DNA from: an uncultured Gemmatimonadota bacterium
Lineage (GTDB): Bacteria > Gemmatimonadota > Gemmatimonadetes > Palauibacterales > Palauibacteraceae
Assembly: GCA_964518305.1 (NCBI GenBank)
Contig: CAZFDK010000005.1
Location: forward strand, 8,826-72,825
Length of the DNA stretch: 64,000 bases
Reading direction: 5' to 3'
The position numbers and the translations under genes are program-made. A model generated the notes under the pieces. The model had not been told where the DNA came from. It made no database searches and saw nothing but the letters and a program-made list of their open reading frames with translations. This document shows positions 1 to 64,000 of this stretch, piece after piece. Positions within the stretch are counted from its first letter, which is position 1, and each line of letters starts with the position of its first letter.

Positions 1-575
1 CGGGCTCCGCGGTGCGGTGGCTCCGGGACGAGCTGGGCGTTATCGAGGAGGCCGGCGAGACCGAGGAGCTGGCGGCCCGTGCTCGCGACGACGACGGCAC
101 GTACCTGGTCCCGGCTTTCACCGGTCTGGGGGCGCCCCACTGGGATGCCGACGCCCGTGGGGCCCTGGTCGGCCTCAGCCGTGACAGCGGTGCCGAGGAG
201 ATCGCCAGGGCGACCCTGGCGTCGGTGGCGTATCAGACCCGTGACCTGGTGGACGCCATGGTCGGCGAGGCGGCGATCACACCCGACCGGCTTCGCGTCG
301 ACGGCGGGCTGTCGCAAAACGGGTGGGCCATGGGCTTCCTGAGCGACATGCTGGACCTGCCCGTGGAGCGGCCGGCGGTGACCGAGACGACGGCTCTGGG
401 GGCCGCCTATCTGGCGGGCCTCGAGGTCGGCTTCTTCGGGGGCATGGACGAGCTGCGGGACCACTGGAGCCTGGACCGGCGGTGGGAGCCGGAGCTGGAT
501 GCCGGCCGGCGCCGGGAACTCCTCCAGGGATGGCGGAGGGCCGTCTCCCGCGTGCTCACCTCGGAGGGCGGCTGA
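1..575 (+). CDS. glpK: Glycerol kinase, C-terminal part (gene begins upstream of window)
   Basis: 187-aa frame open to the window edge; conserved GlpK C-terminal region (…LVPAFTGLGAPHWD…DGGLSQN…) is recognisable. Stop at 573-575. Confidence 0.8.
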   Translation, partial: GSAVRWLRDELGVIEEAGETEELAARARDDDGTYLVPAFTGLGAPHWDADARGALVGLSRDSGAEEIARATLASVAYQTRDLVDAMVGEAAITPDRLRVDGGLSQNGWAMGFLSDMLDLPVERPAVTETTALGAAYLAGLEVGFFGGMDELRDHWSLDRRWEPELDAGRRRELLQGWRRAVSRVLTSEGG

Positions 576-628
576 GCCGGCGGAGGTGGTCCGGTCGGGA
601 CCGGCCGGGTCCGCGAAGGCGCTCCGTC

Positions 629-2404
629 TCAGGCGACCCCGAGCGGGTACAGGACCCAGATCAGGACGATGGCCACCGTCCCCAGCACGAGCTGCATGGG
701 CAGACCGGCCCGCAGGAAGTCGGTGAATTTGTACCCTCCGGGACCGTAGACCATTAGGTTCGTCTGGTAGCTGAGCGGCGTGGAGAAGGAGAACGACGCG
801 GCGACGGTGGCAGCGATCACCAGGGGGCGCGGGTCCAGCCCCTGCGCGCCTGCCGCGGCCACCACCACGGGGAACGCCAGGGCGGCCGCGGCCTGGTTCA
901 CGATCATCTCGGTCAGCAGAGCCGTGCCCAGAAAGACGCCGATGAGGACGCCGAGCGGGCCGAAGGCGTCCCCCGCGGCCTCGAGCCCCTGTCCCAGGAA
1001 CGCCGCGGCCCCGCTGGACCGGAGCGCGGCCGCAAGGCCGATGGCGCCACCGACCAGGACCAGGACCGACCAGTCTACCGACCGCCGGGCCTCGCCCGCG
1101 CTCAGGCACCCCGTGACCAGCATGGCGACGCCGCCGCCCAGGGCCGCCATGGGCAGGTCGATGAGGCCGGTGGCGGCGACGACGATCACCGCCCCGAGAA
1201 TGCCGATGGCCGTGACCTTCTTCTCGCGCCTCAGGGCCTCGGACCCCTCCACGGCGGTCACGAGGTAGAAGTCCTGCGCGTCGCTGAACGCGCGGGAGAA
1301 ACCGGGGGCTGCTTCCAGAAGCAGCGTGTCCCCGGCCTTCAGGACCACCGCGTCCAGGGGCTCGTCCAGCTCCTCTCCGTGCCGGTGGATCGCGACCACC
1401 GCGGCGTTGTACCGGGGGCGAAAATCGGCCTCGGCCACGGTGGAGCCTACCAGCGGCGACCCGGGCGAGACGACGGCCTCGTGCAGCTTCTGGGGCCCCG
1501 TGCCCGTCCCGGGCGGTGAGTAGCGGGCCGTCCGAAGGTCGCGCCGTCGCCGCAGCTCGACGATCTGCTCCCGGACGCCGGCGAAGGCCAGCCGGTCGCC
1601 GGCGACCAGCTCGGTGTCCGGCTCCACCGGGGCGAAGGCTGCCACCTCCTCCCGCTCCAGGCGCACCAGGAAGAGGCCCGAGATGTCCTGGAGGCCGGAC
1701 TGCTCGACCGTCTGTCCGGCCAGGGAGGAGTCCGGGTGCAACTCCATCTCGGTGACGTATCGGCGCGGCTTCCGCTCCGGCAGCTTCGCCGAGGAGCGGC
1801 CGGGCAGGATCCTCGGGGCCACGAACACCAGATAGACGACGGCCAGGACGATGAGCGGCACCCCCACCCGGGCCAGCTCGAAGAAACCGATGCCCGCCAT
1901 GCCCCCGGCCTCGAGCAGGCCGTCCATGACCACGTTGGTGGACGTCCCGATCAGCGTGCACATGCCGCCGAGGACGGACGCATAGGAAAGAGGGATCAGC
2001 AGTTTCGAGGCGGGCACCCCCCTCCTGCGGCTCCACCCAAGGAGCGTCGGGATGCCCATGGCCACCAGGGCGGTGTTGGAGAGGAAGGCCGATCCCGCCG
2101 CCGTGGTCGTGGTGAGACGGAAGAGGACGGACCGGAGCGAGCCTCCGGCACCGAGCACCTTCGGCGCCAGGTCCTGGAGCACGCCGGTGGCGCGGAGGCC
2201 GGCCGCCACCACCAGCAGGCTCCCGATGGTGAGAACGGCCGGGTTCGAGAAGCCTTCCAGGACGGTCTCCAGCTCCGCCGCCCGCGTCATCACCAGGGTG
2301 AAGAGGGCCACCAGTACCACCAGGTCGAGGCTGGCCCATTCCCGGGCCGCGGCCACCAGGGTGAGGACGAGGACGGAAAGGGTTATGGCCGCGTCGAGGC
2401 TCAT
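629..2404 (-). CDS. DASS/SLC13-family (ArsB/NhaD superfamily) anion permease with central TrkA-C-like domains
   Basis: The true start is the M of 'MSLDAAITLSVLVLTL…' inside the 864-aa ORF (ATG 2404..2402). The protein is hydrophobic with 'LLIPLSYASVLGGMCTLIGTSTN' transporter motifs and two soluble TrkA-C-like inserts. Its ATG overlaps the upstream gene's TGA as ATGA. Confidence 0.75.
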   Translation of the reverse strand: MSLDAAITLSVLVLTLVAAAREWASLDLVVLVALFTLVMTRAAELETVLEGFSNPAVLTIGSLLVVAAGLRATGVLQDLAPKVLGAGGSLRSVLFRLTTTTAAGSAFLSNTALVAMGIPTLLGWSRRRGVPASKLLIPLSYASVLGGMCTLIGTSTNVVMDGLLEAGGMAGIGFFELARVGVPLIVLAVVYLVFVAPRILPGRSSAKLPERKPRRYVTEMELHPDSSLAGQTVEQSGLQDISGLFLVRLEREEVAAFAPVEPDTELVAGDRLAFAGVREQIVELRRRRDLRTARYSPPGTGTGPQKLHEAVVSPGSPLVGSTVAEADFRPRYNAAVVAIHRHGEELDEPLDAVVLKAGDTLLLEAAPGFSRAFSDAQDFYLVTAVEGSEALRREKKVTAIGILGAVIVVAATGLIDLPMAALGGGVAMLVTGCLSAGEARRSVDWSVLVLVGGAIGLAAALRSSGAAAFLGQGLEAAGDAFGPLGVLIGVFLGTALLTEMIVNQAAAALAFPVVVAAAGAQGLDPRPLVIAATVAASFSFSTPLSYQTNLMVYGPGGYKFTDFLRAGLPMQLVLGTVAIVLIWVLYPLGVA

Positions 2405-3252
2405 CCGGGTGCCTCCTGCCCGCCGGCGTCTCCATCGCTCGGCGCCGTGCCCGGGGCGCTTCCGGGTGGGAGCCGCTCCAGGAACCCGGAGGCCGCCGGA
2501 TGTCCGCCGCCTCCCCGGTCCTCGGCGATGGAGGCCACGTCCACCTCGCCGCGGCTCCGGAGAGACCACCGGCGATCGCCGGACGCCGTCTCCCGGTACG
2601 CCCCGGCGAAGGGGGCGTCCGGATGCTCCTCCAGCAGCCGGTCGCAGACGAGGGAGACGTTGGAAGTGGCGTTCACCACCGGCACCCGGTGGCCCGCCAG
2701 CTCGGCGAGACGGGCGTTGCCGGCGGTCTGGCCGGCCACCTTTTCGCGGTAGCGCTGGATCGCCTCGCCCTCCCGCCGCAGCCCGTCCACATCGAGCCGA
2801 TCCCACAGCTCGAACTCCATCGGGTAGCTGGAGAGCGCCGCGGTCACCGCCCGCGTGTCCTCCATCTCGAAACGGGCCAGGTCGCTGTCCTCCACGTGCC
2901 GGAGCAGGACCGGCACCTCGCGGTCCGGCTGGAAGACGCGCCAGCTGAGCACCGCCGCCGAGTGACTTCGGTCGAAGGTGACGAAGGGGAGGTCCGCCAT
3001 CTCGTCCTCCCAGGTGGAGTGGTGGTCCACCACCTGCACCTCGCTGTGTCGCTCCACCATCTTCATCAGCCGCTCGCGGGGCAGGCCGAGGTCCAGGATC
3101 AGGACGCGGCTCCCGGGGCGGAGGTCGTCGGGAAAGGGCTGTGCCGGATGATGGGGAACGTAGCGGCTTCCGTCGCCGAGCTGCTTCCAGGCGGACCAGG
3201 CGGCCCCGAAGCCGTCCAGGCACCCCCGGTGGTAGAAGACGTAGGTGCGCAT
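2401..3252 (-). CDS. DHH-superfamily phosphoesterase (COG2404-like)
   Basis: 283-aa ORF. N-terminal 'YHRGCLDGFGAAW' matches the DHH phosphohydrolase N-motif (H-x-x-C-x-DG-x-x-S/A-A). Stop TGA 2403..2401 overlaps the permease ATG. Confidence 0.6.
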   Translation of the reverse strand: MRTYVFYHRGCLDGFGAAWSAWKQLGDGSRYVPHHPAQPFPDDLRPGSRVLILDLGLPRERLMKMVERHSEVQVVDHHSTWEDEMADLPFVTFDRSHSAAVLSWRVFQPDREVPVLLRHVEDSDLARFEMEDTRAVTAALSSYPMEFELWDRLDVDGLRREGEAIQRYREKVAGQTAGNARLAELAGHRVPVVNATSNVSLVCDRLLEEHPDAPFAGAYRETASGDRRWSLRSRGEVDVASIAEDRGGGGHPAASGFLERLPPGSAPGTAPSDGDAGGQEAPG

Positions 3253-3277
3253 GGGGATCAGCGTCCGACCGCCATCT

Positions 3278-4391
3278 TCATTCTCCGTCCCCCAGGTGCT
3301 CCTGGCGGAGGTAGGCCTCGATGAACTCGTCCAGGTCGCCGTCCAGGACCCGGTGCGGATCGTGGCGGGTCAGCCCGGTGCGGTGGTCCTTCACGCGCTC
3401 CTGCGGGTCGAAGAAGTAGGAGCGGATCTGCTGGCCGAACTCGATCTCTCCCGCGCTCTGCTCCAGCTTCTCGCGTTCCCGCTCCTGCTCCTCGCGGGCC
3501 CGCTGGTAGAGCTCGGCGCGGAGCATCTGCCAGGCCTTGCGGCGGTTCTGATGCTGGCTGCGCTCCTGCTGGCAGCTCACCGTCACCCCGGTGGGCTCGT
3601 GCCGGAGACGGACGGCGGACTCCGTCCGGTTCACGTGCTGTCCGCCCGGTCCCGACGCCCGGTACGAGCCGAACTCGACGTCGGACTCGTCAATGTCGAT
3701 CTCGATGGACTCGTCGACGGCCGGGGCCACGAAGACGGCGGCGAAGGAAGTGTGTCGGCGGTCGTCGCCGCCGAAGGGCGAGATGCGGATCAGCCGGTGC
3801 ACGCCGTGCTCGGCCCGCAGGTATCCGTAGGCCCAGGGGCCCTGGATCTCGAAGGCGGCCCGCTGGATCCCCGCCTCCTGGCCCGGCCGGGCGTCCAGGA
3901 CCTCCACGTCGAAGCCCCGGTCTGCCGCCCAGGTGCGGTAGAGGTCGGCGAGCTCCGAGGCCCAGTCCATGGCGTCGGTGCCCCCGGCTCCCGGCTTGAC
4001 GCGCAGATACGCGTCCTCCCGGGCGTGCTCGCCCTGGAGCATCCTCCGGCGCTCGATCTCGTCCAGCCGGCGCGTGGCCTCCTCGAGTCGATCGAGCAGC
4101 TCGCCGGCCAGGTCGTCGTCCTCGCCTTCCACGAGGGCCAGGAACTCCTCGACCTCTCCCAGGCGCTCCTCGACGCCGGCGAACGACTCCGACCAGTCCT
4201 CCAGCTCGTCGATCCGCTTCTGCACCCGGCGGGCCCGATCCGGGTCGTCCCAGAAGTCCGGCCGCGCCGTCCGCTGGCGGAGCTGCCTCATCTCCTCCCG
4301 CTTCTCGCCCCAGTCAAAGATACCCCCGCAGCTCGTCGAGGCGGCGCTTCTGCTCGGCGAGTCGCTCCGTGAGGTCGGTGGCGTCGCTCAT
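3278..4391 (-). CDS. prfB: Peptide chain release factor 2, with programmed +1 ribosomal frameshift
   Basis: Main frame 3278..4291 contains the GGQ motif (SGPGGQHVNRTESAVRL) and the RF2 body. Upstream on the minus strand, ATG at 4391 encodes MSDATDLTERLAEQKRRLDELRGYL followed by in-frame TGA. Minus-strand sequence is AGC GGG GGU AUC UUU GAC = canonical RF2 shift site 'CUU UGA C' with an upstream GGGGG SD-like element (plus coords 4313..4327). The +1 shift continues LDWGEKREEMRQL… into the 337-aa ORF. Confidence 0.9.
4313..4327 (-). promoter_or_regulatory. prfB: prfB +1 programmed frameshift site (internal SD-like GGGGG + CUU UGA C)
   Basis: Reverse complement of 4311-4327 reads GGGGGTATCTTTGACTG, an exact match to the classical E. 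coli-type RF2 autoregulatory frameshift element. Confidence 0.85.
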
Positions 4392-4404
4392 GGTGGGTCG
4401 CCGT

Positions 4405-4764
4405 TCACTGTTCATCGAGAAGCTCGATGTGGTCGGGTCGGTTCGGAACGGTGCACAGGAACTGGAAGGGCTCGTCGCCCTCGGCGCGGTAGGAGTGGGC
4501 CACGCCGGCGGGGATGTACACCACGTCGCCGGCCTCCACGGTGACCTCGTCGTCGCCGATCGTCACCGTGGCTCGCCCCTGAAGTACGTACTGCTCGTGT
4601 TCCACTTCGTTCGTGTGCCGTGGCATTCCCCCACCGGGCTCCATGGTGAATCGGCGGAGCGCGAAGTTCGGGGCGTCCTCCGGACCGATGAGGACCTGCT
4701 TCACGGTTCCCTCTCCGGCCTGGACCCTCTCGCCCGGGACGTCGTCGGCTCGGGTGAGCTTCAT
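4405..4764 (-). CDS. Cupin-domain protein
   Basis: 119 aa. Cupin motifs G(X)5HXH…E-like 'MPRHTNEVEHEQYVLQG…' and 'VVYIPAGVAHSY'. ATG overlaps the stop of the upstream small ORF. Confidence 0.6.
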   Translation of the reverse strand: MKLTRADDVPGERVQAGEGTVKQVLIGPEDAPNFALRRFTMEPGGGMPRHTNEVEHEQYVLQGRATVTIGDDEVTVEAGDVVYIPAGVAHSYRAEGDEPFQFLCTVPNRPDHIELLDEQ

Positions 4765-5012
4765 CGGAGTCGGTCGTGCTCGTCCATCCGGTTCTCGTCC
4801 TCGAGGTCGATGGGCGGATCCACCCGTAGCCGCTTCCGGACCCGGGAGCGGGCGTCCCGGACGCGCTCGATCTCGTGCGACCGCCCCTCGAAGTAGATTT
4901 CCTCTCCCACTGGCACGTCCTCCTCGCTGGCCGGCACCTCGATCCAGCCGCCGGGCCGGAGTCGGGCGCGGGCCCGCGTGCCGTTCGGAAGGGTGATGAA
5001 GATTTCATCCAT
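4761..5012 (-). CDS. Hypothetical small protein (83 aa), translationally coupled to the cupin gene
   Basis: ORF with a stop/start overlap to the downstream cupin. No recognisable domain, and high GC makes spurious ORFs common. Confidence 0.35.
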   Translation of the reverse strand: MDEIFITLPNGTRARARLRPGGWIEVPASEEDVPVGEEIYFEGRSHEIERVRDARSRVRKRLRVDPPIDLEDENRMDEHDRLR

Positions 5013-5188
5013 GACGTCGTTCTCTCCCGATTGTCTCTATCGATGGGTGAGCGGTGGACCCGCCCCGGCGGCCCGGCCGCGCTCGACCCGGCGGCGCGCG
5101 CCTCGTAGCGACACGGATCCCGACAAGATACGCGGATCGGAGGTGCTCTTCAGCCCGTGGGTCGGAGCGCGGGCCACGACCGGGACGC

Positions 5189-7363
5189 TCAGCGCACGTC
5201 GCCGACCCGACGCGCCTCCCGCACGCCCCCGACCTCGCGCACGCGAGCGACGAGCTCGTCCAGGTGCCGCCGGCTCTCCACGTCCACGACCAGCTCGCCG
5301 CGGGCCCAGCCGTCGCCGGTCTCCACGTCGGCGGAGCGGATGTTGGTGCCCGACTGGCTCACGGAGCGGGCCACGTCGGCCAGGAGGCCCTGGCGGTCGG
5401 GGCCCTCGAAGCGCACCCGCGCCGGGTGCCGGCTCCCCTCCACCGAGGGCCACCGCACCGAGACCTCCCGCTCCTCCCGATCGTCCAGCGCCCGGTAGTT
5501 GGGGCACGAGCGGCGATGCACGGTGACGCCCTGTCCCCGGGTCACGTATCCCACGATCTCGTCGCCGGGGACGGGCTGACAGCAGCCGGCGTAGCTGACC
5601 ATGAGGTCGGCGACCCCCTCCAGCACCGCGTCCTGTCCGCGTTCGGGGCCGCCGCCCCCGCCAGACTCGGACCCCGACGGGGCGCTCCGTCCGTCCGGCG
5701 ACTGGTCGTCTTCGTCGGAGTCGCCGAACAGGCGCCGGGAGACCCGTCTCCGCGACACGTCGTTCCGGCCCAGGGCGGACACCAGGGAGGAGGCCTCGTG
5801 CCCGGCGCCCAGCTCCTCGGCCACTTCCGCCAGGCGGTCGTCGGCCGGGAGCGCCGCTCCCCGCTCGTCGGCCATCTCCTCGAGCACGCCGCGCCCGATC
5901 TCCAGGGCGTGGTCCTGCTCCTGCTCCCGCAGCCACTTCCGGATGTCGTGACGCGCCTTGCTGGTGACGGCGAACTCCAGCCAGTCCCGGCTCGGCGTCT
6001 GTCCCGAGTCGGTGACGATCTCCACCGCGTCGCCGCTCTCCAGCTCGTGGTCCAGGGGGCGCATCCGGCCGTCGATCTTCGCGCCCCGGGCCCGGAGCCC
6101 CACCTCGGTGTGGATGGCGAAGGCGAAGTCCAGGGCCGTGGAGCCGTCGCGGAGCTCCTGCACGTCGCCCTGCGGGGTGAAGACGAAGATCTCCTCCTCG
6201 AAGAGGTCGACCTTCAGGAACTCGAGAAACTCCTCGGGGTCCTCGGTGCCCTGCTGCCACTCCAGCACGCGCCGGAACCACGTGAGCTTCTCGTCCACCT
6301 CGCTGGCGCCCCGCTCTCCTTCCTTGTAGCGCCAGTGCGCGGCGATCCCGTACTCGGCGGTCTCGTGCATCTCCCGGGTGCGGATCTGCACCTCGTACCG
6401 ACGATCGCCGGGCCCGAAGACCACGGTGTGCAGGCTTCGGTAGAGGTTGGACTTGGGGCGCGCGATGTAGTCGTCGAACTGCTCCGTGATGGGCGACCAC
6501 TGGGAGTGCACGAGCCCCAGGGCGTGATAGCAGTCGTGGACCGACTCCACGATCACCCGCACCGCCAGGGCGTCGTAGATCTCCTCGAAGGGCACCTCGC
6601 GCCGCTCCATCTTCCGGTAGATCGACCACAGGTGTTTGGCGCGGCCGTTGATCTCGGCGTCGACGTCGGCCTCCTCCAGCTCCTCCTGCAGCGGATCCAC
6701 GAAGTCCGCGATGCGAGACTCCCGGGCGTCCCGGGTCGCCGCCACCTTTCGGGCGACTCGCTCCCACTGCTCGGGCTCCAGGTGGCGGAACGCCAGGTCC
6801 TCGAGCTCGGCCTTGACGCGGTGCATGCCCAGGCGGTGGGCCATGGGGGCGTAGAATCCACGGGTCTCACGCGCGATGCGCCGGCGCCGCTCCTCCTCCA
6901 GCGCGTCGAGCGTGCGCATGTTGTGCAGGCGGTCGGCCAGCTTGATCAGGAGGACCCGTGCGTCCTCGGCCGTCGACAGGATCAGCTTCCGGTAGGTCTC
7001 GATCTGACGGTCGGCCCCGGCCGGCAGCTCGAAGTGGCGGATCTTGGTGAGGCCGTCCACGAGGACCGCGACCTCGGTCCCGAACTCGGACGCGATCTCC
7101 TCCAGGTCGGCGTCGGTGTCCTCCACTGTGTCGTGGAGGAGCGCGGCGGCCAGGCTGGCCGTGTCGGCGTAGAAGTCGGCCAGGATGGCGGCCACCGCCA
7201 GCGGGTGCTCCACGTACGGGGCGCCGGAGGCCCGGCTCTGCCCCGCGTGCGCCCGGCGAGCGTACTCCCACGCTCGGGCCAGGAGCCCCGCGTCGAGGGG
7301 CGCCGGGGCCTCGTCCACGATGGACTGCAGGCGGTCGGGCAGGGTCTCCGCGGCTCGAGTCAT
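5189..7363 (-). CDS. rel: Bifunctional (p)ppGpp synthetase/hydrolase (RelA/SpoT homologue)
   Basis: 724 aa with an HD hydrolase domain (…HPLAVAAILADFYADTASLAAALLHDTVEDTD…), a synthetase domain (…RPKSNLYRSLHTVV…), TGS and C-terminal ACT regions. Confidence 0.92.
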   Translation of the reverse strand: MTRAAETLPDRLQSIVDEAPAPLDAGLLARAWEYARRAHAGQSRASGAPYVEHPLAVAAILADFYADTASLAAALLHDTVEDTDADLEEIASEFGTEVAVLVDGLTKIRHFELPAGADRQIETYRKLILSTAEDARVLLIKLADRLHNMRTLDALEEERRRRIARETRGFYAPMAHRLGMHRVKAELEDLAFRHLEPEQWERVARKVAATRDARESRIADFVDPLQEELEEADVDAEINGRAKHLWSIYRKMERREVPFEEIYDALAVRVIVESVHDCYHALGLVHSQWSPITEQFDDYIARPKSNLYRSLHTVVFGPGDRRYEVQIRTREMHETAEYGIAAHWRYKEGERGASEVDEKLTWFRRVLEWQQGTEDPEEFLEFLKVDLFEEEIFVFTPQGDVQELRDGSTALDFAFAIHTEVGLRARGAKIDGRMRPLDHELESGDAVEIVTDSGQTPSRDWLEFAVTSKARHDIRKWLREQEQDHALEIGRGVLEEMADERGAALPADDRLAEVAEELGAGHEASSLVSALGRNDVSRRRVSRRLFGDSDEDDQSPDGRSAPSGSESGGGGGPERGQDAVLEGVADLMVSYAGCCQPVPGDEIVGYVTRGQGVTVHRRSCPNYRALDDREEREVSVRWPSVEGSRHPARVRFEGPDRQGLLADVARSVSQSGTNIRSADVETGDGWARGELVVDVESRRHLDELVARVREVGGVREARRVGDVR

Positions 7364-7500
7364 ACTCGCACGTACCCGCGGATACGGCGAACCGATCCGG
7401 CTCCCGATGTCGCGGGGCGTCGGCTGCCGGTTGCCCCGCCGCGACGGCGCGGAGTAGCTTGCCGCTCCCGTCCGACTCGGGATCAGCGAGAGGAGCTGCC

Positions 7501-7752
7501 ATGGCGGAAGAGAAGATCGGAAGCGTCACGCACTACTTCGACAGGCCCCAGGTCGGGGCCATCGAGCTCACGGGGGACCTGGAGGTGGGCGACCGGGTCG
7601 CCTTCCGGGGTCACACCACGGAGTTCGAGCAGGAGATTGATTCCATGGAGCTGGAGCACGAGTCCGTGGAGACGGCGGTGGCCGGCGAGGAGATCGCCGT
7701 GAAGGTGGACCAGCGGGTCCGGGAGGGCGACGAGGTCTACCGGCTGGATTGA
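7501..7752 (+). CDS. Small conserved hypothetical protein (beta-barrel, EF-Tu domain-2-like)
   Basis: ORF 7459..7752. Likely start is ATG 7501 (MAEEKIGS…) preceded by the SD 'GAGAGGAG'. Divergent from rel. Confidence 0.5.
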   Translation: MAEEKIGSVTHYFDRPQVGAIELTGDLEVGDRVAFRGHTTEFEQEIDSMELEHESVETAVAGEEIAVKVDQRVREGDEVYRLD

Positions 7753-7807
7753 CCGGGCCGCGCGGCCGCTGTACCGCGCCAGGGAAGAGAGAGCCGCGCA
7801 CGGAACA

Positions 7808-7850
7808 TGATATAGATGACATGCTATATCGATAACAGACGATATAGCGG
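7808..7850. promoter_or_regulatory. AT-rich island with inverted repeats (ATATAG…CTATAT; GATATAG) upstream of the arsR-family gene; putative operator/promoter
   Basis: Sequence 'tgatatagatgacatgctatatcgataacagacgatatagcg' is ~35% GC in a ~70% GC background and contains ATATAG/CTATAT inverted copies. Confidence 0.45.
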
Positions 7851-7859
7851 CACCTCGTA

Positions 7860-8219
7860 ATGGCACCTCCACGTGGAGCACAGATGGGCGAGCCAGGCGG
7901 ACAGAAGGCAGGAGCGGCCGCCGTCGTCGGGAGCGCCGGCGACGCCGACCCGGAGCAGCTGACCCGGCGGCTGAAGGCCCTCGCTCACCCGGTCCGGCTC
8001 CGGATGGTGGAGATGATCCGCGAGCGGGGCGAGGTCTGTGCCTGCGAGTTCGAGGGGCACTTCGACCTCACCCAGCCCACGCTCTCCCATCACCTGAAGG
8101 CACTCCGGGAGGCCGGCCTGGTGACCAGCCGCCGGGAGGGCGTCCGGTCGCTGCACCGGATCGAGCCCGAGGCCTTCCGGACGCTGGCACGGTGGAGCGA
8201 AGACGTCGCCGCGAGATGA
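7860..8219 (+). CDS. ArsR/SmtB-family metalloregulatory transcriptional repressor
   Basis: 119 aa. Winged HTH with 'LKALAHPVRLRMVEMIRERGEVCACEFEGHFDLTQPTLSHHLKALREAGLV', including the CxC metal-sensing site typical of ArsR. Confidence 0.85.
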   Translation: MAPPRGAQMGEPGGQKAGAAAVVGSAGDADPEQLTRRLKALAHPVRLRMVEMIRERGEVCACEFEGHFDLTQPTLSHHLKALREAGLVTSRREGVRSLHRIEPEAFRTLARWSEDVAAR

Positions 8220-8228
8220 GGCCCTCCG

Positions 8229-8278
8229 TGCGGCGTCGATTTTCGGTGCGAAGCCAGCGCATCCGACGCGTTTTTTTT
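8229..8278 (+). terminator. Putative intrinsic terminator after arsR (GCGTCG…CGACGC stem followed by T8)
   Basis: 'gcgtcgattttcggtgcgaagccagcgcatccgacgc' followed by 'gtttttttt'. Inverted repeat GCGTCG/CGACGC immediately 5' of a T-run; the loop is long, so moderate confidence only. Confidence 0.4.
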
Positions 8279-8353
8279 ACTGCAATTTATCGATAGAAAT
8301 CTATATAACCGCCCGCCGGGCGCTTCGGCGGGCCCGAACCGAGGAGGCTGACG

Positions 8354-8599
8354 ATGCCGACCATCGAAATCCTGGGGCGCGAGAACTGCCCGAACTGCGC
8401 GAAGGTCGAAGAGATGGCCCGCGCCCTGGACGGTGAGCTCGAGGAGGAGCTCTCCGTCGAGAAGGTCGAGAACTTCGAGGAGATCGCCCGGCGCGGCGTG
8501 ATGAGCATGCCCGGGATCGTCGTCGACGGCGAGGTGAAGTCCTCGGGCCGCGTCCCGAACCGGGACGAGCTCCGGGCGTGGATCCGGGGCAGGGAGTGA
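8354..8599 (+). CDS. Thioredoxin-fold small redox-active disulfide protein (Thioredoxin_3 / 'redox-active disulfide protein 2'-like)
   Basis: 81 aa. 'EILGRENCPNCAKVEEMARA…' CxxC motif, a size and architecture typical of the small Trx-like proteins paired with COG0701 permeases downstream of ArsR. Confidence 0.75.
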   Translation: MPTIEILGRENCPNCAKVEEMARALDGELEEELSVEKVENFEEIARRGVMSMPGIVVDGEVKSSGRVPNRDELRAWIRGRE

Positions 8600-8680
8600 G
8601 CCGCCAGGTGGGAGGCCATCGCCGACGCGCTCGTCGGGGGCCTGCTCGGCCTGTCCACCACCGCAGGGTGGGGCGGGGCC

Positions 8681-9055
8681 GTGCACTTCTTCGTCTACGA
8701 CCTTCTGGAGATCGGCTTCCTGCTGGTGCTCGTGACCCACGTCATGGGCCTGGTGAACGCCTTCCTCCAGGCCGGGATCCACGGCTTCGTGCCCACCGGG
8801 TTCTTCCAGAGTCACATCGGTGGGAACAACCCCCTGGCCGTGCCCGTCTCGGTGATCCTGGCCGTACCGATGTACGCCAACGCCGCCGGCGTCATCCCCG
8901 TGTTGGAGGCGCTGGTGGCCAGAGGGATTCCGCTGGGGACGGCCCTGGCCTTCATGATGGCCGTGGTGGGACTCTCCCTGCCGGAGGCGATGATGCTCCG
9001 GAAGGCCATGAAGCCGCGGCTGCTGGGCGTGTTCTTCGGCAGCGAATCACGCTGA
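8681..9055 (+). pseudogene. C-terminal half of a COG0701/DUF318-type permease (N-terminally truncated; possible remnant)
   Basis: 124-aa frame (GTG start in the ORF track) with permease-like TM sequence '…GIPLGTALAFMMAVVGLSLPEAMMLRKAMKPRLLGVFFG'. Permease-like hydrophobic sequence is already present in the same frame directly after the Trx-like gene's TGA (8600..8680: SARWEAIADALVGGLLGLSTTAGWGG…) with no canonical start. Full-length family members are ~300-350 aa, so the N-half is missing. Confidence 0.45.
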
Positions 9056-9142
9056 AAAAGGGGTAAGCCCGGGGAGGCGTGCCGCGGGGCTGAGCCTGTG
9101 CGGGCACCGATCACCCGATAGGAGATCACCTCGAGCCAGCCG

Positions 9143-9538
9143 TTGTTCGGTATGAGCCAAAAAGCGTTGGCGCTCGCTGCCGTGGTTTTTGGAGCGGTCA
9201 CGATTGTTGCCGGCACCCGTGTTCTCACCGGCTCCGATCCGGGATACGTCGTCTTCCTGCCCTTGCTCATCTACAATACGACGATGGGCGTGGTGTACAT
9301 CGGGGTGGGTGCAATTGGTTGGCGTAGCCTCGATCACGGCCGGAACGGAGCGGCTGCGGTATTCCTCCTCAACCTACTCGTCCTTGCAGCCATCTGGATC
9401 CTGTACACGTCCGGTGGCGCGGTGGCGATCGACAGTCTTCGGGCCATGATGCTGCGGACTGCTGTCTGGGGGGTGCTCTTCGTGGGCTTCCGGTGGCTCA
9501 ACCGCAGGTCTGCCGGCGCTGACGGGAAGGCTCAGTGA
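9143..9538 (+). CDS. Hypothetical small integral membrane protein (4 predicted TM helices)
   Basis: 131-aa hydrophobic ORF. No recognisable family. Confidence 0.4.
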   Translation: MFGMSQKALALAAVVFGAVTIVAGTRVLTGSDPGYVVFLPLLIYNTTMGVVYIGVGAIGWRSLDHGRNGAAAVFLLNLLVLAAIWILYTSGGAVAIDSLRAMMLRTAVWGVLFVGFRWLNRRSAGADGKAQ

Positions 9539-9800
9539 AGGACTCGTTGTGCCTGTTCAGAGTCGCGATAGAGCGCGTTCGTTGCAGCTCCTGCTCGGTA
9601 CAGCCGTCGCTCGATCGGCCTCTTCAACTGGGTGGATTCGGATCGGCGGGTGATCTCCCCTGGACTCGGCGAGCAGGGTCAGGCGATCGGCTACCTCGAG
9701 AGATGCACCCCCGGGGCCCTCGAAGTGGCCTGGGCGGCGAGGCGCAACCTGCGGGTCGTCGGCGAGCCCGCCTGGGACTTCGACCTGGAGCAGGCGCGCT

Positions 9801-10409
9801 TCACCACTCGGCGCTCTCGCGCAGCGGCTGCCGGAAGTCCACGTGGCAGGCGGAGCAGCGCTGGAGGAGCTCGGTGGTGAGGGCGACGATCCGGTCCATG
9901 TCCCGGTCACCGGCGACCTTCGCCAGCTCCATGGCCTTCTCGTGCCAGTACTGGTCCGCCGCCACGAATTCCTCGAGCCCCTTTTCGCCGAGCGCGCTCC
10001 GGATTCGCTCGATCTCGCGCGGGGGAATCTTCGCGTGCTCCGCCATGGCCCGGGCAGCCTCCTGGACGACGTCGTAGTTGCCGCGCCAGATCCCGGCCTG
10101 CACCGCAGCCATGTTCTGCTCGAGGTTCCGCATGATGAGCAGAAGGGGAAGGGTGTCCCGGGTCGAGTGCACGGGTTCGTACGGGATGCCCGTCCGCTGA
10201 GTCAGGCCGGCGGTGTCTCGGGCCGCCTCGGCCGCAGATCGCTCCGCGGATGCCGTGCCGGGAGATGCTCCTCGGGCGGGCACGACGGAGTCACCTGCTC
10301 CCCCTCCGGCAGAGGCCCGTGAGCCGTCCTCCGGGCCGCATCCGGCAGCGGCCAGCATCAAGGACGAAGCAGCGACGAGTGCCGTACTGCGTCGACCGAG
10401 TGTCAGCAT
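9801..10409 (-). CDS. Cytochrome c' (class II c-type cytochrome) lipoprotein
   Basis: C-terminal single CxxCH (…LLQRCSACHVDF) within a four-helix-bundle-sized protein. The internal M (MLTLGRRSTALVAASSLMLAAAGC) gives a lipoprotein signal with a lipobox Cys; the ORF track extends 11 aa further upstream. Confidence 0.65.
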   Translation of the reverse strand: MLTLGRRSTALVAASSLMLAAAGCGPEDGSRASAGGGAGDSVVPARGASPGTASAERSAAEAARDTAGLTQRTGIPYEPVHSTRDTLPLLLIMRNLEQNMAAVQAGIWRGNYDVVQEAARAMAEHAKIPPREIERIRSALGEKGLEEFVAADQYWHEKAMELAKVAGDRDMDRIVALTTELLQRCSACHVDFRQPLRESAEW

Positions 10410-10555
10410 CACGTGCTCCCTTCCGGGGGCACTGCGAGGCAACCAGCAATCACGACGTCCAGTGTATTATCACATAGCGACGGCACGTTATACAATCCAG
10501 CAATCCAGCGTCTCCGTCTTCGGAATCATCGCGAAGGGGAAACCTGGCCCAGATA

Positions 10556-10685
10556 GTGAGTAAATACTTATTAACTGCGTGGGCGAAACCCGACGGTTCG
10601 TCGTTCAGGTGACTCGCCGTTCCCCGCCTCCGGAATCGAGCCGGAACCTGACGCGGAGTATGTGAGTAAGTATTTATTTACATAG
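10556..10685. promoter_or_regulatory. Divergent promoter region (cyt c' / TetR) with two AT-rich repeated boxes GTGAGTAAATACTTATT / GTGAGTAAGTATTTATT
   Basis: Two near-identical 17-20-nt AT-rich elements ~107 nt apart (10556-10575 and 10663-10685) in an otherwise GC-rich intergenic region. Likely operator sites for the adjacent TetR-family regulator and/or promoter elements. Confidence 0.45.
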
Positions 10686-10802
10686 GTCGTCCGGGTGCTC
10701 CGGTCTCGTCGCGGCTGGACACCGGCCGGGAGGAGGGAACGCAACGGGGCCGGAGTGGCTGAACAGAGTCGATACCTCGACAGCGGTGGAGAAGGGGAGA
10801 CA

Positions 10803-11447
10803 GTGAGCAGCAGCGAGCAGAGACGGACCTACAAGTCGGGCGAGCAGCGCCGCGCGGAGATCATCACCGCGACGCTGGCGATCCTGGCGGAGAAGGGGAT
10901 GCACGCGTGGACGACTGCGGCGCTCGCCCAACGGGTGGGCGTCTCGGAGGCCGCGATCTTCAAGCACTTCGAGAATAAGGATGAGATCCTGACGGCCGCG
11001 CTGCGGCACCAGGCCCGGGAGCTCCGGTCCCGGATCGAGGAATACGAAGCACAGGGGAGCGCCTGGGAGCGGGCCGAGGGGCTGATCGGTCACCTGCTGG
11101 CCTACCTGGAGCGCACCCAGGGGGGACCACTCGTGATCCTTCTCGGCCAGGCGTCACGGATCCAGCCGGAGATGAAGGAAGAGGTCGGGCGCACGCGGGA
11201 TCTGCTCCAGCTGCGGCTCCGGCAGTTTGCCGCTGAGGCGCTGGAGGAGTCCGGGCAGTCGGCCGAGTTGGATGCCGGCGCGATTGCGGAGACGACGCAC
11301 GCGATCATGCTCTCGGCGGCGCTCCGCGGCATGATCTCGGACGAGAGAGAGGACCTCGTGGACGCCGCGTCGCCGATGCTCGGCGTCCTGCGCCACTGCC
11401 TGGGCAGGGGAGCCGGGTTCAAGACGCAGGAGGAGGGAGACCAGTGA
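10803..11447 (+). CDS. TetR/AcrR-family transcriptional regulator
   Basis: N-terminal HTH 'RRAEIITATLAILAEKGMHAWTTAALAQRVGVSEAAIFKHFENKDEIL'. ORF track begins at 10695; GTG 10803 after the SD 'GGAGAAGGGGAGA' is the more likely start. Immediately precedes the efflux genes. Confidence 0.8.
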   Translation: MSSSEQRRTYKSGEQRRAEIITATLAILAEKGMHAWTTAALAQRVGVSEAAIFKHFENKDEILTAALRHQARELRSRIEEYEAQGSAWERAEGLIGHLLAYLERTQGGPLVILLGQASRIQPEMKEEVGRTRDLLQLRLRQFAAEALEESGQSAELDAGAIAETTHAIMLSAALRGMISDEREDLVDAASPMLGVLRHCLGRGAGFKTQEEGDQ

Positions 11448-12829
11448 ACGGGAAGCCAGTCGTTCGAGCCGCAGTGCTCGCGTTGAGCCTCGCCATCCCG
11501 ATGGCGCCGGCGACGGCGGCCGGCCAGCGGGCGGCGGCTCCGGCGCGGCAGACTGCTCCGGTGCCCCTCGACGAAGCGATCCGCCGGGCCTCGGAGACCC
11601 ACCCGTCGATTCGGGCGTCGGAGGCGGGCACGGAGGCGGCCCGGGCGCGGCTGGACCGGGCGCAGTCCGACTCGTGGCCGGACCTGAGCCTGGTGGGCAG
11701 CGCGACCCAGTATCAGAAGCCCATGGTGGTCCACCCGATCCACGGCTTCACGCCCGGCGAGACGCCCCCCTTCGACGAGACGCTCCTGCAGGGCGGCGCG
11801 CGGCTGGACTACACGCTGTTCGGCGACGGGCGTTCGGGACGGGTTCGGAGCGCCCGGGCGGCGGCCGACGCCAGCCGGGCCGGGACCCGGTCGACAGCCG
11901 CCGACGTGGCCTCCGAGGCCTCGGCCGCCTACCTGACGGCGCTCACCCGCCGGCGCGTGCTCGAGGCCCACGACCGGCGGGTGTCGGCGCTGGAGGCGGA
12001 GCTGGGCCGGGCCCGCGAACAGCACGAGTTGGGACAGTCGCCCCGGGTGCAGGTGATCCGGGCCGAGGCGGAGCTGTCGAGCGCCCGGGCGGAGCGGACG
12101 CAGGTCGCGTCGGACCTGGAGGTGGCCCGCCGTCGCCTCGCCCGGCTGATGGGCGCGGCCCCGGAGGAAGTGGAGCGCCGGGGCGTGGAGGCGGTCTCCC
12201 CGGTCGATTCCGTCACGGCGAGACGGTCCGAGTGGATCGCCCGGGCCGAGCGGGGCAGTCCCGTTCTCGAGCGCGTCCGGCGCGAGCGGGAGGCCGCCGA
12301 GGCGGCGGCCGACGCCGCCCGCTCGGCCCGCCTCCCGAACCTGGAGCTCGGCGCCAGCTGGATGGACCGGGGGAGCGCCGACGGGAACTTCCTCGCCGAG
12401 TGGGGCGTCGGGCTCGACGTGTCGGTGCCGCTGTTCACTCGCGGGCGCGTGAGCGGCGAGATCGATCGCGCCGAGGCCGAGGGTCGCCGGGCCGCGGCGG
12501 CGGCCGAGGCCACCCGGCTCCGGATCGCGGACGCCGTCGACGAGGCTATTTCCGCTCTCGAGGCGGCCCGCTCCCGCCTCGCCGCGCTCCATGACGCCGT
12601 CCGGCAGGCCGAGGAAGTGGCACGCATCGAGAAGCTGCGGCTCGAGGCCGGACGGAGCGTCCAGCCGGATTACCTGGACGCCGAGGCCCGGCTCATGAGC
12701 GCGCGGGCCAGTCGGGCCGAGGCCGAGCACGCGGTGGTCCGGGCCCGGGTCCAGCTGGCCCGGATCACGGGCGAGCTCGACGCCGCGTGGGTCGAGGAGA
12801 ACATCCGAACCGGAGGGGACGGACGATGA
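11444..12829 (+). CDS. TolC-family outer membrane efflux protein
   Basis: 461 aa with a signal peptide and coiled-coil/beta-barrel repeat pattern of outer membrane factors. Start overlaps the tetR stop and the end overlaps the next gene. Confidence 0.8.
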   Translation: MNGKPVVRAAVLALSLAIPMAPATAAGQRAAAPARQTAPVPLDEAIRRASETHPSIRASEAGTEAARARLDRAQSDSWPDLSLVGSATQYQKPMVVHPIHGFTPGETPPFDETLLQGGARLDYTLFGDGRSGRVRSARAAADASRAGTRSTAADVASEASAAYLTALTRRRVLEAHDRRVSALEAELGRAREQHELGQSPRVQVIRAEAELSSARAERTQVASDLEVARRRLARLMGAAPEEVERRGVEAVSPVDSVTARRSEWIARAERGSPVLERVRREREAAEAAADAARSARLPNLELGASWMDRGSADGNFLAEWGVGLDVSVPLFTRGRVSGEIDRAEAEGRRAAAAAEATRLRIADAVDEAISALEAARSRLAALHDAVRQAEEVARIEKLRLEAGRSVQPDYLDAEARLMSARASRAEAEHAVVRARVQLARITGELDAAWVEENIRTGGDGR

Positions 12830-13836
12830 GCTCGAAGCGAGCGAGAATCGCGATGGCGGCCGTGGCGGTGGCCCTGGCGGCGGGGGCCGGCTGGTACCTG
12901 CTCTCCGGGGACGGGGAGGGGGACGACGTCCTGACGGCCTCGGGCACCGTGGAGGCCACGGAGGCCCACCTCGGCTTCCAGGCGGCGGGCCGGATCCGCG
13001 GAATTCGGGTCGAGGAGGGGGACTCCGTGGGCGCCGGCGACACGCTGGCCGTGCTGGACCGGCGGGAGCTGCTGGCCCGGCGCGAGGCCGCGGAGGCGGA
13101 GATCGCGGCGGCCCGGGCCGCCCTCCGCGAGCTGGAGACCGGCTCGCGGCCGCAAGAGCTCGAGCAGGCTCGATCGGCGGTCCGCGCCGCCGAGCAGAAG
13201 CGCGAGGACGCCCGGCGGGACTTCGAGCGCACGAAGAAGCTCTACCAGGGCGGGGCGGCGAGCCGGGAGGCCTTCGACAAGGCCCGGACGCGCCTGGAGG
13301 TGGCCACCGCCGAGCTCGAGCAGGCCCGCGAGGAGCTGAGCCTGGCGGAGGAGGGCCCGCGGCCCGAGAAGCTCCAGGCCCAGAGGGCGCGGCTCCGGGG
13401 AGCGCGGGCGTCCCTGCGGTCGGTGGAGGCCCGGCTGGACAACATGGTCATCACGGCCCCCTACACCGGCCTGATCACGGTTCGGCACCGGGAGCCCGGC
13501 GAGAGCACGCCGCCGGGCGCCGCCGTCTTCACGCTCATGGACCCGACCGACCGCTGGGTCCGGATCTACGTGCGCGAGGACCGGATCGGCGCGGTGAGCC
13601 TGGGCCAGCGGGCCACGATCACCTCGGACACCTACCGCGACCGGTCCTACGGGGGGCGCGTCAGCTTCGTCGCCTCGGAGGCGGAGTTCACGCCGACGAA
13701 CGTCCAGACGCAGGAGGAGCGGGTGAAGCTGGTCTACGCCGTCAAGGTGCGGATCACCGGCGACCCGGACCGGGTGCTGAAGCCCGGGATGCCCGCCGAC
13801 GTCGAGATTCGCCTCGGGGGCGGGAGCGACCGGTGA
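12826..13836 (+). CDS. HlyD-family membrane fusion protein (YbhG-like)
   Basis: Start MSSKRARIAMAAVAVALAAGAGWYLL (TM anchor), long coiled-coil, C-terminal beta-barrel '…ITGDPDRVLKPGMPADVEI'. ATGA overlap with the TolC stop. Confidence 0.8.
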   Translation: MSSKRARIAMAAVAVALAAGAGWYLLSGDGEGDDVLTASGTVEATEAHLGFQAAGRIRGIRVEEGDSVGAGDTLAVLDRRELLARREAAEAEIAAARAALRELETGSRPQELEQARSAVRAAEQKREDARRDFERTKKLYQGGAASREAFDKARTRLEVATAELEQAREELSLAEEGPRPEKLQAQRARLRGARASLRSVEARLDNMVITAPYTGLITVRHREPGESTPPGAAVFTLMDPTDRWVRIYVREDRIGAVSLGQRATITSDTYRDRSYGGRVSFVASEAEFTPTNVQTQEERVKLVYAVKVRITGDPDRVLKPGMPADVEIRLGGGSDR

Positions 13837-14807
13837 CCCGCGACGACGCGGCGGTCCGGGCCCGGGCGCTCTCCCGGCGCTTCGGGGAGCTGGCCGCCGT
13901 CGACGGCCTCGACTTCGAGGTCCGTCCCGGCGAGCTGTTCGGGCTCGTGGGGCCCGACGGGGCGGGGAAGACCACCACGCTACGCATGCTCGCCGGCGTG
14001 CTGCCGCCGAGCGGCGGCGACGCCGTCGTCCTGGGGACCGGGATCGGCGAGGACCCCGAGGCGCCGAAGAGCGAGATCGCGTACATGCCCCAGCGCTTCG
14101 GCCTGTACACGGATCTCACGGTGCGGGAAAACCTGGACTTCTACGCGGACCTCTTCCGGGTGCCGGAGCCCGAGCGAAGCGAGAGGCGCGAGCGGCTGTA
14201 CGAGTTCTCGGGGCTCGCCCCCTTCGGGGACCGGCTGGCAGGCGACCTGTCCGGGGGCATGAAACAGAAGCTCGGGCTCTCCTGTGCGCTGATCCACGAG
14301 CCGGAGCTGCTGCTCCTGGACGAGCCCACCTTCGGCGTCGATCCGATCTCACGCCGGGACCTGTGGATGATCGTCCACGAGATGGTGGCCCGGGGGGTGA
14401 CGGCGATCGTGAGCACCGCCTACATGGACGAGGCGGAGCGCTTCGATCGGGTGGGCCTGCTTGACGGGGGACGGCTTTTGGCGCTGGACACGCCGGACCG
14501 CCTCGCGCGGGACCTGGAGGGTCGGCTGCTCTCGGTTCGGGCCGCCCCGCTTCGGGAGGCCCGGGACCGGCTCGGGAGACTTCCCTTCGTCGTTCGCGCC
14601 GCCGTCTTCGGCGACCGGGTGCACGCCACCGTCGACGACGCAGAGGGGCGACGGGCCGAGACGGAGCGCGGGCTCGAGCAGGCGGGCCTCGCCGACGTCG
14701 ACGTGGAGCCGATCGAGCCGTCCATGGAGGACGTGTTCATGGAACGGGTCCCCGAAGGGGGACGTGCGGCCGCCGGGACCGTCGATCCGGAGGTCGCCGA
14801 TGGCTGA
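13833..14807 (+). CDS. ABC transporter ATP-binding protein (first of two; YbhF N-half-like)
   Basis: Walker A 'GPDGAGKTTT', signature 'LSGGMKQKLGLSCAL', Walker B 'LLLLDEPTFGVD'. GTG start overlapping the HlyD stop. Confidence 0.85.
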   Translation: MTRDDAAVRARALSRRFGELAAVDGLDFEVRPGELFGLVGPDGAGKTTTLRMLAGVLPPSGGDAVVLGTGIGEDPEAPKSEIAYMPQRFGLYTDLTVRENLDFYADLFRVPEPERSERRERLYEFSGLAPFGDRLAGDLSGGMKQKLGLSCALIHEPELLLLDEPTFGVDPISRRDLWMIVHEMVARGVTAIVSTAYMDEAERFDRVGLLDGGRLLALDTPDRLARDLEGRLLSVRAAPLREARDRLGRLPFVVRAAVFGDRVHATVDDAEGRRAETERGLEQAGLADVDVEPIEPSMEDVFMERVPEGGRAAAGTVDPEVADG

Positions 14808-15816
14808 CGGCAGCCCGCGGGAACGGGTCCGCGGGGCGGGTCACGCCGGGGACGGGCGGTCGGCTGCCGGCGACGTGGCGGTGTGGGCGAAGGAGCTCAC
14901 CCGCCGGTTCGGCGACTTCACGGCGGTGGATCACGTCAGCTTCGAGGTCGCCGACGGGGAGATCTTCGGGTTCCTGGGGCCGAACGGCGCCGGGAAGACC
15001 ACGACGATCAAGATGCTCGCCGGGCTTCTCCGACCCACCGAGGGCGAGGGCCGCGTCACGGGATACGACGTGGCAAAGGAGCGGCAGGCCATCCGACGCA
15101 GCATCGGCTACATGTCCCAGCTCTTCTCCCTGTACGCCGATCTCACGGTGGAGGAGAACATCGACTTCTTCGGCCGCCTGTACGGCCTCCGGCGCGGGCG
15201 CCGGGAGGAGCGGAAGGAGTGGGCGCTCGAGATGGCGGGGCTGGGCGACCGGCGCGACCGGATCACCGGGGACCTGCCGCTGGGCTGGAAGCAGCGCCTG
15301 GCCCTGGGGTGCGCGGTGCTCCACGAGCCGCCGATCCTCTTCCTGGACGAGCCCACCTCCGGCGTCGATCCCTCCTCGCGGCGCGCCTTCTGGGACCTGA
15401 TCCACGACCTCGCCGAGGGGGGGACCACGGTCTTCGTCACCACCCACTACATGCAGGAGGCGGAGTACTGCGACCGGCTGGCGCTCATGAACCGGGGCGA
15501 GCTCATCGCCCTGGACGAGCCGGCCCGGCTCCGGGAGCAGATGACCGAGCCCCTGCTCGAGGTCCGGGTGGACGACCCCGTTCGGGGCGTGGAGGCGCTG
15601 CAGGGGGCGCCGGGCGTGATCGAGGCGGCCATGTTCGGCCGCCGGCTCCACCTGGCGCTGGAGGAGGGGGCCGACCTCGAGGACGCGAGAAGAGCGGTGG
15701 CCCGACGCCTCGAGGAGGCCGGCGTCGAGCTGGAGAGCGTCGCGCGGGTCGTCCCGTCGCTGGAGGACGTGTTCGTCGGGCGGGTGCGCGCCGCCGGCGG
15801 GGCGCCGACCGAGTGA
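14800..15816 (+). CDS. ABC transporter ATP-binding protein (second; YbhF C-half-like)
   Basis: Walker A 'GPNGAGKTTT', 'LPLGWKQRLALGCAV', 'ILFLDEPTSGVD'. Internal ATG 14800 of the 451-aa ORF; overlaps the previous stop. Confidence 0.85.
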   Translation: MADGSPRERVRGAGHAGDGRSAAGDVAVWAKELTRRFGDFTAVDHVSFEVADGEIFGFLGPNGAGKTTTIKMLAGLLRPTEGEGRVTGYDVAKERQAIRRSIGYMSQLFSLYADLTVEENIDFFGRLYGLRRGRREERKEWALEMAGLGDRRDRITGDLPLGWKQRLALGCAVLHEPPILFLDEPTSGVDPSSRRAFWDLIHDLAEGGTTVFVTTHYMQEAEYCDRLALMNRGELIALDEPARLREQMTEPLLEVRVDDPVRGVEALQGAPGVIEAAMFGRRLHLALEEGADLEDARRAVARRLEEAGVELESVARVVPSLEDVFVGRVRAAGGAPTE

Positions 15817-15829
15817 GGGAGGACCGGCG

Positions 15830-16951
15830 ATGATCGACCTCGGCCGGCTGTGGGCGATGGCCCGCAAGGAGGCCCTCCAGCTGCGGCGGGACACCCGGAG
15901 CCTCATTCTCGCCTTCCTGCTCCCGGTGACGCTGGTGGTGCTCTTCGGATACGCCATCAGCTGGGACGTGGAGAACATCCAGACCGCGGTGCTGGACCAG
16001 GACCACTCGGCCCGCAGCCGCGAGCTGCTCGACGCCTTTCGCGCCTCCGGCTACTTCGAGTTCGTGGATGTCCCGGAGGACTACGCCCGGGGCCCGGAGG
16101 AGCTCCTGGACCGCGGCGACGCCCGGATCGTCCTGGTGGTGCCGCCCGACTTCTCGGAGGATCTGGACGCCGAGCGGACGGCCGAGGTCCAGGCGCTGGT
16201 GGACGGCACCGACGCCAACACGGCGACGATCACGCTCGGCTACGCCCGGGCGATCGTTCAGGACTACTCCCGGAGCGTCCGCTTCGCCGGCCGCACGGTC
16301 TCGCCCCCGGTGCAGTCCGACTCCCGGGTGTGGTACAACGAGGAACTCGAGAGCAAGAACATGATCGTGCCCGGGCTGGTGGCGGTGATCATGATGATCA
16401 TCGCCGCCATGCTCACCTCGCTGACCATCGCCCGGGAGTGGGAGCGGGGGACCATGGAGCAGCTGGCCTCCACGCCCGTGGGGAGAGCGGAGGTGGTGCT
16501 GGGCAAGCTCCTCCCCTACGTGGCCATCGGCCTCGTCGACGTGGTCCTGGTCAGCGTCATCGGCGTCTGGCTGTTCGGCGTGCCCTTCCGGGGGAACGCA
16601 GGCCTCCTGATGATCCTGTCCCTGGCCTTCATCATCGGCGCCGCCACGCTGGGCATGTTCATCTCCGCGGTGGCGAAGTCCCAGCTGCTGGCCACCCAGC
16701 TGGCGATGATCCTCACGTTCCTGCCGGCCTTCCTCCTCTCCGGGTTCATGTACGCCATCGAGGTCATGCCGGCGGCGCTGGAGGCGGTGACCTACCTGAT
16801 CCCGGCGCGCTATTTCCTGGTGGTCACCCGGGGCATCTTCCTCAAGGGCGTCGGTGTCGAGGTGCTACGGGTCCAGGGACTGCTGATGATCGCCTTCGCC
16901 GCGGTCGGAATCTTCGCGTCGATTCGCGTCTTCCGGAAGGCGATCCGATGA
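15830..16951 (+). CDS. ABC-2 family transporter permease (YbhS-like)
   Basis: 373 aa with N-terminal TM, a large periplasmic loop, then 5 TM helices. ABC-2 type. Confidence 0.8.
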   Translation: MIDLGRLWAMARKEALQLRRDTRSLILAFLLPVTLVVLFGYAISWDVENIQTAVLDQDHSARSRELLDAFRASGYFEFVDVPEDYARGPEELLDRGDARIVLVVPPDFSEDLDAERTAEVQALVDGTDANTATITLGYARAIVQDYSRSVRFAGRTVSPPVQSDSRVWYNEELESKNMIVPGLVAVIMMIIAAMLTSLTIAREWERGTMEQLASTPVGRAEVVLGKLLPYVAIGLVDVVLVSVIGVWLFGVPFRGNAGLLMILSLAFIIGAATLGMFISAVAKSQLLATQLAMILTFLPAFLLSGFMYAIEVMPAALEAVTYLIPARYFLVVTRGIFLKGVGVEVLRVQGLLMIAFAAVGIFASIRVFRKAIR

Positions 16952-18087
16952 CCGACCGGCCGCTCCGGGACCGGACCGCCGATTCCCTCCTCCGGATGGC
17001 CGGGCTGCTGGTGAAGGAGTTCCGTCAGATCTTCCGGGATCCCCGCCTGGCACGCGTCATCTTCATCAGTCCCCTTATCCAGCTCGTGGTCTTCGGCTAC
17101 GCGGTCTCCACCGACCTGTGGAAGACCTCCACCCTCGTCGTGGACCACGACCGGACCCAGGCCTCGCGGCAGCTCGTGGAGTCGCTCACCTCCTCCGGCT
17201 ACTTCCGGGTGACCGGCCGATCCGACCGGGGAGGGGACATCGTCGACGCGCTGGACCACGGCGACGCGGTGGTGGGACTTCAGATCCCGCCGGACTTCTC
17301 GACACGCCTCCGCGACGGAGACGCTCGCGTCCAGCTGCTCTTCGACGGCACGAACTCCAACACCGCCTCCGTGGCCAAGTCCTACGCCGAGCGGATCGTC
17401 CTGCAGTACGGCCTCGAGCGCGCCTCGGCCGCCCCGCCGGAGGCCGTGGAGCTCCGGGAGCGGGCCTGGTACAACCCGAGCCTGGAGAGCCGCAACTACA
17501 ACGTCCCGGCGGTCGTCGGGGCCCTCATCCTCCTGGTCTGCCTGCTCCTCACCTCGCTCGCCGTGGTCCGGGAACGGGAGATCGGCACGCTCGAGCAGCT
17601 CGAGGTGAGCCCGCTGACCCCCGGGGAGCTGATCGTGGGGAAGACCCTCCCCTTCGCGGTCATCGGCCTGGTGGATTTGGCGATCGTCACCGGCGCCGCG
17701 CTGCTCTGGTTCGACGTCCCCTTCCGGGGAACCGTGGGCCCGCTGCTGCTGGCCAGCGTCCTGTACCTGCTGTCGGGACTCGGCCTGGGGCTTTTCATCT
17801 CCACGATCTCGAAGACCCAGCAGGAGGCCTTCATGGGCAGCTTCCTGGTCTTCATGCCCGCCATCCTGCTCTCCGGCTTCATGTTCCCCGTGAGCAGCAT
17901 GCCGCGGAGCTTCCAGTGGCTGACGCTGGTCAACCCGGTGCGGCACTACATCGAGATCGTCCGTGACGTCTTCCTCAAGGGGACCGGCGTCTGGACCATG
18001 TGGCCGAAGTTCGCCGCCCTGCTGGCCCTGGGCGCCGGGCTCCTGTTGATCGCCACCGTTCGCTTCCGGCGAGAGACCGGGGGATGA
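16948..18087 (+). CDS. ABC-2 family transporter permease (YbhR-like)
   Basis: Starts at internal ATG 16948 (MTDRPLRDRTADSLLRMAGLLVKEFRQIFRDPRL…) of the 745-aa track ORF. Paralogous to the preceding permease. Confidence 0.8.
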   Translation: MTDRPLRDRTADSLLRMAGLLVKEFRQIFRDPRLARVIFISPLIQLVVFGYAVSTDLWKTSTLVVDHDRTQASRQLVESLTSSGYFRVTGRSDRGGDIVDALDHGDAVVGLQIPPDFSTRLRDGDARVQLLFDGTNSNTASVAKSYAERIVLQYGLERASAAPPEAVELRERAWYNPSLESRNYNVPAVVGALILLVCLLLTSLAVVREREIGTLEQLEVSPLTPGELIVGKTLPFAVIGLVDLAIVTGAALLWFDVPFRGTVGPLLLASVLYLLSGLGLGLFISTISKTQQEAFMGSFLVFMPAILLSGFMFPVSSMPRSFQWLTLVNPVRHYIEIVRDVFLKGTGVWTMWPKFAALLALGAGLLLIATVRFRRETGG

Positions 18088-18109
18088 GACCGCCGCGGAA
18101 TTCCACCGT

Positions 18110-18667
18110 CTAACCCACGCCGTCGGAAGCTGGCTCGCCGCTCTTCTGCTGCTCGGGAAGCCGAACGTCCTCCAGGAAGAACGCCGCCAGCTCGGCGCGG
18201 CCCGAGAGGCCCGCCTTCCGGTACACGCTGGAGGCGTGCTGCCGGCAGGTGCGCTCGCTCCGGTCCGTGCGGCGGGCGATCTGCCGGTGGCTGTAGCCCT
18301 TGATCAGCAGCAGGGCCACCTCGCGCTCCGCCGGGGTCAGGTCCCAGGCGCGGAACTGCTCCTCCATGGCCTCGCCCAGCTCCCTCAACAGCCGGCCGGC
18401 CCGCTCCCGCCAGGCGTCACGCTCCTCCTCGCGCCGCTCCAGCTCCTCCCGGGTGCGGTCCAGGGTGCGGGAGGTGCGGCGCCACGCCCGCCACAGGTAG
18501 ACGGCGAGCCCCAGGCTCAGGGCGATCAGGAAGACCTCGACCACCACGTGGGGGGTGAGCCAGGACGCCGGGGCATCCAGGGCCAGGTCCACGACCCCGC
18601 CTACCACCACGGCCAGGAAGGCCAGGACCACCAGGGGCGTGACGCGGGAGACGTCCGGCTCCCTCAT
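18110..18667 (-). CDS. LuxR-family transcriptional regulator with N-terminal membrane segments
   Basis: C-terminal 'TPAEREVALLLIKGYSHRQIARRTDRSERTCRQHASSVYRKAGLSGRAEL' = LuxR/GerE HTH. N-terminus has two TM helices plus a coiled coil. Start chosen at MREPDVSR. Confidence 0.7.
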   Translation of the reverse strand: MREPDVSRVTPLVVLAFLAVVVGGVVDLALDAPASWLTPHVVVEVFLIALSLGLAVYLWRAWRRTSRTLDRTREELERREEERDAWRERAGRLLRELGEAMEEQFRAWDLTPAEREVALLLIKGYSHRQIARRTDRSERTCRQHASSVYRKAGLSGRAELAAFFLEDVRLPEQQKSGEPASDGVG

Positions 18668-18852
18668 CGGGGACCGCTCCTCCCACGTGCGTGGGGGTGA
18701 CCTCTCAGGATGCCGTCCCCACACGGGTTATCCGGGCCCGTACGGATGTCGGATGGCGCCGGGATCCATCCCGGGTTTTCGTGGTCGACGCGGGGACGGG
18801 ATGTCGCCGCGGAGACGATGAGCAACGTGAAACCCACAGAGGGAGGTCGGCG

Positions 18853-19410
18853 ATGGACGCGGCACACATTCACTTGATGCTGAACCACGTTCCCGTGCTG
18901 GGGGCCGTCTTCGGCGCCGTGCTGCTCGGCGTGGGCCTGCTCCGGAGCGACGAGACGTGGCAGCGGATCGCGCTCTGGATGCTGCTGGTCACGGGCGTGG
19001 CCAGCGTGGTGGTCTACCTCACCGGCGAGCCGGCCGAGGAGCTGGTGGAGGGAGCGGCGGGCTTCTCGCACGACGCCGTGGAGCGGCACGAGGAGATCGC
19101 GGAGTGGTCCATGTACACGGGCGGCGCCGTGGGCGCGGCGGCCCTCGGTGCCATCGGCTGGTCCCGGTCCCGCCCGCTCCCGCGAGGGCTGATGACGGGC
19201 CTCTTCGTCCTGAACCTGGCCCTGGTGGGCGTCGTGGCGTGGACGGCCAACTCCGGCGGCAAGGTCAGCCACCCCGAGCTCCGGGGCGAGACGGCCGCCG
19301 TCCGGGGCGGCGACGAGGACGGGAGCGGCGCTCCGGCGGCCGGAGACGGAGAGGAGCACCGGGGGGACGAGGGCGGAGAGGCGGAGGAGCACGGGGCCGG
19401 GAGCGGCTGA
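18853..19410 (+). CDS. Hypothetical integral membrane protein with acidic Gly/Glu/His-rich C-terminal tail
   Basis: Internal ATG 18853 after 'GGGAGG'. Four TM helices, then '…GGDEDGSGAPAAGDGEEHRGDEGGEAEEHGAGSG'. Confidence 0.5.
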   Translation: MDAAHIHLMLNHVPVLGAVFGAVLLGVGLLRSDETWQRIALWMLLVTGVASVVVYLTGEPAEELVEGAAGFSHDAVERHEEIAEWSMYTGGAVGAAALGAIGWSRSRPLPRGLMTGLFVLNLALVGVVAWTANSGGKVSHPELRGETAAVRGGDEDGSGAPAAGDGEEHRGDEGGEAEEHGAGSG

Positions 19411-19430
19411 GCCGACCCACCGGGCCGTCC

Positions 19431-20438
19431 TCACCGGCCGCCTCCCGGCTCCCCGGTCCGGCCCGTCCCGTCCTCCATGGGCACGGTCATCCGCATCTTT
19501 CGGCGGAGCAGCTCGGCGGGCACGGCCTCCCCCGCGCCCTCGAGGGCGGCGTCCTCCCAGGACCCGTAGACCGGATTCGGGACCACGATCCATCGCCGGC
19601 CCCACCACCGTTCTCCGACCCGCGGCTCTCGCGCGGGCCGGCCGCCCGGGCGAGCCACGGCCTCGCCCCGGACCCAGCGGCCGGGCTGGGGCTCGTCGGT
19701 GAAGTCGCCCAGGTTGTCTCCCATCAGCAGCAGGATCCGGTGTCCCTCGGCAACGTGCTCTCGGCGGGCCACCTTGGTGCCGTCCCAGCCGGGGCGCTCT
19801 CCCTCGGTGAGCAGCACGTCCAGGGTGTCGGCCAGGGGGAAGCCGAGCCGTTCGAGGTTCCGGCGCGTCGCTGGCTCCAGGTCGGCATCGCGATTCGTGA
19901 CGTAGAAGACACGCACGCCCCGCTCGCGGGCGAAGCGGGTGAAGGCGAGCGCCCCGGGGACCGCGGGAGCCCGGGCCTCGCGTACCCAGGGATCCCAGGT
20001 GTCGGGGCCGTAGGTGCCCCCGAGACGGATGAGGCGCGCCTGGTACGGCGAGTTGTCGAGCACCGTCTCGTCCACGTCCAGGATCACGGCCGGCGGCTTG
20101 GTCCGGTACGGCTCCTCCTGCTCCCGTGCCGCCGTCCAGGAGGAGTCACCGAGCGCCTCCTCCAGCCGAAGCCGGGCGAGCCGGTAGGCCTGGAGCGAGG
20201 CCCCGCGGAACTCGGCCGAGACCTGCGTCCACAGGGTGGCGTCCACGTCCCCGAGGGCCGGGTTCACCGCCGCCGTCGCGCCTCCGGCCACCGGCAGCGA
20301 GTCCCGCCGGGCGGTGGGGCCGGCCTCGGGGGCGGATCCGGCGGAGGTGGCGGCGCAGCCGGCGGCGCCGGCGGCCAGCGCGAGGGCCAGCGCCGCGGCG
20401 AGCAGCGGGCGCGGAAGGGAGGCGTGGGGACGGCTCAT
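19431..20438 (-). CDS. Class B acid phosphatase / 5'-nucleotidase lipoprotein e(P4)-family (HAD superfamily)
   Basis: Lipoprotein signal MSRPHASLPRPLLAAALALALAAGAAGC. HAD motif I 'DVDETVLDN'. 335 aa. Confidence 0.7.
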   Translation of the reverse strand: MSRPHASLPRPLLAAALALALAAGAAGCAATSAGSAPEAGPTARRDSLPVAGGATAAVNPALGDVDATLWTQVSAEFRGASLQAYRLARLRLEEALGDSSWTAAREQEEPYRTKPPAVILDVDETVLDNSPYQARLIRLGGTYGPDTWDPWVREARAPAVPGALAFTRFARERGVRVFYVTNRDADLEPATRRNLERLGFPLADTLDVLLTEGERPGWDGTKVARREHVAEGHRILLLMGDNLGDFTDEPQPGRWVRGEAVARPGGRPAREPRVGERWWGRRWIVVPNPVYGSWEDAALEGAGEAVPAELLRRKMRMTVPMEDGTGRTGEPGGGR

Positions 20439-20580
20439 GGCTTTTCGCTGCGTGGGAGGACGGTGAGGGCGCGCACGGACCCGAGGGTAGATGCAGCTCG
20501 GAGTCGCGGGAAGGGGGGAGCGGACCGACGGGGACCGCCGCCCGCCGGGCGGGGCGCTCCCCCTCGACCCCGGAGTCGGA

Positions 20581-23379
<2,799 letters not shown>

Positions 23380-23475
23380 GGGCCGATCTCTCCTGTGGTC
23401 GGGCTGCACGCTCGTGCTGCGGGCCGCCGGCCGGTCGGCCGGCGCTCGTGTCGAATCGATCCTAGGATTCAAAAG

Positions 23476-23569
23476 CTGACGCCGGGGACGCGGGGCGTCA
23501 GTCGGGAACGATCTGACGGGGGGGGTCGGGTATATCCCGGCTGGCTCGTGGGGGATCTCCCCACGAGCC
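23476..23569. terminator. Two strong GC hairpins plus an 11-bp palindrome between the methyltransferase 3' end and acnA 5' region
   Basis: CTGACGCC-N10-GGCGTCAG (23476-23501). GGGTATATCCC palindrome (~23527-23537). GGCTCGTGGGG-GATCT-CCCCACGAGCC (23543-23569). Likely a U-tract-independent terminator for the minus-strand methyltransferase and/or a regulatory structure of the acnA leader. Confidence 0.4.
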
Positions 23570-23590
23570 GGACTCCGGCGGGGGCTCCGT

Positions 23591-24274
23591 TCAGGAGTGG
23601 TCGGGCCGCTTACGGTAGAGAGCGTTCACGGTGACCCGCGTCCCCCCTTCGTGCTCGGCCTCCACGGTCTCGGTGGGCCGGTCCGGCACCAGGCCGTGGC
23701 GCGCCGCCTCGCGGTCCAGCCGGTCCGCCTCCAGGAGGAGGAGCGGGCCCGACGAGAAGCCGCGCCACAGGTGGTCGTGACCCTCGACCGGCCGGAGCCC
23801 CTCCTCGCCGGGAGACGACCCGGGGCCGAAGGTGGCGGACAGGAGCAGCCCTCCGGCCTTGAGGACCCGGGCGGACTCGCCCAGCGCATCACGGAGGTCC
23901 TCCAGATCGCGGGCGTGGTGATAGACACCCAGGGCGACGACCAGGGCGAACGAGGCATCGTCGAAGCGGCCGAGGTCCTGCATCCGGCCCCGCCGCACCC
24001 GGCGGCGCGCCTCCTCCGCCCCGATCACGTCCGAGATCCGGCGCCGTGTCTCTTCCACCATCGCCGGGGAGGTGTCGAGGGCGTGGACGTCGAACCCCCG
24101 TCGGGCCAGGAAGACGGCGTTCCGGCCCCCGGCGCACCCCACGTCGAGGACGCGGTCCGGGGAGTCCGCGTCCACGACTCCGCGGTCGACGAGCCGTCTG
24201 AGCCTGTGGTCGGGGTCGCGCCCGGCGAACCGTTCGACCTGCTCCGGCTGGTTCCAGAAGTCCTCCGTGCTCAC
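23591..24274 (-). CDS. Class I SAM-dependent methyltransferase
   Basis: Motif I 'VLDVGCAGGRNAVFLARRG', motif post-I 'ALD'. 227 aa. Confidence 0.7.
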   Translation of the reverse strand: MSTEDFWNQPEQVERFAGRDPDHRLRRLVDRGVVDADSPDRVLDVGCAGGRNAVFLARRGFDVHALDTSPAMVEETRRRISDVIGAEEARRRVRRGRMQDLGRFDDASFALVVALGVYHHARDLEDLRDALGESARVLKAGGLLLSATFGPGSSPGEEGLRPVEGHDHLWRGFSSGPLLLLEADRLDREAARHGLVPDRPTETVEAEHEGGTRVTVNALYRKRPDHS

Positions 24275-24296
24275 CCGGAACGCCGGGGCCCGCTCG

Positions 24297-26195
24297 TCAC
24301 TGGATACGGAGGACGAGGAGTCGACTCGTGGACGACGAGCCGAGGAGGGTGTTCCCGGGACCCGTCAGGCGCACCGTCAGGTCGTTGCCCGGCGGTGCCG
24401 AGACGCGGAAGTACCGTGCCGCCGAGCTCCGCACGTCCATGCTGACCGTCGTCCGCTGCGGGGACCCCAGGTCGGTCACCTCCAGCGGATAGACCTCGGG
24501 GAAGGCGGAGCCGGCACCCTCGTTCTCGTGGAGTTGCCGGAAGACCAGCGGCAAGTTCCAGGTCCGAAGCTGCAACCGGTCCGAGGTGTTCGGGACGGTA
24601 TCGTCGGCCGCCGGCACGGCGGCGAATTCGCGAATGAGGTCGTCCCACGACACGGTGCTGCCGGCGACCTGCTGCACCGCCGCCTCGACGTTGGTGATGC
24701 CGGTGGCCAGGTCCCCGCCCCCCCGGGCAAGCGCATGGAAGAGCTGCTGCTCGTTGCTGCCGGCCACCGCACCGCTCCCCGACGGACCGTAGTGGTCGCC
24801 GAGCCACCGCAGAAAGAGATAGGAGAATCCGCGCATCTCCAGCGATTCCGTCCCCCGGGGGTCCTCGACGGCCAGGGCTCTCGTGCTGTCCGGGTTGATC
24901 AGGAAGCGCCGGAGCCGCAGGAAGTTCTGGAGGTGGAAGTTGTTGAATTCATCGACCTTCGGGGAGTCCGCTGCCGCCTCGCTCAGGTCGAGGTTGGCCC
25001 GCACCGGCAGGCCGGCGCGCTTCAGTCCCACGACCTCCTCGGCGATGTGGGACAGGCCCTCGTCCAGCCAGGTGTCCTCGAGCTGGTTGAATCCCCCGCC
25101 CTGCTTGATGACACGGTTGCCGGTGTTGATCAGGTGCTCGAACTCGCCCGGGCTGGCGCCGATCCCGGACCGAAGCGCCGTTTCCACGGAGACGCTGTCG
25201 CTGAACTGGCCCGTGGGATCGGGGGCCAGGAGATAGACGATCTCGGCCTCGTTAGCCCCCGGGCAGGTGCCGTCCGTGTCGCTGCCGTTCTTGCTCGTGT
25301 CGCCCGAGTCTGCCAGGTCAGCAGGGACGAAGAAGCCGCCGATGCGGACGTCCGAGCCCCGCTCGGTGAGCCTGTTCACCTCGGGGGTGAACATCACGAG
25401 GACATGGCCGTTCCCGTCGATGTCGGTGGCCTGGCCGAAATACGCCTCCGGCACGCCGAGCACCGACCGGTCGTACTCGTCGGCCAACCCGGTCCAGTCG
25501 ACCTGTGAGACGGCGTCGTCGGCGATGGCCGTGTCGGCGAGGATGGCCACCTCCTGGCCGACCGACTCGACCTCGGCCGTGACCGTGTCCGCATCCGCCG
25601 TGTCGCAGCTGACGGAGAGATCGGATTGCACGGTGAGCCGTACCTGCAGCGTGTCCCCCTCGTCGGGCGGAGTGCCGCTGGGGAGGAGGGACTCGCGGCT
25701 GACCCCGCTGCGTGTGGAGTAGGAGGACCGGGACGCGGGGCGCGCGTTGCGGCGGTCCAGCTCCCGGAGGGCGTTCTGCCGGATCCGGCGCGTCAGCTCG
25801 CCTCCTCGCATCCGGCTCCGAGCCGAGGCCGGGGCCCCCCTCACCGAGAGCTGCGGAGGGGCGACGGGCGCCAGGGACCCGGAGGCACCGGAGCCGCCCT
25901 CGACCCGGAGTGCGAGCGACGTGAAGCCCGGGCTCCGGCTGGGCTCCTGGGACATGACCACGTACTCGGCGGGCCCATCCTCACCGGCGAGCCGGAAGGA
26001 CAGGCAGCCGTCGCTGTCGGGGCTTTCCGAGCGGAGCTCTCCCACGGAGAGCTGAAGGAGTTCACCGGGCTCGCAGTCGGACGGGCTGGTGATATCTCCT
26101 CCTCCGCACCCGGCGAGGAGAACCGCCGCCAGAACGAGGGCCGAAGCGGTGTCCTGCCGCGAGGGCACCGGTCCCCCGGGAGCGGCCGGGGTCAA
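24297..26195 (-). CDS. Large secreted lipoprotein of unknown function, co-transcribed with the BlaI-family repressor
   Basis: 632 aa. Lipoprotein signal '…ALVLAAVLLAGC'. No HExxH or other catalytic signature was spotted. Its start overlaps the BlaI stop by 4 nt. Confidence 0.6.
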   Translation of the reverse strand: MTPAAPGGPVPSRQDTASALVLAAVLLAGCGGGDITSPSDCEPGELLQLSVGELRSESPDSDGCLSFRLAGEDGPAEYVVMSQEPSRSPGFTSLALRVEGGSGASGSLAPVAPPQLSVRGAPASARSRMRGGELTRRIRQNALRELDRRNARPASRSSYSTRSGVSRESLLPSGTPPDEGDTLQVRLTVQSDLSVSCDTADADTVTAEVESVGQEVAILADTAIADDAVSQVDWTGLADEYDRSVLGVPEAYFGQATDIDGNGHVLVMFTPEVNRLTERGSDVRIGGFFVPADLADSGDTSKNGSDTDGTCPGANEAEIVYLLAPDPTGQFSDSVSVETALRSGIGASPGEFEHLINTGNRVIKQGGGFNQLEDTWLDEGLSHIAEEVVGLKRAGLPVRANLDLSEAAADSPKVDEFNNFHLQNFLRLRRFLINPDSTRALAVEDPRGTESLEMRGFSYLFLRWLGDHYGPSGSGAVAGSNEQQLFHALARGGGDLATGITNVEAAVQQVAGSTVSWDDLIREFAAVPAADDTVPNTSDRLQLRTWNLPLVFRQLHENEGAGSAFPEVYPLEVTDLGSPQRTTVSMDVRSSAARYFRVSAPPGNDLTVRLTGPGNTLLGSSSTSRLLVLRIQ

Positions 26196-26572
26196 CTCAC
26201 CGCTTTCTCGGTGCTCCGCTCCCCCTCGAGAAGCGCGCTGAGCTCGCGGGCCTCCTCCTCCGAGATCTCCTTCTGCTCGACCAGGGAGCTGAGGAGTGCC
26301 GTGGGGGAGTTTCGGAAGATCCGATCCAGGATGTATCCCACGGCGCTCCTGCCCGCCTCTTCACGGGCCACCGTGGGATAGTAGCGGTACGCCTTCCCCT
26401 CGCGCTCGTGGCGGACGTGCCCCTTCTCCTCCAGCGTCTGGAAGACCGTCAGGACGCTCGTGTAGGCGAGATCCTCCTCGATCTCCTCTTTCGCCTCCCG
26501 GACCGTGGAGGAGCCCCGATCCCAGAGAATGTTCATGATGTCCAGCTGCCGGTCGGTGAACTGAATGTCCAA
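26192..26572 (-). CDS. BlaI/MecI/CopY-family transcriptional repressor
   Basis: C-terminal 126 codons of the 511-aa track ORF: '(L)DIQFTDRQLDIMNILWDRGSSTVREAKEEIEEDLAYTSVLTVFQTLEEKGHVRHEREGKAYRYYP…' = penicillinase-repressor winged helix. Probable TTG start at 26572 preceded by AGGAGGA; alternative ATG at 26536. Confidence 0.75.
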   Translation of the reverse strand: MDIQFTDRQLDIMNILWDRGSSTVREAKEEIEEDLAYTSVLTVFQTLEEKGHVRHEREGKAYRYYPTVAREEAGRSAVGYILDRIFRNSPTALLSSLVEQKEISEEEARELSALLEGERSTEKAVS

Positions 26573-27175
26573 CAGAATCCTCCTGGCGTGTCGCCTGTCG
26601 AGGTCTGGGTTCTCGTTGCCCGTGTGCGCCGCAAGAGGGGGTTTTACGTACGGACATGCGGAAAGGTCCCCCCGGCAGGTGTCAGGACCGGAGCGAGTCA
26701 CTCGGCGTCTATCTGCCGCTCCAGCTCTTTTCTCAGGACCCGTAAGTTCGTTCTTGCCTTGACGAAGCGGTCCCGGTCGCCGGCCTCGACGGTCTCCCCG
26801 TCGGCCACCAGACGACAGGCCTCCAGTCCAGCGGCCAATGCCTCCAGCGTGTCGGGATAGACCGTGGCCCGGGCTTCCCGCCCGTCGCGTCCACTCTCCG
26901 GCTCCCCGTCGTCGTGGTCCAGCGTCCTCACCTCCCGCTTCCTGGCTCCCGTTCCGCCGCTCCGGCCGTCGATGCACGCCTCCGGGCCCGGAGGACCCGT
27001 GGACTGATAACTCAACCGGGTCCGCAATGGTCCGTGTTCCCGGCCACCCGGGTGCTGCAGCTACGCTGTTCGCCCGGCGGTGCGCCGCACCCACACCTTC
27101 CCATACCCTGTCGGCGGTCGCCGGTGCTACGTCGGTGATGGTGTACGTTGCGGCGGGAGAGGATGTAGAGCGCTC

Positions 27176-27622
27176 ATGGGCGTCGACTTCACAGCCGGGA
27201 TGGTGGTCGTCTTCGCCCTCACGGCGGCGGCCGCGGTGAGCTTCGCCATCGGCTGGCTCCCGGCGGAGATCACGGCCCTCGCGGTGGCGGTGCTCCTGGC
27301 CGTCCTGTCGCCGTGGACGGCCGTGGCCCCCGCCGACGCCATCGCCGGGTTCTCGAGCGCGGCCACGGTCACCGTTCTGGCCATGTTCATCCTGAGCGAA
27401 GGCGTGCGGCGGACGGGTATCGTCCACCGGCTCGGCGACCGTCTCCTTCCCCTCCGAGCGCGCGAGCGAGCGATGACGGCTGGCGGCCACCATCGGCCTC
27501 GGGGGATCGGCCGCGGGGCTCGTCAACAACACGCCGCTGGTGGCGGTGCTGATCCCCATGGACGTGCGGCTGGCCAGGCGCACGCGAAGCTCGCCGCCGT
27601 GGCCCTCCTCTGGACGGTGTGA
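27176..27622 (+). pseudogene. Remnant of a second DASS/SLC13-family anion permease (N-terminal ~100 aa intact, then frameshifted and truncated)
   Basis: 'MGVDFTAGMVVVFALTAAAAVSFAIGWLPAEITALAVAVLLAVL…FSSAATVTVLAMFILSEGVRRTGIVHRLGDRLL' parallels the N-terminus of the intact permease at 629..2404. The conserved 'LVNNTPLVAVLIPM' motif is found in a different frame (~27520-27560). The reading frame ends at 27622, 39 nt before the convergent S9 peptidase stop. Confidence 0.5.
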
Positions 27623-27660
27623 GGACGGGGTGGCGGCAGACGGGCTCTCGGGGGTCGGCC

Positions 27661-29799
27661 TCAGTTGTCGGCATCCTCCAGCGTCTGCCGGAAGAAGTCC
27701 GCCGTCCGACGGTACGCCTCGACCCAATGTCGGTGCATCAGGAAGTCGTGCACGTCGCCGGGAATCACGAACTCCTCGAAGGGGACGTCCCGGGCGCGGA
27801 GTCGCTCTGCCAGGCGGACGGATTCCCGGAATGGAACTGTCCGATCATCGTCGCCGTGGACGAAGAGTACCGGTGAGCTCCAGCTGTCGGTCCACGCCAT
27901 GGGCGACGAGCGCCAGGCCAGCTGCTGAACGGTCTCCAGCGAGTCCACCTGGTAGGGCAGGTCCACTCCGTCGAACTCGAACTCGATGTTCCAGTCGTGG
28001 ACGCCGTGGAAGTCGGCCCCGGCGGCGAAGAGATCGGACGCGCGTGCCAGCCCCAGCGCCGTCAGATATCCGCCGTAAGAGCCGCCGTAGAGGCCGATCC
28101 GGTCGCCGTCCACCTCGGGCCGACTCCGAAGCCAGAGTCCGGCGCCGAGGACGTCCAGGAACTCGCTGGCGCCGCGGGCGCCCCACCGGCGGGCCTCCCG
28201 GAACTCGAGGCCGTAGCCGATGCCGCTCCGGTAATTGAGCGACAGCACGACGTAGCCCTGGCTCGCCAGATGCTGGTTCATGGCGTACGAGTTGTGGTAA
28301 TAGCGCATGTAGTGCCAGCCCAGGAGCATCTGTCGCCGGGAGCCGCCGTGGAGAAAGAGCACGGCCGGGCGCCCGTCACCGGTCTCCGCTCCCGGCGGCA
28401 TGAAGAGCTGTCCGCGGACGCGCTTGCCGTCGGCCCCGGAGAGGGTGACCGGCTCGGGCTCCACCAGCCGCTTCCCGGGGAACTCCTCGGGCAGGTTCTG
28501 AGGCGCCAGTGCCCGGTCCTCGCCGTCCTCCGAGGCGATGCGGGCGTGTCCTGGCCGGCGCGCTCCCGAGGCCAGGTAGGCCACCGCGTCGCCCCCGGAG
28601 GCGACGACCGGGGACCACTGGATGCCGTCGTCCGACGTCAGCCGCCGCGCCTCACCCCGGCCGTCGGTCGGGACGCGCCACACGTGACGGCGGTCGAGGT
28701 CCCCGATGTTCGAAGTGTACAGCACGGCCTCCCGGTCCGGTGTCATCGCGGCGCTCTCGACGATCCCGTCGCCCGGGGTCAGCTTCACGGGCTCGCCTCC
28801 CCCCACCGGCAGGGCGTAGAGGTGGCGCCAACCGTCCCGCTCCCACGGAAAAACCAGGCGATCATCGCTGCTCCAGAGCAGCTGCCGCTCGCCGGCCAGG
28901 GGATAGAAGGCGCTGCCCCTGCCCTCCGGCGCTTTCCAGACCACGCGGCCCTCGCCGGAATCCGCGTCCGCCACCCGGAGCTCCCAGCCCGGTCCGGTGC
29001 GGTCGGTGGCGTAGGGCGGATCGGAGGCGGTGTGGACGCGGATGAACGCCACCTGGCTCCCGTCCGGCGACCACGCCGGGCTACGGTCCTCCGACAGGCC
29101 AGGGTCGAGGTACGTGAGGTCGTCGGAGCCGGGATCGTAGATCGCCACGAAGGCGTGCTCCCCGCGGTCGGTGACGAAGGCGATGCGGTCGCCCGACGGG
29201 GACCACCTGATCTCCTCCACGCTCCCCTTCTCGCGCACCGCGCGTCGGGCTTCGCCGTCCCCGGCCGCCGGCACCAGCCACAGGTCGCCGTCCCGGACGA
29301 GAGCCACCCGGCGTCCGTCGGGTGAGGGGGCGGGGCTGTGTCCCTCGGCCAGCCTCGTCGGATCGCCGTCTCCCGAGACGGGGACGCTCCAGATGGCCCG
29401 CTCCCGGCCGCCCGGGGCGTGCGACGGGTTGGGGCTGAGGCCGGCGTCGTTCGGCGCCCCGCCCCGCACGTAGACCACGCGCCGGCCGGTGCCCGTGAAG
29501 GACACGTCACCGATGGCCTGGCCGTCGTCGCGGGCGTAGGGCGTGACGCGCCGACCCCGGTAGTCCGGCGGGGCGGCCACGTAGACGTTCCGGACGCCCT
29601 CCTCGTACAGCGCCCACGCCAGTCGTCCGCCCTCCGGCGCCGCCGTGAGCTCCGAGGGGAAGGGGGCGCTCATGACTTCGGCCACGGTGAGGCCCTCCCG
29701 GGCGTCCTGCGCACCCGCCCGTTCCGGGAGGGCCAGCAGGGCGCCGGCGGCGAGGGTCAGCGCGAGGACGGCGACGCGGGAGCCTGCGGCGAAGCGCAT
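27661..29799 (-). CDS. S9-family serine peptidase (prolyl oligopeptidase / acylaminoacyl-peptidase-like) with N-terminal beta-propeller, secreted
   Basis: Signal peptide MRFAAGSRVAVLALTLAAGALLALPERAGAQ. WD40/TolB-like propeller repeats. Catalytic region 'LYGGSYGGYLTALG' (GxSxGG) with downstream Asp/His (…VHGDDDRTVP…GDVHDF). Confidence 0.85.
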   Translation of the reverse strand: MRFAAGSRVAVLALTLAAGALLALPERAGAQDAREGLTVAEVMSAPFPSELTAAPEGGRLAWALYEEGVRNVYVAAPPDYRGRRVTPYARDDGQAIGDVSFTGTGRRVVYVRGGAPNDAGLSPNPSHAPGGRERAIWSVPVSGDGDPTRLAEGHSPAPSPDGRRVALVRDGDLWLVPAAGDGEARRAVREKGSVEEIRWSPSGDRIAFVTDRGEHAFVAIYDPGSDDLTYLDPGLSEDRSPAWSPDGSQVAFIRVHTASDPPYATDRTGPGWELRVADADSGEGRVVWKAPEGRGSAFYPLAGERQLLWSSDDRLVFPWERDGWRHLYALPVGGGEPVKLTPGDGIVESAAMTPDREAVLYTSNIGDLDRRHVWRVPTDGRGEARRLTSDDGIQWSPVVASGGDAVAYLASGARRPGHARIASEDGEDRALAPQNLPEEFPGKRLVEPEPVTLSGADGKRVRGQLFMPPGAETGDGRPAVLFLHGGSRRQMLLGWHYMRYYHNSYAMNQHLASQGYVVLSLNYRSGIGYGLEFREARRWGARGASEFLDVLGAGLWLRSRPEVDGDRIGLYGGSYGGYLTALGLARASDLFAAGADFHGVHDWNIEFEFDGVDLPYQVDSLETVQQLAWRSSPMAWTDSWSSPVLFVHGDDDRTVPFRESVRLAERLRARDVPFEEFVIPGDVHDFLMHRHWVEAYRRTADFFRQTLEDADN

Positions 29800-30129
29800 G
29801 GGAACCTCCGGTGGCGGAGCGTGGCGGGTGCGACGAGGAAGCGTTCGGCCGGCGGGCCCGGAGCCCGCCCGGGGCGAATATCACGGTCACGCAGGGCGGG
29901 AGAAAGCGCTTCGATGGCGGTGGGCGATCGGCCATCTTGTAATGAGTACGACGCGACGGGTGGCGGAGCTGCCACTCTGCGGAGGAAGCGCCCCCTCGTG
30001 GCTCTTCGAGCGGATGACCGACCTGGCCGGCGCCGGATATCGCCGAGCGGGAGCGGGCCGACGCGCTGGAGCGGATCGCCGGTCTCACCGACGAGTAGCC
30101 GCAGCAGGAATCACGGACACGGGAGGAAC

Positions 30130-30444
30130 ATGGACGTCAGCCGCTGGAACGACCGACACGACGACGAGGAAGAGCCGGACGCGGAGACGCTCCGCGCCGA
30201 GCTGGAGGGGAAGGGGTACACGGTCTCGCGGCACGTGTACCGCCCGGGCACCTATTTCGACGAGCACAACCACCGGCACGACAAGATCGACGCCGTGGTC
30301 TCGGGACGCTTCCGGATGACCGCAGACGGGCAAGAGGTGGTGCTCGGAGCCGGAGACTGGGCTTCGATCCCGGCCGGCACCACGCACACGGCCAGGGTGC
30401 TCGGCGACGAGCCCGTGGTCAGCCTGGACGCCACGCGCGCCTGA
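30130..30444 (+). CDS. Cupin-domain protein
   Basis: 104-aa C-terminal part of the 368-aa track ORF starting at ATG 30130 after GGGAGGA. 'FDEHNHRHDKIDAVVSG…WASIPAGTTHTARV' cupin motifs. Confidence 0.6.
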   Translation: MDVSRWNDRHDDEEEPDAETLRAELEGKGYTVSRHVYRPGTYFDEHNHRHDKIDAVVSGRFRMTADGQEVVLGAGDWASIPAGTTHTARVLGDEPVVSLDATRA

Positions 30445-30708
30445 CCCGGTCGGGGCACGGTGCCCGCCCTTCGGGCCCGCAGCCGGAACCGCGCAGGGCC
30501 GGAGCCGGGTGCTGATGTGGGGAGATCTCCTCGGGGAGACGTCGGGAAGAACTCGCGGTAGACCCGAAACCGGGCAAAAAGACTTTTCAACACGCTGAGG
30601 ACGGGACAGACTCTCGCATGAACTCGCATGGACGAGGATCTGCGGCGGTACCGACGAGCCGTAGCGATCGAGTTTAAGCACGTCGGGAACTCAACGGAGG
30701 GTCGAGCC

Positions 30709-31362
30709 ATGAAGAAGAGCCTGAGCATCGCCGCGGTATTCACTGCCCTGTTGCTGATCGCCACTCCCGCTGCGCTCAGCGCGCAGGGCGCGAGCACATT
30801 CAATGTCGACGCCCGGGGTGGCGTGGAGGTCCCGGTCTCCGACATGGCGGACGTGGCGGACCTCGGTCCGACCGCGGGCGCGTCGGTCCGTTATCGGGTT
30901 CACCCGCGAGTCGACGTTCGTGTCGACGGCGAGCTCGGATTGCTCTCCGGGCTCGAGGGGGAGACCGCAACACCGGACGTGGAACTGTGGAGAGCCATGG
31001 GCGGGGCGAACGTCCGGATCCTGGGTGCAGCGAGCCCGGTGGACGTCTCGGCTCACGTCCTCGGCGGCCTCACCTCCTACAACACCGAGATCTTCCCCCA
31101 GGTGGTCTTCGACCCCGAGACGGGTGAGGCCGTGGGCGACTTCGGCGAGACCTATCCCACCGTCGCCGGCGGCCTGGAGATCGGATATCCCGTCTTCAGC
31201 TCCATGAATCTCTCCGGGGACCTCTTCGTCCGGGGATCCTGGACGCTGATGTTCACCGACGAGGCGGAGACGGCCATCTTCAACGAGTTCCGCTCCGGCA
31301 TCGGCGGCTTCGACCAGGCGACGACGGTTCCCGTCACGCTGGGGCTGAAGCTGGGCTTCTGA
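30709..31362 (+). CDS. Small outer-membrane beta-barrel protein (OmpA-like/OmpW-like 8-strand barrel family)
   Basis: Signal peptide MKKSLSIAAVFTALLLIATPAALSAQG. Alternating amphipathic beta-strand pattern. C-terminal 'LGLKLGF' aromatic terminus typical of OMPs. Confidence 0.65.
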   Translation: MKKSLSIAAVFTALLLIATPAALSAQGASTFNVDARGGVEVPVSDMADVADLGPTAGASVRYRVHPRVDVRVDGELGLLSGLEGETATPDVELWRAMGGANVRILGAASPVDVSAHVLGGLTSYNTEIFPQVVFDPETGEAVGDFGETYPTVAGGLEIGYPVFSSMNLSGDLFVRGSWTLMFTDEAETAIFNEFRSGIGGFDQATTVPVTLGLKLGF

Positions 31363-31409
31363 GGTTTCCGGCGGTCCCGTGAGCCGGTCGGGCCGCCTCA
31401 GGGGCCGCC

Positions 31410-32102
31410 TCAGCGCCCGCTGCCCTGGCCCGTGCTCCTGCCGGGATCCGGGGCCGAGCCCGGCAGCGGGTCCCGGCCCCTCCGGCGCAGGAGGCGGCGC
31501 ACGCGAACGTGCTCTTCACGCTCGCGCTCATCCAGGACCCTCTCGATCTCCTCGATCTCGTTCTCCAGGTCCGGGATGACCCGCTGCTCGAGGGTGTTGA
31601 GCTGTCGGGTCGTACGCCGGAGGGCGCGAGCGAGGCTCCGGAGCAGCATCTCCCGTGACGCTGCGTCCAGGAGCAGTCCCGTGAGCGATTCGAACTCGGC
31701 GGCGGCCCGGACGGCGGCAGGGCCGGCCGAGGTGGCCGGCGTGCCTCGCGCCTCCAGGGTACGCCCGGGCTCGTCCCGCTCGGCGATCTCGGCCGCCGAG
31801 ACGCCCCACACTTCCACCGGTCGGAGGCGAACCCGGAGGTCGCGCGTGGGCCAACCCAGCGCCGCCAGGTCGTGATCGGGACGGGCAGAGTGCGCGTCCA
31901 GGAGGGCCGGATACGCGCGGGTGGCCTGCTCGGAGACCCGGGCCCGGGCATCGGCCGCGGGCCGGGCGATGCGGAACAGCTCGCTCACCAGAGCTCGCCG
32001 CTTTCGCTTCAGCAGGTCGCGGCCCCGGCGGACGCGCTCCAGGCGCCGGCGGGCCCGCACCAGGTTGAACCGGGTCGGAGGACGTCGGCTGACGCCGTTC
32101 AC
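31410..32102 (-). CDS. ntpD: V-type ATP synthase subunit D
   Basis: 'RPPTRFNLVRARRRLERVRRGRDLLKRKRRALVSEL' = V/A-ATPase D N-terminal signature. Last gene of the operon. Confidence 0.85.
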   Translation of the reverse strand: MNGVSRRPPTRFNLVRARRRLERVRRGRDLLKRKRRALVSELFRIARPAADARARVSEQATRAYPALLDAHSARPDHDLAALGWPTRDLRVRLRPVEVWGVSAAEIAERDEPGRTLEARGTPATSAGPAAVRAAAEFESLTGLLLDAASREMLLRSLARALRRTTRQLNTLEQRVIPDLENEIEEIERVLDEREREEHVRVRRLLRRRGRDPLPGSAPDPGRSTGQGSGR

Positions 32103-33511
32103 GGCTCGTTCTCCTCGCCCCGGGTCGAGTCGCCCGCACCGGCGCCTCCGCCGTGCCGGCTCCAGACCTCGTCGTCGACGCGCCCCAGGTCGGCGCGGGG
32201 AAGTTCGCGGAGGAGCTCCCAGCCGAGCTCCACGCTCTCCGCCACGGTCCGCCGCTCGTCGCCCTGGTGGACGAACTCCTCCTCGAACCGGTCGGCGAAC
32301 TCCAGAGCCCGCCGGTCCTCGTCCGGGAGCCCGCCCTCGCCGACGATGGCGGCCGTCTCCCGGGCGTCGCGTCCCCGGGAGTAGACGGCGTAGAGCTGGT
32401 CGGCCCAGGCCCGGTGGTCGGCGACCGTCTTGTGCTCGCCCACACCGGCGTTCATGAGGCGCGACAGGGAGGGGAGGACGTCCACGGGGGGGAAGAGCCC
32501 GCGGCGGTGCAGCTCGCGCCCGAGGACGATCTGTCCCTCCGTGATGTAGCCGGTCAGATCCGGCACGGGATGGGTGATATCGTCGTTTGGCATGGTGAGG
32601 ACCGGCATCTGGGTCAGGGAGCCGTCGCGTCCTTCGACCACTCCGGCCCGCTCGAAGAGGGTGGCGAGGTCCGTGTACATGTGCCCGGGGAAGCCCCGCC
32701 GGCCCGGCATCTCCTCCCGTGCGGCGCTGATCTCCCGCAGAGCCTCGCAGTAGTGAGTGATGTCGGCGCTCACCACGAGCACCTCCATCTCTTCGTCGAA
32801 GGCCAGGTGCTCGGCCAGGGACAGGGCGTGGCGGGGCGCAAGGAGTCGCTCGATGGTCGGGTCGGCGGCCCGGTTCAGGAAGAGGGTCGTCCGGGCCATC
32901 GCGTCGCTCCCCCGAAAGCGATCCAGGAACCGGCGGGTCTCGCGCTCCGTGATTCCCAGCGCCACGAAGATCACGGCGAACGGCCGCTCGCCGGGGATCC
33001 GCGCCCCCTCGACGACCCGTGCCGCCAGCTCCAGCCCCGGGAGGCCCGGCCCGGAGAACACCGGGAGCTTCTGACCGCGGACGAGGGTGTTCATGCCGTC
33101 GATGACCGAGATGCCGGTCTCGATGAAGTCCGACGGCCGGTCCCGGCGCACCGGGTTGAGGGGATGCCCGGAGAGCGGACGGCGATCGGCGCCCGCGGGC
33201 TCAGGGAGGTCGTCCAGGGGGCGCCCGTTGCCCGAGAAGACGCGACCCAGCATCTCGCGGCCCACGGCAGCCGTGGCCAGCCGGCCGGTGAGCGTCACGT
33301 CCACATCGCCGGGGGCCAGGCCCAGGGTCTCCTCCAGGACCTGGACGACCGTCACCTCCCGTCCGGCCTCGATGACCTGCCCCCGGAGCGACCGCCCCTC
33401 GTCGGTCTCGATCTCCGCCCACTCGTCCATGACGGCCCGGCGCGTGCCCTCGAGGAAGAGCAGGGGACCGCGCGCGGCCGCGACGCCGTGGTGAATCCTC
33501 GGAATCGTCAC
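32099..33511 (-). CDS. ntpB: V-type ATP synthase subunit B
   Basis: 470 aa. ATP-synthase alpha/beta-family nucleotide-binding fold without a catalytic P-loop ('…PVFSGPGLPG…'), typical of the B subunit. Overlaps neighbours by 4 nt. Confidence 0.9.
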   Translation of the reverse strand: MTIPRIHHGVAAARGPLLFLEGTRRAVMDEWAEIETDEGRSLRGQVIEAGREVTVVQVLEETLGLAPGDVDVTLTGRLATAAVGREMLGRVFSGNGRPLDDLPEPAGADRRPLSGHPLNPVRRDRPSDFIETGISVIDGMNTLVRGQKLPVFSGPGLPGLELAARVVEGARIPGERPFAVIFVALGITERETRRFLDRFRGSDAMARTTLFLNRAADPTIERLLAPRHALSLAEHLAFDEEMEVLVVSADITHYCEALREISAAREEMPGRRGFPGHMYTDLATLFERAGVVEGRDGSLTQMPVLTMPNDDITHPVPDLTGYITEGQIVLGRELHRRGLFPPVDVLPSLSRLMNAGVGEHKTVADHRAWADQLYAVYSRGRDARETAAIVGEGGLPDEDRRALEFADRFEEEFVHQGDERRTVAESVELGWELLRELPRADLGRVDDEVWSRHGGGAGAGDSTRGEENEP

Positions 33512-35352
33512 GGTCCGTTCCCCTCCGCTCTCTCCTCCGGGGCCGTGTCGCCTTCGGTGCCCTGGTCCTGGTCGCCGGCGGCCTCCCGGCGGGGGACTCT
33601 GCTCGCCAGCTCCTCCGCGCGGCGGGCGCGCTCGGCCAGCTCGTCCTCCGGCGCCTGCCGCACCCGGCGGACGGCCTCCCGCACCGGACCGATCTGCAGC
33701 CGGCCGTACTCCACGCCCTCTTCCAGGACAGCCGCGGCCGCCTCGCTGTAGTCCAGGATCAGCGAGGCGAGCAGGTGCGTCTTCTCCGGCGGTGAATAGG
33801 CGTCGACCGGGTCGAAGGCGTTCTGGGCCAGCACCAATTCCCGCAGCATGCGAGCGGCCTCCAGCAGGAGGCGGTCGTCGTCCTCGAGGGACTCGGGCCC
33901 CACCAGGTTGACGATCTCTCTCAGGTCGCGCTCACGGTCCAGGAGCTCCAGCGCGTCGCGCCGCACCTCGGGCCAGTCCCGGGCCACCTCCTCGGCGAAC
34001 CACTCGCCGGTCTGCTCCTCGTACAGGCTGTAGCTGGTCTCCCAGTCCACCGCGGGGTAGTGCCGCTGGTTGGCGAGCTCGCTGTCCAGCGCCCAGACGC
34101 CGCCCGCCACGCGCAGGGAGGCCTGCGTCACGGGCTCGGAGAAGTCGCCGCCGGGGGGAGAGACGGCGGTGACGAGTGTGAGGGCGCCGGTGCGCTCGGG
34201 GCTTCCCGGCACCCGCACGTGGCCCGACCGCTCGTAGATCTTGCCCAGGCGGTCGGCCAGGTAGGTGGGATATCCCTCCTCACCCGGCATCTCCTGGAGC
34301 CGCGAGCTGATTTCCCGGAGGGCCTCGGCCCACCGCGAGATCGAGTCGGCCAGCAGCGCGACCCGGAGCCCCATGTCCCGGTAGTATTCCGCGATCGTGA
34401 TTCCGAGGTACACGGACGCCTCTCGGGCGACGACGGGCATGTTGGAGGTGTTCACCACCAGGACCGTCCGCTCCATGAGCGGGCGTCCCGTGCTCGGATC
34501 CTCCAGCTCCGGAAACTCCGACAGGAGCTCGGCCATCTCGTTTCCCCGCTCGCCGCAGCCCACGTAGACGATGACGTCGGCGTCTCCGTGGCGTGCCAGG
34601 GTCTGCTCCACGACGGTCTTCCCGGTACCGAATCCGCCGGGCACCGAGACGCTCCCGCCCTCGGCCACCGGGAAGAGGAGGTCGAAGACGCGCTGGCCAG
34701 TGACGAACGGGCGGCCGGCGGGGAGGCGCTCCACGGCGGGGCGCGGGCGTCGCACCGGCCACGTCCGGAGCAGTGTGAGCTCGCGTCCGTCCTCCATGCG
34801 TCCGAGGGTCTCGTCCACGGCGTACTCGCCGCCCTCGATCTCGGCCAGCGTACCTCCTCGGCCCCGCGGCACCAGGACCCGGTGCGGAATCTCCGGGGTC
34901 TCCGCGACGTGGCCCAGCACGTCGCCCGGGGCCACTTCCTCTCCGGCCGATCGCTCCGGCGTGAACGACCAGCCCCGCCCGCGGTCGAGGGTCTCCGCCC
35001 GGATCCCGGGCTCGATGAACGGTCCCGTCTCGTCGGCGACCAGCTCCAGCGGACGCCCGACGCCGTCCAGCACGGAGCCGAGGAGCCCGGGACCGAGCTC
35101 CGCCGCGAGGGTGGAGCCGGTCCGCTCCACCGGCTCGCCCAGCTCCAGCCCGGAGCTGTCCTCGAACAGCTGGAGGACGGCGGTGTCGCCCCGGGTTCGG
35201 ATCACCTCGCCGGCGAGGCCCGACTCGCCCACCCGGATCAGCTCGTAGAGAGCCGCCGAGGGGAGCGGGGCGGCCTCGACCAGGGCCCCGGCCACCCGGG
35301 TCACCCGGGCCCGCGCCGGCCCGCCACCTCGTTCCCCGCCGTCTCCGCTCAT
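33508..35352 (-). CDS. ntpA: V-type ATP synthase catalytic subunit A
   Basis: Start at internal ATG 35352 (MSGDGG…). P-loop 'GGFGTGKTVV'. 'non-homologous region' insert typical of A subunits. Confidence 0.9.
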   Translation of the reverse strand: MSGDGGERGGGPARARVTRVAGALVEAAPLPSAALYELIRVGESGLAGEVIRTRGDTAVLQLFEDSSGLELGEPVERTGSTLAAELGPGLLGSVLDGVGRPLELVADETGPFIEPGIRAETLDRGRGWSFTPERSAGEEVAPGDVLGHVAETPEIPHRVLVPRGRGGTLAEIEGGEYAVDETLGRMEDGRELTLLRTWPVRRPRPAVERLPAGRPFVTGQRVFDLLFPVAEGGSVSVPGGFGTGKTVVEQTLARHGDADVIVYVGCGERGNEMAELLSEFPELEDPSTGRPLMERTVLVVNTSNMPVVAREASVYLGITIAEYYRDMGLRVALLADSISRWAEALREISSRLQEMPGEEGYPTYLADRLGKIYERSGHVRVPGSPERTGALTLVTAVSPPGGDFSEPVTQASLRVAGGVWALDSELANQRHYPAVDWETSYSLYEEQTGEWFAEEVARDWPEVRRDALELLDRERDLREIVNLVGPESLEDDDRLLLEAARMLRELVLAQNAFDPVDAYSPPEKTHLLASLILDYSEAAAAVLEEGVEYGRLQIGPVREAVRRVRQAPEDELAERARRAEELASRVPRREAAGDQDQGTEGDTAPEERAEGNGP

Positions 35353-35690
35353 CGCAGCTGTACCCGGTAGCCCACGGCGCGCCGCAGGAGCTCCACGACC
35401 CACTCCTCGGGCGCCCCGGGCTCCTCCCACGAGGGGTCGGGGAAGGGGACCACCACCGGCACGGCGGTGGCCTCCAGCGACCGGCGAAATTCCCCCGCGA
35501 GGCCGTCGAACAGGTCCCGCTGGACGAAGACCACAGCCACGTCGGGCTCGTCCACGAACCGGCGGATGATGTCTTCCGCACCGGCAGGGTCGGTGGCGGG
35601 GCGCACGGGGAGGCCCGCCAGGCGGAAGCCGCGGGCCGTCTGCGGCCGGGCCACGACCCACACCGCCCCCTCGTCGCTCACGGCGTTCAC
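35349..35690 (-). CDS. V-type ATP synthase subunit F
   Basis: ~113 aa from GTG 35690 (GTGA overlap with the subunit C stop). '…VWVVARPQTARGFRLAGLPV…VAVVFVQRDLFD…' matches the F-subunit fold. Confidence 0.7.
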   Translation of the reverse strand: MNAVSDEGAVWVVARPQTARGFRLAGLPVRPATDPAGAEDIIRRFVDEPDVAVVFVQRDLFDGLAGEFRRSLEATAVPVVVPFPDPSWEEPGAPEEWVVELLRRAVGYRVQLR

Positions 35691-36703
35691 GACAGTGACA
35701 CCGGGCGGAAGGCGGAAGCCGGCGCGCCCATGGCCGCCGACCACACGAGCTTCCTGAGCTCCCGGGCTTCGACGCGGGAGCGGAGGACCAGGTGCAGGAA
35801 GGGCCACGGTCCCAGGGGAGCCCGCCGGGCTCGATCGCGGGTCCGGCGGATGTCGGCGTCGAGGAGATGGTCTTTCAGACGCGCCGGGGCTACCGTCGGA
35901 TCGGAGAGCAGCCCGCCGAGTCGGCCACCCAGCGCCTCGGCCACGAGCCGACGCCTCTCGTCGTCGTCCTCGACCGTGTAGATGCTCGTAAAGCGCTTCT
36001 GAGGGAGCGCCCCGCCGCCCGGGAGGTGGAGCTCGTCGGGCCCCGGCTGTCCTTCGGCCGCACCGGCCAGCAGGAGCGTCCACGCGTTGGCCCGGTCGAC
36101 GATCCGAGCCGCGAACTCCCGGAGCTCCCGGTCTCCCGACGCTGCGGCGGCGGACCTGCGCGCGAAGGCGCGGTCCAGACTCAGCTCCGCACGGTACAGG
36201 TCGGCCGGAGACGGGGTCGGGCTCACGGCGTCGGTCAGGGCACCGGCGAGGGGATGCCCCTCCTCCCGCAGGAGCTCCGAGAGACGTTCGATGCTGCGCG
36301 CCTCCGCCATCCGCTCCAGGGCGGGCCGCGGCAGGGTCGGGGTGGGGACGAGCCCCCGGAGGCGCCGTCCCGGACTCGCTCCCTCCCGGACGCCCCGGAG
36401 GAGGGCTCGCAGACTTCGCCGATCCTCCGCCTCGAAGACCACCGGAAGCCGCTCGCGGAGGTCACCCGCCCACCGGTGGAGGACGGCCAGGCGCCAGCCG
36501 TGTACGCGGCCGACCGCCCGGTCCATTCCCGGGGGGGTGGTGGGCAGATCCTCCCCGTCCGGAGGATAGCCTGCGCGTGACAGGCGGGCGGCGAGGTCAC
36601 CGGGAGACCCGGCCCCCGCCGCGTCCCGAAGCACGGAGCGCGACAGCAGGCTCGAGCCCAGCCCCCGCGAGCGGGCGTTCAGCGGTCCCCAGTCTCCGCC
36701 CAT
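35687..36703 (-). CDS. ntpC: V-type ATP synthase subunit C (d)
   Basis: 338 aa; positional and compositional match to the C/d subunit between E and F. Start overlaps the 3' end of subunit E by ~25 nt, so the true start may be downstream. Confidence 0.7.
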   Translation of the reverse strand: MGGDWGPLNARSRGLGSSLLSRSVLRDAAGAGSPGDLAARLSRAGYPPDGEDLPTTPPGMDRAVGRVHGWRLAVLHRWAGDLRERLPVVFEAEDRRSLRALLRGVREGASPGRRLRGLVPTPTLPRPALERMAEARSIERLSELLREEGHPLAGALTDAVSPTPSPADLYRAELSLDRAFARRSAAAASGDRELREFAARIVDRANAWTLLLAGAAEGQPGPDELHLPGGGALPQKRFTSIYTVEDDDERRRLVAEALGGRLGGLLSDPTVAPARLKDHLLDADIRRTRDRARRAPLGPWPFLHLVLRSRVEARELRKLVWSAAMGAPASAFRPVSLS

Positions 36704-37311
36704 CGCTCCGTCAGCTCCTCCAGGACCGCGGGGGTCAGCTCGGACCAGTCCCGCTTCAGGCGGCGGGCGAGGGTGGCGTCGACAGTGAGCCCGCCGCCGG
36801 GTGTGGTGGCCCGGAAGCCCACCCCGACGTCGTCGCCGGCCTCGACGCGGACGTCACCGTTCATCTCGGGGTCGCTCTCGGCGTCCATCTCGGCCAGGGC
36901 CTCACGGATCGGTTCCTCCAGCGCCGGGTGGCAGCGGAAGACCACCTCCCGGCTCTCCGGCAGGCAGGACCGCGCCTCCCGGATTCGGGAGGGGAGCTGA
37001 TGTCGATAGGGCTCGGAGTCGGCGGCCGCGTCGAGGAGCTCCGTGGCCGCCGAGCGCACCCGGCCGAGCAGCTCGTCGCGGGCCTCCATCACCTGCTCTC
37101 GCACGTCGATCTCCTCCCGCTCCCGTTCGGCGCGGAGGTCGCTCCGGAGCTCCTCCTCGGCCTCCTGCAGCGCGTGCCGTCGCTGCTCCTCGGCCTCCCG
37201 GCGCGCCTCCTCGACGATGCGCTCGGCCTCCTCTTCGGCCTCCCGCCGGATCTCTTTCTCTTCCTCCCGGGAGCGCTCCCGCATCTCCCGGAGCAGGCCG
37301 TCGATCCCCAT
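36679..37311 (-). CDS. ntpE: V-type ATP synthase subunit E
   Basis: 210 aa. Highly charged coiled-coil N-terminus (REEEKEIRREAEEEAERIVEEARREAEEQRR) and globular C-terminus. Confidence 0.75.
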   Translation of the reverse strand: MGIDGLLREMRERSREEEKEIRREAEEEAERIVEEARREAEEQRRHALQEAEEELRSDLRAEREREEIDVREQVMEARDELLGRVRSAATELLDAAADSEPYRHQLPSRIREARSCLPESREVVFRCHPALEEPIREALAEMDAESDPEMNGDVRVEAGDDVGVGFRATTPGGGLTVDATLARRLKRDWSELTPAVLEELTERWAETGDR

Positions 37312-37318
37312 CCCGGCC

Positions 37319-37546
37319 TCAGCCTCCTCCGCCCTGGAGCATGATCACCAGGGCGACCACGAATCCCAGAACGACCATGGTCTCCGGAATGGCGATCATG
37401 AGGATCGCTGTAGTGCTCAGCTCGGGCTTCTCCGCGAGCGTGGCAGCCACCGAGGAGCCGATCTTGGATTGTGCCCACGCCGTGGCCAGAGCGGGAATCC
37501 CCACTGCCAGCGCGGCGCTCAGCGTCAGCCAGAAGACGTCGTCCAT
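37319..37546 (-). CDS. ntpK: V-type ATP synthase proteolipid subunit K (c)
   Basis: 75 aa, two TM helices, conserved carboxylate in helix 2 (…IAIPETMVVLGF…). Confidence 0.85.
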   Translation of the reverse strand: MDDVFWLTLSAALAVGIPALATAWAQSKIGSSVAATLAEKPELSTTAILMIAIPETMVVLGFVVALVIMLQGGGG

Positions 37547-37570
37547 GGCATGCGTCCTTTCAGGGGTTCA

Positions 37571-39460
37571 TCAGGTGTCCAGGGAAGCGCCGGCCCGGTC
37601 CTCGGGCCGCACGTGCCGGAAGGGGCGATATTGCTCGCCGCCGGGGCTGTAGAACTTGTCGAAGAACTCGACGTAGTGGAGCCGGAGGCCGTGGATCGTG
37701 GGGCCGAAGATACCCAGGGCGAAGTTCACGAGGTGAAAGAGCAGGCCGAAGAGGGCCCCCACCAGGGCGCTTCCCACCGTGCCCACAAGCTGGTTCGCCA
37801 CCACGGCCATGACGACCGAGGCCGTTCCCAGGGCCATGATTCGGGCGTAGGAGAGGATGTTGCCCAGGGCGGAGATGAGCTCCACCGGCGCCAGCACCCC
37901 CTCCACGATGATCAGCACGGGAAAAGCCACCAGCAGCGCCACGACGGCGGGGGTGAAGAAGGCGCCCGGCAGGACCCGGACGGCGGCCAGCAGCGCGACC
38001 ACCACCAGCACGACCATCAGGGCGTACAGCCCCCGTCCCGCGGCCTCACGCGGCTCGTTCCGCACGGAAGAGACGGCGCCGAGGACGAAGCCGATGATCA
38101 CGTGCACGGTGCCCAGGGCCACCGCCAGGCCCAGGAAGGGAATCAGCGCCTCCTCGCGGTTGAAGATCAGGGGCTCCAGATCGAAGAGACGGTGTCCCAG
38201 GTCCCCGAGGAATTCGCCGTACACGAGTCCGAAGACCACCGTGAAGGCGGCGCACGCCCCGGCGACCTCGGAGACCGATCGGCGGGTGGAGTCGGGGTCC
38301 GAGCGGTGGTGCAGTCCGGCCGCCAGCGCGCCGAGGGCCAGCCCGTACGCGACATCTCCGAGGATGATCCCGAAGAACATGGGGAAGAAGACGGCCACAT
38401 AGGGCGTAGGATCGATGCTGCCGTAGCTCGGGAGCGGGAGCATCCGGGTGAGGGCCTCGAAGGGACGGAAGAGGCGCGGGTTGGAGAGCGCCACCGGGGC
38501 CTCCTCGCCCCGCCACTGCTCCGTAGACACTTTTTCCACTGCCGCGGCGGCACCGAAGTCTTCCTCGATCCGCCGGCGCACGTCGTCCAGCTCCTCCTCC
38601 GGAACCCATCCCTCGAGCACGAAGGCCCGCTCCGTCTCGGCGGCCGTGCGCAACGCCTCGATCAGCGCCAGACGATCTCGAACGGCGAGCTGGACGCCAC
38701 GGAGATCGACACCGTGCTCCTCGGCCAGCTCCTGCCGCTCCTGCTCCAGTCGACGAATCTTGTCCCGGAGCTCTGTCCGCCGGTCCCGCATGGCGCCGGT
38801 GGCCTCCTCGAGGGTCGTTCCGGCGGGTAGACGTGTCGGGAGGCCCACCTCCTCGACGCCGGCTCCGGACAGCACCTCGTCGATGGTGTGGGCGGCCCGG
38901 CCCGAGGCACGGAGCAGGGCGGCCCGACCCTCGTCGCGCTCCTCGCCGACTGTGAGCTCGAAGCCCTCGCCGATCCTGTCGTCCAGCGCTTCCCGCAGCC
39001 GCTCCGTATTGCCCGACTCTCCGGTTCGGAGCACCAGAAACCAGCTGCGCACGTCGCCGTCGCCCAGCGACTCCGGGAGCACATCGCCGAAGCGGTGGAA
39101 GAGGTCGAGGAAGCGGTCGAGGTCGACGGCGCGTCGCTCCAAGTCGTGGGCCCGACCGACAAGGTCCTCGGCCCTGCGGCGGAGGCGGCGGGCCAGCTGC
39201 TCCCAGCGCCGGAGGTCGGCGGCGGAGATTGGTTCGGGAACCTCCTCCGACGTCTCCGGCTCCGGCAGGGCTTCCAGCGCCCCCTCGACGTCCTCGAGAG
39301 CCTCCCGCAGACGGATTTCCTCGTCCCGATGGAGGGACTCCGGGACCGGCTGCAGTTCCTCGGCTGACGGTCGGGTCAGGTGAACCGTGCCTGCGTCCTG
39401 GACGATGCCCACCATCTCGGGCAGCCGATTCCGGGGGCCCAGGATCCGAACCCGCGCCAT
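37571..39460 (-). CDS. ntpI: V-type ATP synthase subunit I (a)
   Basis: ~630 aa. Soluble coiled-coil N-half plus a 7-8-TM C-half with conserved Arg (…LRLHYVEFFDKFY…). Start chosen at MARVRILG (39460); the ORF track gives 39472. Confidence 0.85.
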   Translation of the reverse strand: MARVRILGPRNRLPEMVGIVQDAGTVHLTRPSAEELQPVPESLHRDEEIRLREALEDVEGALEALPEPETSEEVPEPISAADLRRWEQLARRLRRRAEDLVGRAHDLERRAVDLDRFLDLFHRFGDVLPESLGDGDVRSWFLVLRTGESGNTERLREALDDRIGEGFELTVGEERDEGRAALLRASGRAAHTIDEVLSGAGVEEVGLPTRLPAGTTLEEATGAMRDRRTELRDKIRRLEQERQELAEEHGVDLRGVQLAVRDRLALIEALRTAAETERAFVLEGWVPEEELDDVRRRIEEDFGAAAAVEKVSTEQWRGEEAPVALSNPRLFRPFEALTRMLPLPSYGSIDPTPYVAVFFPMFFGIILGDVAYGLALGALAAGLHHRSDPDSTRRSVSEVAGACAAFTVVFGLVYGEFLGDLGHRLFDLEPLIFNREEALIPFLGLAVALGTVHVIIGFVLGAVSSVRNEPREAAGRGLYALMVVLVVVALLAAVRVLPGAFFTPAVVALLVAFPVLIIVEGVLAPVELISALGNILSYARIMALGTASVVMAVVANQLVGTVGSALVGALFGLLFHLVNFALGIFGPTIHGLRLHYVEFFDKFYSPGGEQYRPFRHVRPEDRAGASLDT

Positions 39461-39468
39461 GGTCAGGA

Positions 39469-39816
39469 TCACGGCGCCTCCTCCACCAGCTTCCGAACGA
39501 CGGCCCGGGCGAGCTGATCCACCGTCTCCTCGGTGGCCTGGCGATAGCGATGCGCGGTACGCTCCGCCCGTCGGCGTATCTCCTCGATGGCTTCGCGGTG
39601 CTCCGTCCGGACCCGCTCCCGGATATCGGTCAGCTCCTCCTCCAGCCGGGCGGCCTCGTCGCGGTGGAGGGCCCGCGCCTGCTCCCGCGCCGACTCGATT
39701 ACGTCCGCAGCGCGTCGGCGCGCCTCGGCGCGCGAGGCTTCCAGCTCGGACTCGGCCGCCAGCAGGCGGGCTAGGTCGCTGTCGACGGCCATATCCCGCT
39801 CGATGTCAGGACTCAT
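39469..39816 (-). CDS. V-type ATP synthase subunit G/H (peripheral stalk, coiled-coil)
   Basis: 115-aa Ala/Arg/Glu-rich coiled coil at the first position of the operon, matching the Thermus/Enterococcus order G-I-K-E-C-F-A-B-D. Confidence 0.6.
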   Translation of the reverse strand: MSPDIERDMAVDSDLARLLAAESELEASRAEARRRAADVIESAREQARALHRDEAARLEEELTDIRERVRTEHREAIEEIRRRAERTAHRYRQATEETVDQLARAVVRKLVEEAP

Positions 39817-40052
39817 GGAGGGCCGGGCAGGGGGACACGTCGAGGCCCGGCAGGGAATCCTGCACCGCGCGGAGGCCCGCCGGGCCAGAGGCTCGACCGC
39901 AAGCTACCGTCGGGACGGTGGGGAGACTGTCGGGAGATGGGCAGGAGCGCGGGGCGGGAGAAGCGGAGCCGCGATGTGGGGAAACCTCCCACCCTTGTAG
40001 CGGGCGCCCCCGAGCCGTCCTGCAGCTCGGGCCTCGTCCATGCCCCGGGACG

Positions 40053-40625
40053 TTACATCGAGGAGCCCGCCGTGTCGGACATGGCACCGTGAGGGGCCGT
40101 GCTGGTGCCGCTGTCCGCCGCCGAGCCGTGCAGCTCCGTGGCGTCGGAGGAGCCCATGCCGGCGCGCTGCATGGCGCTGTCGGCCGCCGCGGTGTTGCCC
40201 AGGGCTCGATGGGCCATGAAGACGCCGAACCAGGCGGCACGGACGTCCGGGTGCTCAGAGGTCAGGGACTCGAACTGCTCGAGGGCGGCGCGGTAGTTCC
40301 CGGCACGGTACGCCGCGTTGCCGCTGTCAAGGGCGGACTGAATCTCCGGCGGAAGGTTCGAGCGCGGTGACGCGCCGTTCCCTTCCCGCATGCCCATGCC
40401 ACTCGCTCCGGGCGGGGTCTGACGGCGCGAGTTCCGGACGCTGTCCACCGCCTCGTTGAGCCCGCGTCCACCGATGGAGAAGCGGCTCTCGCCGCTCCCA
40501 GCCCCGTTTCCGCCGCTTTCGCCGCCGCACCCGGCGACGACGGGCAGGAGGGCCACGAGCAGGGCCACCGTCATGGCCGCTACGCGCGGTCGCGCGCCGT
40601 CGAACGCCTCTCTGGCGCGCCCCAT
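40053..40625 (-). CDS. Lipoprotein with a TPR-like helical repeat
   Basis: Lipobox '…MTVALLVALLPVVAGCGG'. 'ALDSGNAAYRAGNYRAALEQFESLTSEHPDVRAAWFGVFMAHRALGNTAAADSAMQRA' is a TPR-like pair. Lies downstream of the cytochrome cluster on the same strand. Confidence 0.55.
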   Translation of the reverse strand: MGRAREAFDGARPRVAAMTVALLVALLPVVAGCGGESGGNGAGSGESRFSIGGRGLNEAVDSVRNSRRQTPPGASGMGMREGNGASPRSNLPPEIQSALDSGNAAYRAGNYRAALEQFESLTSEHPDVRAAWFGVFMAHRALGNTAAADSAMQRAGMGSSDATELHGSAADSGTSTAPHGAMSDTAGSSM

Positions 40626-40627
40626 CG

Positions 40628-42433
40628 TCACGAGCCACCTCCCAGGGGATCGGAGAGGTGGCAAGCGAGGCACACCTGCCGGTTACGGTCGGCGTACCGC
40701 TGGGCGTCGAAGTCCGGTCCGTGGGGGCTCACGCTGAACGCTCCCGTGGTCGAATGGCACTGGATGCAGTCTCTCTGTCGATGGCAACTGGCGCAGCTCT
40801 CGAGCGACTGGCGGGCCGCCTGACCGTGGCGCAGGAGCCAGAGGGGCTGGGCGTCGTGGAATCCCGGTCCGATGCGCCCGCTGCTCCCCATGCCGGTCTG
40901 CTGGTGACACTCCCGGCAGAACGCTCCCGTGCTGTGGCACGTGGAGCATTCCATGCGGTTCCCGTACGCCGCGGAGGCGTGACGGGCCATGAAGTTCTCC
41001 GGGTGGAAGCCGCCGGGCTCGCTCCGCGCCGCGGGGCCGGGCCACGGCGCCCCGTCCGAATCGGCCGACGAGCTCGTGTCCGCGGCCGTGGTGTCGGTGT
41101 GGGTCGTGTCCGCGGCCTGGGCCCGCGCGCCCGCCGTCGACCCCCCGGCGGCCGGGCCTCCCTCCGCGCCAGCCGTGGCGGCGGGCGAGGCGACCGCCGG
41201 AAGCTCCCGGCGCTGCCCGGCTTCACGGGCATCGGCCACACCGCCGGCGTGACAGTCGGTGCAGGAGGCCTCCGTGTGGCAGGAGGTGCAATTGCCGGGG
41301 TCGGCGGCTGCCAGGTCGCCGTGGGCCGTGGGGAAATCGGGCACGCGGTGCGAGGCCGGGGCGCGGCGCTCCACCGCGACCCCGGGGGCGTCCGTGCGAC
41401 GTCCGTCCGGCAGCCGGGCCACGGTGGAGGACGGCGCGTCGCGGTGGCAGGTCGTGCAGCTCTGCCGCGTGTGACAGGTGGAGCACTCGCCGGGTCGAGC
41501 CCGCTCGCCGTGGACGTCGAGCCATCCCTCCGACTCGTGTGTCTCCGGCGTCGGATAGCGGGCGGCGAGGTCGGGGAGTTCCATCCCGGCCGGTGCGGCG
41601 GGCATCGAGGCCACCGTCTCGCGCTCCGCCCCCTCCACGTGGCAGCTGGTGCAGCGCTCCTGAGTGTGGCAGGTCTGGCAGGTAGCCAGGGAGCGCTCCG
41701 CGGACTCGCCGTGAGTTTCGATCAGAAAGCCGCCCCGGTCGTGGTCGGCGGGTTCCGGCAGGGAGGCGATGCGACCGCGGTCGAATCCGGTCTCGGCCAG
41801 GGGACGGTGGCAGGTGGCGCAGCTGGCGTCCACGTAGTGCTTCGTCGCCTCGTGCTCGTGGCAGCTCAGGCACCGGTTCGGGACGGCCCGACCGGTGACG
41901 GCCATGCGTGTCGCCCCCGCCGGTGTGTGGCACGACTCGCAGGAGGCGGCCTCCTCTCCTTCCCGCTCCATCTCGGCGGCGTGGTCGGCGTGGTCGTAGA
42001 TCAGGTTGCCCGGCCGACGCTCCGGTCCCGACCACTCCACCCGCTCCGCCTGCTCGCCGTCGTGGCAGTTGGCACAGGACTCCGGATTCGGGTAGAAGGT
42101 CGCCGTGTCCCCCCGGCTGATGCCCCCGTGACAGCCCGTGCACAGCGCGAAGAGCCCGGCATGGTCCTCGTGCGGGAAGGCCTCCGAGGTGTCGGCGCTG
42201 ACCGTATCGGGCCCGCCGGCCCGGGCCGGCGGGCGCCTCTCCGTCCCACTCGGGGACGCCGCGGCCGCGGACGCTGCGTCGCTTCCGGCGTGCGCCACCG
42301 ATGCCACGAGGGCGGCGACCCCCAGCGCCAGAGCTCCGGCCGAGAGACGCACGGAGATTCGGTCCCGCACCTTCACCGGCGGCTCCCGTCCAGGGCTGGG
42401 TCGCCACCCAGGTCCAGGCGGAGAGTGCTCCAT
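40628..42433 (-). CDS. Large multiheme c-type cytochrome (~16 CxxCH motifs), secreted
   Basis: CxxCH: CTGCH, CANCH, CESCH, CLSCH, CATCH, CQTCH, CTSCH, CSTCH, CTTCH, CTSCH, CTDCH, CSTCH, CRECH, CASCH, CIQCH, CLACH. Signal peptide '…RISVRLSAGALALGVAALVASVAHA'. ATG start at 42433 (60-nt overlap with the porin gene); an alternative GTG at 42376 overlaps the porin stop as GTGA. Confidence 0.85.
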   Translation of the reverse strand: MEHSPPGPGWRPSPGREPPVKVRDRISVRLSAGALALGVAALVASVAHAGSDAASAAAASPSGTERRPPARAGGPDTVSADTSEAFPHEDHAGLFALCTGCHGGISRGDTATFYPNPESCANCHDGEQAERVEWSGPERRPGNLIYDHADHAAEMEREGEEAASCESCHTPAGATRMAVTGRAVPNRCLSCHEHEATKHYVDASCATCHRPLAETGFDRGRIASLPEPADHDRGGFLIETHGESAERSLATCQTCHTQERCTSCHVEGAERETVASMPAAPAGMELPDLAARYPTPETHESEGWLDVHGERARPGECSTCHTRQSCTTCHRDAPSSTVARLPDGRRTDAPGVAVERRAPASHRVPDFPTAHGDLAAADPGNCTSCHTEASCTDCHAGGVADAREAGQRRELPAVASPAATAGAEGGPAAGGSTAGARAQAADTTHTDTTAADTSSSADSDGAPWPGPAARSEPGGFHPENFMARHASAAYGNRMECSTCHSTGAFCRECHQQTGMGSSGRIGPGFHDAQPLWLLRHGQAARQSLESCASCHRQRDCIQCHSTTGAFSVSPHGPDFDAQRYADRNRQVCLACHLSDPLGGGS

Positions 42434-43908
42434 CCGCGGAGCTGGTTCCAGTCGACGGCGCTCGGGCGGTTGTCGAAGTACTGTCGGTACATCGAGACGC
42501 CCGTGTCCAGCCGCACGTCGTCCAGGGGACGGATCTCCAGCGACGCGGTGCCCCCGGCCAGCATGCCCTCTCCGATGCGGTACTCCTCGATCTGCTGACT
42601 CGCCGTCAGGCTCATCCGCAGCGCCACCAGGTCGAAGGGCTGCCACCGTCCGCCCAGCTCGCCGGAGCTGAGAAAGGCCCCGGCTCCCCGCTCGACCCGG
42701 TAGCGGCCGCGGAGCCGGAGATCCGCGGTCGGCGACCACTGTCCGGAGGCGGAGGCGAACCACGCGTTGTCCTCCACGGGGCCCAGGCTGGGCTCCGTAT
42801 CGGTGTCATCGTAAGTCCGTGCACCGCCGCTGATCTCCAGGCCGAGCTCCGGCGTGACCGACCAGGAGGCGCCGAGCTGCCCTTCGTGATAGGCCACCGG
42901 GCTGAACAAGCCCCATATGGTCCAGAGCTCGAAATACGGCATGTAGCGGCGCCCGCGTGCCTCGAGGACCAGGTCACCGGTCACCGGCACCCTGGCCGAG
43001 AGCCGAGACTTGCCGATTTTGCCCCGGGCGAAGTCGTAGTCCATGGAGCCCGTGAGGCGGATCGGATTCAGGAGGGACGTCCGGCCGTCCAGCGAGGCCC
43101 TCTCCGAGAGCAGCGCGGCCCGATTGGACAGGATCTCCCTCTGGTAGCGGGCCGTGAGCGAGCTCCCGGCTCCGGCTTCCGCGGTGGCGGCGCCCCCGAT
43201 GAGCCAGGCCTCCCTGTCCGGCAGGAAATCCTCCACGCCCTGCAGGGCGTCGTTCCGCGGATCGTGCAGTCCGCGGGCGAGGCTCCGGCCGCCGTAGACT
43301 TCGAGCGAGAAGCCGCCCAGGGGCTCCGCCATGACGCTGGCCCCGTCGTAGCTGGCGAACCCCAGGCCGGCGCGCGTGCGCTGGCGCCCGAGTCGCACGC
43401 GCAGGTTCGGGCGATTGTACTGGGCGTACGCGACGATGGCGTCGAACGAGTCGTCGCTCTGGGGCCAGGTGAAGTCGCCCCCCACGTCCTGCCTGCCCCG
43501 CACGTGAACCGTCGCCGAGAGACCCTCCAGCCCGAAGCCCCAGGCGGTGAACCGGAGGTCCTGGGTGGTGTGGAGCGCGTGCTCGGTAGGGGTGGAGCGA
43601 TAGAAGGTGCACCGGCCGGCGGTGCACGTCACCGGCCGCCCCTGGTAGGAGAGTCCGCCCCCGGGAAGCTCCGTCACCTGGCTTCGCGCCACCGTGTCCT
43701 GGACGATGGGCCGTACCTCCACGGTCCGGGCCGTGGCCCAGGCCTGCCCCCGGAAGTCCTGCGCGTCCGCGGCTCCGGGGAGTAGTGAAAGCGCCAGCAC
43801 CGCCAGGAGCAGGGAGGGTGCGGCCGACCGCGGCGTCGCCGTCGACCCGGTCGTGGCGCGAGGATGGCCGTCCGGGGGCAAGTGGCGGTCGGCGGAGTGT
43901 GCTGTCAC
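42373..43908 (-). CDS. Outer-membrane beta-barrel protein, candidate porin of a porin-cytochrome (MtrB/OmbB/PioB-like) complex
   Basis: 511 aa. Signal peptide (…LLLAVLALSLLPGAADAQD). Long alternating beta-strand sequence rich in G/S/T/Y/R with C-terminal aromatic strands. Embedded between multiheme cytochrome genes with 4-nt overlaps. Confidence 0.65.
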   Translation of the reverse strand: MTAHSADRHLPPDGHPRATTGSTATPRSAAPSLLLAVLALSLLPGAADAQDFRGQAWATARTVEVRPIVQDTVARSQVTELPGGGLSYQGRPVTCTAGRCTFYRSTPTEHALHTTQDLRFTAWGFGLEGLSATVHVRGRQDVGGDFTWPQSDDSFDAIVAYAQYNRPNLRVRLGRQRTRAGLGFASYDGASVMAEPLGGFSLEVYGGRSLARGLHDPRNDALQGVEDFLPDREAWLIGGAATAEAGAGSSLTARYQREILSNRAALLSERASLDGRTSLLNPIRLTGSMDYDFARGKIGKSRLSARVPVTGDLVLEARGRRYMPYFELWTIWGLFSPVAYHEGQLGASWSVTPELGLEISGGARTYDDTDTEPSLGPVEDNAWFASASGQWSPTADLRLRGRYRVERGAGAFLSSGELGGRWQPFDLVALRMSLTASQQIEEYRIGEGMLAGGTASLEIRPLDDVRLDTGVSMYRQYFDNRPSAVDWNQLRGWSTLRLDLGGDPALDGSRR

Positions 43909-44645
43909 GGCGTGTCACCTCCTTCGACCGGCGGCATCAGGTGACAGCGGGCGCATCGCTCGCGGGGCCGGTGGTCCGCCTGGTCCTGGTGGCAGGCGAG
44001 ACAGACGTTCCGCGGGCTACGGTCCATCGTTCTCGTGTTCACCGGCAGGGAGGTGGCCTCGTGGCAGCCGCTGCCAGTGCAGGTGGCGTGGACGGCGAGC
44101 GTGTGGCTCTCCTCCGGGGCTTCCCGGTGACAGGATGCGCAGTCGACCTCGGCTCCGTGGTGCTCCTCGTGGCACCCGGTGCACTGGACCGAGGCGGCCG
44201 AGAGCTCCGTCCCCCCTGTATGGCACTCGGCGCACTCGATGCTCTCGTGCGATGCGTGGCCGAAGGGGAGATCCCTTCCGCGAACCGTGTCCACGGACAT
44301 CGGCAGGTCCCTGGTCACCGGGTACGATCCCGCCGCCTCGAGCTCCGAGCGCTCGTGGCAGTTCGCGCAGGGCTCGGCGGTGGATCCGGAGTGGTGGCAG
44401 GAGCGGCATCCGCGGATCGAGGTGACCGTGAGCGTGCCGTGCCCCTCCTCGGTGGAGTGGCAGTCCGTGCACGCCACGTCCGTGTGCCCGGCGTGCCGGA
44501 AGGGAACCGTGTCCCCGTCGGCGACGAACGTCGTATCGCCGGCACCTGCGTCCTCCTGGGCCGCGGCGGTGCCCGGGAGGAGCGCCGCCGCAGCGAGGAC
44601 GGTCAGGAGATAGGGGAGCGCCCCCCCGCTTCCGAAATGACGCAC
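43905..44645 (-). CDS. Periplasmic multiheme c-type cytochrome (8 CxxCH; OmaB/MtrA-like position)
   Basis: Signal peptide MRHFGSGGALPYLLTVLAAAALLPGTAAAQ. CTDCH, CRSCH, CANCH, CAECH, CTGCH, CASCH, CLACH, CARCH. 246 aa, ~1 heme per 28 aa. Confidence 0.85.
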   Translation of the reverse strand: MRHFGSGGALPYLLTVLAAAALLPGTAAAQEDAGAGDTTFVADGDTVPFRHAGHTDVACTDCHSTEEGHGTLTVTSIRGCRSCHHSGSTAEPCANCHERSELEAAGSYPVTRDLPMSVDTVRGRDLPFGHASHESIECAECHTGGTELSAASVQCTGCHEEHHGAEVDCASCHREAPEESHTLAVHATCTGSGCHEATSLPVNTRTMDRSPRNVCLACHQDQADHRPRERCARCHLMPPVEGGDTP

Positions 44646-44670
44646 GTCACCGATCGCCGCTCCCGCGAAG

Positions 44671-46245
44671 TTACTGGGAGCTGCTGACGTTTACGGTGGG
44701 GGGAGCCTCCATCTGGGGCTCGAGGCTCAGGTTCACACCCAGCCCGTACTGCTCGTTCACCGCGGTGATGGACGCCCGGAGCAGCGCCTCCAGCAGGAAG
44801 GGGTTGTGGACGCCGTTGCCGCTTCCCTTGTGGGAGCCGAAGTGGGTGGGGTTCGATCCCACGGTGAAGTCACCCCACTGCAGCCGGTCGTCGGTGTGAG
44901 CCACCTGCGCGTTCCACAGCGCGCCCTCCGCGATTGTGAAGGTGCTGTCGGCCGGGTTGATCTCGGCCTCGCCCGAGTCGGCCAGCACCTGCGTCAGGAG
45001 CCCGGAGTCGTCCTCCTCGAGGACGTGGTCGCCGTCGGTGTCCGTCCACAGCTGGTCCATGAGGTCGTTGATCCTGTTCTTCGACGTCACGAACAGGTTG
45101 CGTGCCGTCTCGGCGGAGCCGTGGCAGCCGCTCGTCGCGCACGCGTCAAAGCTCTGCTCCTGGATCGTGCAGTCCTCCTTGGGCAGACCCTGGTCGTCCA
45201 GGCAGGGCGTGGCCTCGAAGGTGTGGCCCACGGCCTCGACCTGGAAGTTGCCCTCTTCGTCTGTGATGGTGCGCTGCGCGACGTGGCAGGTGGCGCAGAG
45301 CTCGGGGTTGCCCTCGGAGCCGTGCGACGAAGCGAAGGTCCCGCTCAGGTCCGTGTTCGGGGGAATCCAGCCGACGTCCTCGCCGATTACCAGGTTGCCC
45401 TGGAAGGCGTGCGGGCCGTGCAGGTTCGGCGACGTCAGGCCCGGCGTGCCGCGCCGCGAGTGGCAGCGCACGCAGAGGTTCTCCTCGCTCGGAACGTCGA
45501 TCGGTGCCCGGAGCTGCGCGACATTGTCAGAGCCGTGCGGGTCGTGGCAGGTGGCGCAGGTGATGGACGAGAGCTGATCATCGTCCTTGCCGGCGAAGTT
45601 GGCGTCCACGCCGAACTGGTTCTGCATGGCGGCCTCGCCCTCGTGGCAGTCCAGGCAGGAGCCGCTGACGAAGCCGAAGTCCTTCACGGAGGCGATGCCG
45701 TGGGCGGACTGGGCCCACTGGTTGGTGAAGGGATGGTGGGCGCCGGAGTGGCACTCACCGCAGCCGGTCTCGAGATCCACACCGGCCTGAATGCTGGCCA
45801 GGGGCTGGTTGCCATCCGGGTTCTCGACGTGGCTCTGGCCGGGCCCGTGGCAGGATTCGCACTGGACGTCGTGGTAGCGCTCGGAGTCGACGCCATCGTA
45901 GCCGGCCGCGCCTTCGAAGGAGTTGCCCCGCTCGTTGACGGTGTGGCAGCCCTCGCAGAAGTCCTGCACGCCGTCGCTCTGCTGCAGACCTTCCCATGCC
46001 CCGGCGTGTCCGGACCCCTCCCACTGGCTCTGGGTGCCGGAGTGACAGTTGCCGCAGACGGTGACCTTGGCGTCCTGCTGGCTGTAACCCAGGAAGCCCT
46101 CGGCCGCGGAGGCGGGCTGCTCGAAGAGGGGACGTTCCTGGAAGACGACCTTCTCGTCCACGCAGCCGGTCACCGCGAAGGCCGCGGTCAGCGGGAGGAG
46201 AAGCAGGGCGACTTTCAGGGTTCGCTTTGCGTTCTCCGGAGTCAT
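44671..46245 (-). CDS. Lipoprotein multiheme c-type cytochrome (OmcB-like outer-membrane cytochrome candidate)
   Basis: Start at internal ATG 46245 (MTPENAKRTLKVALLLLPLTAAFAVTGC = lipoprotein signal) with SD GGAGGGAG. CxxCH: CGNCH, CEGCH, CESCH, CGECH, CLDCH, CATCH, CVRCH, CATCH, plus CATSGCH (Cx4CH). Confidence 0.85.
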   Translation of the reverse strand: MTPENAKRTLKVALLLLPLTAAFAVTGCVDEKVVFQERPLFEQPASAAEGFLGYSQQDAKVTVCGNCHSGTQSQWEGSGHAGAWEGLQQSDGVQDFCEGCHTVNERGNSFEGAAGYDGVDSERYHDVQCESCHGPGQSHVENPDGNQPLASIQAGVDLETGCGECHSGAHHPFTNQWAQSAHGIASVKDFGFVSGSCLDCHEGEAAMQNQFGVDANFAGKDDDQLSSITCATCHDPHGSDNVAQLRAPIDVPSEENLCVRCHSRRGTPGLTSPNLHGPHAFQGNLVIGEDVGWIPPNTDLSGTFASSHGSEGNPELCATCHVAQRTITDEEGNFQVEAVGHTFEATPCLDDQGLPKEDCTIQEQSFDACATSGCHGSAETARNLFVTSKNRINDLMDQLWTDTDGDHVLEEDDSGLLTQVLADSGEAEINPADSTFTIAEGALWNAQVAHTDDRLQWGDFTVGSNPTHFGSHKGSGNGVHNPFLLEALLRASITAVNEQYGLGVNLSLEPQMEAPPTVNVSSSQ

Positions 46246-46798
46246 GACCTGCTCCCTCCTCTGTATTCCGTCTCGCGGCGTCCCGTACGGTGTCGCGTCC
46301 GGAACGCCCTCTCTCCCTCCTGGCCACCGTGCGCAGGGTACCGGAACCGCGACCCGACGGACACGATCCCGGCTCACAGTGTGGGCGGAAGCGAAGCTAA
46401 GCAAGCCCTCTGTCCTGCTTCAACCGACTCCCGTCGCGCCGGCCGGAACGGAGGCTACCTCGCGCTCCCGTCGCCGGGAGCCGGCCGGAACCCTGCGCGC
46501 CACCAACGATAGCCCGATCGGCGCGCGTGTCATGTCGGGAGCCCCCGGTGCGGGTTCGTGGGAAGACTCCCCACGTCGACGAAGGCCCTTGCCGGACCCC
46601 CACCGTCCGCTGAGGGGAGGCTTCCCACACGCCTGCGGCGGATTACACCACACCTGCCTCCGTGCGGGCCCCGACAGACGCTTTACGTCGACGTCTCTAG
46701 CTTGCGGTGCGAGCTTGAGGACGGGCCGGATCCGACGCCCGGCGCGCCCCCCGAGCGGCGCGAGCCGCCGGAACGTCCATCATCCCCGGGAGGCACCG

Positions 46799-47983
46799 AT
46801 GTTCGTCCCCAACGAGTACGGCTGGAAGAAGGACGAGACCCTGGCCGAGAACCTGGAGCGCCAGGGCATCAACCGCCGGGAGTTCCTGACATACTGCGGA
46901 GAGATGGGCGTGGTCCTCGGGGTCGGGAGCGCCATGGGGCCCACCATCATGCAGTCCCTCTCCGACCAGCAGCGGCCCAGCGTCATCTGGCTTCAGCTGC
47001 AGGAGTGCACGGGATGCGTGGAGAGCGTCCTCCGCACGGAGTCACCGACCATCGGGGACCTGATCCTGAACAAGCTGTCGCTGGACTATCAGCACACCCT
47101 GATGGCAGCCGCCGGACACCGGGCCGAGGAGGTTCTCCAGCGGACCATGGAGGAGAAGGAGGGAGAGTACCTCCTCGTGGTCACCGGATCGGTGCCGATG
47201 AACGACGGCGGCGTCTACACCACCGTGGGAGGGCGGACTGCACACGACGTGCTCGTGGAGGCCGCCGACGGTGCCGCCGGTGTGATCGCCGTGGGCGCTT
47301 GCGCCCATTACGGAAGCGTCCAGGCCGCTGATCCCAACCCCACGGGCGCCGTCCGGACGGACGAGATCGTCACCGACCAGCCCGTGGTGAACATCGCCGG
47401 GTGTCCGCCGATCGCGGACACCGTCACGGCAACGCTGGTCCACTACCTGACCTTCGGGAGCATGCCGAGCCTCGACGGGGAGGGGCGGCCAGAGTTCGCC
47501 TACGGGGCACGGATCCACGACCAGTGTCCGAAGCGCGCCAACTACGACGCCGGGCAGTTCGTCCAGGAGTTCGACGACGAGGGGGCCCGACGGGGCTGGT
47601 GCCTGTACGAGGTCGGGTGCAAGGGGCCCGCGACCTTCTCGCCGTGCCCCATCTTCCAGTGGAACTCCGGCACGGACTGGCCCATCGGGGCCGGTCACCC
47701 GTGCATCGGATGCACGGAGCCGCACTTCTGGGACTCGATGACCCCGTTCTACGAGAGGCTTCCCGGCGTGGCCGGATTCGGGGTCGAGCGCACGGCCGAC
47801 GAGATCGGCCTCGGCCTGGCCGTCGGAGCCGCCGCGGGCGTCGGAGCTCACGCGGTCGCTACGGGCGTGCAACGCGTGCGTGATAAGAGAAAGGGACGAG
47901 AGCTGCCGGTGGCGGACGAAGACGGCGGTGAGAGCTCGCCCGGAGCCGAGGGTGGCGAATCGAACGCGGAACAGAGGGAGTGA
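46799..47983 (+). CDS. hyaA: [NiFe]-hydrogenase small subunit, Tat-exported, with C-terminal membrane anchor (group 1-like uptake hydrogenase)
   Basis: Twin-arginine signal 'INRREFLTYCGEMGVVLGVGSAMG'. Fe-S cluster Cys motifs (ECTGC…, GCPP…, CPIFQW…HPCIGC). C-terminal hydrophobic helix. Confidence 0.92.
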   Translation: MFVPNEYGWKKDETLAENLERQGINRREFLTYCGEMGVVLGVGSAMGPTIMQSLSDQQRPSVIWLQLQECTGCVESVLRTESPTIGDLILNKLSLDYQHTLMAAAGHRAEEVLQRTMEEKEGEYLLVVTGSVPMNDGGVYTTVGGRTAHDVLVEAADGAAGVIAVGACAHYGSVQAADPNPTGAVRTDEIVTDQPVVNIAGCPPIADTVTATLVHYLTFGSMPSLDGEGRPEFAYGARIHDQCPKRANYDAGQFVQEFDDEGARRGWCLYEVGCKGPATFSPCPIFQWNSGTDWPIGAGHPCIGCTEPHFWDSMTPFYERLPGVAGFGVERTADEIGLGLAVGAAAGVGAHAVATGVQRVRDKRKGRELPVADEDGGESSPGAEGGESNAEQRE

Positions 47984-47986
47984 CCC

Positions 47987-49825
47987 ATGCCGAACCGAGT
48001 CGTCGTCGACCCGATCACCCGAATCGAGGGGCATCTCCGGATCGAGGCCCAGGAGGAGAACGGGCGGATCCAGGACGCCTGGGCTTCGTCCACCCAGTTC
48101 CGCGGCATCGAGACCATCATGGAGGGGCGGGACCCGCGTGACGCCTGGGCGTTCACCCAGCGGATCTGCGGGGTGTGCACCGTGGTGCACGCCATCGCCT
48201 CCCTCCGCGCCGTGGAGGACGCCCTCGACATACGGATCCCGCCGAACGCCAACCTGATCCGGAACATCGTCCACGGCATCCAGACCATCCAGGACCACGT
48301 GATCCACTTCTATCACCTCCACGCCCTGGACTGGGTGGACGTGATGAGCGCCCTCGAGGCCGATCCGGCGGCGGCAGCCGACCTGGCCGGAAAGGTGTCG
48401 CCCTGGCCGAAGCACTCCCGCAACTACTTTCGCGAGATCAAGGGGCGCCTGGAGACGTTCGCGGAGAGCGGACAGCTGGGGATCTTCGCGAACGCCTACT
48501 GGGGGCACGACGCCTACAAGCTGCCCCCGGCCGCCAACCTCATGGCCGTGGCCCACTACCTGGAGGCGCTGGACTGGCAGCGGGATGTCATTCGGATCCA
48601 CACGATCTTCGGGGGCAAGAACCCGCACCCGAACTTCGTGGTGGGCGGGATGGCTTCTGCCATCAACCTGGACGACACGGCCACCATCAACGCCGAGAGC
48701 CTCACGGACATTCACGACATGATCGGCCGCGCCCGGCGCTTCGTGGAGCAGGTGTACTGGCCCGACCTGCTGACCATCGCCTCCTTCTACAAGGAGTGGG
48801 CCGCGATCGGTGACGGGGTGCCCAACTACCTGGCCTGCGGCGAGTTTCCCGAGAACGACGTCCGGGACATCGACTCGCTCTACTTTCCCCGGGGCATCGT
48901 CCTCGACAACGACCTGTCCACGGTGCACGAGTACGACCCCTCTCTGGTGAAGGAGTATGTGGACAGCTCCTGGTACAGCTACGAGGACGGTCCGGGCACG
49001 GGGCTCCACCCATACGACGGCGAGACGACGCCGAACTACACGGGGCCGGAACCGCCCTACGACTACCTGCAGGACGAGGAGAAATACACCTGGATGAAGG
49101 CTCCCCGCTACGAGGGGCGGCCCATGGAGGTCGGCCCGCTGGCGAGGATGCTCGTCGGGTACGCCTCCGGCCACGAGGACATCCAGGACGTCGTCGACGA
49201 CGCCCTCGGTCGGCTGGACGTCGGTCCCGAGGCCCTGTTCTCCACCCTGGGCCGGACGGCTGCGCGCGGTGCCGAGACCGTGCTCCTCGCCCGGAAGATG
49301 GAGGACTGGTACGACCGGCTGGTGCAGCGCATCCGGGGCGGCGACACCCGGACCTTCAACGGCGAGAAGTGGGAGCCGGACACGTGGCCGGAGTCGGCCC
49401 GCGGGTACGGCTACTGTGACGCCGCCCGCGGATCGCTGGGCCACTGGGTACGGATCGAGAACCAGGAGATCTCCCGCTACCAGTGCGTGGTCCCCAGCAC
49501 CTGGAACTGCTCCCCGCGAGACGCCGAGGGGCAGATGGGCCCCTACGAGGCCTCGCTGGTGGACAATCATCCCCTGGCCGATGCCGAGGAGCCGGTGGAG
49601 CTGCTGCGCACGATCCACTCCTTCGACCCCTGCATGGCCTGCGGCGCCCACGTCCTGGACGACCGCGGGAACGTGGTCACCAAGGTGCGGGTGGACCACG
49701 GCACCGGCCTGGGCTTCGGGAGTCCCCCGGACGTGCCCGAGGACGATGTCGGGCGGCCGTCGGACGACGACGCTACCCCGGCCGCGGCCACGCCGGACGC
49801 CTCGGAGGGGGGAGGTGGGTCGTGA
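47987..49825 (+). CDS. hyaB: [NiFe]-hydrogenase large subunit
   Basis: N-terminal 'RIEGH' and 'RICGVCT' Ni-Fe ligands. C-terminal 'DPCMACGAH' followed by a cleavable extension (VLDDRGNVV…). Confidence 0.95.
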   Translation: MPNRVVVDPITRIEGHLRIEAQEENGRIQDAWASSTQFRGIETIMEGRDPRDAWAFTQRICGVCTVVHAIASLRAVEDALDIRIPPNANLIRNIVHGIQTIQDHVIHFYHLHALDWVDVMSALEADPAAAADLAGKVSPWPKHSRNYFREIKGRLETFAESGQLGIFANAYWGHDAYKLPPAANLMAVAHYLEALDWQRDVIRIHTIFGGKNPHPNFVVGGMASAINLDDTATINAESLTDIHDMIGRARRFVEQVYWPDLLTIASFYKEWAAIGDGVPNYLACGEFPENDVRDIDSLYFPRGIVLDNDLSTVHEYDPSLVKEYVDSSWYSYEDGPGTGLHPYDGETTPNYTGPEPPYDYLQDEEKYTWMKAPRYEGRPMEVGPLARMLVGYASGHEDIQDVVDDALGRLDVGPEALFSTLGRTAARGAETVLLARKMEDWYDRLVQRIRGGDTRTFNGEKWEPDTWPESARGYGYCDAARGSLGHWVRIENQEISRYQCVVPSTWNCSPRDAEGQMGPYEASLVDNHPLADAEEPVELLRTIHSFDPCMACGAHVLDDRGNVVTKVRVDHGTGLGFGSPPDVPEDDVGRPSDDDATPAAATPDASEGGGGS

Positions 49826-50601
49826 CTGCTCAGCGGCAGCAGGAGGAAGCCGGCCGTCGCGCCACGCACGAGCCCGAGCGGACGGAGCAGCCCGGCCTGG
49901 GCCCCATCCCCCGTCCGCCGGAGGGCGATTACGAGTGGGTCTACCTGTGGCACTGGCCGATCCGCGCCATGCACTGGGTGGCCGCCGTGGCCATCGTGGC
50001 CCTCGTCGTCACGGGATTCTACATCGGAGCGCCCTATTTCATGACCACCGGCGAGCCGGCGAACCAGTACCTGATGGGGTGGATGCGATTCGTCCACTTC
50101 GCGGCCGCAGGCCTGCTGGTGGCCACCGGGATCGTGCGGGCCTACTGGCTCTTCGTCGGCAACAAGTTCGAGAGCTGGCGAGCCCTGTTCCCGTTCCGGC
50201 GGGAGGACTGGGCCAACATGTGGAAGATCGTGAAGCACTACATGCTGATCGGGGAGGAGGAGCCGGAGTACATGGGCCACAATCCGGTCCAGCAGATTTC
50301 CTATACCGGCCTGTACGCCGTGACCGTCGTGATGGTGCTCACAGGCTTCGCCATGTACGGCCAGTCGAATCCCGACGGCTTCTTCTACGCCACCTTCTCC
50401 TGGGTCAACGGGCTCCTGGGCGGCGTGCAGTACACCCGCTTCGTGCATCACGTCCTGACCTGGGTCTTTCTCATCTTCATTCCGATTCACGTCTACCTGA
50501 CCATCCGGGCCGAGATCACGGAATCCACCGGCACGGTCTCGTCCATGGTGAGCGGCGGGCGGTTCCTGCCGCGGGGCGAGGAGTTCGTCGATGAGGAGTG
50601 A
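49822..50601 (+). CDS. hyaC: Ni/Fe-hydrogenase b-type cytochrome subunit
   Basis: GTG start overlapping the hyaB stop (GTGA). Four TM helices with conserved His (…WHWPIRAMHWV…FVHFAAAG…VHHVLTW…). Confidence 0.85.
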   Translation: MTAQRQQEEAGRRATHEPERTEQPGLGPIPRPPEGDYEWVYLWHWPIRAMHWVAAVAIVALVVTGFYIGAPYFMTTGEPANQYLMGWMRFVHFAAAGLLVATGIVRAYWLFVGNKFESWRALFPFRREDWANMWKIVKHYMLIGEEEPEYMGHNPVQQISYTGLYAVTVVMVLTGFAMYGQSNPDGFFYATFSWVNGLLGGVQYTRFVHHVLTWVFLIFIPIHVYLTIRAEITESTGTVSSMVSGGRFLPRGEEFVDEE

Positions 50602-51184
50602 TCGCCCCGGAGAGGCCGGAGCGAGGCGCCGGCCCCGCCCCGGGGGAGCTCCGCCCGGGACGGGAGCACGGGTCGTCGTCATCGGCCTGGGGAACCCGCT
50701 CCTGGCGGACGACGGGGTCGGGCTGGCCGCGCTGGCGCGCCTCCGGGAGGAGTGGAGCCTCCCTTCCGACGTGGAGCTGCTGGACGGAGGCACGTGGGGA
50801 ATGATGCTCCTGCCCGCCGTGGAGGACGCCGACCGCCTGCTCCTGCTGGACGCCATCGACGTGGACGAGGAGCCCGGCGCCACGGTCGTCCTGGAGCGGG
50901 ACGAGCTGCCCCTCTTCCTCGACGGCAAGGTCTCCACGCATCAGGTGGGCATCCGGGAGGTCCTGGCCCTCGCGTCGCTTCGGGGGACCCTCCCGGAGGA
51001 GACGGTGGCCGTGGGCCTGCAGCCCGCCGAGGTGACCACCGAGACCGCCCTCAGCCCGGAGGCGGTGGCCGGCCTGGACGACCTGGTCGTCCGAGCCGTG
51101 GAGCGCCTCAGGGGTTGGGGGGTCGGTGCCGAGCACCAGGCCTCCGGGGGCGAGAGCACGCTGGCCGAGCCCGGCCGGGCCTGA
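50591..51184 (+). CDS. hyaD: Hydrogenase maturation endopeptidase (HyaD/HybD family)
   Basis: 'VVVIGLGNPLLADDGVGLAA…LLDGGTWGMMLL…LLLLDAID' = HycI/HyaD protease motifs. Confidence 0.85.
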   Translation: MRSDRPGEAGARRRPRPGGAPPGTGARVVVIGLGNPLLADDGVGLAALARLREEWSLPSDVELLDGGTWGMMLLPAVEDADRLLLLDAIDVDEEPGATVVLERDELPLFLDGKVSTHQVGIREVLALASLRGTLPEETVAVGLQPAEVTTETALSPEAVAGLDDLVVRAVERLRGWGVGAEHQASGGESTLAEPGRA

Positions 51185-51228
51185 GGACCGAGGATCTGGC
51201 CGATGCCGGACGGGACGGGGAGCCGACC

Positions 51229-51666
51229 GTGCACGAGATGAGTCTCGCCATGGAGGTGGGGCGAATGGCCGCCGAGCAGGTGGACCGGGAGGCCCTGCCC
51301 CGCGTCTCGGCCGTCGGCGTGGAGGTGGGCGACCGGGCGGGCGTGGTGGTCGATGCCCTGGAGTTCTGCCTCGAGGCCGTGCTCACCGAGCCCCCCTTCG
51401 ATGAGGCCCGTCCGGTGGTGGAGCGCTGCCGGGGCGACGTCCTCCGGCTGTCGTGGATCGACGTGGAGGAGGAAGAGGACGGGAGAGTGGAGGACGACCG
51501 GAGCGACGGCGAAGCGGCGCTGGATCGAGCCGCGGCCGGCACGACGGGCGGAAGGAGCGGGCCGAGCCCGCTGGGGGATGCGCCGCTCCCCTCCGAGGCC
51601 GGTCCGCCGCCCGGCGCCGGAGACGGAAGCAGAGCAGACTCGAACGAACGGGAAGGTGTCCGATGA
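51229..51666 (+). CDS. hypA: HypA-like hydrogenase Ni-insertion protein, atypical (lacks the Zn-finger cysteines)
   Basis: GTG start giving 'MHEMSLAMEVGRMAAEQV…', where the MHE N-terminus is the HypA Ni-binding motif. The C-terminal half is acidic/low-complexity (…DVEEEEDGRVEDDRSDGE…) with no CxxC…CxxC pair. Confidence 0.55.
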   Translation: MHEMSLAMEVGRMAAEQVDREALPRVSAVGVEVGDRAGVVVDALEFCLEAVLTEPPFDEARPVVERCRGDVLRLSWIDVEEEEDGRVEDDRSDGEAALDRAAAGTTGGRSGPSPLGDAPLPSEAGPPPGAGDGSRADSNEREGVR

Positions 51667-52355
51667 CGGTCCGCCGCATTCAGGTGCGCGAGAAAGTGAT
51701 GAAGAAAAACGACGAGCTGGCGGCCGACGTGCGGAGCCGGCTCACCGATTCGGGAGTGATCACCTACAACCTGGTCTCCTCGCCGGGGTCCGGGAAGACG
51801 GCCCTCCTGGAGGGCACGCTGGAGCGGCTGGACGCCGAGTTCCCCATCGCCGTCGTCACCGGAGACGTGCAGACGGAGAACGACGCGAACCGAATCGCGC
51901 GCCTCACGCCGCGGCTCGTGCAGGCCGTGGTCACCGACGGGGCGTGCCACCTGGACGCCCGGCAGGTCTCCGAGGCCCTGGACGCCGTGGACCTGGACGA
52001 GACGCGTCTCCTGTTCATCGAGAACGTGGGCAACCTGGTCTGTCCCGCGAGCTGGGACCTGGGCGAGCAGGACAAGGTCGTGCTGTTCTCGGTGACGGAG
52101 GGCGAGGACAAGCCGGTCAAGTACCCGAAGATGTTCCGGCTCGCCAGCTATGCGGTGATCACGAAGATGGACCTGCTCCCGCACCTGGACTTCGACGTCG
52201 ACCGGGCGGTGGAGCACGCCCGCGAGATCAATCCCGACCTCCGCTTCTTCTTCACCTCGGCCCGTAGCGGCGAGGGCATGGAGGAGTGGTGCGACTTCCT
52301 CCGATCCGAGGTCGGGACCGGGGAGTTCGCCCGAGCGTCGCTGGGCACCGACTAG
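51663..52355 (+). CDS. hypB: Hydrogenase nickel incorporation GTPase HypB
   Basis: Internal ATG 51663 of the 300-aa track ORF. G1 'SSPGSGKTALL', CH motif region '…GACHLDA…', G3 'FIENVGNLVCP'. No His-rich N-terminal tract. Confidence 0.88.
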   Translation: MTVRRIQVREKVMKKNDELAADVRSRLTDSGVITYNLVSSPGSGKTALLEGTLERLDAEFPIAVVTGDVQTENDANRIARLTPRLVQAVVTDGACHLDARQVSEALDAVDLDETRLLFIENVGNLVCPASWDLGEQDKVVLFSVTEGEDKPVKYPKMFRLASYAVITKMDLLPHLDFDVDRAVEHAREINPDLRFFFTSARSGEGMEEWCDFLRSEVGTGEFARASLGTD

Positions 52356-52378
52356 GAAAAGAGAAGAGGAGCGAGAAT

Positions 52379-52705
52379 ATGTGTCTGGGCGTGCCGGGCA
52401 GGGTGGTCGAGGTGAAGGGCGACGTCGCCGTCGTGGACTTCTGGGGCGTTCGGCGCGAGACGCGGCTCGACGTGGTCGACGAGCCGGTGTCGCCGGGCGA
52501 CTACATCCTCAACCACGTGGGCTTCGCGATCCGCAAGATCCCGGAGTCCGAGATCGGAGAGACGCTGGCCCTGTACAGCGAGCTGCTGGAGGAGGCCGGA
52601 GAGGACATGATGGCCGAGGACGTGCGCGACGAAATCGAGCAGGCGAGCATGCCCTCGTCGGATCCCGAGCCGGGCGTGCCGTCCGGCCTGGAGGGAAGCC
52701 GATGA
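52379..52705 (+). CDS. hypC: Hydrogenase assembly chaperone HypC/HupF
   Basis: Begins 'MCLGVPGRVVEV' (essential Cys2); ~108 aa. Confidence 0.88.
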   Translation: MCLGVPGRVVEVKGDVAVVDFWGVRRETRLDVVDEPVSPGDYILNHVGFAIRKIPESEIGETLALYSELLEEAGEDMMAEDVRDEIEQASMPSSDPEPGVPSGLEGSR

Positions 52706-53883
52706 GCGACGCGGTCGGAGGGCCCACGCCTGCCGCTCCCCCCGCGCCGGGCCCCACCGGCGGCGCCGGCGAGTCGGTGGGGGAGCTCAAGTTTCGTGAT
52801 CCCGAGAAGGCGCAGGCCCTGTCGGAGGCCCTCGAGCGGGTGGTGGGCGAGGTGGACCGGGACTCGGTCTCGGTCATGCACGTGTGCGGGAGCCACGAGC
52901 AGTCCATCGCCAAGTACGGCATCCGGACCATCCTCCCGGAGGCGCTGGACGTGATCATGGGGCCGGGCTGCCCGGTCTGCGTCACCGACATGCCCGAGGT
53001 GGACGAGGCCGTGGCGCTGGCCCGGCAGGGCGTCCGGGTCGCCACCTACGGCGACATGCTGCAGGTGCCGGGGACGGTGTCCTCCCTGGCCGACGCCCAG
53101 GCCGGCGGAGCCGAGGTGGACGTGGTGTACAGCGCCTCCCAGGCCGTGGAGCTGGCGCGGGAGACCGACGACGAGGTGGTCTTCTTCGCCAGCGGCTTCG
53201 AGACCACCGCCGTGGCCACCGCCGCCGTGGTGCTGGACGACCCGCCGGACAACTTCTCGGTGCTCTCGGCGCACAAGTACATCCCGCCGGTCATGGAGAT
53301 CGTGGCCGAGATGCCCCACACCCGGGTGGAGGGTTACCTGGCCGCGGGGCACGCCGCCACGATCACCGGCTCCGGCCTCTTCGAGCGCTTCGTGGACCGT
53401 CACCGCATCCCGGTGGCCGTGGCCGGATTCGAGCCCCTGGACGTGCTGGCCGGCCTGGTCCAGCTCGTGGAGCTCGTTCGGGACGGGGAGCCCCGCGTCG
53501 TGAACATGTATCCGCGGTGCGTCACCGAGGAGGGGAACCGGAACGCCCAGGAGCAGCTGTGGGAGGTGTTCCGCACCACGGGCGGCAAGTGGCGGGGCAT
53601 CGCTCACGTCCCCAACGGCAACCTGCGGATCCGGGACGAGTATGCGGGCGTCGACGCCCGCCGGCGCTTCGACATCGACGTCGGCGCGCTCCGGCGCGGC
53701 TCCCCGACCCCCCTGACGCAGGCCTGCATCTGCGGTGACATCATGGCCGGCCGATCCTCGCCCCACGATTGCCCGCTCTTCGGCGAGGAGTGCACGCCGG
53801 AGAATCCGGTGGGCGCCTGCATGGTGAGCAGCGAGGGCACCTGCAAGATCTGGCACCAGTACGGAGGACATCCCGACCTATGA
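52702..53883 (+). CDS. hypD: Hydrogenase formation protein HypD
   Basis: Conserved 'CGSHEQ', 'GPGCPVCV', and C-terminal 'CxCGDIMAG…CPLFGEECTPENPVGACMVSSEGTC' Fe-S motifs. ATGA overlaps at both ends. Confidence 0.92.
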   Translation: MSDAVGGPTPAAPPAPGPTGGAGESVGELKFRDPEKAQALSEALERVVGEVDRDSVSVMHVCGSHEQSIAKYGIRTILPEALDVIMGPGCPVCVTDMPEVDEAVALARQGVRVATYGDMLQVPGTVSSLADAQAGGAEVDVVYSASQAVELARETDDEVVFFASGFETTAVATAAVVLDDPPDNFSVLSAHKYIPPVMEIVAEMPHTRVEGYLAAGHAATITGSGLFERFVDRHRIPVAVAGFEPLDVLAGLVQLVELVRDGEPRVVNMYPRCVTEEGNRNAQEQLWEVFRTTGGKWRGIAHVPNGNLRIRDEYAGVDARRRFDIDVGALRRGSPTPLTQACICGDIMAGRSSPHDCPLFGEECTPENPVGACMVSSEGTCKIWHQYGGHPDL

Positions 53884-54953
53884 GCGAGGCCGCGCGGAGG
53901 AACGGACGGGAAGCGGGAGGCCCGACGACGGCCGTCGAGAAGGTCACCCTCAAGCACGGCGCCGGGGGCGGCGCCATGCGTCAGTTGATCGAGGAGTCGC
54001 TGGCGGCGGGCTTCCTGGACGAGCGCGACGGCGAGGTCGGGCTCTCCGCCATGGACGACGGGGCCGCCTTCGGGCTGCCCGACGGCCGCTGGCTCGTCCT
54101 GACCACCGACTCCCACGTCATCCATCCCTACCGCTTCCCCGGCGGAGACATCGGCCGCCTCGCGGTGGCCGGGACGGTGAACGATCTGGCCATGATGGGT
54201 GCTGCCGAGCCGCTGGGGCTCACCTCGGCGATGGTCGTGGAGGAGGGCCTGCCCCGGGACGAGCTCGAGGAGATTCAGTCTTCGATGCGGGCTACCTGCC
54301 GGGAGGCGGGAACCCGCGTCGTCACGGGCGACACCAAGGTCATGGGCCGCGGCGAGATCGACGGGATCGTGATCAACACCACGGGCGTGGGGTTCGCCGA
54401 TCCGCTGGTCCGGGATTCCGGCCTCCGGCCCGGGGACCGCGTCATCCTCACTGGGGAGATCGGTGATCACGGAATCGCCCTCATGGCGCTCCGCCACGAG
54501 CTGGACCTCCGGGGTGACCTGGTCTCGGACGTGGCCCCGCTCAACGGTCTGGTGGGACGGGCTCTCGGGGCCGCCGACGGCGGCATTACGGCCCTCAAGG
54601 ACCCGACCCGCGGCGGCGTGGCCAGCGCCCTGCACGAGATGGCGGAGAAGGCCGGCGTCTCGGTCGTGGTGCAGGAGCGGGCCGTCCCCGTCTCCGACGT
54701 GGTACGGTCGGCGGCCGAGATGCTGGGCCTGGACCCCTTCCACATCGCCAACGAGGGGAAGGCCCTGCTGGGCGTGCGCCCGGGATCGGCGCAGGCGGTG
54801 CTGGAGGCCATCCGGGAGCATCCGGCCGGCGGTCGCGCCGCCATCGTCGGTGAGGTCTCGGACGATCATCCCGGCCGGGTCGTACTGGACACCGGAATCG
54901 GGCGGCGACTGGTGACGGAGCCGCAGGGCGAGCCCCTGCCCCGGATCTGCTGA
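53880..54953 (+). CDS. hypE: Hydrogenase maturation carbamoyl dehydratase HypE
   Basis: AIR-synthase-like fold. Ends with the diagnostic C-terminal 'PRIC' (reactive Cys). Confidence 0.92.
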   Translation: MSEAARRNGREAGGPTTAVEKVTLKHGAGGGAMRQLIEESLAAGFLDERDGEVGLSAMDDGAAFGLPDGRWLVLTTDSHVIHPYRFPGGDIGRLAVAGTVNDLAMMGAAEPLGLTSAMVVEEGLPRDELEEIQSSMRATCREAGTRVVTGDTKVMGRGEIDGIVINTTGVGFADPLVRDSGLRPGDRVILTGEIGDHGIALMALRHELDLRGDLVSDVAPLNGLVGRALGAADGGITALKDPTRGGVASALHEMAEKAGVSVVVQERAVPVSDVVRSAAEMLGLDPFHIANEGKALLGVRPGSAQAVLEAIREHPAGGRAAIVGEVSDDHPGRVVLDTGIGRRLVTEPQGEPLPRIC

Positions 54954-55750
54954 TGCGCGTGGGCGTCCTCACCTCGGCCCGGGCACCGGGGCTGGAGCGG
55001 CTTCTGGAGCGGAGCGCCGGAAGCGGTTCGCCGTATCGCATCGCCGGTCTGGTGGCAAGCGACCCCGAGAGTTCGGCGGTGACGGCGGCGGAGGCGGCAG
55101 GCGTGCCCACCGCGGTGCACGACCTGGAGACCTTCTGCCGCCGACGCGGCGCGGACATCGGCGACCGTGAGGTCCGGGAGGCCTTCGACCGGCAGCTGGC
55201 GCTCCGGCTCCGCTCCTTCGGCGCCGAGGCCGTGGTCATGTGCGGCTACCTGTGGATCGCCACGCGCGCCCTGCTCGAGGCGTTTCCGGACAGGGTGTTC
55301 AACATCCACGACGCGGACCTGACGCTCCGGGGCGAAGACGGCGTGCCCCGGTACCGCGGACTGCGCTCGACGCGGGACGCGGTGTTCGCCGGCGAGCCGG
55401 AGACGCGAAGCACGGTGCACCTGGCCACGGAGCGTGTGGATGTCGGTCCGCCGCTGCTCCTCTCCGGGCCCTTCCCGGTCCACCCCATGGTCGAAGAGGC
55501 CCGCGAATGGCGCGCCGAGGACCTCCTGGAGGCCTACGCGTACGCTCAGCGCGAGTGGATGATGAAGGCGTGCTGGGGAACGCTACTGGACCGGACCCTC
55601 GAGCTGGGGGCCCTGGGGCGGATCCGTGTCCCCGACGACGGCCCGATCACGGTGAACGGAGAGGCCGCACCGGCGGAGCTGGACGAGCGCCACGCTCGTG
55701 CGGGATCCGGCGGACCGGAGGCACTCCGCGCGGTCGGGGGGCGTCCGTGA
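54953..55750 (+). CDS. hypX: Formyltransferase-domain protein; putative N-terminal module of a split HypX (hydrogenase CO-ligand synthase)
   Basis: 265 aa PurN/Fmt-like: 'MRVGVLTSARAPGLERLL…' and 'VFNIHDADLTLRG' (equivalent of NIHPSLLP). TGATG overlap with hypE. Directly followed by a crotonase-fold gene, reproducing the two-domain HypX architecture. Confidence 0.6.
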   Translation: MRVGVLTSARAPGLERLLERSAGSGSPYRIAGLVASDPESSAVTAAEAAGVPTAVHDLETFCRRRGADIGDREVREAFDRQLALRLRSFGAEAVVMCGYLWIATRALLEAFPDRVFNIHDADLTLRGEDGVPRYRGLRSTRDAVFAGEPETRSTVHLATERVDVGPPLLLSGPFPVHPMVEEAREWRAEDLLEAYAYAQREWMMKACWGTLLDRTLELGALGRIRVPDDGPITVNGEAAPAELDERHARAGSGGPEALRAVGGRP

Positions 55751-55767
55751 CGGCGGCCGCGGACGGC

Positions 55768-56616
55768 ATGGAGAACATCCGCATGGAGCGGGAGGGCGGG
55801 GTGGGGATCATCACCATCGACCGCCCGGACCGCTTCAACTCCCTGGACGTGTCCACGGCGAAGGATTTCCGGAAGGCGGGGCTCCAGTATTCCCGCGAGG
55901 AGGACGTCCGGGCCGTGGTCCTCCGCGGCCGCGGCGACGTGTTCTGCAGCGGCGCCGACCTGAAGTACGTGCGGGACCACGGCGACGAGGAGGACTTCGG
56001 CTACCTGCAGCCCGAGGGAGTGGGGGCCGAGGAGGGCGGTCACGGCCGGGCCTTCAAGGAGATCCTGGAGTACATCCACAGCGCGATCTCGGAGATGAAG
56101 CGTGCACCGAAGCCCTTCCTGGCCGGCGTGGACGGCATGGCGGCGGCCGGGGGCTTCGGCATCGCCATGGCCTGCGACCTGGTCTTCGCGTCGGAGGACG
56201 CCCGCTTCGAGTGGGCCTACCACAAGACCGGTCTCACCGGGGCCGAGAGCTCCACCTTCTTCCTGCCCCGGCTCCTCGGGCTCCGAAAAGCGCTGGAGCT
56301 GGTGTTTCTGAACCCCCGGCTGAGCGCCCGGGAGGCCGCGGAGATGGGGCTGGTGAACCGGGTGTGGGCGGCGGAGGACTTCGACGACGAGCTGAGGGGC
56401 GTGGCCCGGGAGCTCGCCTCCGGGCCCACGGAGGCCTACGCCGTCGCCAAGCGGCTGGTGCACCAGGCCGCCGGCATCGACCAGCTGGACTACCACATGG
56501 ACGAGGAGCTTGAGAACCTGTCGCGGATCGCCGACGGCGAGGACTTCGCCGAGGGGCTGGAGGCCTTCTTCGAGGGGCGAAAACCCGACTTCGGCGGCGG
56601 GGACGTGTCCCGATGA
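55768..56616 (+). CDS. hypX: Enoyl-CoA hydratase/isomerase (crotonase)-fold protein; putative C-terminal module of a split HypX
   Basis: 'MENIRMEREGGVGIITIDRPDRFNSLD…VVLRGRGDVFCSGADL…FLAGVDGMAAAGGFGIAMACDLVFASEDARF' = crotonase oxyanion-hole motifs. Alternative GTG start at 55747 would overlap the formyltransferase stop. The two genes are in different reading frames. Confidence 0.6.
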   Translation: MENIRMEREGGVGIITIDRPDRFNSLDVSTAKDFRKAGLQYSREEDVRAVVLRGRGDVFCSGADLKYVRDHGDEEDFGYLQPEGVGAEEGGHGRAFKEILEYIHSAISEMKRAPKPFLAGVDGMAAAGGFGIAMACDLVFASEDARFEWAYHKTGLTGAESSTFFLPRLLGLRKALELVFLNPRLSAREAAEMGLVNRVWAAEDFDDELRGVARELASGPTEAYAVAKRLVHQAAGIDQLDYHMDEELENLSRIADGEDFAEGLEAFFEGRKPDFGGGDVSR

Positions 56617-57257
56617 CTGCCGCGTTGGAGGGGGCGCTGATCGGGCTGGTGGCCGGCGCCGGCCACGTGCTGGCCGGCGCCGACCACCTGGCGGTGGTCT
56701 CCCCGCTGGCCGCCAGCCGCCGGTCCGGCGCGTGGCGGACCGGCTTGCGGTGGGGGCTCGGCCACGCCGGCGGGGTGGCGGTGATCGGGGTGGCGGCGGC
56801 CCTGCTGCGGGAAGCGCTCCCCATGGAGCAGGTCACGGCGTGGAGCGAGCGGGCGGTGGGCATCAGCCTCATGGCCGTCGGGCTGTGGGCCCTGACGGCC
56901 GTGGTTCGGGTCCTGAGAGAATCCGAGGACGGCGATGGCCCCTCGCACGAGGTCCTGCATGGTCGGGAGGGGCGCGCGGCGTTCGCCGTGGGGCTTTTGC
57001 ACGGCACGGCCGGGGCCGGCCACGTCCTGGGCGTGCTGCCGGCCCTGGCGCTGCCCACCCGGCTCGGATCCATCGCCTACCTCCTCTCCTTCGCCGCCGG
57101 CACCGTGGCGGCGATGACGGTCTACGCGGCGGTGGTCGGCCAGGCCGGGCGGCGTCTGTCGCTCTCCGGACGCAACGCCTACGCGGGTCTGCTGGCCGGA
57201 TGCTCGGCCCTGTCGGTGGTCGTCGGGGCCTTCTGGCTCGGGCTGGTGGGGCCGTAG
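56613..57257 (+). CDS. hupE: HupE/UreJ-family membrane protein (putative Ni2+ uptake for hydrogenase)
   Basis: Two internally repeated halves each with an 'AG(A)GHVLxGxDHL'-type motif (GAGHVLAGADHLAVV; GTAGAGHVLGVLPAL). ~6 TM helices. Terminal gene of the hyp operon. Confidence 0.5.
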   Translation: MTAALEGALIGLVAGAGHVLAGADHLAVVSPLAASRRSGAWRTGLRWGLGHAGGVAVIGVAAALLREALPMEQVTAWSERAVGISLMAVGLWALTAVVRVLRESEDGDGPSHEVLHGREGRAAFAVGLLHGTAGAGHVLGVLPALALPTRLGSIAYLLSFAAGTVAAMTVYAAVVGQAGRRLSLSGRNAYAGLLAGCSALSVVVGAFWLGLVGP

Positions 57258-57275
57258 ACGTGGCGGGTCGGGACC

Positions 57276-58232
57276 TCAGACGGCCAGTCCCGCGGCGAAG
57301 AGAGTCGCGTACGCGACGGCGAGCTGTCCCGCCTGCGGCGTGAGAGGCAGGAGATGCTTCCAGCGGTCGGCCCTCCTGACTCTCCGGAAGATCACGACGG
57401 CGTACGGAGCCGTCAGCAGGGGGAGGAGCACGGCGACGTCGTGACCGGAGCGCGGCACGAACCAGACGGGAACGGCGTACGCCAGGGCCGTGAGGACGCC
57501 CATCTCCACCTCCGTCCAGTCCCGGCCGATGATCACGGCCAGCGTCCGCTCCCCCTTCTCGCGATCGAAGCGAAGATCACGGATGTTGTCGATGAGGAGG
57601 ATGTTCGTGATCAGCGCGGCCATGGGCAGGCCGGCGGCCACCGACTCCAGCGTCAGCGCGTCTCCGGGTACGCCCGTCGGGAAACCCGTCGCCAGGTTCG
57701 ACGCGGCCTGGACGTAGTAGGTGCCGGAGACCGAGACGATGCCGAAGAATAGGAAGAAGAGCGGGTCGCCGAGTCCGCGGTCGCCGAGCCGGAGCGGATC
57801 GGACGAGTACGCCAGGCTGGCGCCGGCGCTGACGACCCCGAGGGCGAGCGCCGGCAGGCCACCGATCCGGACCAGGTAGGCGCCCGGGACCGCCGCCAGC
57901 AGGTAGCATCCGGCGGTGGCCCGGGCCAGGAGACGGAGGTCGACGACGCCCGCCTCCAGGGCACGGACCAGGAGCGGGTGCTCACGATCGTCGGGATGGC
58001 GGCGGAGGTTGTGGTAGTTGTCCGCGATCACTCCGCCGAGCTGGATCAGCCATCCGGCGGCCAGGGCCGCGGTCGCTGCCCACGGGGCGAAGACGCCGTC
58101 GTGGAGGGCGAGGCCCGCGGCCACGACGACCGGTGCCAGCGCGGTGGGAAGAGTGTGGCGCGGATAGACGAGCATCCGCACCCAGACGTCGCGCCGGGTG
58201 GGGACCTCGGTTGACGGGGAGGGGGCCGACAT
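57276..58232 (-). CDS. UbiA-family aromatic prenyltransferase (MenA-like)
   Basis: 318 aa, 8-9 TM. Asp-rich motif region 'IADNYHNLRRHPDDREHP' and second motif '…DNIRDLRFDREKGERT' consistent with UbiA/MenA. Confidence 0.65.
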   Translation of the reverse strand: MSAPSPSTEVPTRRDVWVRMLVYPRHTLPTALAPVVVAAGLALHDGVFAPWAATAALAAGWLIQLGGVIADNYHNLRRHPDDREHPLLVRALEAGVVDLRLLARATAGCYLLAAVPGAYLVRIGGLPALALGVVSAGASLAYSSDPLRLGDRGLGDPLFFLFFGIVSVSGTYYVQAASNLATGFPTGVPGDALTLESVAAGLPMAALITNILLIDNIRDLRFDREKGERTLAVIIGRDWTEVEMGVLTALAYAVPVWFVPRSGHDVAVLLPLLTAPYAVVIFRRVRRADRWKHLLPLTPQAGQLAVAYATLFAAGLAV

Positions 58233-58367
58233 GCAGGGGTTTCTCGTGGTCGGGGACGGAACCGACGGGGTCGAAGCTGGATATCATGTGGAGAGACTCC
58301 GCGGGACGCCAGCGTTCGTGCCGGCTACCGTGGATTGGTCAGGTCAGCGCGGGAGGAGAGAGTAGCG

Positions 58368-59765
58368 ATGAGCATGTCCTGGCTACCGGGGCCCGGCGAG
58401 GCAGTCCTGATGCTGCAGCATATGCAGCAGCCGGGCCCGCACACCCGCCCCGGCGAGGAGATGGGCGCCCCGCTTCCCGGCGGGATCGCCGAGGTGCTGC
58501 GATTCTTCTTCTCCGGCGTCCCGCAGTGGATCCAGATCGGCGGGGCGATTCTCGGCTTCATCGTGGCCGTATGGCTGGCCGTCTTCCTGTGGAACCGTCG
58601 TCTCGAGATCTGGGAGTGGATCCGCACCCGTCCGGCGATGGTCCAGTCCGCGATGGGGCTGGCCGTGGTGATCTTCATCACCGGCGCGGCCTGGTTCGGC
58701 CAGGAGGCGTGGAACTACACGCAGCACGAGAATGCCTTCTGCGTCTCCTGCCACGTGATGGGGGGCTCCTTCGAGCGCTTCACGCAGAGCGAGCACTCTG
58801 AGCTCGAGTGCCACGACTGTCACCAGCAGCCCATCAGCGCCAGCATGCGGCAGGTCTACCTCTGGGTGGTGGAGCGCCCCGAGGAGATCGGGGGGCACGC
58901 GCCGGTCGCGAACGAGGTCTGTGCGGAGTGCCACATCCAGTCGGATCCGGACAGCACCTGGCAGCGCATCGCGGCCACCGCCGGCCACCGGATCCACCTG
59001 GAGTCGGATTCCTCCGCGCTGGAGGACGTGATGTGCGTTACCTGCCACGGGGAGGAGGTGCACCGATTCGTGCCGGCCGACCAGACCTGCGCCCAGTCGG
59101 ACTGCCACGCCGAGAGCGACACCGAGATCGTACTGGGCAAGATGGCCTCCTCCCAGACCACCTTCCACTGCCTGAGCTGCCACGAATACACGGCTCCGGC
59201 CCCGGAGCAGGCCTCGCTGGACACCGCCCTGACGGCGCTCAGCCCCTCCCGCACGCAGTGCCTGGCGTGTCACGAGATGCAGGAGGAACTGGAGACGCTC
59301 CAGGTGGGCGAGGACCCCCACGGCCCCGGGTGCGGCCAGTGCCACAACCCGCACTCACAGGAGCAGCCGGATGTGGCCTTCGCCACCTGTACGGGCGCCG
59401 GATGCCACGCGAGCCCCGACACCCTGACGCCCTTCCACCGGGACCTGGCCGGGGCGAAGCTCGAGGACTGCGCCGCCTGCCACGAGGCCCATACGTGGGA
59501 GGTGGAGGGAAGCAACTGCGGTGCGTGCCACGCGGACATCGCCGGCGCCGAGCCGGGGGAGCCGCTTCCGGGCGACCATCCGGAGATGAATGTCGGTGAC
59601 ACGGCGGTGGCTGCATCGGGACTCCCGGACGGCCACCCCTCAGTGAGGGCGTCGGGCGACCTCCCCGCCGTGTCGACCGTCCGGGGCGAGCTTCCCGAGG
59701 GGCATCCGTCGATGCCGCCGAGGTGGCGGTCGCTGCCCTCCGACCACCCGTCCGTGCAACCTTAA
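58368..59765 (+). CDS. Membrane-anchored multiheme c-type cytochrome with C-terminal (LPxGHPS)x4 repeats
   Basis: Start ATG 58368 after GGGAGGAGAG. N-terminal TM (GGAILGFIVAVWLAVFLW) plus a second TM. CxxCH: CVSCH, CHDCH, CAECH, CVTCH, CLSCH, CLACH, CGQCH, CAACH, CGACH, plus CAQSDCH and CTGAGCH (Cx4CH). C-terminal tail 'LPGDHPEM…LPDGHPSV…LPEGHPSM…LPSDHPSV'. Confidence 0.85.
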   Translation: MSMSWLPGPGEAVLMLQHMQQPGPHTRPGEEMGAPLPGGIAEVLRFFFSGVPQWIQIGGAILGFIVAVWLAVFLWNRRLEIWEWIRTRPAMVQSAMGLAVVIFITGAAWFGQEAWNYTQHENAFCVSCHVMGGSFERFTQSEHSELECHDCHQQPISASMRQVYLWVVERPEEIGGHAPVANEVCAECHIQSDPDSTWQRIAATAGHRIHLESDSSALEDVMCVTCHGEEVHRFVPADQTCAQSDCHAESDTEIVLGKMASSQTTFHCLSCHEYTAPAPEQASLDTALTALSPSRTQCLACHEMQEELETLQVGEDPHGPGCGQCHNPHSQEQPDVAFATCTGAGCHASPDTLTPFHRDLAGAKLEDCAACHEAHTWEVEGSNCGACHADIAGAEPGEPLPGDHPEMNVGDTAVAASGLPDGHPSVRASGDLPAVSTVRGELPEGHPSMPPRWRSLPSDHPSVQP

Positions 59766-59892
59766 GGCGGGCGACGACGGCCCCGCACGAATCCGGATCG
59801 TCTGCAGTGAACGCCCCCCGCTCGTACGTTTAACGTTCGCGCGTACCGGCGGTCGCGCCCGGCTCTCCATCCGTGTATCAGCCCCGTACCCG

Positions 59893-61110
59893 ATGGCCGA
59901 ACGACCTGGTGACGACACGATCCGTTTCCATCCACCGGTCCGACGGCCGGCGACCGGCCGAGCACCGTCGGCCGTGCTCGTCGCGCTGGCCCTTGTCCTG
60001 ACCCTTCCTGTCGCCCTCCCCGCACAGGAGTCCGGCGTCGTGGCGGCGGCGGACGTGGCCTCGGGCGACGTCTCGCTCCTCGATGCCACCTGCTGGGGCG
60101 TGGCGGCCCGGATGAGCATGGGGGGAGAGGTCCATCAGCTGTCGCCGGCGTCGGGAGGAGCCCGAGCCTACGTGGCGCATTCGGTGCGGCGGCCCGGTGC
60201 ATCCGGGAACGGCGGAGCCGATCGGGGACCGGCGCCTCCGGCCGAGGCGAAGAGCGTCGCCGCGGTGGGGGCCGTGACGGTGCTGGATCTGGCGGCGCGG
60301 CGGACCACGGGCCGGTTCCATCTCGGGCGCACCGGGACCATCACGGACGTGTGGGCGGGGCACGAGGGGAGCCGCATCTGGGTCGCGGCGGAGCGGAACG
60401 GCCGAGTGCTCACGCTCGACGCGGACACCGGTGAGCTCCTGATGAAGTGGACGATCGGAGAGAGCTCCCCGCAGTCCGGGGCCGTGAGCCGCGACGACCG
60501 CTATCTCTTCGTCACGAACCGCGAGGCCGGGACCCTGACCGTCATCGATCGCGTGACCGTGGCGGCGAACACGGTACCGCTGGGCCGGGGTGTCGGGAGC
60601 GTGGCCGTCGGTCCGCAGGGCGAGGCATGGGTCGCCGATCGGGACGACGACCGCCTGTGGATCGTGGACGGGCGCTCGGAGGAGGTCCTGGGCGAGCTAC
60701 CGTCGGGCGGGTCGGTTCCCGTTCAGCTTCAGCGGCGTCCCGGTGCCGAGGAGATGTGGGCCCTCCACTCGGACAGCGGCGGGGTGCAGATCTTCGACAC
60801 CGGGGGACTGCGGCGGGTCGGGAGCGTGCAGCTGCCGGGCCGGCCGCGCGCTCTCCGCTTCTCGCCCGACGGCCGGCGAGCGCTGGTGACGGTGCCGGAC
60901 CCGGGCCTCGTGGTCATGGTCGATGCGGTCGGGCGGCGGGTGCTGGACACGGCGCGCGTTCCCCTGCGGCCGGGTGCCCTGGGCTGGTTCCCCTGCCCGG
61001 ACGGCCGTTGCGGGCCCGGTGCCTCCCGGTGGCGAAAGGGCCGAGCGGGGCTCCCCGGCGAGCACTGGAGCAAGGCCGACCTGGTCGGCGACCTGTGGTG
61101 CGGCGGCTGA
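59893..61110 (+). CDS. Secreted beta-propeller protein (YVTN/lactonase-type 7-bladed propeller-like)
   Basis: Signal peptide (…VLVALALVLTLPVALPAQES). Repeated '…G…(V/L)xVxDxxxxxV…' blade pattern, e.g. 'RYLFVTNREAGTLTVID', 'EAWVADRDDDRLWIVD', 'RALVTVPDPGLVVMVD'. Confidence 0.6.
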   Translation: MAERPGDDTIRFHPPVRRPATGRAPSAVLVALALVLTLPVALPAQESGVVAAADVASGDVSLLDATCWGVAARMSMGGEVHQLSPASGGARAYVAHSVRRPGASGNGGADRGPAPPAEAKSVAAVGAVTVLDLAARRTTGRFHLGRTGTITDVWAGHEGSRIWVAAERNGRVLTLDADTGELLMKWTIGESSPQSGAVSRDDRYLFVTNREAGTLTVIDRVTVAANTVPLGRGVGSVAVGPQGEAWVADRDDDRLWIVDGRSEEVLGELPSGGSVPVQLQRRPGAEEMWALHSDSGGVQIFDTGGLRRVGSVQLPGRPRALRFSPDGRRALVTVPDPGLVVMVDAVGRRVLDTARVPLRPGALGWFPCPDGRCGPGASRWRKGRAGLPGEHWSKADLVGDLWCGG

Positions 61111-61284
61111 TGCTGTCTCCCGTCGGCGGGAGATGTCGGTCTGCCGGAGGCGCACGCGTCCGCTGACGTTCCCCGGCTCCGACCCCGGAGTCTTCCCCAC
61201 AGTGCCGGTCCACCCTTCCCCGACGGACGCCCCCGAGACCCGCCGATAGCTTGTCGATCCTGAGTCGGAAGCCGGCCCGTAGGA

Positions 61285-61325
61285 ACATTGACAATACATA
61301 ACTATATAACTAGATAGTTAAATCA
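61285..61325. promoter_or_regulatory. AT-rich promoter/operator island upstream of the efflux operon: TTGACA box and palindrome AACTAT-N8-ATAGTT
   Basis: 'cattgacaatacataactatataactagatagttaaatc' (~25% GC). Contains a consensus -35 TTGACA and a perfect 6-bp inverted repeat with an 8-bp spacer. Confidence 0.5.
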
Positions 61326-61389
61326 ATTCCGGGGGCTCGTCTGGTCGACGCCACCGGAGCCGCCTGTGTTCACGGGGAGGATCGTCCGT

Positions 61390-62799
61390 ATGCCGAAGAC
61401 CACAGCCATCGACAGGGTGGGAGGGCTGCTCGTGGCGGCGGCCACGGCTCTCCTCCTGCCCGCGGCGCCGGCCGGGGCGCAGCAGGCCCCGGGCGCCGAG
61501 CCGGACAGCGTCCTTCGCCGCCCGCTCACGCTCGAGGAGACCGTCGCCGAGGCGATGGAGGGAAACCCGGACCTGAAGGCGAGCCGTCTCCGCGAGCGGA
61601 TGGCCGGTGCCGGCGTCCAGGGGGCGACCAGCGCGCTCCTGCCCCGCGTCGAGGTCACCAGCGGCTGGCAGCGGACGACCGATCCGGTGGGCGTCTTCGG
61701 GACGAAGCTCCGGCAGGGACGCTTCGCGCGCGGGGACCTGGCCATCGACGTCCTGAACGACCCGGCCCCGATCTCCGACTGGACCTCGGCGGCGGAGGTC
61801 CAGTGGAGCGTGGTGGATCCCAGCCGATGGGCGCAGAGGAGCGCGGCCTCCAGCCAGGCGGCCGCGGCCCGGTGGCGCGCGGAGCGGACCCGCGAGGGCA
61901 CGGAGTTCCGGGCGCGGGCCCTCTATTACGGGGCGGCCCGGGCCGAAGCCCAGCTGGAGGCGGCACAGGCCGCCGAGGACGCCGCCGAGTCCAACCTGGA
62001 GCTGTTCCGCAGGCGGCGGGACGAGGGCCTCCTGACCGACGCCGACGTTCTTCAGGCCGAGGCGGAGGTGGAAGCCGCCCGAGCCCGCCGGATCGAGGCG
62101 CGAAAAAACCTCGGGGAGGCTCGGGAGCAGCTGGGGCTCTTCCTGGGCTGGAGTCCCGACTCCGTCCCCGTTCCGGCCGACACGATGGCTTCGCCGGAGG
62201 CGCCGTCGGCGGAGGGGGTGTTCCGCCCGGAGGAACGGGCCGACCTGCAGGCCCTCGAGGCCATGGCCGAAGCGGCGCGTTCCGAGGAGGACGTCGCCTG
62301 GCGCCGGTACCTGCCGGCCCTGGACGCCTTCGGCCGCTGGGCCCTCCACGACGCCGACACGCCGCTCGGCTCCGATGGAGACCACTGGTCGGTGGGCCTC
62401 CAGCTCCGGTGGACGGTCTTCGCGGGCCTCGGCCGAGAGGCGGCCCGGAAGCGGGCGGACCTCTCCGCGCAGGAGGCCAGGCTCCAGTACACGAGCGCGG
62501 TGCGCGAGGCCACTGCCGAGGTACGCCAGGCCCGGCGCGCCGTGGAGTCCGCCCGTCAGCGCCTGGAAGCGACGCGCGCAGCGCGCCGTGCCGCGGAGCG
62601 GGGTCGTGACCTGACGCGGCGCCGGTTCGAGGAGGGGCTCGCCATCGCCTCGGACGTACTCCTGGCCGAGAGCCGGGTGACGGCCATGCGAAGCCGGGCC
62701 ATCGAGGCTCTGGCCGGTTACCACGTAGCACGGGCCCGCCTCCGCTTCGCGCGATCACAGGATGTCAGCGATTCGAGCAGCCCCGGAGAGGGACGATGA
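61390..62799 (+). CDS. TolC-family outer membrane efflux protein
   Basis: Signal peptide 'MPKTTAIDRVGGLLVAAATALLLPAAPAGAQ'. Outer-membrane-factor coiled-coil repeats. Alternative GTG start at 61366. Confidence 0.8.
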   Translation: MPKTTAIDRVGGLLVAAATALLLPAAPAGAQQAPGAEPDSVLRRPLTLEETVAEAMEGNPDLKASRLRERMAGAGVQGATSALLPRVEVTSGWQRTTDPVGVFGTKLRQGRFARGDLAIDVLNDPAPISDWTSAAEVQWSVVDPSRWAQRSAASSQAAAARWRAERTREGTEFRARALYYGAARAEAQLEAAQAAEDAAESNLELFRRRRDEGLLTDADVLQAEAEVEAARARRIEARKNLGEAREQLGLFLGWSPDSVPVPADTMASPEAPSAEGVFRPEERADLQALEAMAEAARSEEDVAWRRYLPALDAFGRWALHDADTPLGSDGDHWSVGLQLRWTVFAGLGREAARKRADLSAQEARLQYTSAVREATAEVRQARRAVESARQRLEATRAARRAAERGRDLTRRRFEEGLAIASDVLLAESRVTAMRSRAIEALAGYHVARARLRFARSQDVSDSSSPGEGR

Positions 62800-62846
62800 T
62801 TGGACACGAACAGAGCGACAGCTCGCCCCCTGCGGGGGGCACGACG

Positions 62847-63914
62847 ATGCGGGCCGCGACCGTTGCGGCGGGGATCTTTCTCGCCGCGGCCCTGGCGGCG
62901 TGCGGCGGAGAGGACGGGGCTCCCCACCGGGAGTCGGTCTCGCCGGTGGACGTCCAGGTGACCGGCGCCGAGACGGCGGCCACGGAGCGCTCCGTGGCCG
63001 CCACCGTGGAGGCGGCCAGCTCCGCCGACATCGCCACGCGGATGAGCGGCACCGTCGAGCGGGTGGCCGTGGACGTCGGGAGCCGTGTCAGCCGCGGCGA
63101 CACGCTCGTGGCCCTGGACGAGGAGGACGTGGAGGCCCGGATCTCCCGGGCCGAGGCCGCGCTCCGGAAGGCGGAGAAGTACTACGACCGCATCCAGTCG
63201 CTGGCCGCCGACGGCGCGGCCACCGAGCAGGAGCTGGACGACGCCCGGGCAGGCCTGGAGCAGGCCCGGGCGGCCCTCGAGGAGGCCAGGGCGCAGCGCG
63301 CCTATGTCGTACTAAGGGCGCCCTTCGACGGCGTCGTGACCCGGCGGAACGTGGACCCGGGCGACCTGGCCTCCCCGGGCCGGCCCGTACTCAACCTGGT
63401 CGAGGCCGGATCCGTGAAGATCGTGGCCGACCTGCCGGCGGAGCTGGCGCCGGAGGTGAAGTCCGGGACCCGGGCGACGGTGGTGGATCCAGCGAGCGGC
63501 CGAACCGCCGCCGCCGAGATCGTGCGCGTGTCGCCGGCCGTGGAGGCCTCCACCCGGCAGTTCCGCGTGGAGGCCCGCTTCCGTGAGGGAGGGAGCGGCG
63601 GACTCGCTCTCTCGCCCGGAAGCTTCGTGCGGCTCCGGCTGCCGGGGTTCGCGCCGCCCTCGGTGTGGGTCCCCCGGGACGCCGTGGTACAGCGCGGCCA
63701 GCTCGCCGGCGTCTTCGTCCTGCGGTCCGATACGCTCCGGCTCCACTGGATCCGGACCGGTGAGCGCCGCGACGGCAGCGTGGAGGCCCTGGCGGGTCTC
63801 TCGCCCGGCGACAGTGTCGTACGGAGCCCGGCGTCCCGCCTGGCGGACGGCACGCCCGCCGGAGACGTGACCAGCCGCTCGTGGGCGCCGACGGACACGG
63901 GAGGCGGTCGATGA
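62847..63914 (+). CDS. Efflux RND transporter periplasmic adaptor (membrane fusion protein), lipoprotein
   Basis: Lipobox 'MRAATVAAGIFLAAALAACGG'. Biotinyl-lipoyl/beta-barrel MFP motifs (…GDTLVALDEED…YVVLRAPFDGVVTRRNVDPGDL…). ORF track start 62796; internal ATG 62847 preferred. Confidence 0.8.
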   Translation: MRAATVAAGIFLAAALAACGGEDGAPHRESVSPVDVQVTGAETAATERSVAATVEAASSADIATRMSGTVERVAVDVGSRVSRGDTLVALDEEDVEARISRAEAALRKAEKYYDRIQSLAADGAATEQELDDARAGLEQARAALEEARAQRAYVVLRAPFDGVVTRRNVDPGDLASPGRPVLNLVEAGSVKIVADLPAELAPEVKSGTRATVVDPASGRTAAAEIVRVSPAVEASTRQFRVEARFREGGSGGLALSPGSFVRLRLPGFAPPSVWVPRDAVVQRGQLAGVFVLRSDTLRLHWIRTGERRDGSVEALAGLSPGDSVVRSPASRLADGTPAGDVTSRSWAPTDTGGGR

Positions 63915-64000
63915 GGACGGGAATAGCCGGCCGCCTGGCCGAGAGCTCGATCACCTCGAAGCTCACGCCGCTGCTCCTGGCGGTGGCGCTGGCCATCGGC
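63911..64000 (+). CDS. RND efflux permease (AcrB/CzcA family), N-terminal 30 codons (continues beyond window)
   Basis: ATG 63911 overlapping the MFP stop (ATGA). 'MRTGIAGRLAESSITSKLTPLLLAVALAIG' resembles the start and TM1 of an RND pump. Too short for the ORF track. Confidence 0.45.
   Translation, partial: MRTGIAGRLAESSITSKLTPLLLAVALAIG

Follow-up and report, generated by a model that had tools for sequence, protein, structure and literature searches.

A conserved barrel and multihaem cytochrome cluster of Gemmatimonadota, probably an electron conduit between the quinone pool and the cell surface

In Geobacter, porin-cytochrome clusters of the Pcc/Ext type combine genes for a porin-like protein, an 8-haem cytochrome of the periplasm and a multihaem lipoprotein cytochrome of the outer membrane, and Gemmatimonadota are absent from the phyla listed in the survey of such systems (Shi et al. 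2014, PMC4245776). OmhA of Carboxydothermus ferrireducens (PDB 6qvm) and OcwA of Thermincola potens (6i5b) are surface-located multihaem cytochromes that act as reductases of Fe(III) minerals (PMC7829351). In marine Gemmatimonadota metagenome-assembled genomes (MAGs), FeGenie matches to the models of Desulfovibrio ferrophilus DFE_0461-0465 are reportedly widespread (PMC11316326). These matches may correspond to the cluster described here, although the D. ferrophilus system carries NHL beta-propeller proteins and not a beta-barrel (PMC5815863).

The window (the whole stretch of 64,000 nucleotides that was analysed) contains five co-directional ORFs on the minus strand, here named A to E, which fill positions 40053-46245 exactly where the first-pass annotation had placed them. 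The features considered in the text are:

44671..46245, minus strand: A, nonahaem lipoprotein cytochrome c (524 aa), predicted to be anchored in the outer membrane
43905..44645, minus strand: B, periplasmic 9-haem cytochrome (246 aa) with a signal peptide
42373..43908, minus strand: C, outer-membrane beta-barrel (511 aa) without haem motif
40628..42376, minus strand: D, 16-haem cytochrome (582 aa), predicted haem wire in C
40053..40631, minus strand: E, TPR-like lipoprotein (~192 aa)
46799..50601, plus strand: hyaABC, membrane-bound [NiFe] uptake hydrogenase, divergent from A
46799-47983, plus strand: hyaA, small subunit (TIGR00391 hydA, 442 bits against a cut-off of 179.5)
47987-49825, plus strand: hyaB, large subunit (E 5e-187)
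49822-50601, plus strand: hyaC, cytochrome b (Ni_hydr_CYTB, E 7e-31)
57276..58232, minus strand: MenA-like 1,4-dihydroxy-2-naphthoate prenyltransferase, adjoining BN
58335..59765, plus strand: BN, NapC/NirT/NrfH-type multihaem cytochrome, predicted quinol dehydrogenase

The five-gene cluster is real and conserved in Gemmatimonadota. Relatives of barrel C occur in 297 species genomes, every carrier genome found being a MAG, and the order A-[B]-C-D-E is kept in all 80 of the Gemmatimonadota species genomes inspected, with a homologue of E following D at 67 of 84 loci. Phylogenetic profiling had been suggested as a check; the gene set is conserved across the phylum. The genes had also been described as translationally coupled; this holds for B/C, C/D and D/E, whose junctions are all GTGA start/stop overlaps, but not for A and B, which lie 25 nt apart. 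The haem motifs of A, B and D are not chance occurrences, because they are near-invariant in alignments of homologues, and the approximately one spare invariant His per haem in these three proteins is as expected for bis-His electron-transfer haems.

Compared with MtrCAB of Shewanella (PDB 6r2q), the barrel is unrelated in sequence to MtrB/PioB and has approximately 22-24 strands rather than 26, its partner wire has 16 haems rather than 10, and the surface protein is a nonahaem cytochrome of OcwA/OmhA type rather than an MtrC/OmcA decahaem. The gene order is lipoprotein-[inner-membrane/periplasmic]-barrel-wire-TPR and, unlike in MtrCAB, most Gemmatimonadota have the quinol dehydrogenase and the periplasmic cytochrome joined in one protein. 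The three types of part found in the OmaB-OmbB-OmcB system of Geobacter are all co-encoded here, with a haem count in B similar to that of OmaB, but in a different order and with an additional invariant 16-haem protein and TPR lipoprotein. Geobacter decahaem models give weak, sub-threshold matches only (39 bits against a cut-off of 325 for the GSU2203 family).

Gene A, which has AGGAGG upstream of its ATG start, encodes eight CxxCH motifs and one CX4CH motif (CATSGCH) behind a lipobox (AVTG↓C), bearing out its earlier description as a lipoprotein cytochrome with about nine haems. Among 70 aligned sequences the eight CxxCH motifs, the CX4CH motif and the lipobox Cys are all at least 99% conserved; the latter residue, Cys28, is conserved in 100% and is followed by V-D-E-K. 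The same alignment contains eight fully conserved non-motif His residues, plus one at 94%, for the nine haems. In profile searches of the PDB, the best match is the OmhA-like 6qvm (E 2.4e-16 across 368 positions), with OcwA at 5e-11, MtrA at 2e-4 and HAO at E 3e-3, and in Pfam both Paired_CXXCH_1 and Mtrc-MtrF_II-IV_dom exceed their cut-offs. OmhA and OcwA are the closest solved relatives of A, and OcwA shares its count of nine haem motifs. However, both belong to monoderm hosts, with neither outer membrane nor barrel, whereas A is a diderm lipoprotein encoded together with a barrel. On sequence grounds A is predicted to be a surface-exposed terminal oxidoreductase of the outer membrane, though it could instead face the periplasm. 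The OcwA/OmhA clan is also related to the octahaem nitrite reductases (8rv0, E 4e-7 with the A profile), and OcwA additionally reduces soluble N-oxides in vitro.

For C, the first-pass annotation had proposed a large outer-membrane beta-barrel and had named a soluble protein as the finding that would speak against its reading. C is indeed such a barrel and is not soluble. The structure model has a confident fold, a barrel of approximately 22-24 strands, and resembles barrels of that size that normally contain a plug or passenger. C itself has no plug domain, strand 1 beginning directly after the signal peptide. No Pfam, NCBIfam or PDB sequence family was matched by C; the HMM comparison with MtrB/PioB that had been called for gave no match to PF11854, and C is not a member of that family. 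C represents an unclassified family that is nearly confined to Gemmatimonadota. Multihaem cytochrome genes border that of C at all 80 close loci and at both of the two divergent loci inspected.

D has a Sec signal peptide without a lipobox Cys and 16 CxxCH motifs, in agreement with its earlier annotation as a secreted cytochrome of about 16 haems. All 16 motifs and 17 further His residues are invariant among 44 homologues, and five repeats of H-x(10-11)-CxxCH-x(4-5)-CxxCH are seen in the sequence, which matches Cytochrome_C7, Mtrc-MtrF_II-IV_dom and Paired_CXXCH_1 of Pfam. The structure model is poor (pLDDT 59.6), and a search with it gave no fold match. D had been regarded as an unusual extra protein; as a 16-CxxCH ORF comes after C in nearly all of the 80 loci, it is instead a core, invariant partner of C across the phylum, and it is predicted to be a haem wire inserted in the barrel. 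The final gene, E, was annotated as a TPR lipoprotein, of which the lipoprotein part stands (lipobox VAG↓C), while the TPR matches all fall below their cut-offs (best TPR_16, E 5e-7, 30.5 bits against 32.7; TPR_14, 23.0 against 23.5). E is possibly an assembly or docking factor.

B, previously counted as an 8-haem cytochrome, has nine motifs, i.e. eight CxxCH and one CX4CH (CTGSGCH), at least 98% conserved in 63 sequences that also share 11 invariant non-motif His residues for the nine haems. It matches Cytochrom_CIII (E 5e-12), and the best PDB sequences are Desulfovibrio cytochromes c3. In most Gemmatimonadota B forms the C-terminal half of a larger protein with 17 CxxCH motifs, and it is 40-47% identical to residues ~380-600 of such proteins. 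At 47 or more of the 80 loci, a single gene between A and C encodes a TM-anchored NrfH/NapC-like CxxCHxM module joined to the B domain. In this window each half has a gene of its own, and that of the N-terminal half, BN, lies 12 kb away, so that a sixth gene must be added to the five genes of the original description. BN (up to 476 aa, start uncertain) shows 40-43% identity across ~320 residues to the N-terminal part of the 17-CxxCH proteins and is that half in detached form. It resembles NrfH/NapC/CymA: its N-terminus anchors it in the membrane, its first haem motif is of the CxxCHxM form (CVSCHVM), it has two hydrophobic segments, and it matches Cytochrom_NNT (25.0 bits, cut-off 24.1) and the NrfH N-terminus (TIGR03153, E 1.6e-15, 57 bits against an equivalog cut-off of 134). 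It differs from these in having 11 haem motifs (nine CxxCH and two CX4CH) rather than 4-5, and in that elsewhere in the phylum it continues into a 9-haem periplasmic domain, giving a fusion with 17 CxxCH and additional CX4CH motifs. BN is predicted to be the quinol dehydrogenase feeding the conduit. Such an enzyme is fused to B or encoded beside it at most loci, and the fusion physically ties the conduit to the quinone pool. Neither B nor BN is found nearby at about 17 of the 80 loci, and B is thus a variable or dispensable part of the cluster.

The barrel fold, the phylum-wide gene set and the quinol dehydrogenase fused to or beside B support the porin-cytochrome reading of the first-pass annotation. 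We consider it probable that the cluster is a conduit carrying electrons outward from the quinone pool to the cell surface via barrel C, fed in this organism by H2; the direction of flow and the substrate are those that we infer. The periplasmic hydrogenase HyaAB would oxidise H2 and its cytochrome b, HyaC, would reduce menaquinone; BN would then oxidise menaquinol at the outer face of the inner membrane and pass electrons to B and on to D. Co-translated with C, D would sit inside the plug-less barrel, crossing the outer membrane to reach A on the cell surface, and A would reduce an acceptor that is insoluble or cannot enter the cell, for example Fe(III)/Mn(IV) oxides, humics or a partner cell. 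E may aid assembly or docking of the complex. An outward conduit of this kind is a capacity not yet described for Gemmatimonadota, an abundant phylum of soils and sediments. A and hyaABC are separated by a 553 bp intergenic region (46246-46798), hydrogenase maturation genes run on to about 54.9 kb, and the MenA-like gene (UbiA Pfam, E 6e-18; NF004751, E 1e-57, below the equivalog cut-off) gives a context of menaquinone supply. An uptake hydrogenase with cytochrome b adjoins the cluster here and in four other species lineages. The same adjacency, seen at L002/L005, L001/L008, L003/L055, L062 and L070, is limited to five of the 80 species loci, and H2 is therefore at most one of several donors.

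The same conduit might run inward, as in PioAB/MtoAB. Fe(II)/Mn(II) minerals outside the cell, a cathode-like solid or a partner cell would then supply the electrons, which would reach the quinone pool via B/BN, or oxidases or enzymes of denitrification via periplasmic carriers. The direction is not fixed because NapC/NirT/CymA-type proteins are reversible, and those of iron oxidisers have been proposed to run in reverse (PMC6295460); the architecture itself is direction-neutral, MtoAB/PioAB being built from the same parts. The FeGenie matches of the marine survey cannot tell oxidation from reduction (PMC11316326), and a mono/dihaem Cytochrome_CBB3-type gene follows E at locus L004. Inward flow nevertheless seems unlikely, given that an adjacent uptake hydrogenase feeding the quinone pool makes a donor-side link more natural, that the closest relatives of A reduce Fe(III) minerals, and that no carbon-fixation or Cyc2-type genes were found in the window. 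We give still less credence to a route that bypasses quinone, in which the hydrogenase would reduce the c3-like B directly, followed by D, C and A, as Desulfovibrio hydrogenases reduce cytochrome c3 and 16-haem HmcA. The hydrogenase has a cytochrome b subunit of its own, and so is built for quinone reduction, and BN is present in the window; against this stand the class III character of B and the finding that the hydrogenase adjoins only loci without the fused quinol dehydrogenase (0/34 fused against 4/23 non-fused; Fisher p about 0.02, not corrected for phylogeny). HmcA is also the best PDB profile match of D (E 1.4e-8), but the match is local, spanning only about 120 of 479 profile positions.

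It is very unlikely that the cluster encodes a periplasmic multihaem enzyme acting on a soluble compound (nitrite, hydroxylamine, tetrathionate, sulfite or DMSO-like), with C merely a substrate or product channel or an unrelated outer-membrane protein. The wider superfamily of A does include octahaem nitrite reductase and HAO, and BN is similar to NrfH, which serves nitrite reductase as its quinol dehydrogenase. However, none of the cytochromes of the cluster matches the NrfA, HAO, MccA, OTR or molybdoenzyme families at threshold, nor was a catalytic CxxCK motif noticed when the cluster translations were read. The cytochromes are not homologues of nitrite, hydroxylamine or sulfite reductases, a finding that the first-pass annotation had named as one that would refute its reading, and the closest solved relatives of A are surface iron reductases. 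A plug-less barrel of this size is, moreover, larger than small anions require; the 16-haem D and C are translationally coupled, cytochromes accompany C at every locus inspected, and A is lipid-anchored in every homologue shown.

Five co-directional open reading frames lie on the minus strand at positions 40053-46245 of the window, which has a G+C content of about 71%. The first-pass annotation described them correctly save for the haem count of the second gene and the CX4CH motifs.

46245..44671, minus strand: A, 524 aa, multihaem lipoprotein; AGGAGG before the ATG; lipobox AVTG/C; 8 CxxCH plus CATSGCH
44645..43905, minus strand: B, 246 aa, periplasmic cytochrome; signal peptide; 8 CxxCH plus CTGSGCH
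43908..42373, minus strand: C, 511 aa, barrel, without a haem motif
42376..40628, minus strand: D, 582 aa; signal peptide without a lipobox; 16 CxxCH
40631..40053, minus strand: E, about 192 aa; lipobox; TPR-like

Start and stop codons overlap as GTGA at each of the B/C, C/D and D/E junctions, and A and B are spaced by 25 nt. No terminators were found in a scan of 39.5-47 kb, and the single promoter-like site in the divergent spacer between A and hyaA is uninformative at 71% G+C. B, to which eight haems had been assigned, carries nine haem motifs; the CX4CH motifs are real, being 100% conserved in 70 homologues of A and 63 of B. Pfam and NCBIfam assign only generic multihaem domains to A, B and D, and the TPR matches of E are sub-threshold (the best is TPR_16, with 30.5 bits against a cut-off of 32.7). 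With a barrel co-encoded with Sec-exported and lipoprotein multihaem cytochromes, the cluster is, as had been proposed, a porin-cytochrome (Pcc) conduit in the generic sense.

The call of C as a beta-barrel is upheld by an AlphaFold2 model built with 44 homologues (mean pLDDT 82, pTM 0.74), which consists almost entirely of beta-hairpins from residue ~51 to residue ~501. Because the hairpins begin directly after the signal peptide in this model, C appears to have no plug domain, and a plug-less barrel of this size would leave the membrane open if its lumen were not occupied. C matches no Pfam or NCBIfam family at E≤0.1. The likeness to MtrB and PioB suggested earlier does not extend to the barrel sequence, which gave no profile match to that family (PF11854) and none to any PDB chain, 6r2q_B included, at E≤10. 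Towards the N-terminal end of C (gene at 42373-43908, minus strand), the invariant cysteines C95 and C100 sit on either side of a short hairpin (VTCTAGRCTF), perhaps a loop or latch stapled by a disulfide bond.

The 336 relatives found in a search with C all lack a name and a Pfam domain, and the named genomes among them belong to Candidatus Palauibacterales and Longimicrobiales. The C profile matches 553 clusters among 1.84 billion representative proteins. In a scan of one genome per species, relatives of C were found in 297 species genomes, and the best 80 are without exception MAGs of Gemmatimonadota (Palauibacterales-like, Longimicrobiales and Gemmatimonadales). Searches of these 80 loci by tblastn with the window proteins, together with a census of open reading frames with haem motifs, recovered the order A-[variable gene]-C-D-E in essentially all of them, and the synteny of the barrel and cytochrome set is kept in 80 of 80. 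Homologues of A have 8-9 CxxCH motifs, D has 16 in nearly every complete locus, and E was recovered at 67 of 84 loci. D had been regarded as an unusual extra protein; given that both its position after C and its haem count are conserved across loci, it is instead the barrel's constant partner. Barrels of a divergent subfamily (about 35-45% identity) are found mainly in Gemmatimonadota, with one record from Eiseniibacteriota, and the only name among their cluster members is "hypothetical protein". Divergent barrels were flanked by multihaem cytochromes in both of the contexts inspected (n=2), one of which also has NapC/NirT-like and cytochrome-b-fused multihaem genes. The barrel family and its 16-haem partner, neither named by Pfam or NCBIfam, offer clean phylum-specific markers.

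The gene between A and C is the variable element of the cluster. It is absent from about 17 of the 80 loci, short and similar to B of the window in about 10, and in at least 47 encodes a protein of 560-620 aa with 17 CxxCH motifs. In this long form, the sequence DNDFCLSCHLM comes after an N-terminal transmembrane helix, and the C-terminal half is 40-47% identical to B. The motif CxxCHxM is characteristic of NrfH/NapC quinol dehydrogenases. In the window, the N-terminal half is found as a separate gene, BN, adjoined by a candidate gene of menaquinone synthesis:

58335..59765, plus strand: BN, corresponding to the N-terminal half of the long form; 9 CxxCH plus 2 CX4CH; CVSCHVM
57276-58232, minus strand: MenA-like 1,4-dihydroxy-2-naphthoate prenyltransferase

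BN is 40-43% identical to the N-terminal halves found elsewhere over about 320 residues. It can be assigned to the NapC/NirT/NrfH type by its match to Cytochrom_NNT (PF03264, 25.0 bits against a cut-off of 24.1), its CVSCHVM motif and its hydrophobic segments; the model of the NrfH N-terminus, TIGR03153, also matches (E 1.6e-15), below its equivalog cut-off. Other split forms have BN divergent beside A (L006 and L025) or BN and B as adjacent genes (L060), and BN occurs alone in L039 and L040. Since a quinol dehydrogenase of the BN type is fused to B elsewhere and encoded separately in the window, the conduit appears to be tied to the quinone pool, and this link is the strongest new argument, on sequence grounds, for what would be a complete pathway from the inner membrane to the surface. 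The MenA-like gene beside BN suggests that menaquinone supply and quinol dehydrogenase are co-located. The fused, split and absent forms make up a ready-made series in which to study electron passage across the periplasm.

Directly after BN, at 59893-61110 on the plus strand, is a gene for a beta-propeller protein with YncE-like or cytochrome-D1-like repeats. Beta-propeller proteins are also carried by outer-membrane cytochrome clusters of D. ferrophilus (PMC5815863). The DFE_0461-0465 cluster of that organism was considered as the same system and rejected, as it has beta-propellers and no barrel. One Palauibacterales-like MAG, CAZSKS01, encodes two paralogous A-E clusters (L006 and L025) with barrels 83% and 46% identical to that of the window, and in both BN is divergent upstream of A.

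At the other end of the pathway, the profile of A matches 6qvm (deposited as "Multiheme cytochrome cf", which we take to be OmhA of Carboxydothermus ferrireducens) with an E value of 2.4e-16 over 368 positions (78-445 of 457), and 6i5b, presumably OcwA, at 5e-11. The haem domain of A is thus homologous over its full length to those of the OcwA/OmhA clan. Weaker matches are to the octahaem nitrite reductase 8rv0 (4e-7), cytochrome c554, MtrA (2e-4) and HAO (3e-3). A has an invariant lipobox cysteine with V/T-D/E-E directly behind it. In Bacteroidota, a neighbouring FCB lineage, acidic residues next to the lipidated cysteine serve as the signal for surface export, and by analogy those of A are a lead pointing to surface export; A is accordingly best described as a putative surface-exposed protein. 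OmhA and OcwA are terminal reductases at the cell surface, and OcwA groups with nonahaem cytochromes of Gram-negative bacteria (PMC7829351). A also has an invariant non-haem cysteine pair, C348 and C359.

B resembles class III (c3/c7) cytochromes. In D, the 16 motifs and 17 further histidines are all invariant. Its best match of solved structure is the 16-haem HmcA (2e84), followed by c7-like domains and then OmcA/MtrF; the HmcA match is a local one, spanning about 120 of 479 positions (E 1.4e-8), and no Hmc-type membrane subunit is found among the annotated neighbours of the cluster, so D is not classified as HmcA-type. The AlphaFold2 model of D is poor (pLDDT 59.6 with 44 homologues), and a Foldseek search with it gave no match in the PDB.

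Upstream of A, the cluster is bordered by a hydrogenase, and downstream of E by an ATPase operon:

46799-50601, plus strand: hyaABC, [NiFe] uptake hydrogenase and cytochrome b
31400-39816, minus strand: V/A-type ATPase operon (subunits I, K, E, C, F, A, B), by comparison with L002

The hydrogenase genes diverge from A across 553 bp. Next come the maturation genes hycI, hypA/B and other hyp genes, a set that also occurs in the close orthologue L002. The enzyme is identified as a membrane-bound group 1 [NiFe] uptake hydrogenase by its small subunit (TIGR00391, 442 bits against a cut-off of 179.5), its large subunit (NF007550, E 5e-187, under the equivalog cut-off with 623 against 1101 bits; PF00374 is recorded for the L002 orthologue) and its cytochrome b (PF01292, E 7e-31). 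Hydrogenase adjacency recurs, in both orientations, in four further species lineages (L001/L008, L003/L055, L062 and L070) and is absent from the other 75 loci. It never occurs together with the fused BN-B form (Fisher p ~0.02, uncorrected for shared ancestry and with some loci mis-binned), an association we take as a hint only. In L004 (1-5407), the cluster is beside an Rnf complex and ApbE. These differing neighbours suggest that the conduit is a portable module coupled to different donors by lineage, and in the organism of the window the donor is probably H2.

The evidence supports the parts of the conduit, their conservation, the fold of the barrel and the fusion to a quinol dehydrogenase. 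Electrons from H2 would pass through HyaAB and HyaC to menaquinone, then through BN to B, from B to D inside C, and from D through A to an external acceptor, with E as a putative assembly or docking factor. The constancy of D and its translational coupling make it a likelier wire inside the barrel than B. We infer the outward direction of flow and the identity of the acceptor. Inward electron uptake or metal oxidation through the same proteins seems unlikely, with A homologous to surface reductases and H2 the probable donor. Direct transfer from the hydrogenase to a cytochrome, bypassing quinone, would suit the finding of adjacent hydrogenase genes only where the fused BN-B form is lacking, and is improbable beside a hydrogenase with its own cytochrome b and a BN-type gene in the same window.

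That the cytochromes might form a periplasmic enzyme for soluble substrates finds some echo in the weak matches of A to 8rv0 and HAO, and is very improbable: none of them showed a family or motif of catalytic type. An NrfA/HAO-type complex was rejected, with no such family at threshold in Pfam or NCBIfam and only weak PDB matches, and no CxxCK was seen when the A, B, D and BN translations were read by eye. Returning to the conduit, we tentatively propose, as a possibility still well short of an even chance, that Gemmatimonadota have a hard-wired electron path of their own, assembled independently and comprising about 45-50 haems. In most of them, the periplasm-spanning haem domain of a protein fused to the inner-membrane quinol dehydrogenase would dock on a wire of 16 haems. 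This wire would run through a barrel without sequence kinship to MtrB, PioB or any curated family, and an OcwA/OmhA-type surface reductase would form the terminus. If so, extracellular respiration (of minerals, humics or partner cells), driven by H2 in some lineages, would be widespread and overlooked in the phylum.

The likeness to MtrCAB and Geobacter Pcc systems is functional, as porin-cytochrome conduits. MtrCAB combines a decahaem MtrA-type wire with a decahaem MtrC/OmcA-type lipoprotein, whereas the haem counts here are 9, 9 and 16, and the order A-B-C(barrel)-D differs from mtrC-A-B, as had been remarked. With these differences and a barrel outside the MtrB/PioB family, the conduit does not belong to the Mtr family. 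TIGR03508, the model of the DmsE/MtrA subfamily, scored 57.5 bits against a cut-off of 192, and as to kinship with Geobacter OmbB, OmaB or OmcB, the family-model searches offered only generic multihaem matches.

Gemmatimonadota rank among the most abundant phyla of soil and sediment; most have not been cultured, and the phylum is taken to consist of aerobic or denitrifying heterotrophs. A conserved electron route from quinone pool to surface would add them to the reducers or oxidisers of Fe and Mn minerals, humics and electrodes, and we consider the system of moderate to high interest because the phylum is abundant and the system unannotated. No description of the cluster in Gemmatimonadota was found in the searchable full-text literature, which need not be complete. 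Gemmatimonadetes do not appear among the pcc clusters surveyed in 2014 (PMC4245776). The nearest accounts found are FeGenie matches to DFE_461-465, Cyc2 and three MtrABC operons in marine Gemmatimonadota MAGs (PMC11316326), and H2-driven metal respiration proposed for Palauibacterales from hydrogenase genes alone (PMC10469786); for the latter, the conduit would supply the missing component.

Several further features of the loci were observed. The V/A-type ATPase arrangement is the same in L002, and L003 has a V-ATPase D subunit gene upstream of its hydrogenase; the ATPase operon and the hydrogenase may together form an "energy island". In L001 and L003 (~14000-21500), a P-type ATPase gene and an Mrp/Mnh antiporter operon come after the cluster. 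Many related loci encode two more multihaem cytochromes within a few kb of the downstream end of A-E, as 9+9-haem pairs (L015, L024, L033, L037, L038 and L054) or 10-13-haem pairs (L047, L051, L069, L076, L081 and L084), and these may be additional electron-transfer modules. Elsewhere in the window, two long open reading frames without a Pfam match at E≤1e-5 (20491-23634, plus strand, 1047 aa; 24297-26195, minus strand, 632 aa) may be real but uncharacterised proteins or high-GC shadow reading frames, and a single-haem cytochrome c'-like reading frame lies at 9801-10442 on the minus strand (Cytochrom_C_2, E 3e-7).

Follow-up and report, generated by a model that had tools for sequence, protein, structure and literature searches.

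The locus described here raises two linked questions: what is encoded by the 553-nt spacer (46246..46798) that separates the start of a [NiFe] hydrogenase operon from that of a divergently transcribed multiheme cytochrome operon, and does this juxtaposition mean that H2 oxidation drives extracellular electron transfer in a member of the Palauibacterales? These are abundant, uncultured marine and saline-sediment bacteria whose ecology has so far been inferred from gene lists only, and if the hydrogenase feeds the conduit then H2-driven reduction of metals or minerals would reach into a cosmopolitan order of Gemmatimonadota, in support of the published ‘metallireducens’ idea. The window, i.e. 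the whole stretch of DNA analysed (64,000 nt), contains the following genes on the hydrogenase side of the spacer.

46799..47983, + strand: [NiFe] hydrogenase small subunit (ATG at 46799, stop at 47983), with a Tat signal and a C-terminal membrane anchor
47987..49825, + strand: [NiFe] hydrogenase large subunit, 612 aa (PF00374, 768 bits over the full profile)
49822..50601, + strand: b-type cytochrome membrane subunit (PF01292), its GTG start overlapping the large-subunit stop
50591..51184, + strand: HyaD/HybD-type maturation endopeptidase (PF01750; TIGR00072, 131 bits against a cut-off of 47)
51229..54953, + strand: hypA (short form), hypB, hypC, hypD and hypE, in the same operon as the hydrogenase (Pfam; same calls in L017)
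57276..58283, - strand: UbiA-family, MenA-like prenyltransferase (PF01040, 65 bits against a cut-off of 34)
58368..59765, + strand: membrane-anchored NapC/NrfH-like multiheme cytochrome (Pfam and NCBIfam; ATG at 58368)

The Tat-dependent HyaABC hydrogenase with b-type cytochrome and protease that was originally annotated is thus present in full, with strong Pfam and NCBIfam profile matches. The small subunit, preceded by the ribosome-binding site GGGAGG, contains domains PF01058 and PF14720, scores 442 bits with TIGR00391 (cut-off 179.5) and in translation shows the Tat motif NRREFLTY 26 residues from its start, whilst the large subunit carries the metal-binding motifs RICGVCTVVH (N-terminal RxCGxC type) and DPCMACGAH (C-terminal DPCxxCxxH type) and the cytochrome b subunit scores 192 bits with TIGR02125 (cut-off 121.5). 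PDB relatives of the large subunit are all group 1 enzymes, the closest solved structure being the 1e enzyme 3myr_B of Allochromatium vinosum (E 9.5e-231), whose operon has Isp1/Isp2 in place of cytochrome b. Together these features support assignment as a predicted group 1 [NiFe] hydrogenase that is exported by Tat, linked to cytochrome b and provided with its own protease. The oxygen-tolerant subgroup 1d was rejected, since its members have a six-cysteine proximal cluster whereas the small subunit here has the standard CTGC motif and reads QECTGCVES and HYGSVQAA at what we presume to be the positions of the extra cysteines (CxCC and a second extra cysteine). Subgroups 1c and 1f have been reported for the order. 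An exact look-up of the large subunit gave no match, and a metagenome scan with the small subunit recovered relatives at only ~50% identity. The operon order of small subunit, large subunit, cytochrome b, endopeptidase and hyp genes (here hypABCDE) is that of Escherichia coli HyaABC(D), Cupriavidus necator HoxKGZ and Geobacter sulfurreducens Hya, which also share the Tat signal and C-terminal anchor of the small subunit and the RICGVC and DPCxxCxxH motifs of the large subunit. The operon in the window differs from these uptake systems in the unusually long tail of ~57 aa beyond DPCMACGAH, in a HypA that is without its zinc-binding half and in the absence of hypF.

On the other side of the spacer lies the cytochrome operon.

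44671..46245, - strand: 524-aa multiheme lipoprotein, the first gene of the operon, with eight CXXCH motifs and one variant
40053..44645, - strand: the remaining four genes of the operon (Pfam, AlphaFold and Foldseek), as follows
43905..44645, - strand: 246-aa cytochrome with 8-9 haems
42373..43908, - strand: 511-aa predicted outer-membrane beta-barrel (AlphaFold and Foldseek)
40628..~42376, - strand: 16-haem cytochrome
40053..40682, - strand: TPR protein

The lipoprotein starts at an ATG at 46245-46243, downstream of the ribosome-binding site GGAGGGAG, has an N-terminal lipoprotein signal ending in AFAVTGC (lipobox AVTGC) and matches Paired_CXXCH_1, Cytochrome_C7 and MtrC/MtrF domain II/IV in Pfam. 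The AlphaFold model of the barrel (pLDDT 80.6, pTM 0.72) is nearly all beta strand, with ~26 strands; it has no Pfam or NCBIfam match, and in Foldseek it matched outer-membrane barrels only, with MtrB (6r2q_B) at rank 20; these fold matches are generic (TM 0.3-0.47). None of the conduit proteins scored as a member of the MtrA/DmsE, MtrB or MtrC/OmcA families (for TIGR03508, which has a cut-off of 192 bits, the scores were 57 and 33), and PF22113 lies only just above its cut-off of 30, at 34-36 bits. Gene order in the operon is identical in L016, L017, L021, L023 and L026. The parts implied by the earlier label of an extracellular electron transfer cluster are therefore there, and they support a predicted porin-cytochrome conduit of the Mtr/Pcc type: Shewanella MtrCAB, Geobacter OmaB/OmbB/OmcB and the Desulfovibrio ferrophilus DFE_0461-0465-type cluster likewise combine a lipoprotein multiheme cytochrome, a small periplasmic cytochrome and a large barrel, and likewise have an associated NapC/NrfH-like membrane cytochrome. 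Unlike MtrCAB-type conduits, the cluster in the window has an additional 16-haem cytochrome and TPR protein, and its proteins lack significant sequence membership of MtrA, MtrB or MtrC.

The spacer matches the ~550-nt divergent non-coding gap of the initial annotation in its length, but its GC content of 71.1% equals the window average of 71.2%, so that the region described as GC-rich does not stand out from the rest of this genome in that respect. When the window was aligned with six related Palauibacterales loci, a footprint resting on about four independent lineages, conservation in the spacer fell into discrete blocks of regulatory appearance, in keeping with the regulatory elements predicted there.

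46246..46393, - strand: putative 5' leader of the cytochrome operon, with GGAGGGAG at 46259..46252 and a conserved GAGACGG at 46274..46268
46394..46423, - strand: candidate sigma-70-like cytochrome promoter, -35 TTGAAG at 46423..46418, N18, -10 TAGCTT at 46399..46394
46424..46557, no strand: poorly conserved, indel-rich middle of the spacer, ~135 nt (alignment)
46558..46574, no strand: distal 17-bp palindrome GTGGGAAGACTCCCCAC, a candidate operator, kept in 7/7 loci and of a motif enriched in the window
46612..46628, no strand: proximal 17-bp palindrome GAGGGGAGGCTTCCCAC (candidate operator), with GACAGA 44 nt downstream
46671..46703, + strand: core of the putative hydrogenase promoter module, CCGACAGA at 46671-46678, N19, TAGCTT at 46698-46703

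We consider the most probable reading, at roughly 60%, to be that the spacer consists of two promoter-plus-leader units placed back to back, rather than of a gene or an RNA, with an activator-type hydrogenase promoter that belongs to a wider regulon and a hydrogenase block that was inserted in one subclade. On the cytochrome side (~180 nt), the sigma-70-like TTGAAG-N18-TAGCTT element would drive the conduit operon through a leader of ~140 nt; on the hydrogenase side (~240 nt), an activator-type promoter of fixed geometry with a TAnnTT -10 element would be followed by a leader of ~90 nt, and the ~135 nt of unconserved DNA would separate the two. These promoter assignments draw on motif shape and conservation. 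The cytochrome promoter block is invariant across the seven loci as TTGAnn … TAG[C/G]TT, and analogous candidates precede more distant conduit operons (TTGACG-N16-TACGTT in L019, TTGCGG-N18-TATAGG in L023). The hydrogenase module reads palindrome GTGGGGA-N3-TCCCCAC, N44, CCGACAGA, N19, TAGCTT, with the second palindrome 54 bp farther upstream; its core is invariant in relatives, where the -10 element varies between TAGCTT, TACGTT, TACCTT and TATCTT. Given the N44 and N19 distances, the palindrome centre would fall near -90.

With 19 nt between it and the -10 element, GACAGA is not placed where a canonical sigma-70 -35 element would be expected. The check for FNR, HoxA and sigma-54 motifs that had been proposed was run and proved negative: no sigma-54 -24/-12 site (TGGCAC-N5-TTGCA) was found at ≤3 mismatches in 46200..46850, no TTG-N5-CAA activator (HupR) site in the spacer, and no sigma-54, FNR, CRP, HupR, Rex, DosR, NikR or Fur box at reasonable thresholds with what we take to be their consensus sequences. 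In activator-dependent uptake-hydrogenase promoters HoxA and HupR sites lie near -150, and class I CRP-type activation works from about -90. The hydrogenase promoter candidate resembles both in its far-upstream palindromes (~-90 and ~-144), its weak or atypical -35 element and its long leader, but differs from these promoters in lacking sigma-54, TTG-N5-CAA, FNR and CRP consensus elements and in having a palindrome that is not specific to hydrogenase. We also considered the palindrome as a terminator hairpin and rejected this, as it is without a T-run, the two spacer copies follow no gene and all lie at a fixed distance from a -10-like element.

The same module recurs twice elsewhere in the window.

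39901..39992, - strand: palindrome-N44-CCGACAGT-N19-TAGCTT, upstream of the V-type ATPase operon, kept in L001, L016 and L026
23473..23564, - strand: palindrome-N44-CCGACTGA-N19-CAGCTT, upstream of the aconitase gene

Searching both strands of the 64 kb with the strict pattern CCGAC[AT]G[AT]-N19-[TC]AGCTT returned only these two sites and that of the hydrogenase, three in all against 0.0016 expected, each pointing into an operon and each with a palindrome exactly 44 nt upstream. The palindrome is itself enriched (two observed at ≤1 mismatch against 0.037 expected, and five at ≤2 mismatches against 0.8), with a consensus derived in part from the sites that it describes. The three copies share no sequence relationship in their 44-nt and 19-nt fillers, on which ground we rejected an origin of the module as a mobile repeat. 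Both spacings are invariant at the hydrogenase and V-ATPase promoters (L001, L016, L017, L026, L027, L028), and the module, again with two palindromes, also precedes a hydrogenase operon that is farther removed (77% identity in the small subunit), whilst ~150 kb of loci from other phyla gave no copy of the palindrome. Two copies of the palindrome sit just past gene ends.

As the module is common to the hydrogenase, the V-ATPase operon and aconitase, the hydrogenase appears to belong to a wider energy-metabolism regulon, which would most likely be switched by a dimeric transcription factor; the window contains no linked regulator gene, only ArsR-, TetR- and LuxR-type genes far from the locus. 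In the distant lineage L021 the conduit operon itself carries the full module, which may place the conduit in this regulon too. A bolder and tentative proposal, which we think has the odds against it, is of an undescribed Palauibacterales energy-metabolism regulon defined by palindrome, N44 (or N21), CCGACWGW, N19, TAnnTT, in which H2 uptake, the V-type ATPase and the TCA cycle, joined in some lineages by the conduit, would be switched together by one regulator, perhaps one that acts with an unusual sigma-factor geometry, and in which the insertion of a hydrogenase island into the electron-transfer locus of this subclade would have created a pathway from H2 to an extracellular acceptor. The gene content of the locus is ordinary and its genes otherwise standard; the recurrent module is a modest new observation and gives a concrete, testable starting point from which to define a regulon where genetics is lacking.

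The pairing of hydrogenase and conduit is kept in the six related loci, with spacers of 551-607 nt, and is limited to a single subclade (cytochrome identity ≥79%). It is absent from conduit loci at ≤68% identity, and the L002 hydrogenase (64%) has no cytochrome gene upstream; the contigs of L024 and L025 (77%) end within ~360 nt and are hence uninformative. In the more distant L019 and L023 the conduit operon faces a NapC/NrfH-like cytochrome gene, whose orthologue in the window (60% and 62% identity, respectively) lies 12 kb away. To judge from five comparison loci rather than from a phylogeny, the hydrogenase block thus appears to have been inserted into an electron-transfer locus. The block, together with its own promoter, would have entered between the conduit operon and its quinol-oxidising NapC/NrfH-like partner. 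A periplasm-facing, cytochrome-b-anchored uptake hydrogenase would pass H2 electrons to menaquinone, and one possible onward route for these electrons leads by way of quinol to the NapC-like cytochrome and then into the outer-membrane conduit. Extracellular electron transfer driven by H2 in this way is plausible, albeit unproven. H2-linked metal respiration has already been proposed for the order (PMC10469786).

The juxtaposition may, however, have no functional meaning, the hydrogenase supplying the quinone pool in the service of redox protection or of respiration with oxygen, nitrate or N2O, and the conduit being put to another use, for example Fe(II) oxidation or electron uptake. Across Gemmatimonadota both gene sets are widespread and as a rule not linked, members of the Palauibacterales have been described as facultative aerobes that respire N-oxides, and HyaABCD has been found to be widespread in a study in which iron reduction could not be separated from iron oxidation for the cytochrome clusters (PMC11316326). 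Against this, the arrangement is kept in 7/7 subclade loci despite 13-18% nucleotide divergence, and the position of the hydrogenase block is exactly between the conduit operon and the NapC-like cytochrome that partners it; we regard mere juxtaposition as a serious contender that nevertheless falls somewhat short of even odds.

A further possibility, in line with the initial annotation but in our view doubtful, is that the spacer is a shared bidirectional control region whose palindromes bind one regulator that co-switches hydrogenase and conduit for H2-dependent extracellular electron transfer. The palindromes lie between the two promoters, where they could act on both, they are conserved in all seven paired loci, and they also precede hydrogenase-free conduit operons (L021 and, as an imperfect copy, L019); moreover, the hydrogenase, the MenA-like gene, the NapC-like cytochrome and the conduit all lie within ~20 kb. 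In the clade of the window, however, the two operons have promoter candidates of different types, and the palindromes stand 135 and 189 nt upstream of the cytochrome -35 element, as opposed to the fixed 44 nt of the module; that the module precedes the V-ATPase operon and aconitase as well, and that the pairing is absent outside the subclade, also speak against such shared control.

That the spacer encodes a small RNA, as had been suggested, a riboswitch-like leader or a small protein is very improbable in spite of its length, a conserved, indel-free block of ~110 nt upstream of the hydrogenase and an open frame (46244..47983) that crosses the whole spacer into the small subunit. Neither an Rfam search of the whole window (no match at the gathering score) nor one of 46100..46950 at E up to 10 (chance microRNA matches only, with scores far below gathering thresholds) identified an RNA, no terminator was found in the spacer, and the cytochrome-operon leader (46246..46393) contains no supported RNA structure. 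None of 35 predicted pairs on the hydrogenase side showed compensatory change, the cytochrome side gave only a weak consensus fold (-9 kcal/mol), and the patches of variation within the conserved block are contiguous rather than periodic. The spacer is non-coding: codon-position GC is flat at 0.68-0.73 in every frame, compared with 0.67/0.47/0.90 in the flanking genes, and indels between related spacers are not multiples of three, so that the open frame is an artefact of high GC and both an N-terminal extension of the small subunit and a small ORF were rejected. The spacer is about twice as long as the divergent spacers at related loci (215-320 nt).

Returning to the genes beyond the hydrogenase operon, a split HypX/HoxX is unsupported for the ORFs after hypE (a formyltransferase and a crotonase), for which PurN and generic enoyl-CoA hydratases are the best matches and no HypX entry is among the PDB matches. 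The MenA-like gene and the membrane multiheme cytochrome described as lying just downstream do exist, but that wording was generous, as they lie 6-7 kb past HyaD, beyond hypABCDE and three ORFs. The prenyltransferase scores 98.6 bits with TIGR00751 menA (cut-off 102.15) and 195 with NF004751 (cut-off 264), and is clearly a member of the UbiA superfamily.

The spacer at 46246..46798 is 553 nt long and separates a multiheme lipoprotein cytochrome gene on the minus strand from a [NiFe] hydrogenase operon on the plus strand. Translations and Pfam/NCBIfam matches bear out the hydrogenase, protease and lipoprotein cytochrome genes of the initial annotation, as well as their divergence some 550 nt apart; the spacer, described there as GC-rich, has 71.1% GC vs 71% for the window and is no richer than the genome.

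Features of the divergent locus (spacer blocks as read off a seven-way alignment)
46245-46243, minus: ATG of the 524-aa multiheme lipoprotein cytochrome gene, with GGAGGGAG upstream
Adjoining the cytochrome gene, minus: ribosome-binding site and conserved GAGACGG
Some 150-180 nt ahead of the cytochrome ATG, minus: candidate cytochrome promoter TTGAnn-N18-TAG[C/G]TT, an invariant block
46424..46557: unconserved, indel-rich stretch of about 135 nt
46558-46574 and 46612-46628: two 17-bp palindromes, consensus GTGGGGA-N3-TCCCCAC
46670-46681: CCCGACAGACGC, at the end of a nearly invariant stretch
46799, plus: ATG of the hydrogenase small subunit, GGGAGG ahead, Tat motif NRREFLTY
47987..49825, plus: hydrogenase large subunit (Pfam/NCBIfam)
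49822..50601, plus: b-type cytochrome, its GTG start overlapping the large-subunit stop
50591..51184, plus: HyaD-type protease (Pfam/NCBIfam)
Up to 54953, plus: hypA, hypB, hypC, hypD and hypE, after the protease gene
58368 (ATG) to 59765 (end), plus: NapC-like membrane multiheme cytochrome

Conservation across the spacer falls into blocks. The TTGAnn-N18-TAG[C/G]TT block is taken as the putative cytochrome promoter, with a predicted leader of about 140 nt and a predicted 5' end near 46387, and the same operon carries similar elements in two comparison loci from other genomes (TTGACG-N16-TACGTT in L019 and TTGCGG-N18-TATAGG in L023). On the hydrogenase side, the hexamer 19 nt past GACAGA varies at its middle positions only (TAGCTT, TACGTT, TACCTT and TATCTT), as expected of a -10 element; its position puts the predicted hydrogenase start near 46710, with a leader some 90 nt long. 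The spacer would be long because it houses two promoter-plus-leader units, placed back to back without overlap. The hydrogenase unit resembles a promoter that depends on an activator; the two operator-like palindromes have their centres near -90 and -144 relative to the predicted start, and the -35 region departs from the TTGnnn-N16-18 form of the cytochrome promoters. The FNR and σ54 sites suggested for inspection by the initial annotation were not found, and judged by consensus sequences the spacer has no sigma-54, FNR, CRP, HupR, Rex, DosR or Fur site; nor was a plausible regulator gene found near the locus. The palindromes may or may not influence the divergent cytochrome promoter as well.

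Nothing in the spacer spoke for a riboswitch, a small protein or a small RNA. The small RNA had been proposed earlier, and neither Rfam, terminator nor RNAalifold checks favoured it: no Rfam family reached its gathering score in the window and permissive thresholds returned chance microRNA matches only, no terminator-like site was found in the spacer, and RNAalifold gave 0 compensatory pairs of 35 predicted on the hydrogenase side and a weak consensus fold (-9 kcal/mol) on the cytochrome side. An open frame at 46244-47983 does cross the entire 553 nt in frame with the small subunit, but coding is argued against by the codon-position GC, which is flat (0.68-0.73) in all frames of the spacer and shifts abruptly to 0.63/0.37/0.97 at the annotated small-subunit start, and by the many indels in the spacers of relatives, whose sizes are not multiples of three. 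This spacer-long frame is an artefact of high GC that may mislead gene callers.

The hydrogenase promoter elements recur elsewhere in the window as a module consisting of the palindrome, a fixed gap, CCGACWGW, N19 and a -10-like hexamer.

Copies of the module in the window
Hydrogenase operon: palindrome to GACWGW 44 nt; -35-like CCGACAGA; gap 19 nt; -10-like TAGCTT
39901-39992, minus, upstream of the V-type ATPase operon: palindrome at 39976-39992; palindrome to GACWGW 44 nt; -35-like CCGACAGT; gap 19 nt; -10-like TAGCTT
23473-23564, minus, upstream of the aconitase gene: palindrome at 23548-23564; palindrome to GACWGW 44 nt; -35-like CCGACTGA; gap 19 nt; -10-like CAGCTT

The palindrome alone occurs at two sites in the window with at most one mismatch (0.037 expected) and at five with at most two (0.8 expected); loci of other phyla, about 150 kb in all, contain none. 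The strict module pattern has exactly three sites on both strands of the 64 kb vs 0.0016 expected, and the relaxed pattern returned the same three only, all preceded by the palindrome at a distance of 44 nt. Since the filler sequences of 44 and 19 nt show no relationship among the three copies, a mobile repeat is ruled out. Both spacings are invariant in relatives at the hydrogenase and V-ATPase promoters, and the more distant hydrogenase operon of L024 and L025 has the same parts with 21 nt replacing 44. In L021 the cytochrome conduit operon itself bears the module (spacings 43 and 21, -10 TATATT). Because the hydrogenase module is common to the V-ATPase operon and aconitase, the sequence pattern points to a broader energy-metabolism regulon rather than a hydrogenase- or cytochrome-specific switch. 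A copy in L022 (11793-11860; palindrome, 21-nt gap, CCGACAGA) lies ahead of an unrelated, unannotated 151-aa gene, so use of the module extends past the three operons of the window.

The hydrogenase genes gave strong matches in Pfam and NCBIfam, and the large subunit resembles solved group 1 enzymes (top match 3myr_B, E 9.5e-231), with 1e and 1f as its candidate subgroups. Tat export, the C-terminal anchor of the small subunit, the cytochrome b and a standard four-cysteine proximal cluster in the small subunit together suggest a periplasm-facing, quinone-reducing enzyme, whose catalytic direction is not readable from sequence. The large subunit extends past its DPCMACGAH cleavage motif by about 57 low-complexity residues (49655-49825); this tail measures about 15 aa in L002 and in L024 and stays long in the subclade (a 611-aa protein in L017). 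HypA (51229-51666) aligns to the N-terminal nickel-binding half of its family profile only, lacks the CxxC pairs of the zinc site and has an acidic, proline-rich end; the L024 HypA is 86 aa. hypF is missing from the window operon and found in L024. Formyltransferase-like and crotonase-like ORFs lie directly 3' of hypE (54953-56616), a pair kept in L017; these are the two domains of HypX, and a split HypX was rejected as the two ORFs best match PurN and generic enoyl-CoA hydratases.

On the minus strand, the 524-aa cytochrome has a lipoprotein signal (…AFAVTGC) and eight CXXCH motifs plus one variant. A 511-aa protein of the same cluster, which has no family match, was modelled with 40 homologues (pLDDT 80.6, pTM 0.72), giving nearly all beta strand with about 26 strands. 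Foldseek matched this model to outer-membrane barrels only, MtrB (6r2q_B) among them, at low TM-scores (0.3-0.47) as expected when barrel sizes differ. With the predicted barrel, the lipoprotein cytochrome and two further cytochromes, one of 8-9 haems and one of 16, the cluster has all the parts expected of a porin-cytochrome conduit; by Pfam/NCBIfam profiles it does not belong to the Mtr families. The conduit operon is followed directly by a complete V/A-type ATPase operon (32099-39903, minus), an adjacency that L001, L016 and L026 share and that L021 and L023 lack.

From the NCBI name of the orthologue in the closest genome, the lineage belongs to Candidatus Palauibacterales, an order of the Gemmatimonadota; the public data sets SRR14300223 and ERZ10759785 also contain it. 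Divergent pairing recurs in six more loci (L001, L016, L017, L026, L027 and L028; spacers 551-607 nt). These are all closely related, the cytochrome being at least 79% and the small subunit at least 91% identical; in loci further away the pairing was not seen. The L002 hydrogenase (64%) has no cytochrome gene upstream; the L024 and L025 contigs (77%) end within about 360 nt, so the upstream neighbour is not visible. The four-gene cytochrome/barrel/cytochrome cluster is kept in the distant loci L019, L020, L021 and L023. Its divergent neighbour in L019 and L020 (68%) and L023 (58%) is a membrane-anchored NapC/NrfH-like multiheme cytochrome (L019 3-365; L023 8664-9785), and in L021 this module is in the operon, fused to a small periplasmic cytochrome (2111-3820). 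L022 has a lone lipoprotein cytochrome copy with neither the rest of the cluster nor a NapC/NrfH-like neighbour. The window NapC-like cytochrome shares 62% identity with the L023 gene and 60% with that of L019; it lies 12 kb from the conduit, past the hydrogenase block. Judged from gene order, the simplest reading is that a block of about 12 kb, made up of the hydrogenase and hyp genes, a MenA-like gene and three other ORFs, was probably inserted in this subclade, where it now separates the conduit operon from the NapC-like gene that usually adjoins it. The MenA-like gene and membrane cytochrome, placed just downstream by the initial annotation, are present, albeit 6-7 kb beyond HyaD.

The gene content is of already known kinds. 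Palauibacterales are reported to carry 1c and 1f hydrogenases and hyaABCD, and hydrogen-driven metal respiration has been proposed for them (PMC10469786). For marine Gemmatimonadota, HyaABCD is reported as widespread, and DFE_461-465-type cytochrome clusters are reported too (PMC11316326). Term searches of these two surveys on hydrogenases and cytochromes, with a keyword sample of the wider literature, brought up no account of the physical pairing, the probable conduit-locus insertion or the promoter module. The module is a modest new, testable observation. Electrons from H2 could reach the conduit by way of menaquinone and then the NapC-like cytochrome, a chemically reasonable route favoured by gene proximity in this subclade. 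It is not established, however: most Gemmatimonadota have hydrogenase and conduit at unlinked sites, the promoters of the two are of different type, the conduit might carry electrons in either direction, and the order is described as facultatively aerobic with N-oxide respiration (PMC10469786). Directly after the NapC-like cytochrome gene lies a gene (59647-61110) for a beta-propeller protein with YVTN/cytochrome D1-like repeats.

Follow-up and report, generated by a model that had tools for sequence, protein, structure and literature searches.

A formyltransferase-crotonase gene pair conserved in hyp clusters of soil bacteria and haloarchaea is a probable two-component counterpart of HypX

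Directly after hypE in a [NiFe] hydrogenase gene cluster of an uncultured Gemmatimonadota bacterium lie a formyltransferase gene (FT) and a crotonase-fold gene (ECH), which are real, separate genes whose pairing within hyp clusters is conserved. Many uncultured soil bacteria and some haloarchaea share this pair; Gemmatimonadota and Acidobacteriota are two dominant soil phyla. Judged from sequence comparison and gene context, FT-ECH is probably a counterpart of HypX in two components and would provide the CO ligand of the Fe(CN)2CO unit assembled on HypCD. To our knowledge, no enzyme other than HypX is known to synthesize this ligand for [NiFe] hydrogenases. FT-ECH is best read as sharing the decarbonylase lineage of HypX, with a formyl-transfer module that appears to be non-orthologous. 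The original prediction was a split HypX; the split is genuine, and position, synteny and Tyr/Glu residues make the pair very likely to be a counterpart of HypX in function, but its transferase is of the PurN type and not of the Fmt type.

The window, meaning the whole stretch of 64,000 nucleotides that was analyzed, contains the hydrogenase and maturation genes listed in Table 1. The hypE stop codon and the FT ATG overlap by 1 nt (TGATG). The FT stop codon TGA occupies 55748-55750 and is overlapped by a GTG at 55747, giving a 4-nt overlap (GTGA), and the next ATG in the ECH frame is at 55768, 17 nt past the FT stop. The NCBI protein P0520, which has the GTG start and 289 aa, is 100% identical to ECH. 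The ECH stop overlaps the ATG of the following membrane protein gene, also by 4 nt. These coordinates confirm the earlier description of two genes that abut directly after hypE in different frames, with a 4-nt overlap and 17 nt to the ATG. Because FT and ECH are translationally coupled, equimolar synthesis of the two proteins is suggested, possibly in a complex that would channel the labile formyl-CoA.

Table 1. Features of the hydrogenase and hyp gene cluster in the window
Feature	Coordinates	Strand	Details
[NiFe] hydrogenase small subunit, Tat signal, standard CTGC motif	46799..47983	+	TIGR00391 440 bits
[NiFe] hydrogenase large subunit	47987..49825	+	PF00374 768 bits
b-type cytochrome subunit	49822..50601	+	TIGR02125 192 bits
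hupD-type maturation endopeptidase	50591..51184	+	TIGR00140 135.5 bits (below cut-off 151.8); TIGR00072 (hydrogenase maturation protease model) 131.2 bits (above cut-off 47.45)
hypA-like, short, HypA match in N-terminal half only	51229..51666	+	PF01155 36 bits, profile positions 2-67 of 112; starts VHEMSLAM
hypB (CobW/HypB GTPase)	51663..52355	+	PF02492 65 bits; ATG 51663 overlaps hypA stop
hypC	52379..52705	+	PF01455 84 bits
hypD	52702..53883	+	TIGR00075 401 bits, PF01924 425 bits
hypE	53880..54953	+	TIGR02124 376 bits; ATG 53880 overlaps hypD stop
FT (putative stand-alone PurN-type N10-formyl-THF-dependent formyltransferase)	54953..55750	+	265 aa, frame 2, ATG start, PF00551 60.6 bits
GTGA stop/start overlap of FT and ECH (translational coupling)	55747..55750	+	sequence; alternative ATG 55768
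ECH (crotonase fold, Tyr158 and Glu167, LTGAESSTF)	55747..56616	+	289 aa, frame 1, PF00378 163 bits
Membrane protein, 214 aa, about six predicted TM segments, two G-H-V-L-G motifs	56613..57257	+	hydropathy; no family match

Synteny was analyzed in 80 species-level representative loci from Gemmatimonadota, Acidobacteriota, Nitrospiria and three haloarchaea, and 154 stand-alone FT homologues were found. ECH is next to FT in 78 of the 80 loci, the other 2 contigs stopping within 68 nt of FT. hypD/hypE occur in 79 loci, and the one contig without them begins at FT. The gene order is hypD-hypE-FT-ECH in 68 loci and hypD-FT-ECH-hypE in 6, and FT and ECH are divergent in the 3 haloarchaea. The linkage of FT-ECH to hyp genes survives rearrangement and crosses domains of life. 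A related contig with 77-93% identity carries the annotation Candidatus Palauibacterales, Gemmatimonadota, and the one isolate found among the hosts is Natronomonas sp. LN261 (L051).

A different account of the two reading frames is that a canonical fused hypX was broken by a sequencing indel, or that the G6 run (55736-55741) is the site of a programmed -1 frameshift joining the two parts; the original prediction had considered a programmed or erroneous frameshift near 55740-55770. The FT and ECH frames are one apart, the ECH frame has no stop upstream as far as 55240, and the GGGGGG run lies 6 nt ahead of the FT stop. Nevertheless, this account is extremely improbable, since the frames of FT and ECH differ in 75/75 same-strand loci, and in the three haloarchaeal loci the two genes lie on opposite strands. 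The junctions also vary: the 4-nt overlap is available in 58 of the 75 same-strand loci, and elsewhere FT and ECH are spaced by as much as 200 nt, with an extra ORF in the 200-nt gap. Residues ~225-265, the FT tail, are disordered and show no conservation. With a GC content of 71%, alternative frames can be expected to stay open over long stretches. No fused FT-ECH was present among the crotonase representatives; the long ones (e.g., P0374), considered as candidate FT-ECH fusions, were chimeric gene calls that include pieces of HypE. The identity of FT and ECH to HypX is only about 27-28%, so FT-ECH is not an ortholog of the whole HypX.

HypX is treated as a single fused protein, characterized in Rhizobium leguminosarum and Cupriavidus necator, in a 2025 review (PMC12134894). 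The lengths of the 120 best HypX homologues all fall within 566-639 aa, which agrees with the earlier statement that known HypX proteins are fused polypeptides. The references used for comparison were HypX/HoxX of C. necator pHG1 and of Aquifex aeolicus (PDB 6J0P). FT-ECH has the same formyl-THF transferase and crotonase modules in a hyp cluster next to hypE, but they are encoded by two ORFs in different frames, whereas HypX is one polypeptide of ~570-640 aa. In C. necator pHG1, hypX is located directly after hypE, the same position as FT-ECH. We found no account of a HypX that is split or of PurN type in the searchable literature, whose coverage leaves out most subscription journals, nor in a term search of PMC6176080.

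Alignment of the two ORFs to the HypX domains gave unequal results. For ECH, hhalign matched the HypX C-domain with 98.9% probability, and BLASTP against the C. necator C-domain gave 28% identity (E 1e-12) with Tyr439/Glu449 aligned to Tyr158/Glu167. The alignment of this residue pair agrees in BLASTP, hhalign and MAFFT. ReHypX Tyr439/Glu449 correspond to AaHypX Tyr416/Glu426 (Aquifex numbering), which are essential for decarbonylation, and mutation of these residues is reported to cause a HypX-minus phenotype (PMC6802093). For FT, the hhalign probability against the HypX N-domain was 55.6%, which is marginal.

Tyr158 and Glu167 are invariant in 121 ECH family members. The crotonase comparison set consisted of 150 representatives at 50% identity, 125 of them being the nearest non-family crotonases. 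Glu167 is absent from 124 of these 125, and the sole exception has a Glu in a different motif; a PaaG-type Asp takes the place of the family G-A-E signature in 113. Tyr158 was rejected as a HypX-specific signature, as 91 of the 125 neighbors also have Tyr. Only Glu167 in the G-A-E motif sets the ECH family apart. An HMM of the HypX C-domain scored the ECH family at a mean of 63.9 bits, compared with 41.0 bits for the neighbors. In a neighbor-joining tree, the ECH family and the HypX C-domains formed a clade with a bootstrap of 83/100, or 59/100 without P0372; this is moderate support, and HypX sits on a long branch. P0372, a divergent crotonase that keeps the Glu, adjoins hypE and a formyltransferase, and as a control, hyp genes were not found near P0369, the closest crotonase without the Glu (45% identity). 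ECH thus has a specific relationship to the HypX C-domain, with the essential residues kept. The HypX C-terminal tail (…NFYGFDPSYH…), in which Arg542 contacts CoA, is not in ECH: hhalign stops at HypX residue 547, and ECH ends as an ordinary crotonase.

The nearest characterized proteins to ECH, in both sequence (E 1e-36 to 1e-39) and fold, are crotonases of the PaaG or 'oxepin-CoA hydrolase, alternative type' (TIGR02280, NF046063; PDB 3hrx, 6sl9, 2ej5), and the HypX C-domain shares with ECH the best NCBIfam crotonase models, NF046063 and PaaG. ECH has the same oxyanion-hole motifs, with the conserved segments F-C-S-G-A-D-L and A-A-G-G. In contrast, the PaaG catalytic Asp136 is Ala166 in ECH and is followed by the family-specific Glu167, 'GAE' stands where the PaaG type has 'PDG', and a PaaG Phe is Tyr in ECH. 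ECH also has a conserved insertion of ~20 residues (positions 72-96), which is not in PaaG and is not confidently alignable to HypX. The scores of ECH were 157.6 bits with TIGR02280 (cut-off 345) and 169.9 bits with NF046063 (cut-off 300); it thus falls below the family cut-offs and has neither the catalytic Asp136 of PaaG nor the Glu pair of enoyl-CoA hydratase. The active-site loop 159-172 was modeled with low confidence.

The best NCBIfam model for FT is PurN, and its Pfam match is PF00551 (Formyl_trans_N) only. The AF2 model (pLDDT 93.7) found PurN structures as the best folds (Foldseek TM ~0.8-0.87 on target). FT has the fold of PurN (GAR transformylase) and, in common with it, the catalytic Asn, His and Asp as well as the core that binds folate: His119 and Asp163 line up with the catalytic His and Asp of PurN, and Asn117 is also kept. 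The divergent motif noted earlier, NIHDADLTLRG, is present as N117-I-H119-D-A-D122-L-T-L-R-G; N117, H119, D122 and also D163 are invariant in the family, and D120 is nearly so. FT differs from PurN in having N-x-H-D-x-D-L where PurN has N-x-H-P-S-L-L, an 8-residue insertion after the catalytic His, a conserved AYAYAQREWMM helix and the hyp-operon context. The PurN GAR-phosphate loop G-S-G-T-N is replaced by A-R-A-P-G in FT; this region aligns to S-A-R-A-P-G-L, and R10, A11, P12, G13 and L14 show almost no variation across the family. FT has its catalytic residues intact but is not PurN: its TIGR00639 PurN score of 80.3 bits is below the equivalog cut-off of 150.1, another sequence stands in for the GAR loop, and its gene neighborhood is not one of purine synthesis.

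The N-module of HypX is of the Fmt/FDH/ArnA type, with PF00551 and PF02911 (Formyl_trans_N and Formyl_trans_C) and fmt as the best NCBIfam model, whereas FT is a PurN-type single domain without the Formyl_trans_C subdomain. The formyl-transfer catalytic residues of HypX are His74 and Asp109, with Asp80 orienting His74 in a modified triad. The formyl-transfer His and Asp are kept in FT as His119 and Asp163. The conserved Asp120 and Asp122 flank His119 with a spacing unlike the H-x5-D of HypX, leaving no clear counterpart of Asp80. FT falls with the PurN type by HMM and fold, and ECH carries the HypX-like Glu. NCBIfam has no dedicated HypX model, and HypX (6J0P) was not among the top 50-60 PDB matches for FT or ECH in sequence and fold searches, a level of fold comparison that cannot separate a HypX-like function from a generic PurN or crotonase.

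The similarity to PurN and PaaG could also mean that FT and ECH are ordinary metabolic paralogues (PurN-like; PaaG/enoyl-CoA hydratase-like) merely travelling with the operon. Annotation pipelines label FT as PurN and ECH as PaaG or enoyl-CoA hydratase-related, and PurN and PaaG also come first among their PDB and fold matches. However, FT (80 vs 150 bits) and ECH (158 vs 345 bits) both fall far short of the equivalog cut-offs, with the PaaG catalytic Asp and the PurN GAR loop both replaced. In 79/80 species, spanning bacterial phyla and archaea, the linkage to hypD/E has been kept through rearrangements, and no purine-synthesis or phenylacetate genes were found near FT-ECH. We consider simple paralogy very unlikely.

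As a HypX counterpart, FT would use Asn117, His119 and Asp163 to move the formyl group from N10-formyl-tetrahydrofolate to the CoA thiol, yielding formyl-CoA; as the GAR-binding loop is rebuilt, GAR would not be the acceptor. ECH would then hold formyl-CoA in its conserved oxyanion hole, where Tyr158 and Glu167 would act as in HypX to convert formyl-CoA to CO and CoA, and the CO would be passed to HypCD. Alternatively, FT-ECH could serve [NiFe]-hydrogenase maturation by other chemistry, formylating a Hyp protein or a small acceptor, or acting on another acyl-CoA, and not making CO via formyl-CoA. The synteny supports a maturation role without pointing to a particular reaction, FT, as a PurN-type protein with a rebuilt acceptor loop, may take a different acceptor, and the ECH insertion at ~72-96, absent in PaaG, does not align confidently to HypX. 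On the other hand, Glu167 and Tyr158 coincide with two residues that HypX activity needs, and a formyl-THF-type transferase, from one of two different subfamilies, always accompanies the crotonase. Because of this recurrent pairing, a formyl-CoA intermediate is the simplest explanation, and other chemistry is rather unlikely.

The second subfamily occurs in another split form on the Logan contig SRR12113385_689752 (L090), the only contig (3 kb) from which it is known, where hypE is followed by separate genes for an Fmt-type transferase and a crotonase. This transferase has Formyl_trans_N and Formyl_trans_C and shares 28% identity with the HypX N-domain, and the crotonase keeps the Tyr and Glu with the motif S-A-E; the pair is closer to canonical HypX than FT-ECH is. 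A tentative model, which we hold at somewhat below even probability, is that the Glu-bearing crotonase is the core of an old modular CO-ligand synthase whose formyl-donor partner was recruited at least twice (PurN-type here; Fmt-type in L090 and HypX). HypX would then be a fusion of the Fmt-type pair, and CO-ligand synthesis in Gemmatimonadota and Acidobacteriota would proceed mainly through the PurN-type pair, found also in haloarchaea, and not through HypX.

If the assignment of FT-ECH as a HypX counterpart is correct, the route from formyl-THF via formyl-CoA to CO would extend to abundant, mostly uncultured H2-oxidizing lineages and to archaea. It would explain the apparent absence of hypX from such genomes, correct widespread 'PurN' and 'PaaG' labels, and suggest that HypX originated from a transferase fused to a dedicated decarbonylase. 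With the half-reactions on separate proteins, formyl-CoA formation, decarbonylation and channelling would become separately testable, and the pair would make a compact cassette with which to produce hydrogenase aerobically in heterologous hosts.

Regarding the host hydrogenase, alignment of the small subunit with HoxK placed CTGC and G-S at the CTCC and GC positions, and the two supernumerary Cys of the group 1d O2-tolerant proximal cluster were not found. The earlier O2-tolerant framing is unproven because the hydrogenase is without these two extra cysteines. Some FT-ECH host lineages may be anaerobic; given this and the missing cysteines, a HypX-like 'aerobic' rationale for FT-ECH is unverified. 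hypF was not found within the 64-kb window by tblastn with a Gemmatimonadota HypF query (E<=1e-8), confirming that it is missing there. It lies inside the cluster in most relatives, and the closest relative is also without hypF there; its absence is probably positional only. The membrane protein after ECH had been named hupE, but the HupE/UreJ HMM did not match the protein even with the threshold at E<=10, and no Pfam or NCBIfam family matched it. The gene for this protein is kept after ECH in six other loci (L004, L008, L018, L022, L024 and L026).

The genes for the PurN-type formyltransferase (FT) and the crotonase (ECH) lie in a single, tightly packed [NiFe]-hydrogenase operon on the + strand, at about 46.8-57.3 kb of the window. 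Stop/start overlaps occur at 7 of its 11 junctions; all those between hypC and the membrane protein are of this kind. Between hypE and FT, stop and ATG overlap by 1 nt; between FT and ECH, stop and GTG share GTGA (the next ATG, at 55768, is 17 nt past the FT stop); and between ECH and the following gene, stop and ATG share ATGA. The GTG start is used in the NCBI-deposited ECH protein. The sequence-level claims of the original prediction, including the two reading frames of FT and ECH and the motif N-I-H-D-A-D-L-T-L-R-G, were confirmed in the window sequence.

Features of the hydrogenase operon and its surroundings (window coordinates)
Feature	Position	Strand
A/V-type ATPase operon (subunits A, B, C/AC39, E, I)	32099-39805	-
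multihaem c-type cytochrome genes, upstream	42373-46419	-
small subunit	46799-47983	+
large subunit	47987-49825	+
cytochrome b	49822-50601	+
hupD-type protease	50591-51184	+
short hypA	51229-51666	+
hypB	51663-52355	+
hypC	52379-52705	+
hypD	52702-53883	+
hypE	53880-54953	+
formyltransferase (FT)	54953-55750	+
G6 run	55736-55741	
crotonase (ECH)	55747-56616	+
214-aa membrane protein	56613-57257	+
UbiA prenyltransferase	57276-58232	-
multihaem c-type cytochrome genes, downstream	58335-59765	+
cytochrome d1-like/beta-propeller ORF	59893-61110	

The two frames could reflect a genuine split into two genes, a sequencing indel in a fused hypX, or a programmed frameshift at the G6 run. We compared 5 gene neighbourhoods from the assembly collection and 80 species-representative genomes, scored by tblastn. 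ECH adjoins FT in 78 of the 80 loci, the remaining 2 contigs stopping at most 68 nt from FT, and hypD/hypE were found in 79, the one exception being a contig that starts at FT. All same-strand pairs (75/75) have FT and ECH in different reading frames; the identical 4-nt overlap is available in 58 of them, and the other junctions are gaps of 1-65 nt, or in one case a gap of 200 nt holding a 63-aa ORF. The genes are divergent in 3 haloarchaeal genomes. All 154 FT homologues detected are stand-alone proteins of 165-312 aa, and no FT-ECH fusion was found among 150 cluster representatives. Because the frames differ in every same-strand pair, the junctions vary, three pairs are divergent and those representatives include no fusion, neither an indel nor a programmed frameshift is tenable; the split is real, as the original prediction had allowed. 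At the 71% G+C of the window, a long open alternative frame ahead of ECH is expected by chance. No canonical hypX was present within 10 kb of the FT-ECH loci. The 63-aa ORF belongs to one Gemmatimonadota lineage (L004, 10827-11018; L005, 861-1052) and has no family match.

Overall similarity places ECH as a PaaG-like crotonase with a generic crotonase fold. Searched by sequence against the PDB, it matches 2ej5 and T. thermophilus PaaG best (E 1e-36 to 1e-39), and its best NCBIfam models, NF046063 and PaaG, score below 60% of their cut-offs; the same two are the best crotonase models for HypX, the fused formyltransferase-crotonase that synthesizes the CO ligand. Against the C-domain of C. necator HypX (L009:13681-15474), BLASTP gave 28% identity (E 1e-12), and family-to-family hhalign gave 98.9% probability over 235 columns. 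In both alignments, Tyr158 and Glu167 of ECH match Tyr439 and Glu449 of the C. necator protein, equivalent to Tyr416 and Glu426 of Aquifex HypX. The HypX structure paper proposes these residues as candidate bases for formyl-CoA decarbonylation and reports that mutating them results in a HypX-minus phenotype (PMC6802093).

The specificity of these residues was evaluated by an exhaustive search over 1.84 billion representatives. Both are invariant in 121 members of the ECH family. Tyr158 is also frequent in the nearest generic crotonases (91/125). Compared with these 125 neighbours, Glu167, within L-T-G-A-E-S-S-T-F, is restricted to the family; in 113 of them this motif is instead the PaaG-type P-D-G, which contains the catalytic Asp. 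HypX has G-S-E where the ECH family has G-A-E. The HypX C-domain HMM scored a mean of 63.9 bits on the family versus 41.0 on the neighbours, with partly overlapping ranges. An NJ tree grouped the family with the HypX C-domains in one clade, separate from 45 neighbours, with a bootstrap of 83/100, or 59/100 without the divergent member P0372. The closest crotonase without the Glu (P0369, 45% identity), used as a negative control, has the motif LPGAAGVTF and lies among unrelated genes, whereas P0372 (41% identity) keeps both residues and sits right after hypE and a formyltransferase; these contexts agree with the Glu specificity and HypX affinity of the ECH family. At the P0369 loci (L091-L093), the neighbours are DUF3047 and TIR-domain genes, and hyp genes are absent. 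Model confidence for ECH is low at loop 159-172 and insertion 72-96; speculatively, this would fit segments that become ordered only with a ligand or partner.

FT is confidently modelled as a PurN fold (pLDDT 93.7), and Foldseek returned GAR transformylases first, PurU next and Fmt/ArnA/FDH from rank 36 only. Catalytic Asn117, His119 and Asp163 are retained. Nevertheless, FT was rejected as a PurN, scoring 80 bits against the 150-bit equivalog cut-off. Unlike PurN, which has G-S-G-T-N at the GAR-phosphate loop, it has a conserved A-R-A-P-G there, an 8-residue insertion after the catalytic His, the motif N-x-H-D-x-D-L and a conserved AYAYAQREWMM helix. No purine genes were found near FT. FT was likewise rejected as a HypX N-domain, which is Fmt-type (Formyl_trans_N + Formyl_trans_C). 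Since FT is PurN-type and its profile-profile match to that domain is marginal (55.6% probability, E 1e-4), its transfer module is non-orthologous to that of HypX. Database labels are PurN for FT, and PaaG or 'enoyl-CoA hydratase-related' for ECH. A full-text literature search, with most subscription journals outside its coverage, turned up neither a split nor a PurN-type HypX.

A second split form was found on a 3-kb contig (L090; Logan SRR12113385_689752, 224-2968), where hypE is followed by a separate Fmt-type transferase and then the separate crotonase P0372. The transferase (291 aa, PF00551 + PF02911, motif H-P-S-L-L-P-D-H-R-G) has 28% identity to the HypX N-domain (E 8e-13), and the NJ tree placed P0372 beside the HypX C-domains. 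A broken canonical hypX was rejected, identity to HypX being only 28-29%. Judging by this one contig, the Glu-bearing crotonase may be the fixed component, with a formyl-donor module that can vary.

Judged from sequence, the FT-ECH pair would work like HypX and share a common decarbonylase lineage with it. FT would move the formyl group of N10-formyl-THF onto CoA, ECH would bind formyl-CoA in its intact oxyanion hole, where Tyr158 and Glu167 would expel CO, and the CO would be passed to HypCD-bound iron. The translational coupling suggests that the two proteins are made in equimolar amounts and perhaps form a complex, which would shield labile formyl-CoA in a HypX-like manner. In HypX, bound CoA sits between the two domains (PMC6802093; PMC12134894). 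The pair falls outside HypX itself, which is fused, has an Fmt-type N-module and carries a C-terminal tail, whereas FT-ECH consists of two polypeptides, FT is PurN-type and ECH is tailless.

Among the 80 genomes, most hosts belong to the Gemmatimonadota and Acidobacteriota (Thermoanaerobaculia, Vicinamibacterales), with one MAG each of Nitrospiria, 'Deltaproteobacteria' and 'Actinomycetes' and 3 Halobacteria, one of them the isolate Natronomonas sp. LN261, the sole cultured host among the loci examined. The nearest relative of the window (proteins 77-93% identical) is on a contig annotated Candidatus Palauibacterales, Gemmatimonadota. Gene order varies: 68 loci have hypD-hypE-FT-ECH and 6 have hypD-FT-ECH-hypE. 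The associated large subunits share between 76% and 28% identity with that of the window, so the pair follows the hypCDE core, which assembles Fe(CN)2CO, rather than any single hydrogenase class. The small subunit in the window has CTGC and G-S where the O2-tolerant group 1d enzymes (HoxK) have CTCC and G-C; as it lacks the two supernumerary cysteines, the hydrogenase served by the pair is not of the classical O2-tolerant type. In the haloarchaea (L051, Natronomonas sp. LN261; L059 and L062, two Halobacteria MAGs), FT and ECH lie head-to-head between hypE and hypF and adjoin the genes of a distant [NiFe] hydrogenase whose large subunit is 28-31% identical to that of the window, which implies inter-domain transfer of the module.

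The predicted absence of hypF held for the whole 64 kb, in which no hypF-like sequence was found; hypF is absent from the hyp cluster here and in the closest relative but sits within it in most other loci, and it is probably encoded elsewhere. The hypA-like gene matched the HypA profile over its N-terminal half only (positions 2-67 of 112), with no CxxC zinc motifs visible in its translation; short HypA genes (82-134 aa) were called in related loci too. The name hupE for the gene after ECH could not be upheld, as no HupE/UreJ HMM matched. Its product, translationally coupled to ECH, has about 6 predicted TM segments and two G-H-V-L-(A)G motifs (GHVLAGADH, residues 17-25; GAGHVLG, 135-141), has no family match in Pfam or NCBIfam, and is conserved in this place in some Gemmatimonadota loci (L004, L008, L018, L022, L024, L026).

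Multihaem cytochrome genes flank the operon; those upstream are divergent from it and are MtrC/c7/c554-like, and downstream lie a NapC/NirT + c7-like gene, the UbiA prenyltransferase and the cytochrome d1-like/beta-propeller ORF. The closest relative (L008) shares this layout. In three Gemmatimonadota loci (L001, L004, L006), cytochrome c oxidase genes (COX1/COX2) and a 45-46-aa ORF lie about 5-9 kb downstream of ECH, with a P-type ATPase additionally nearby in L001 and L006; the oxidase genes near the cluster hint at an aerobic lifestyle of these hosts.
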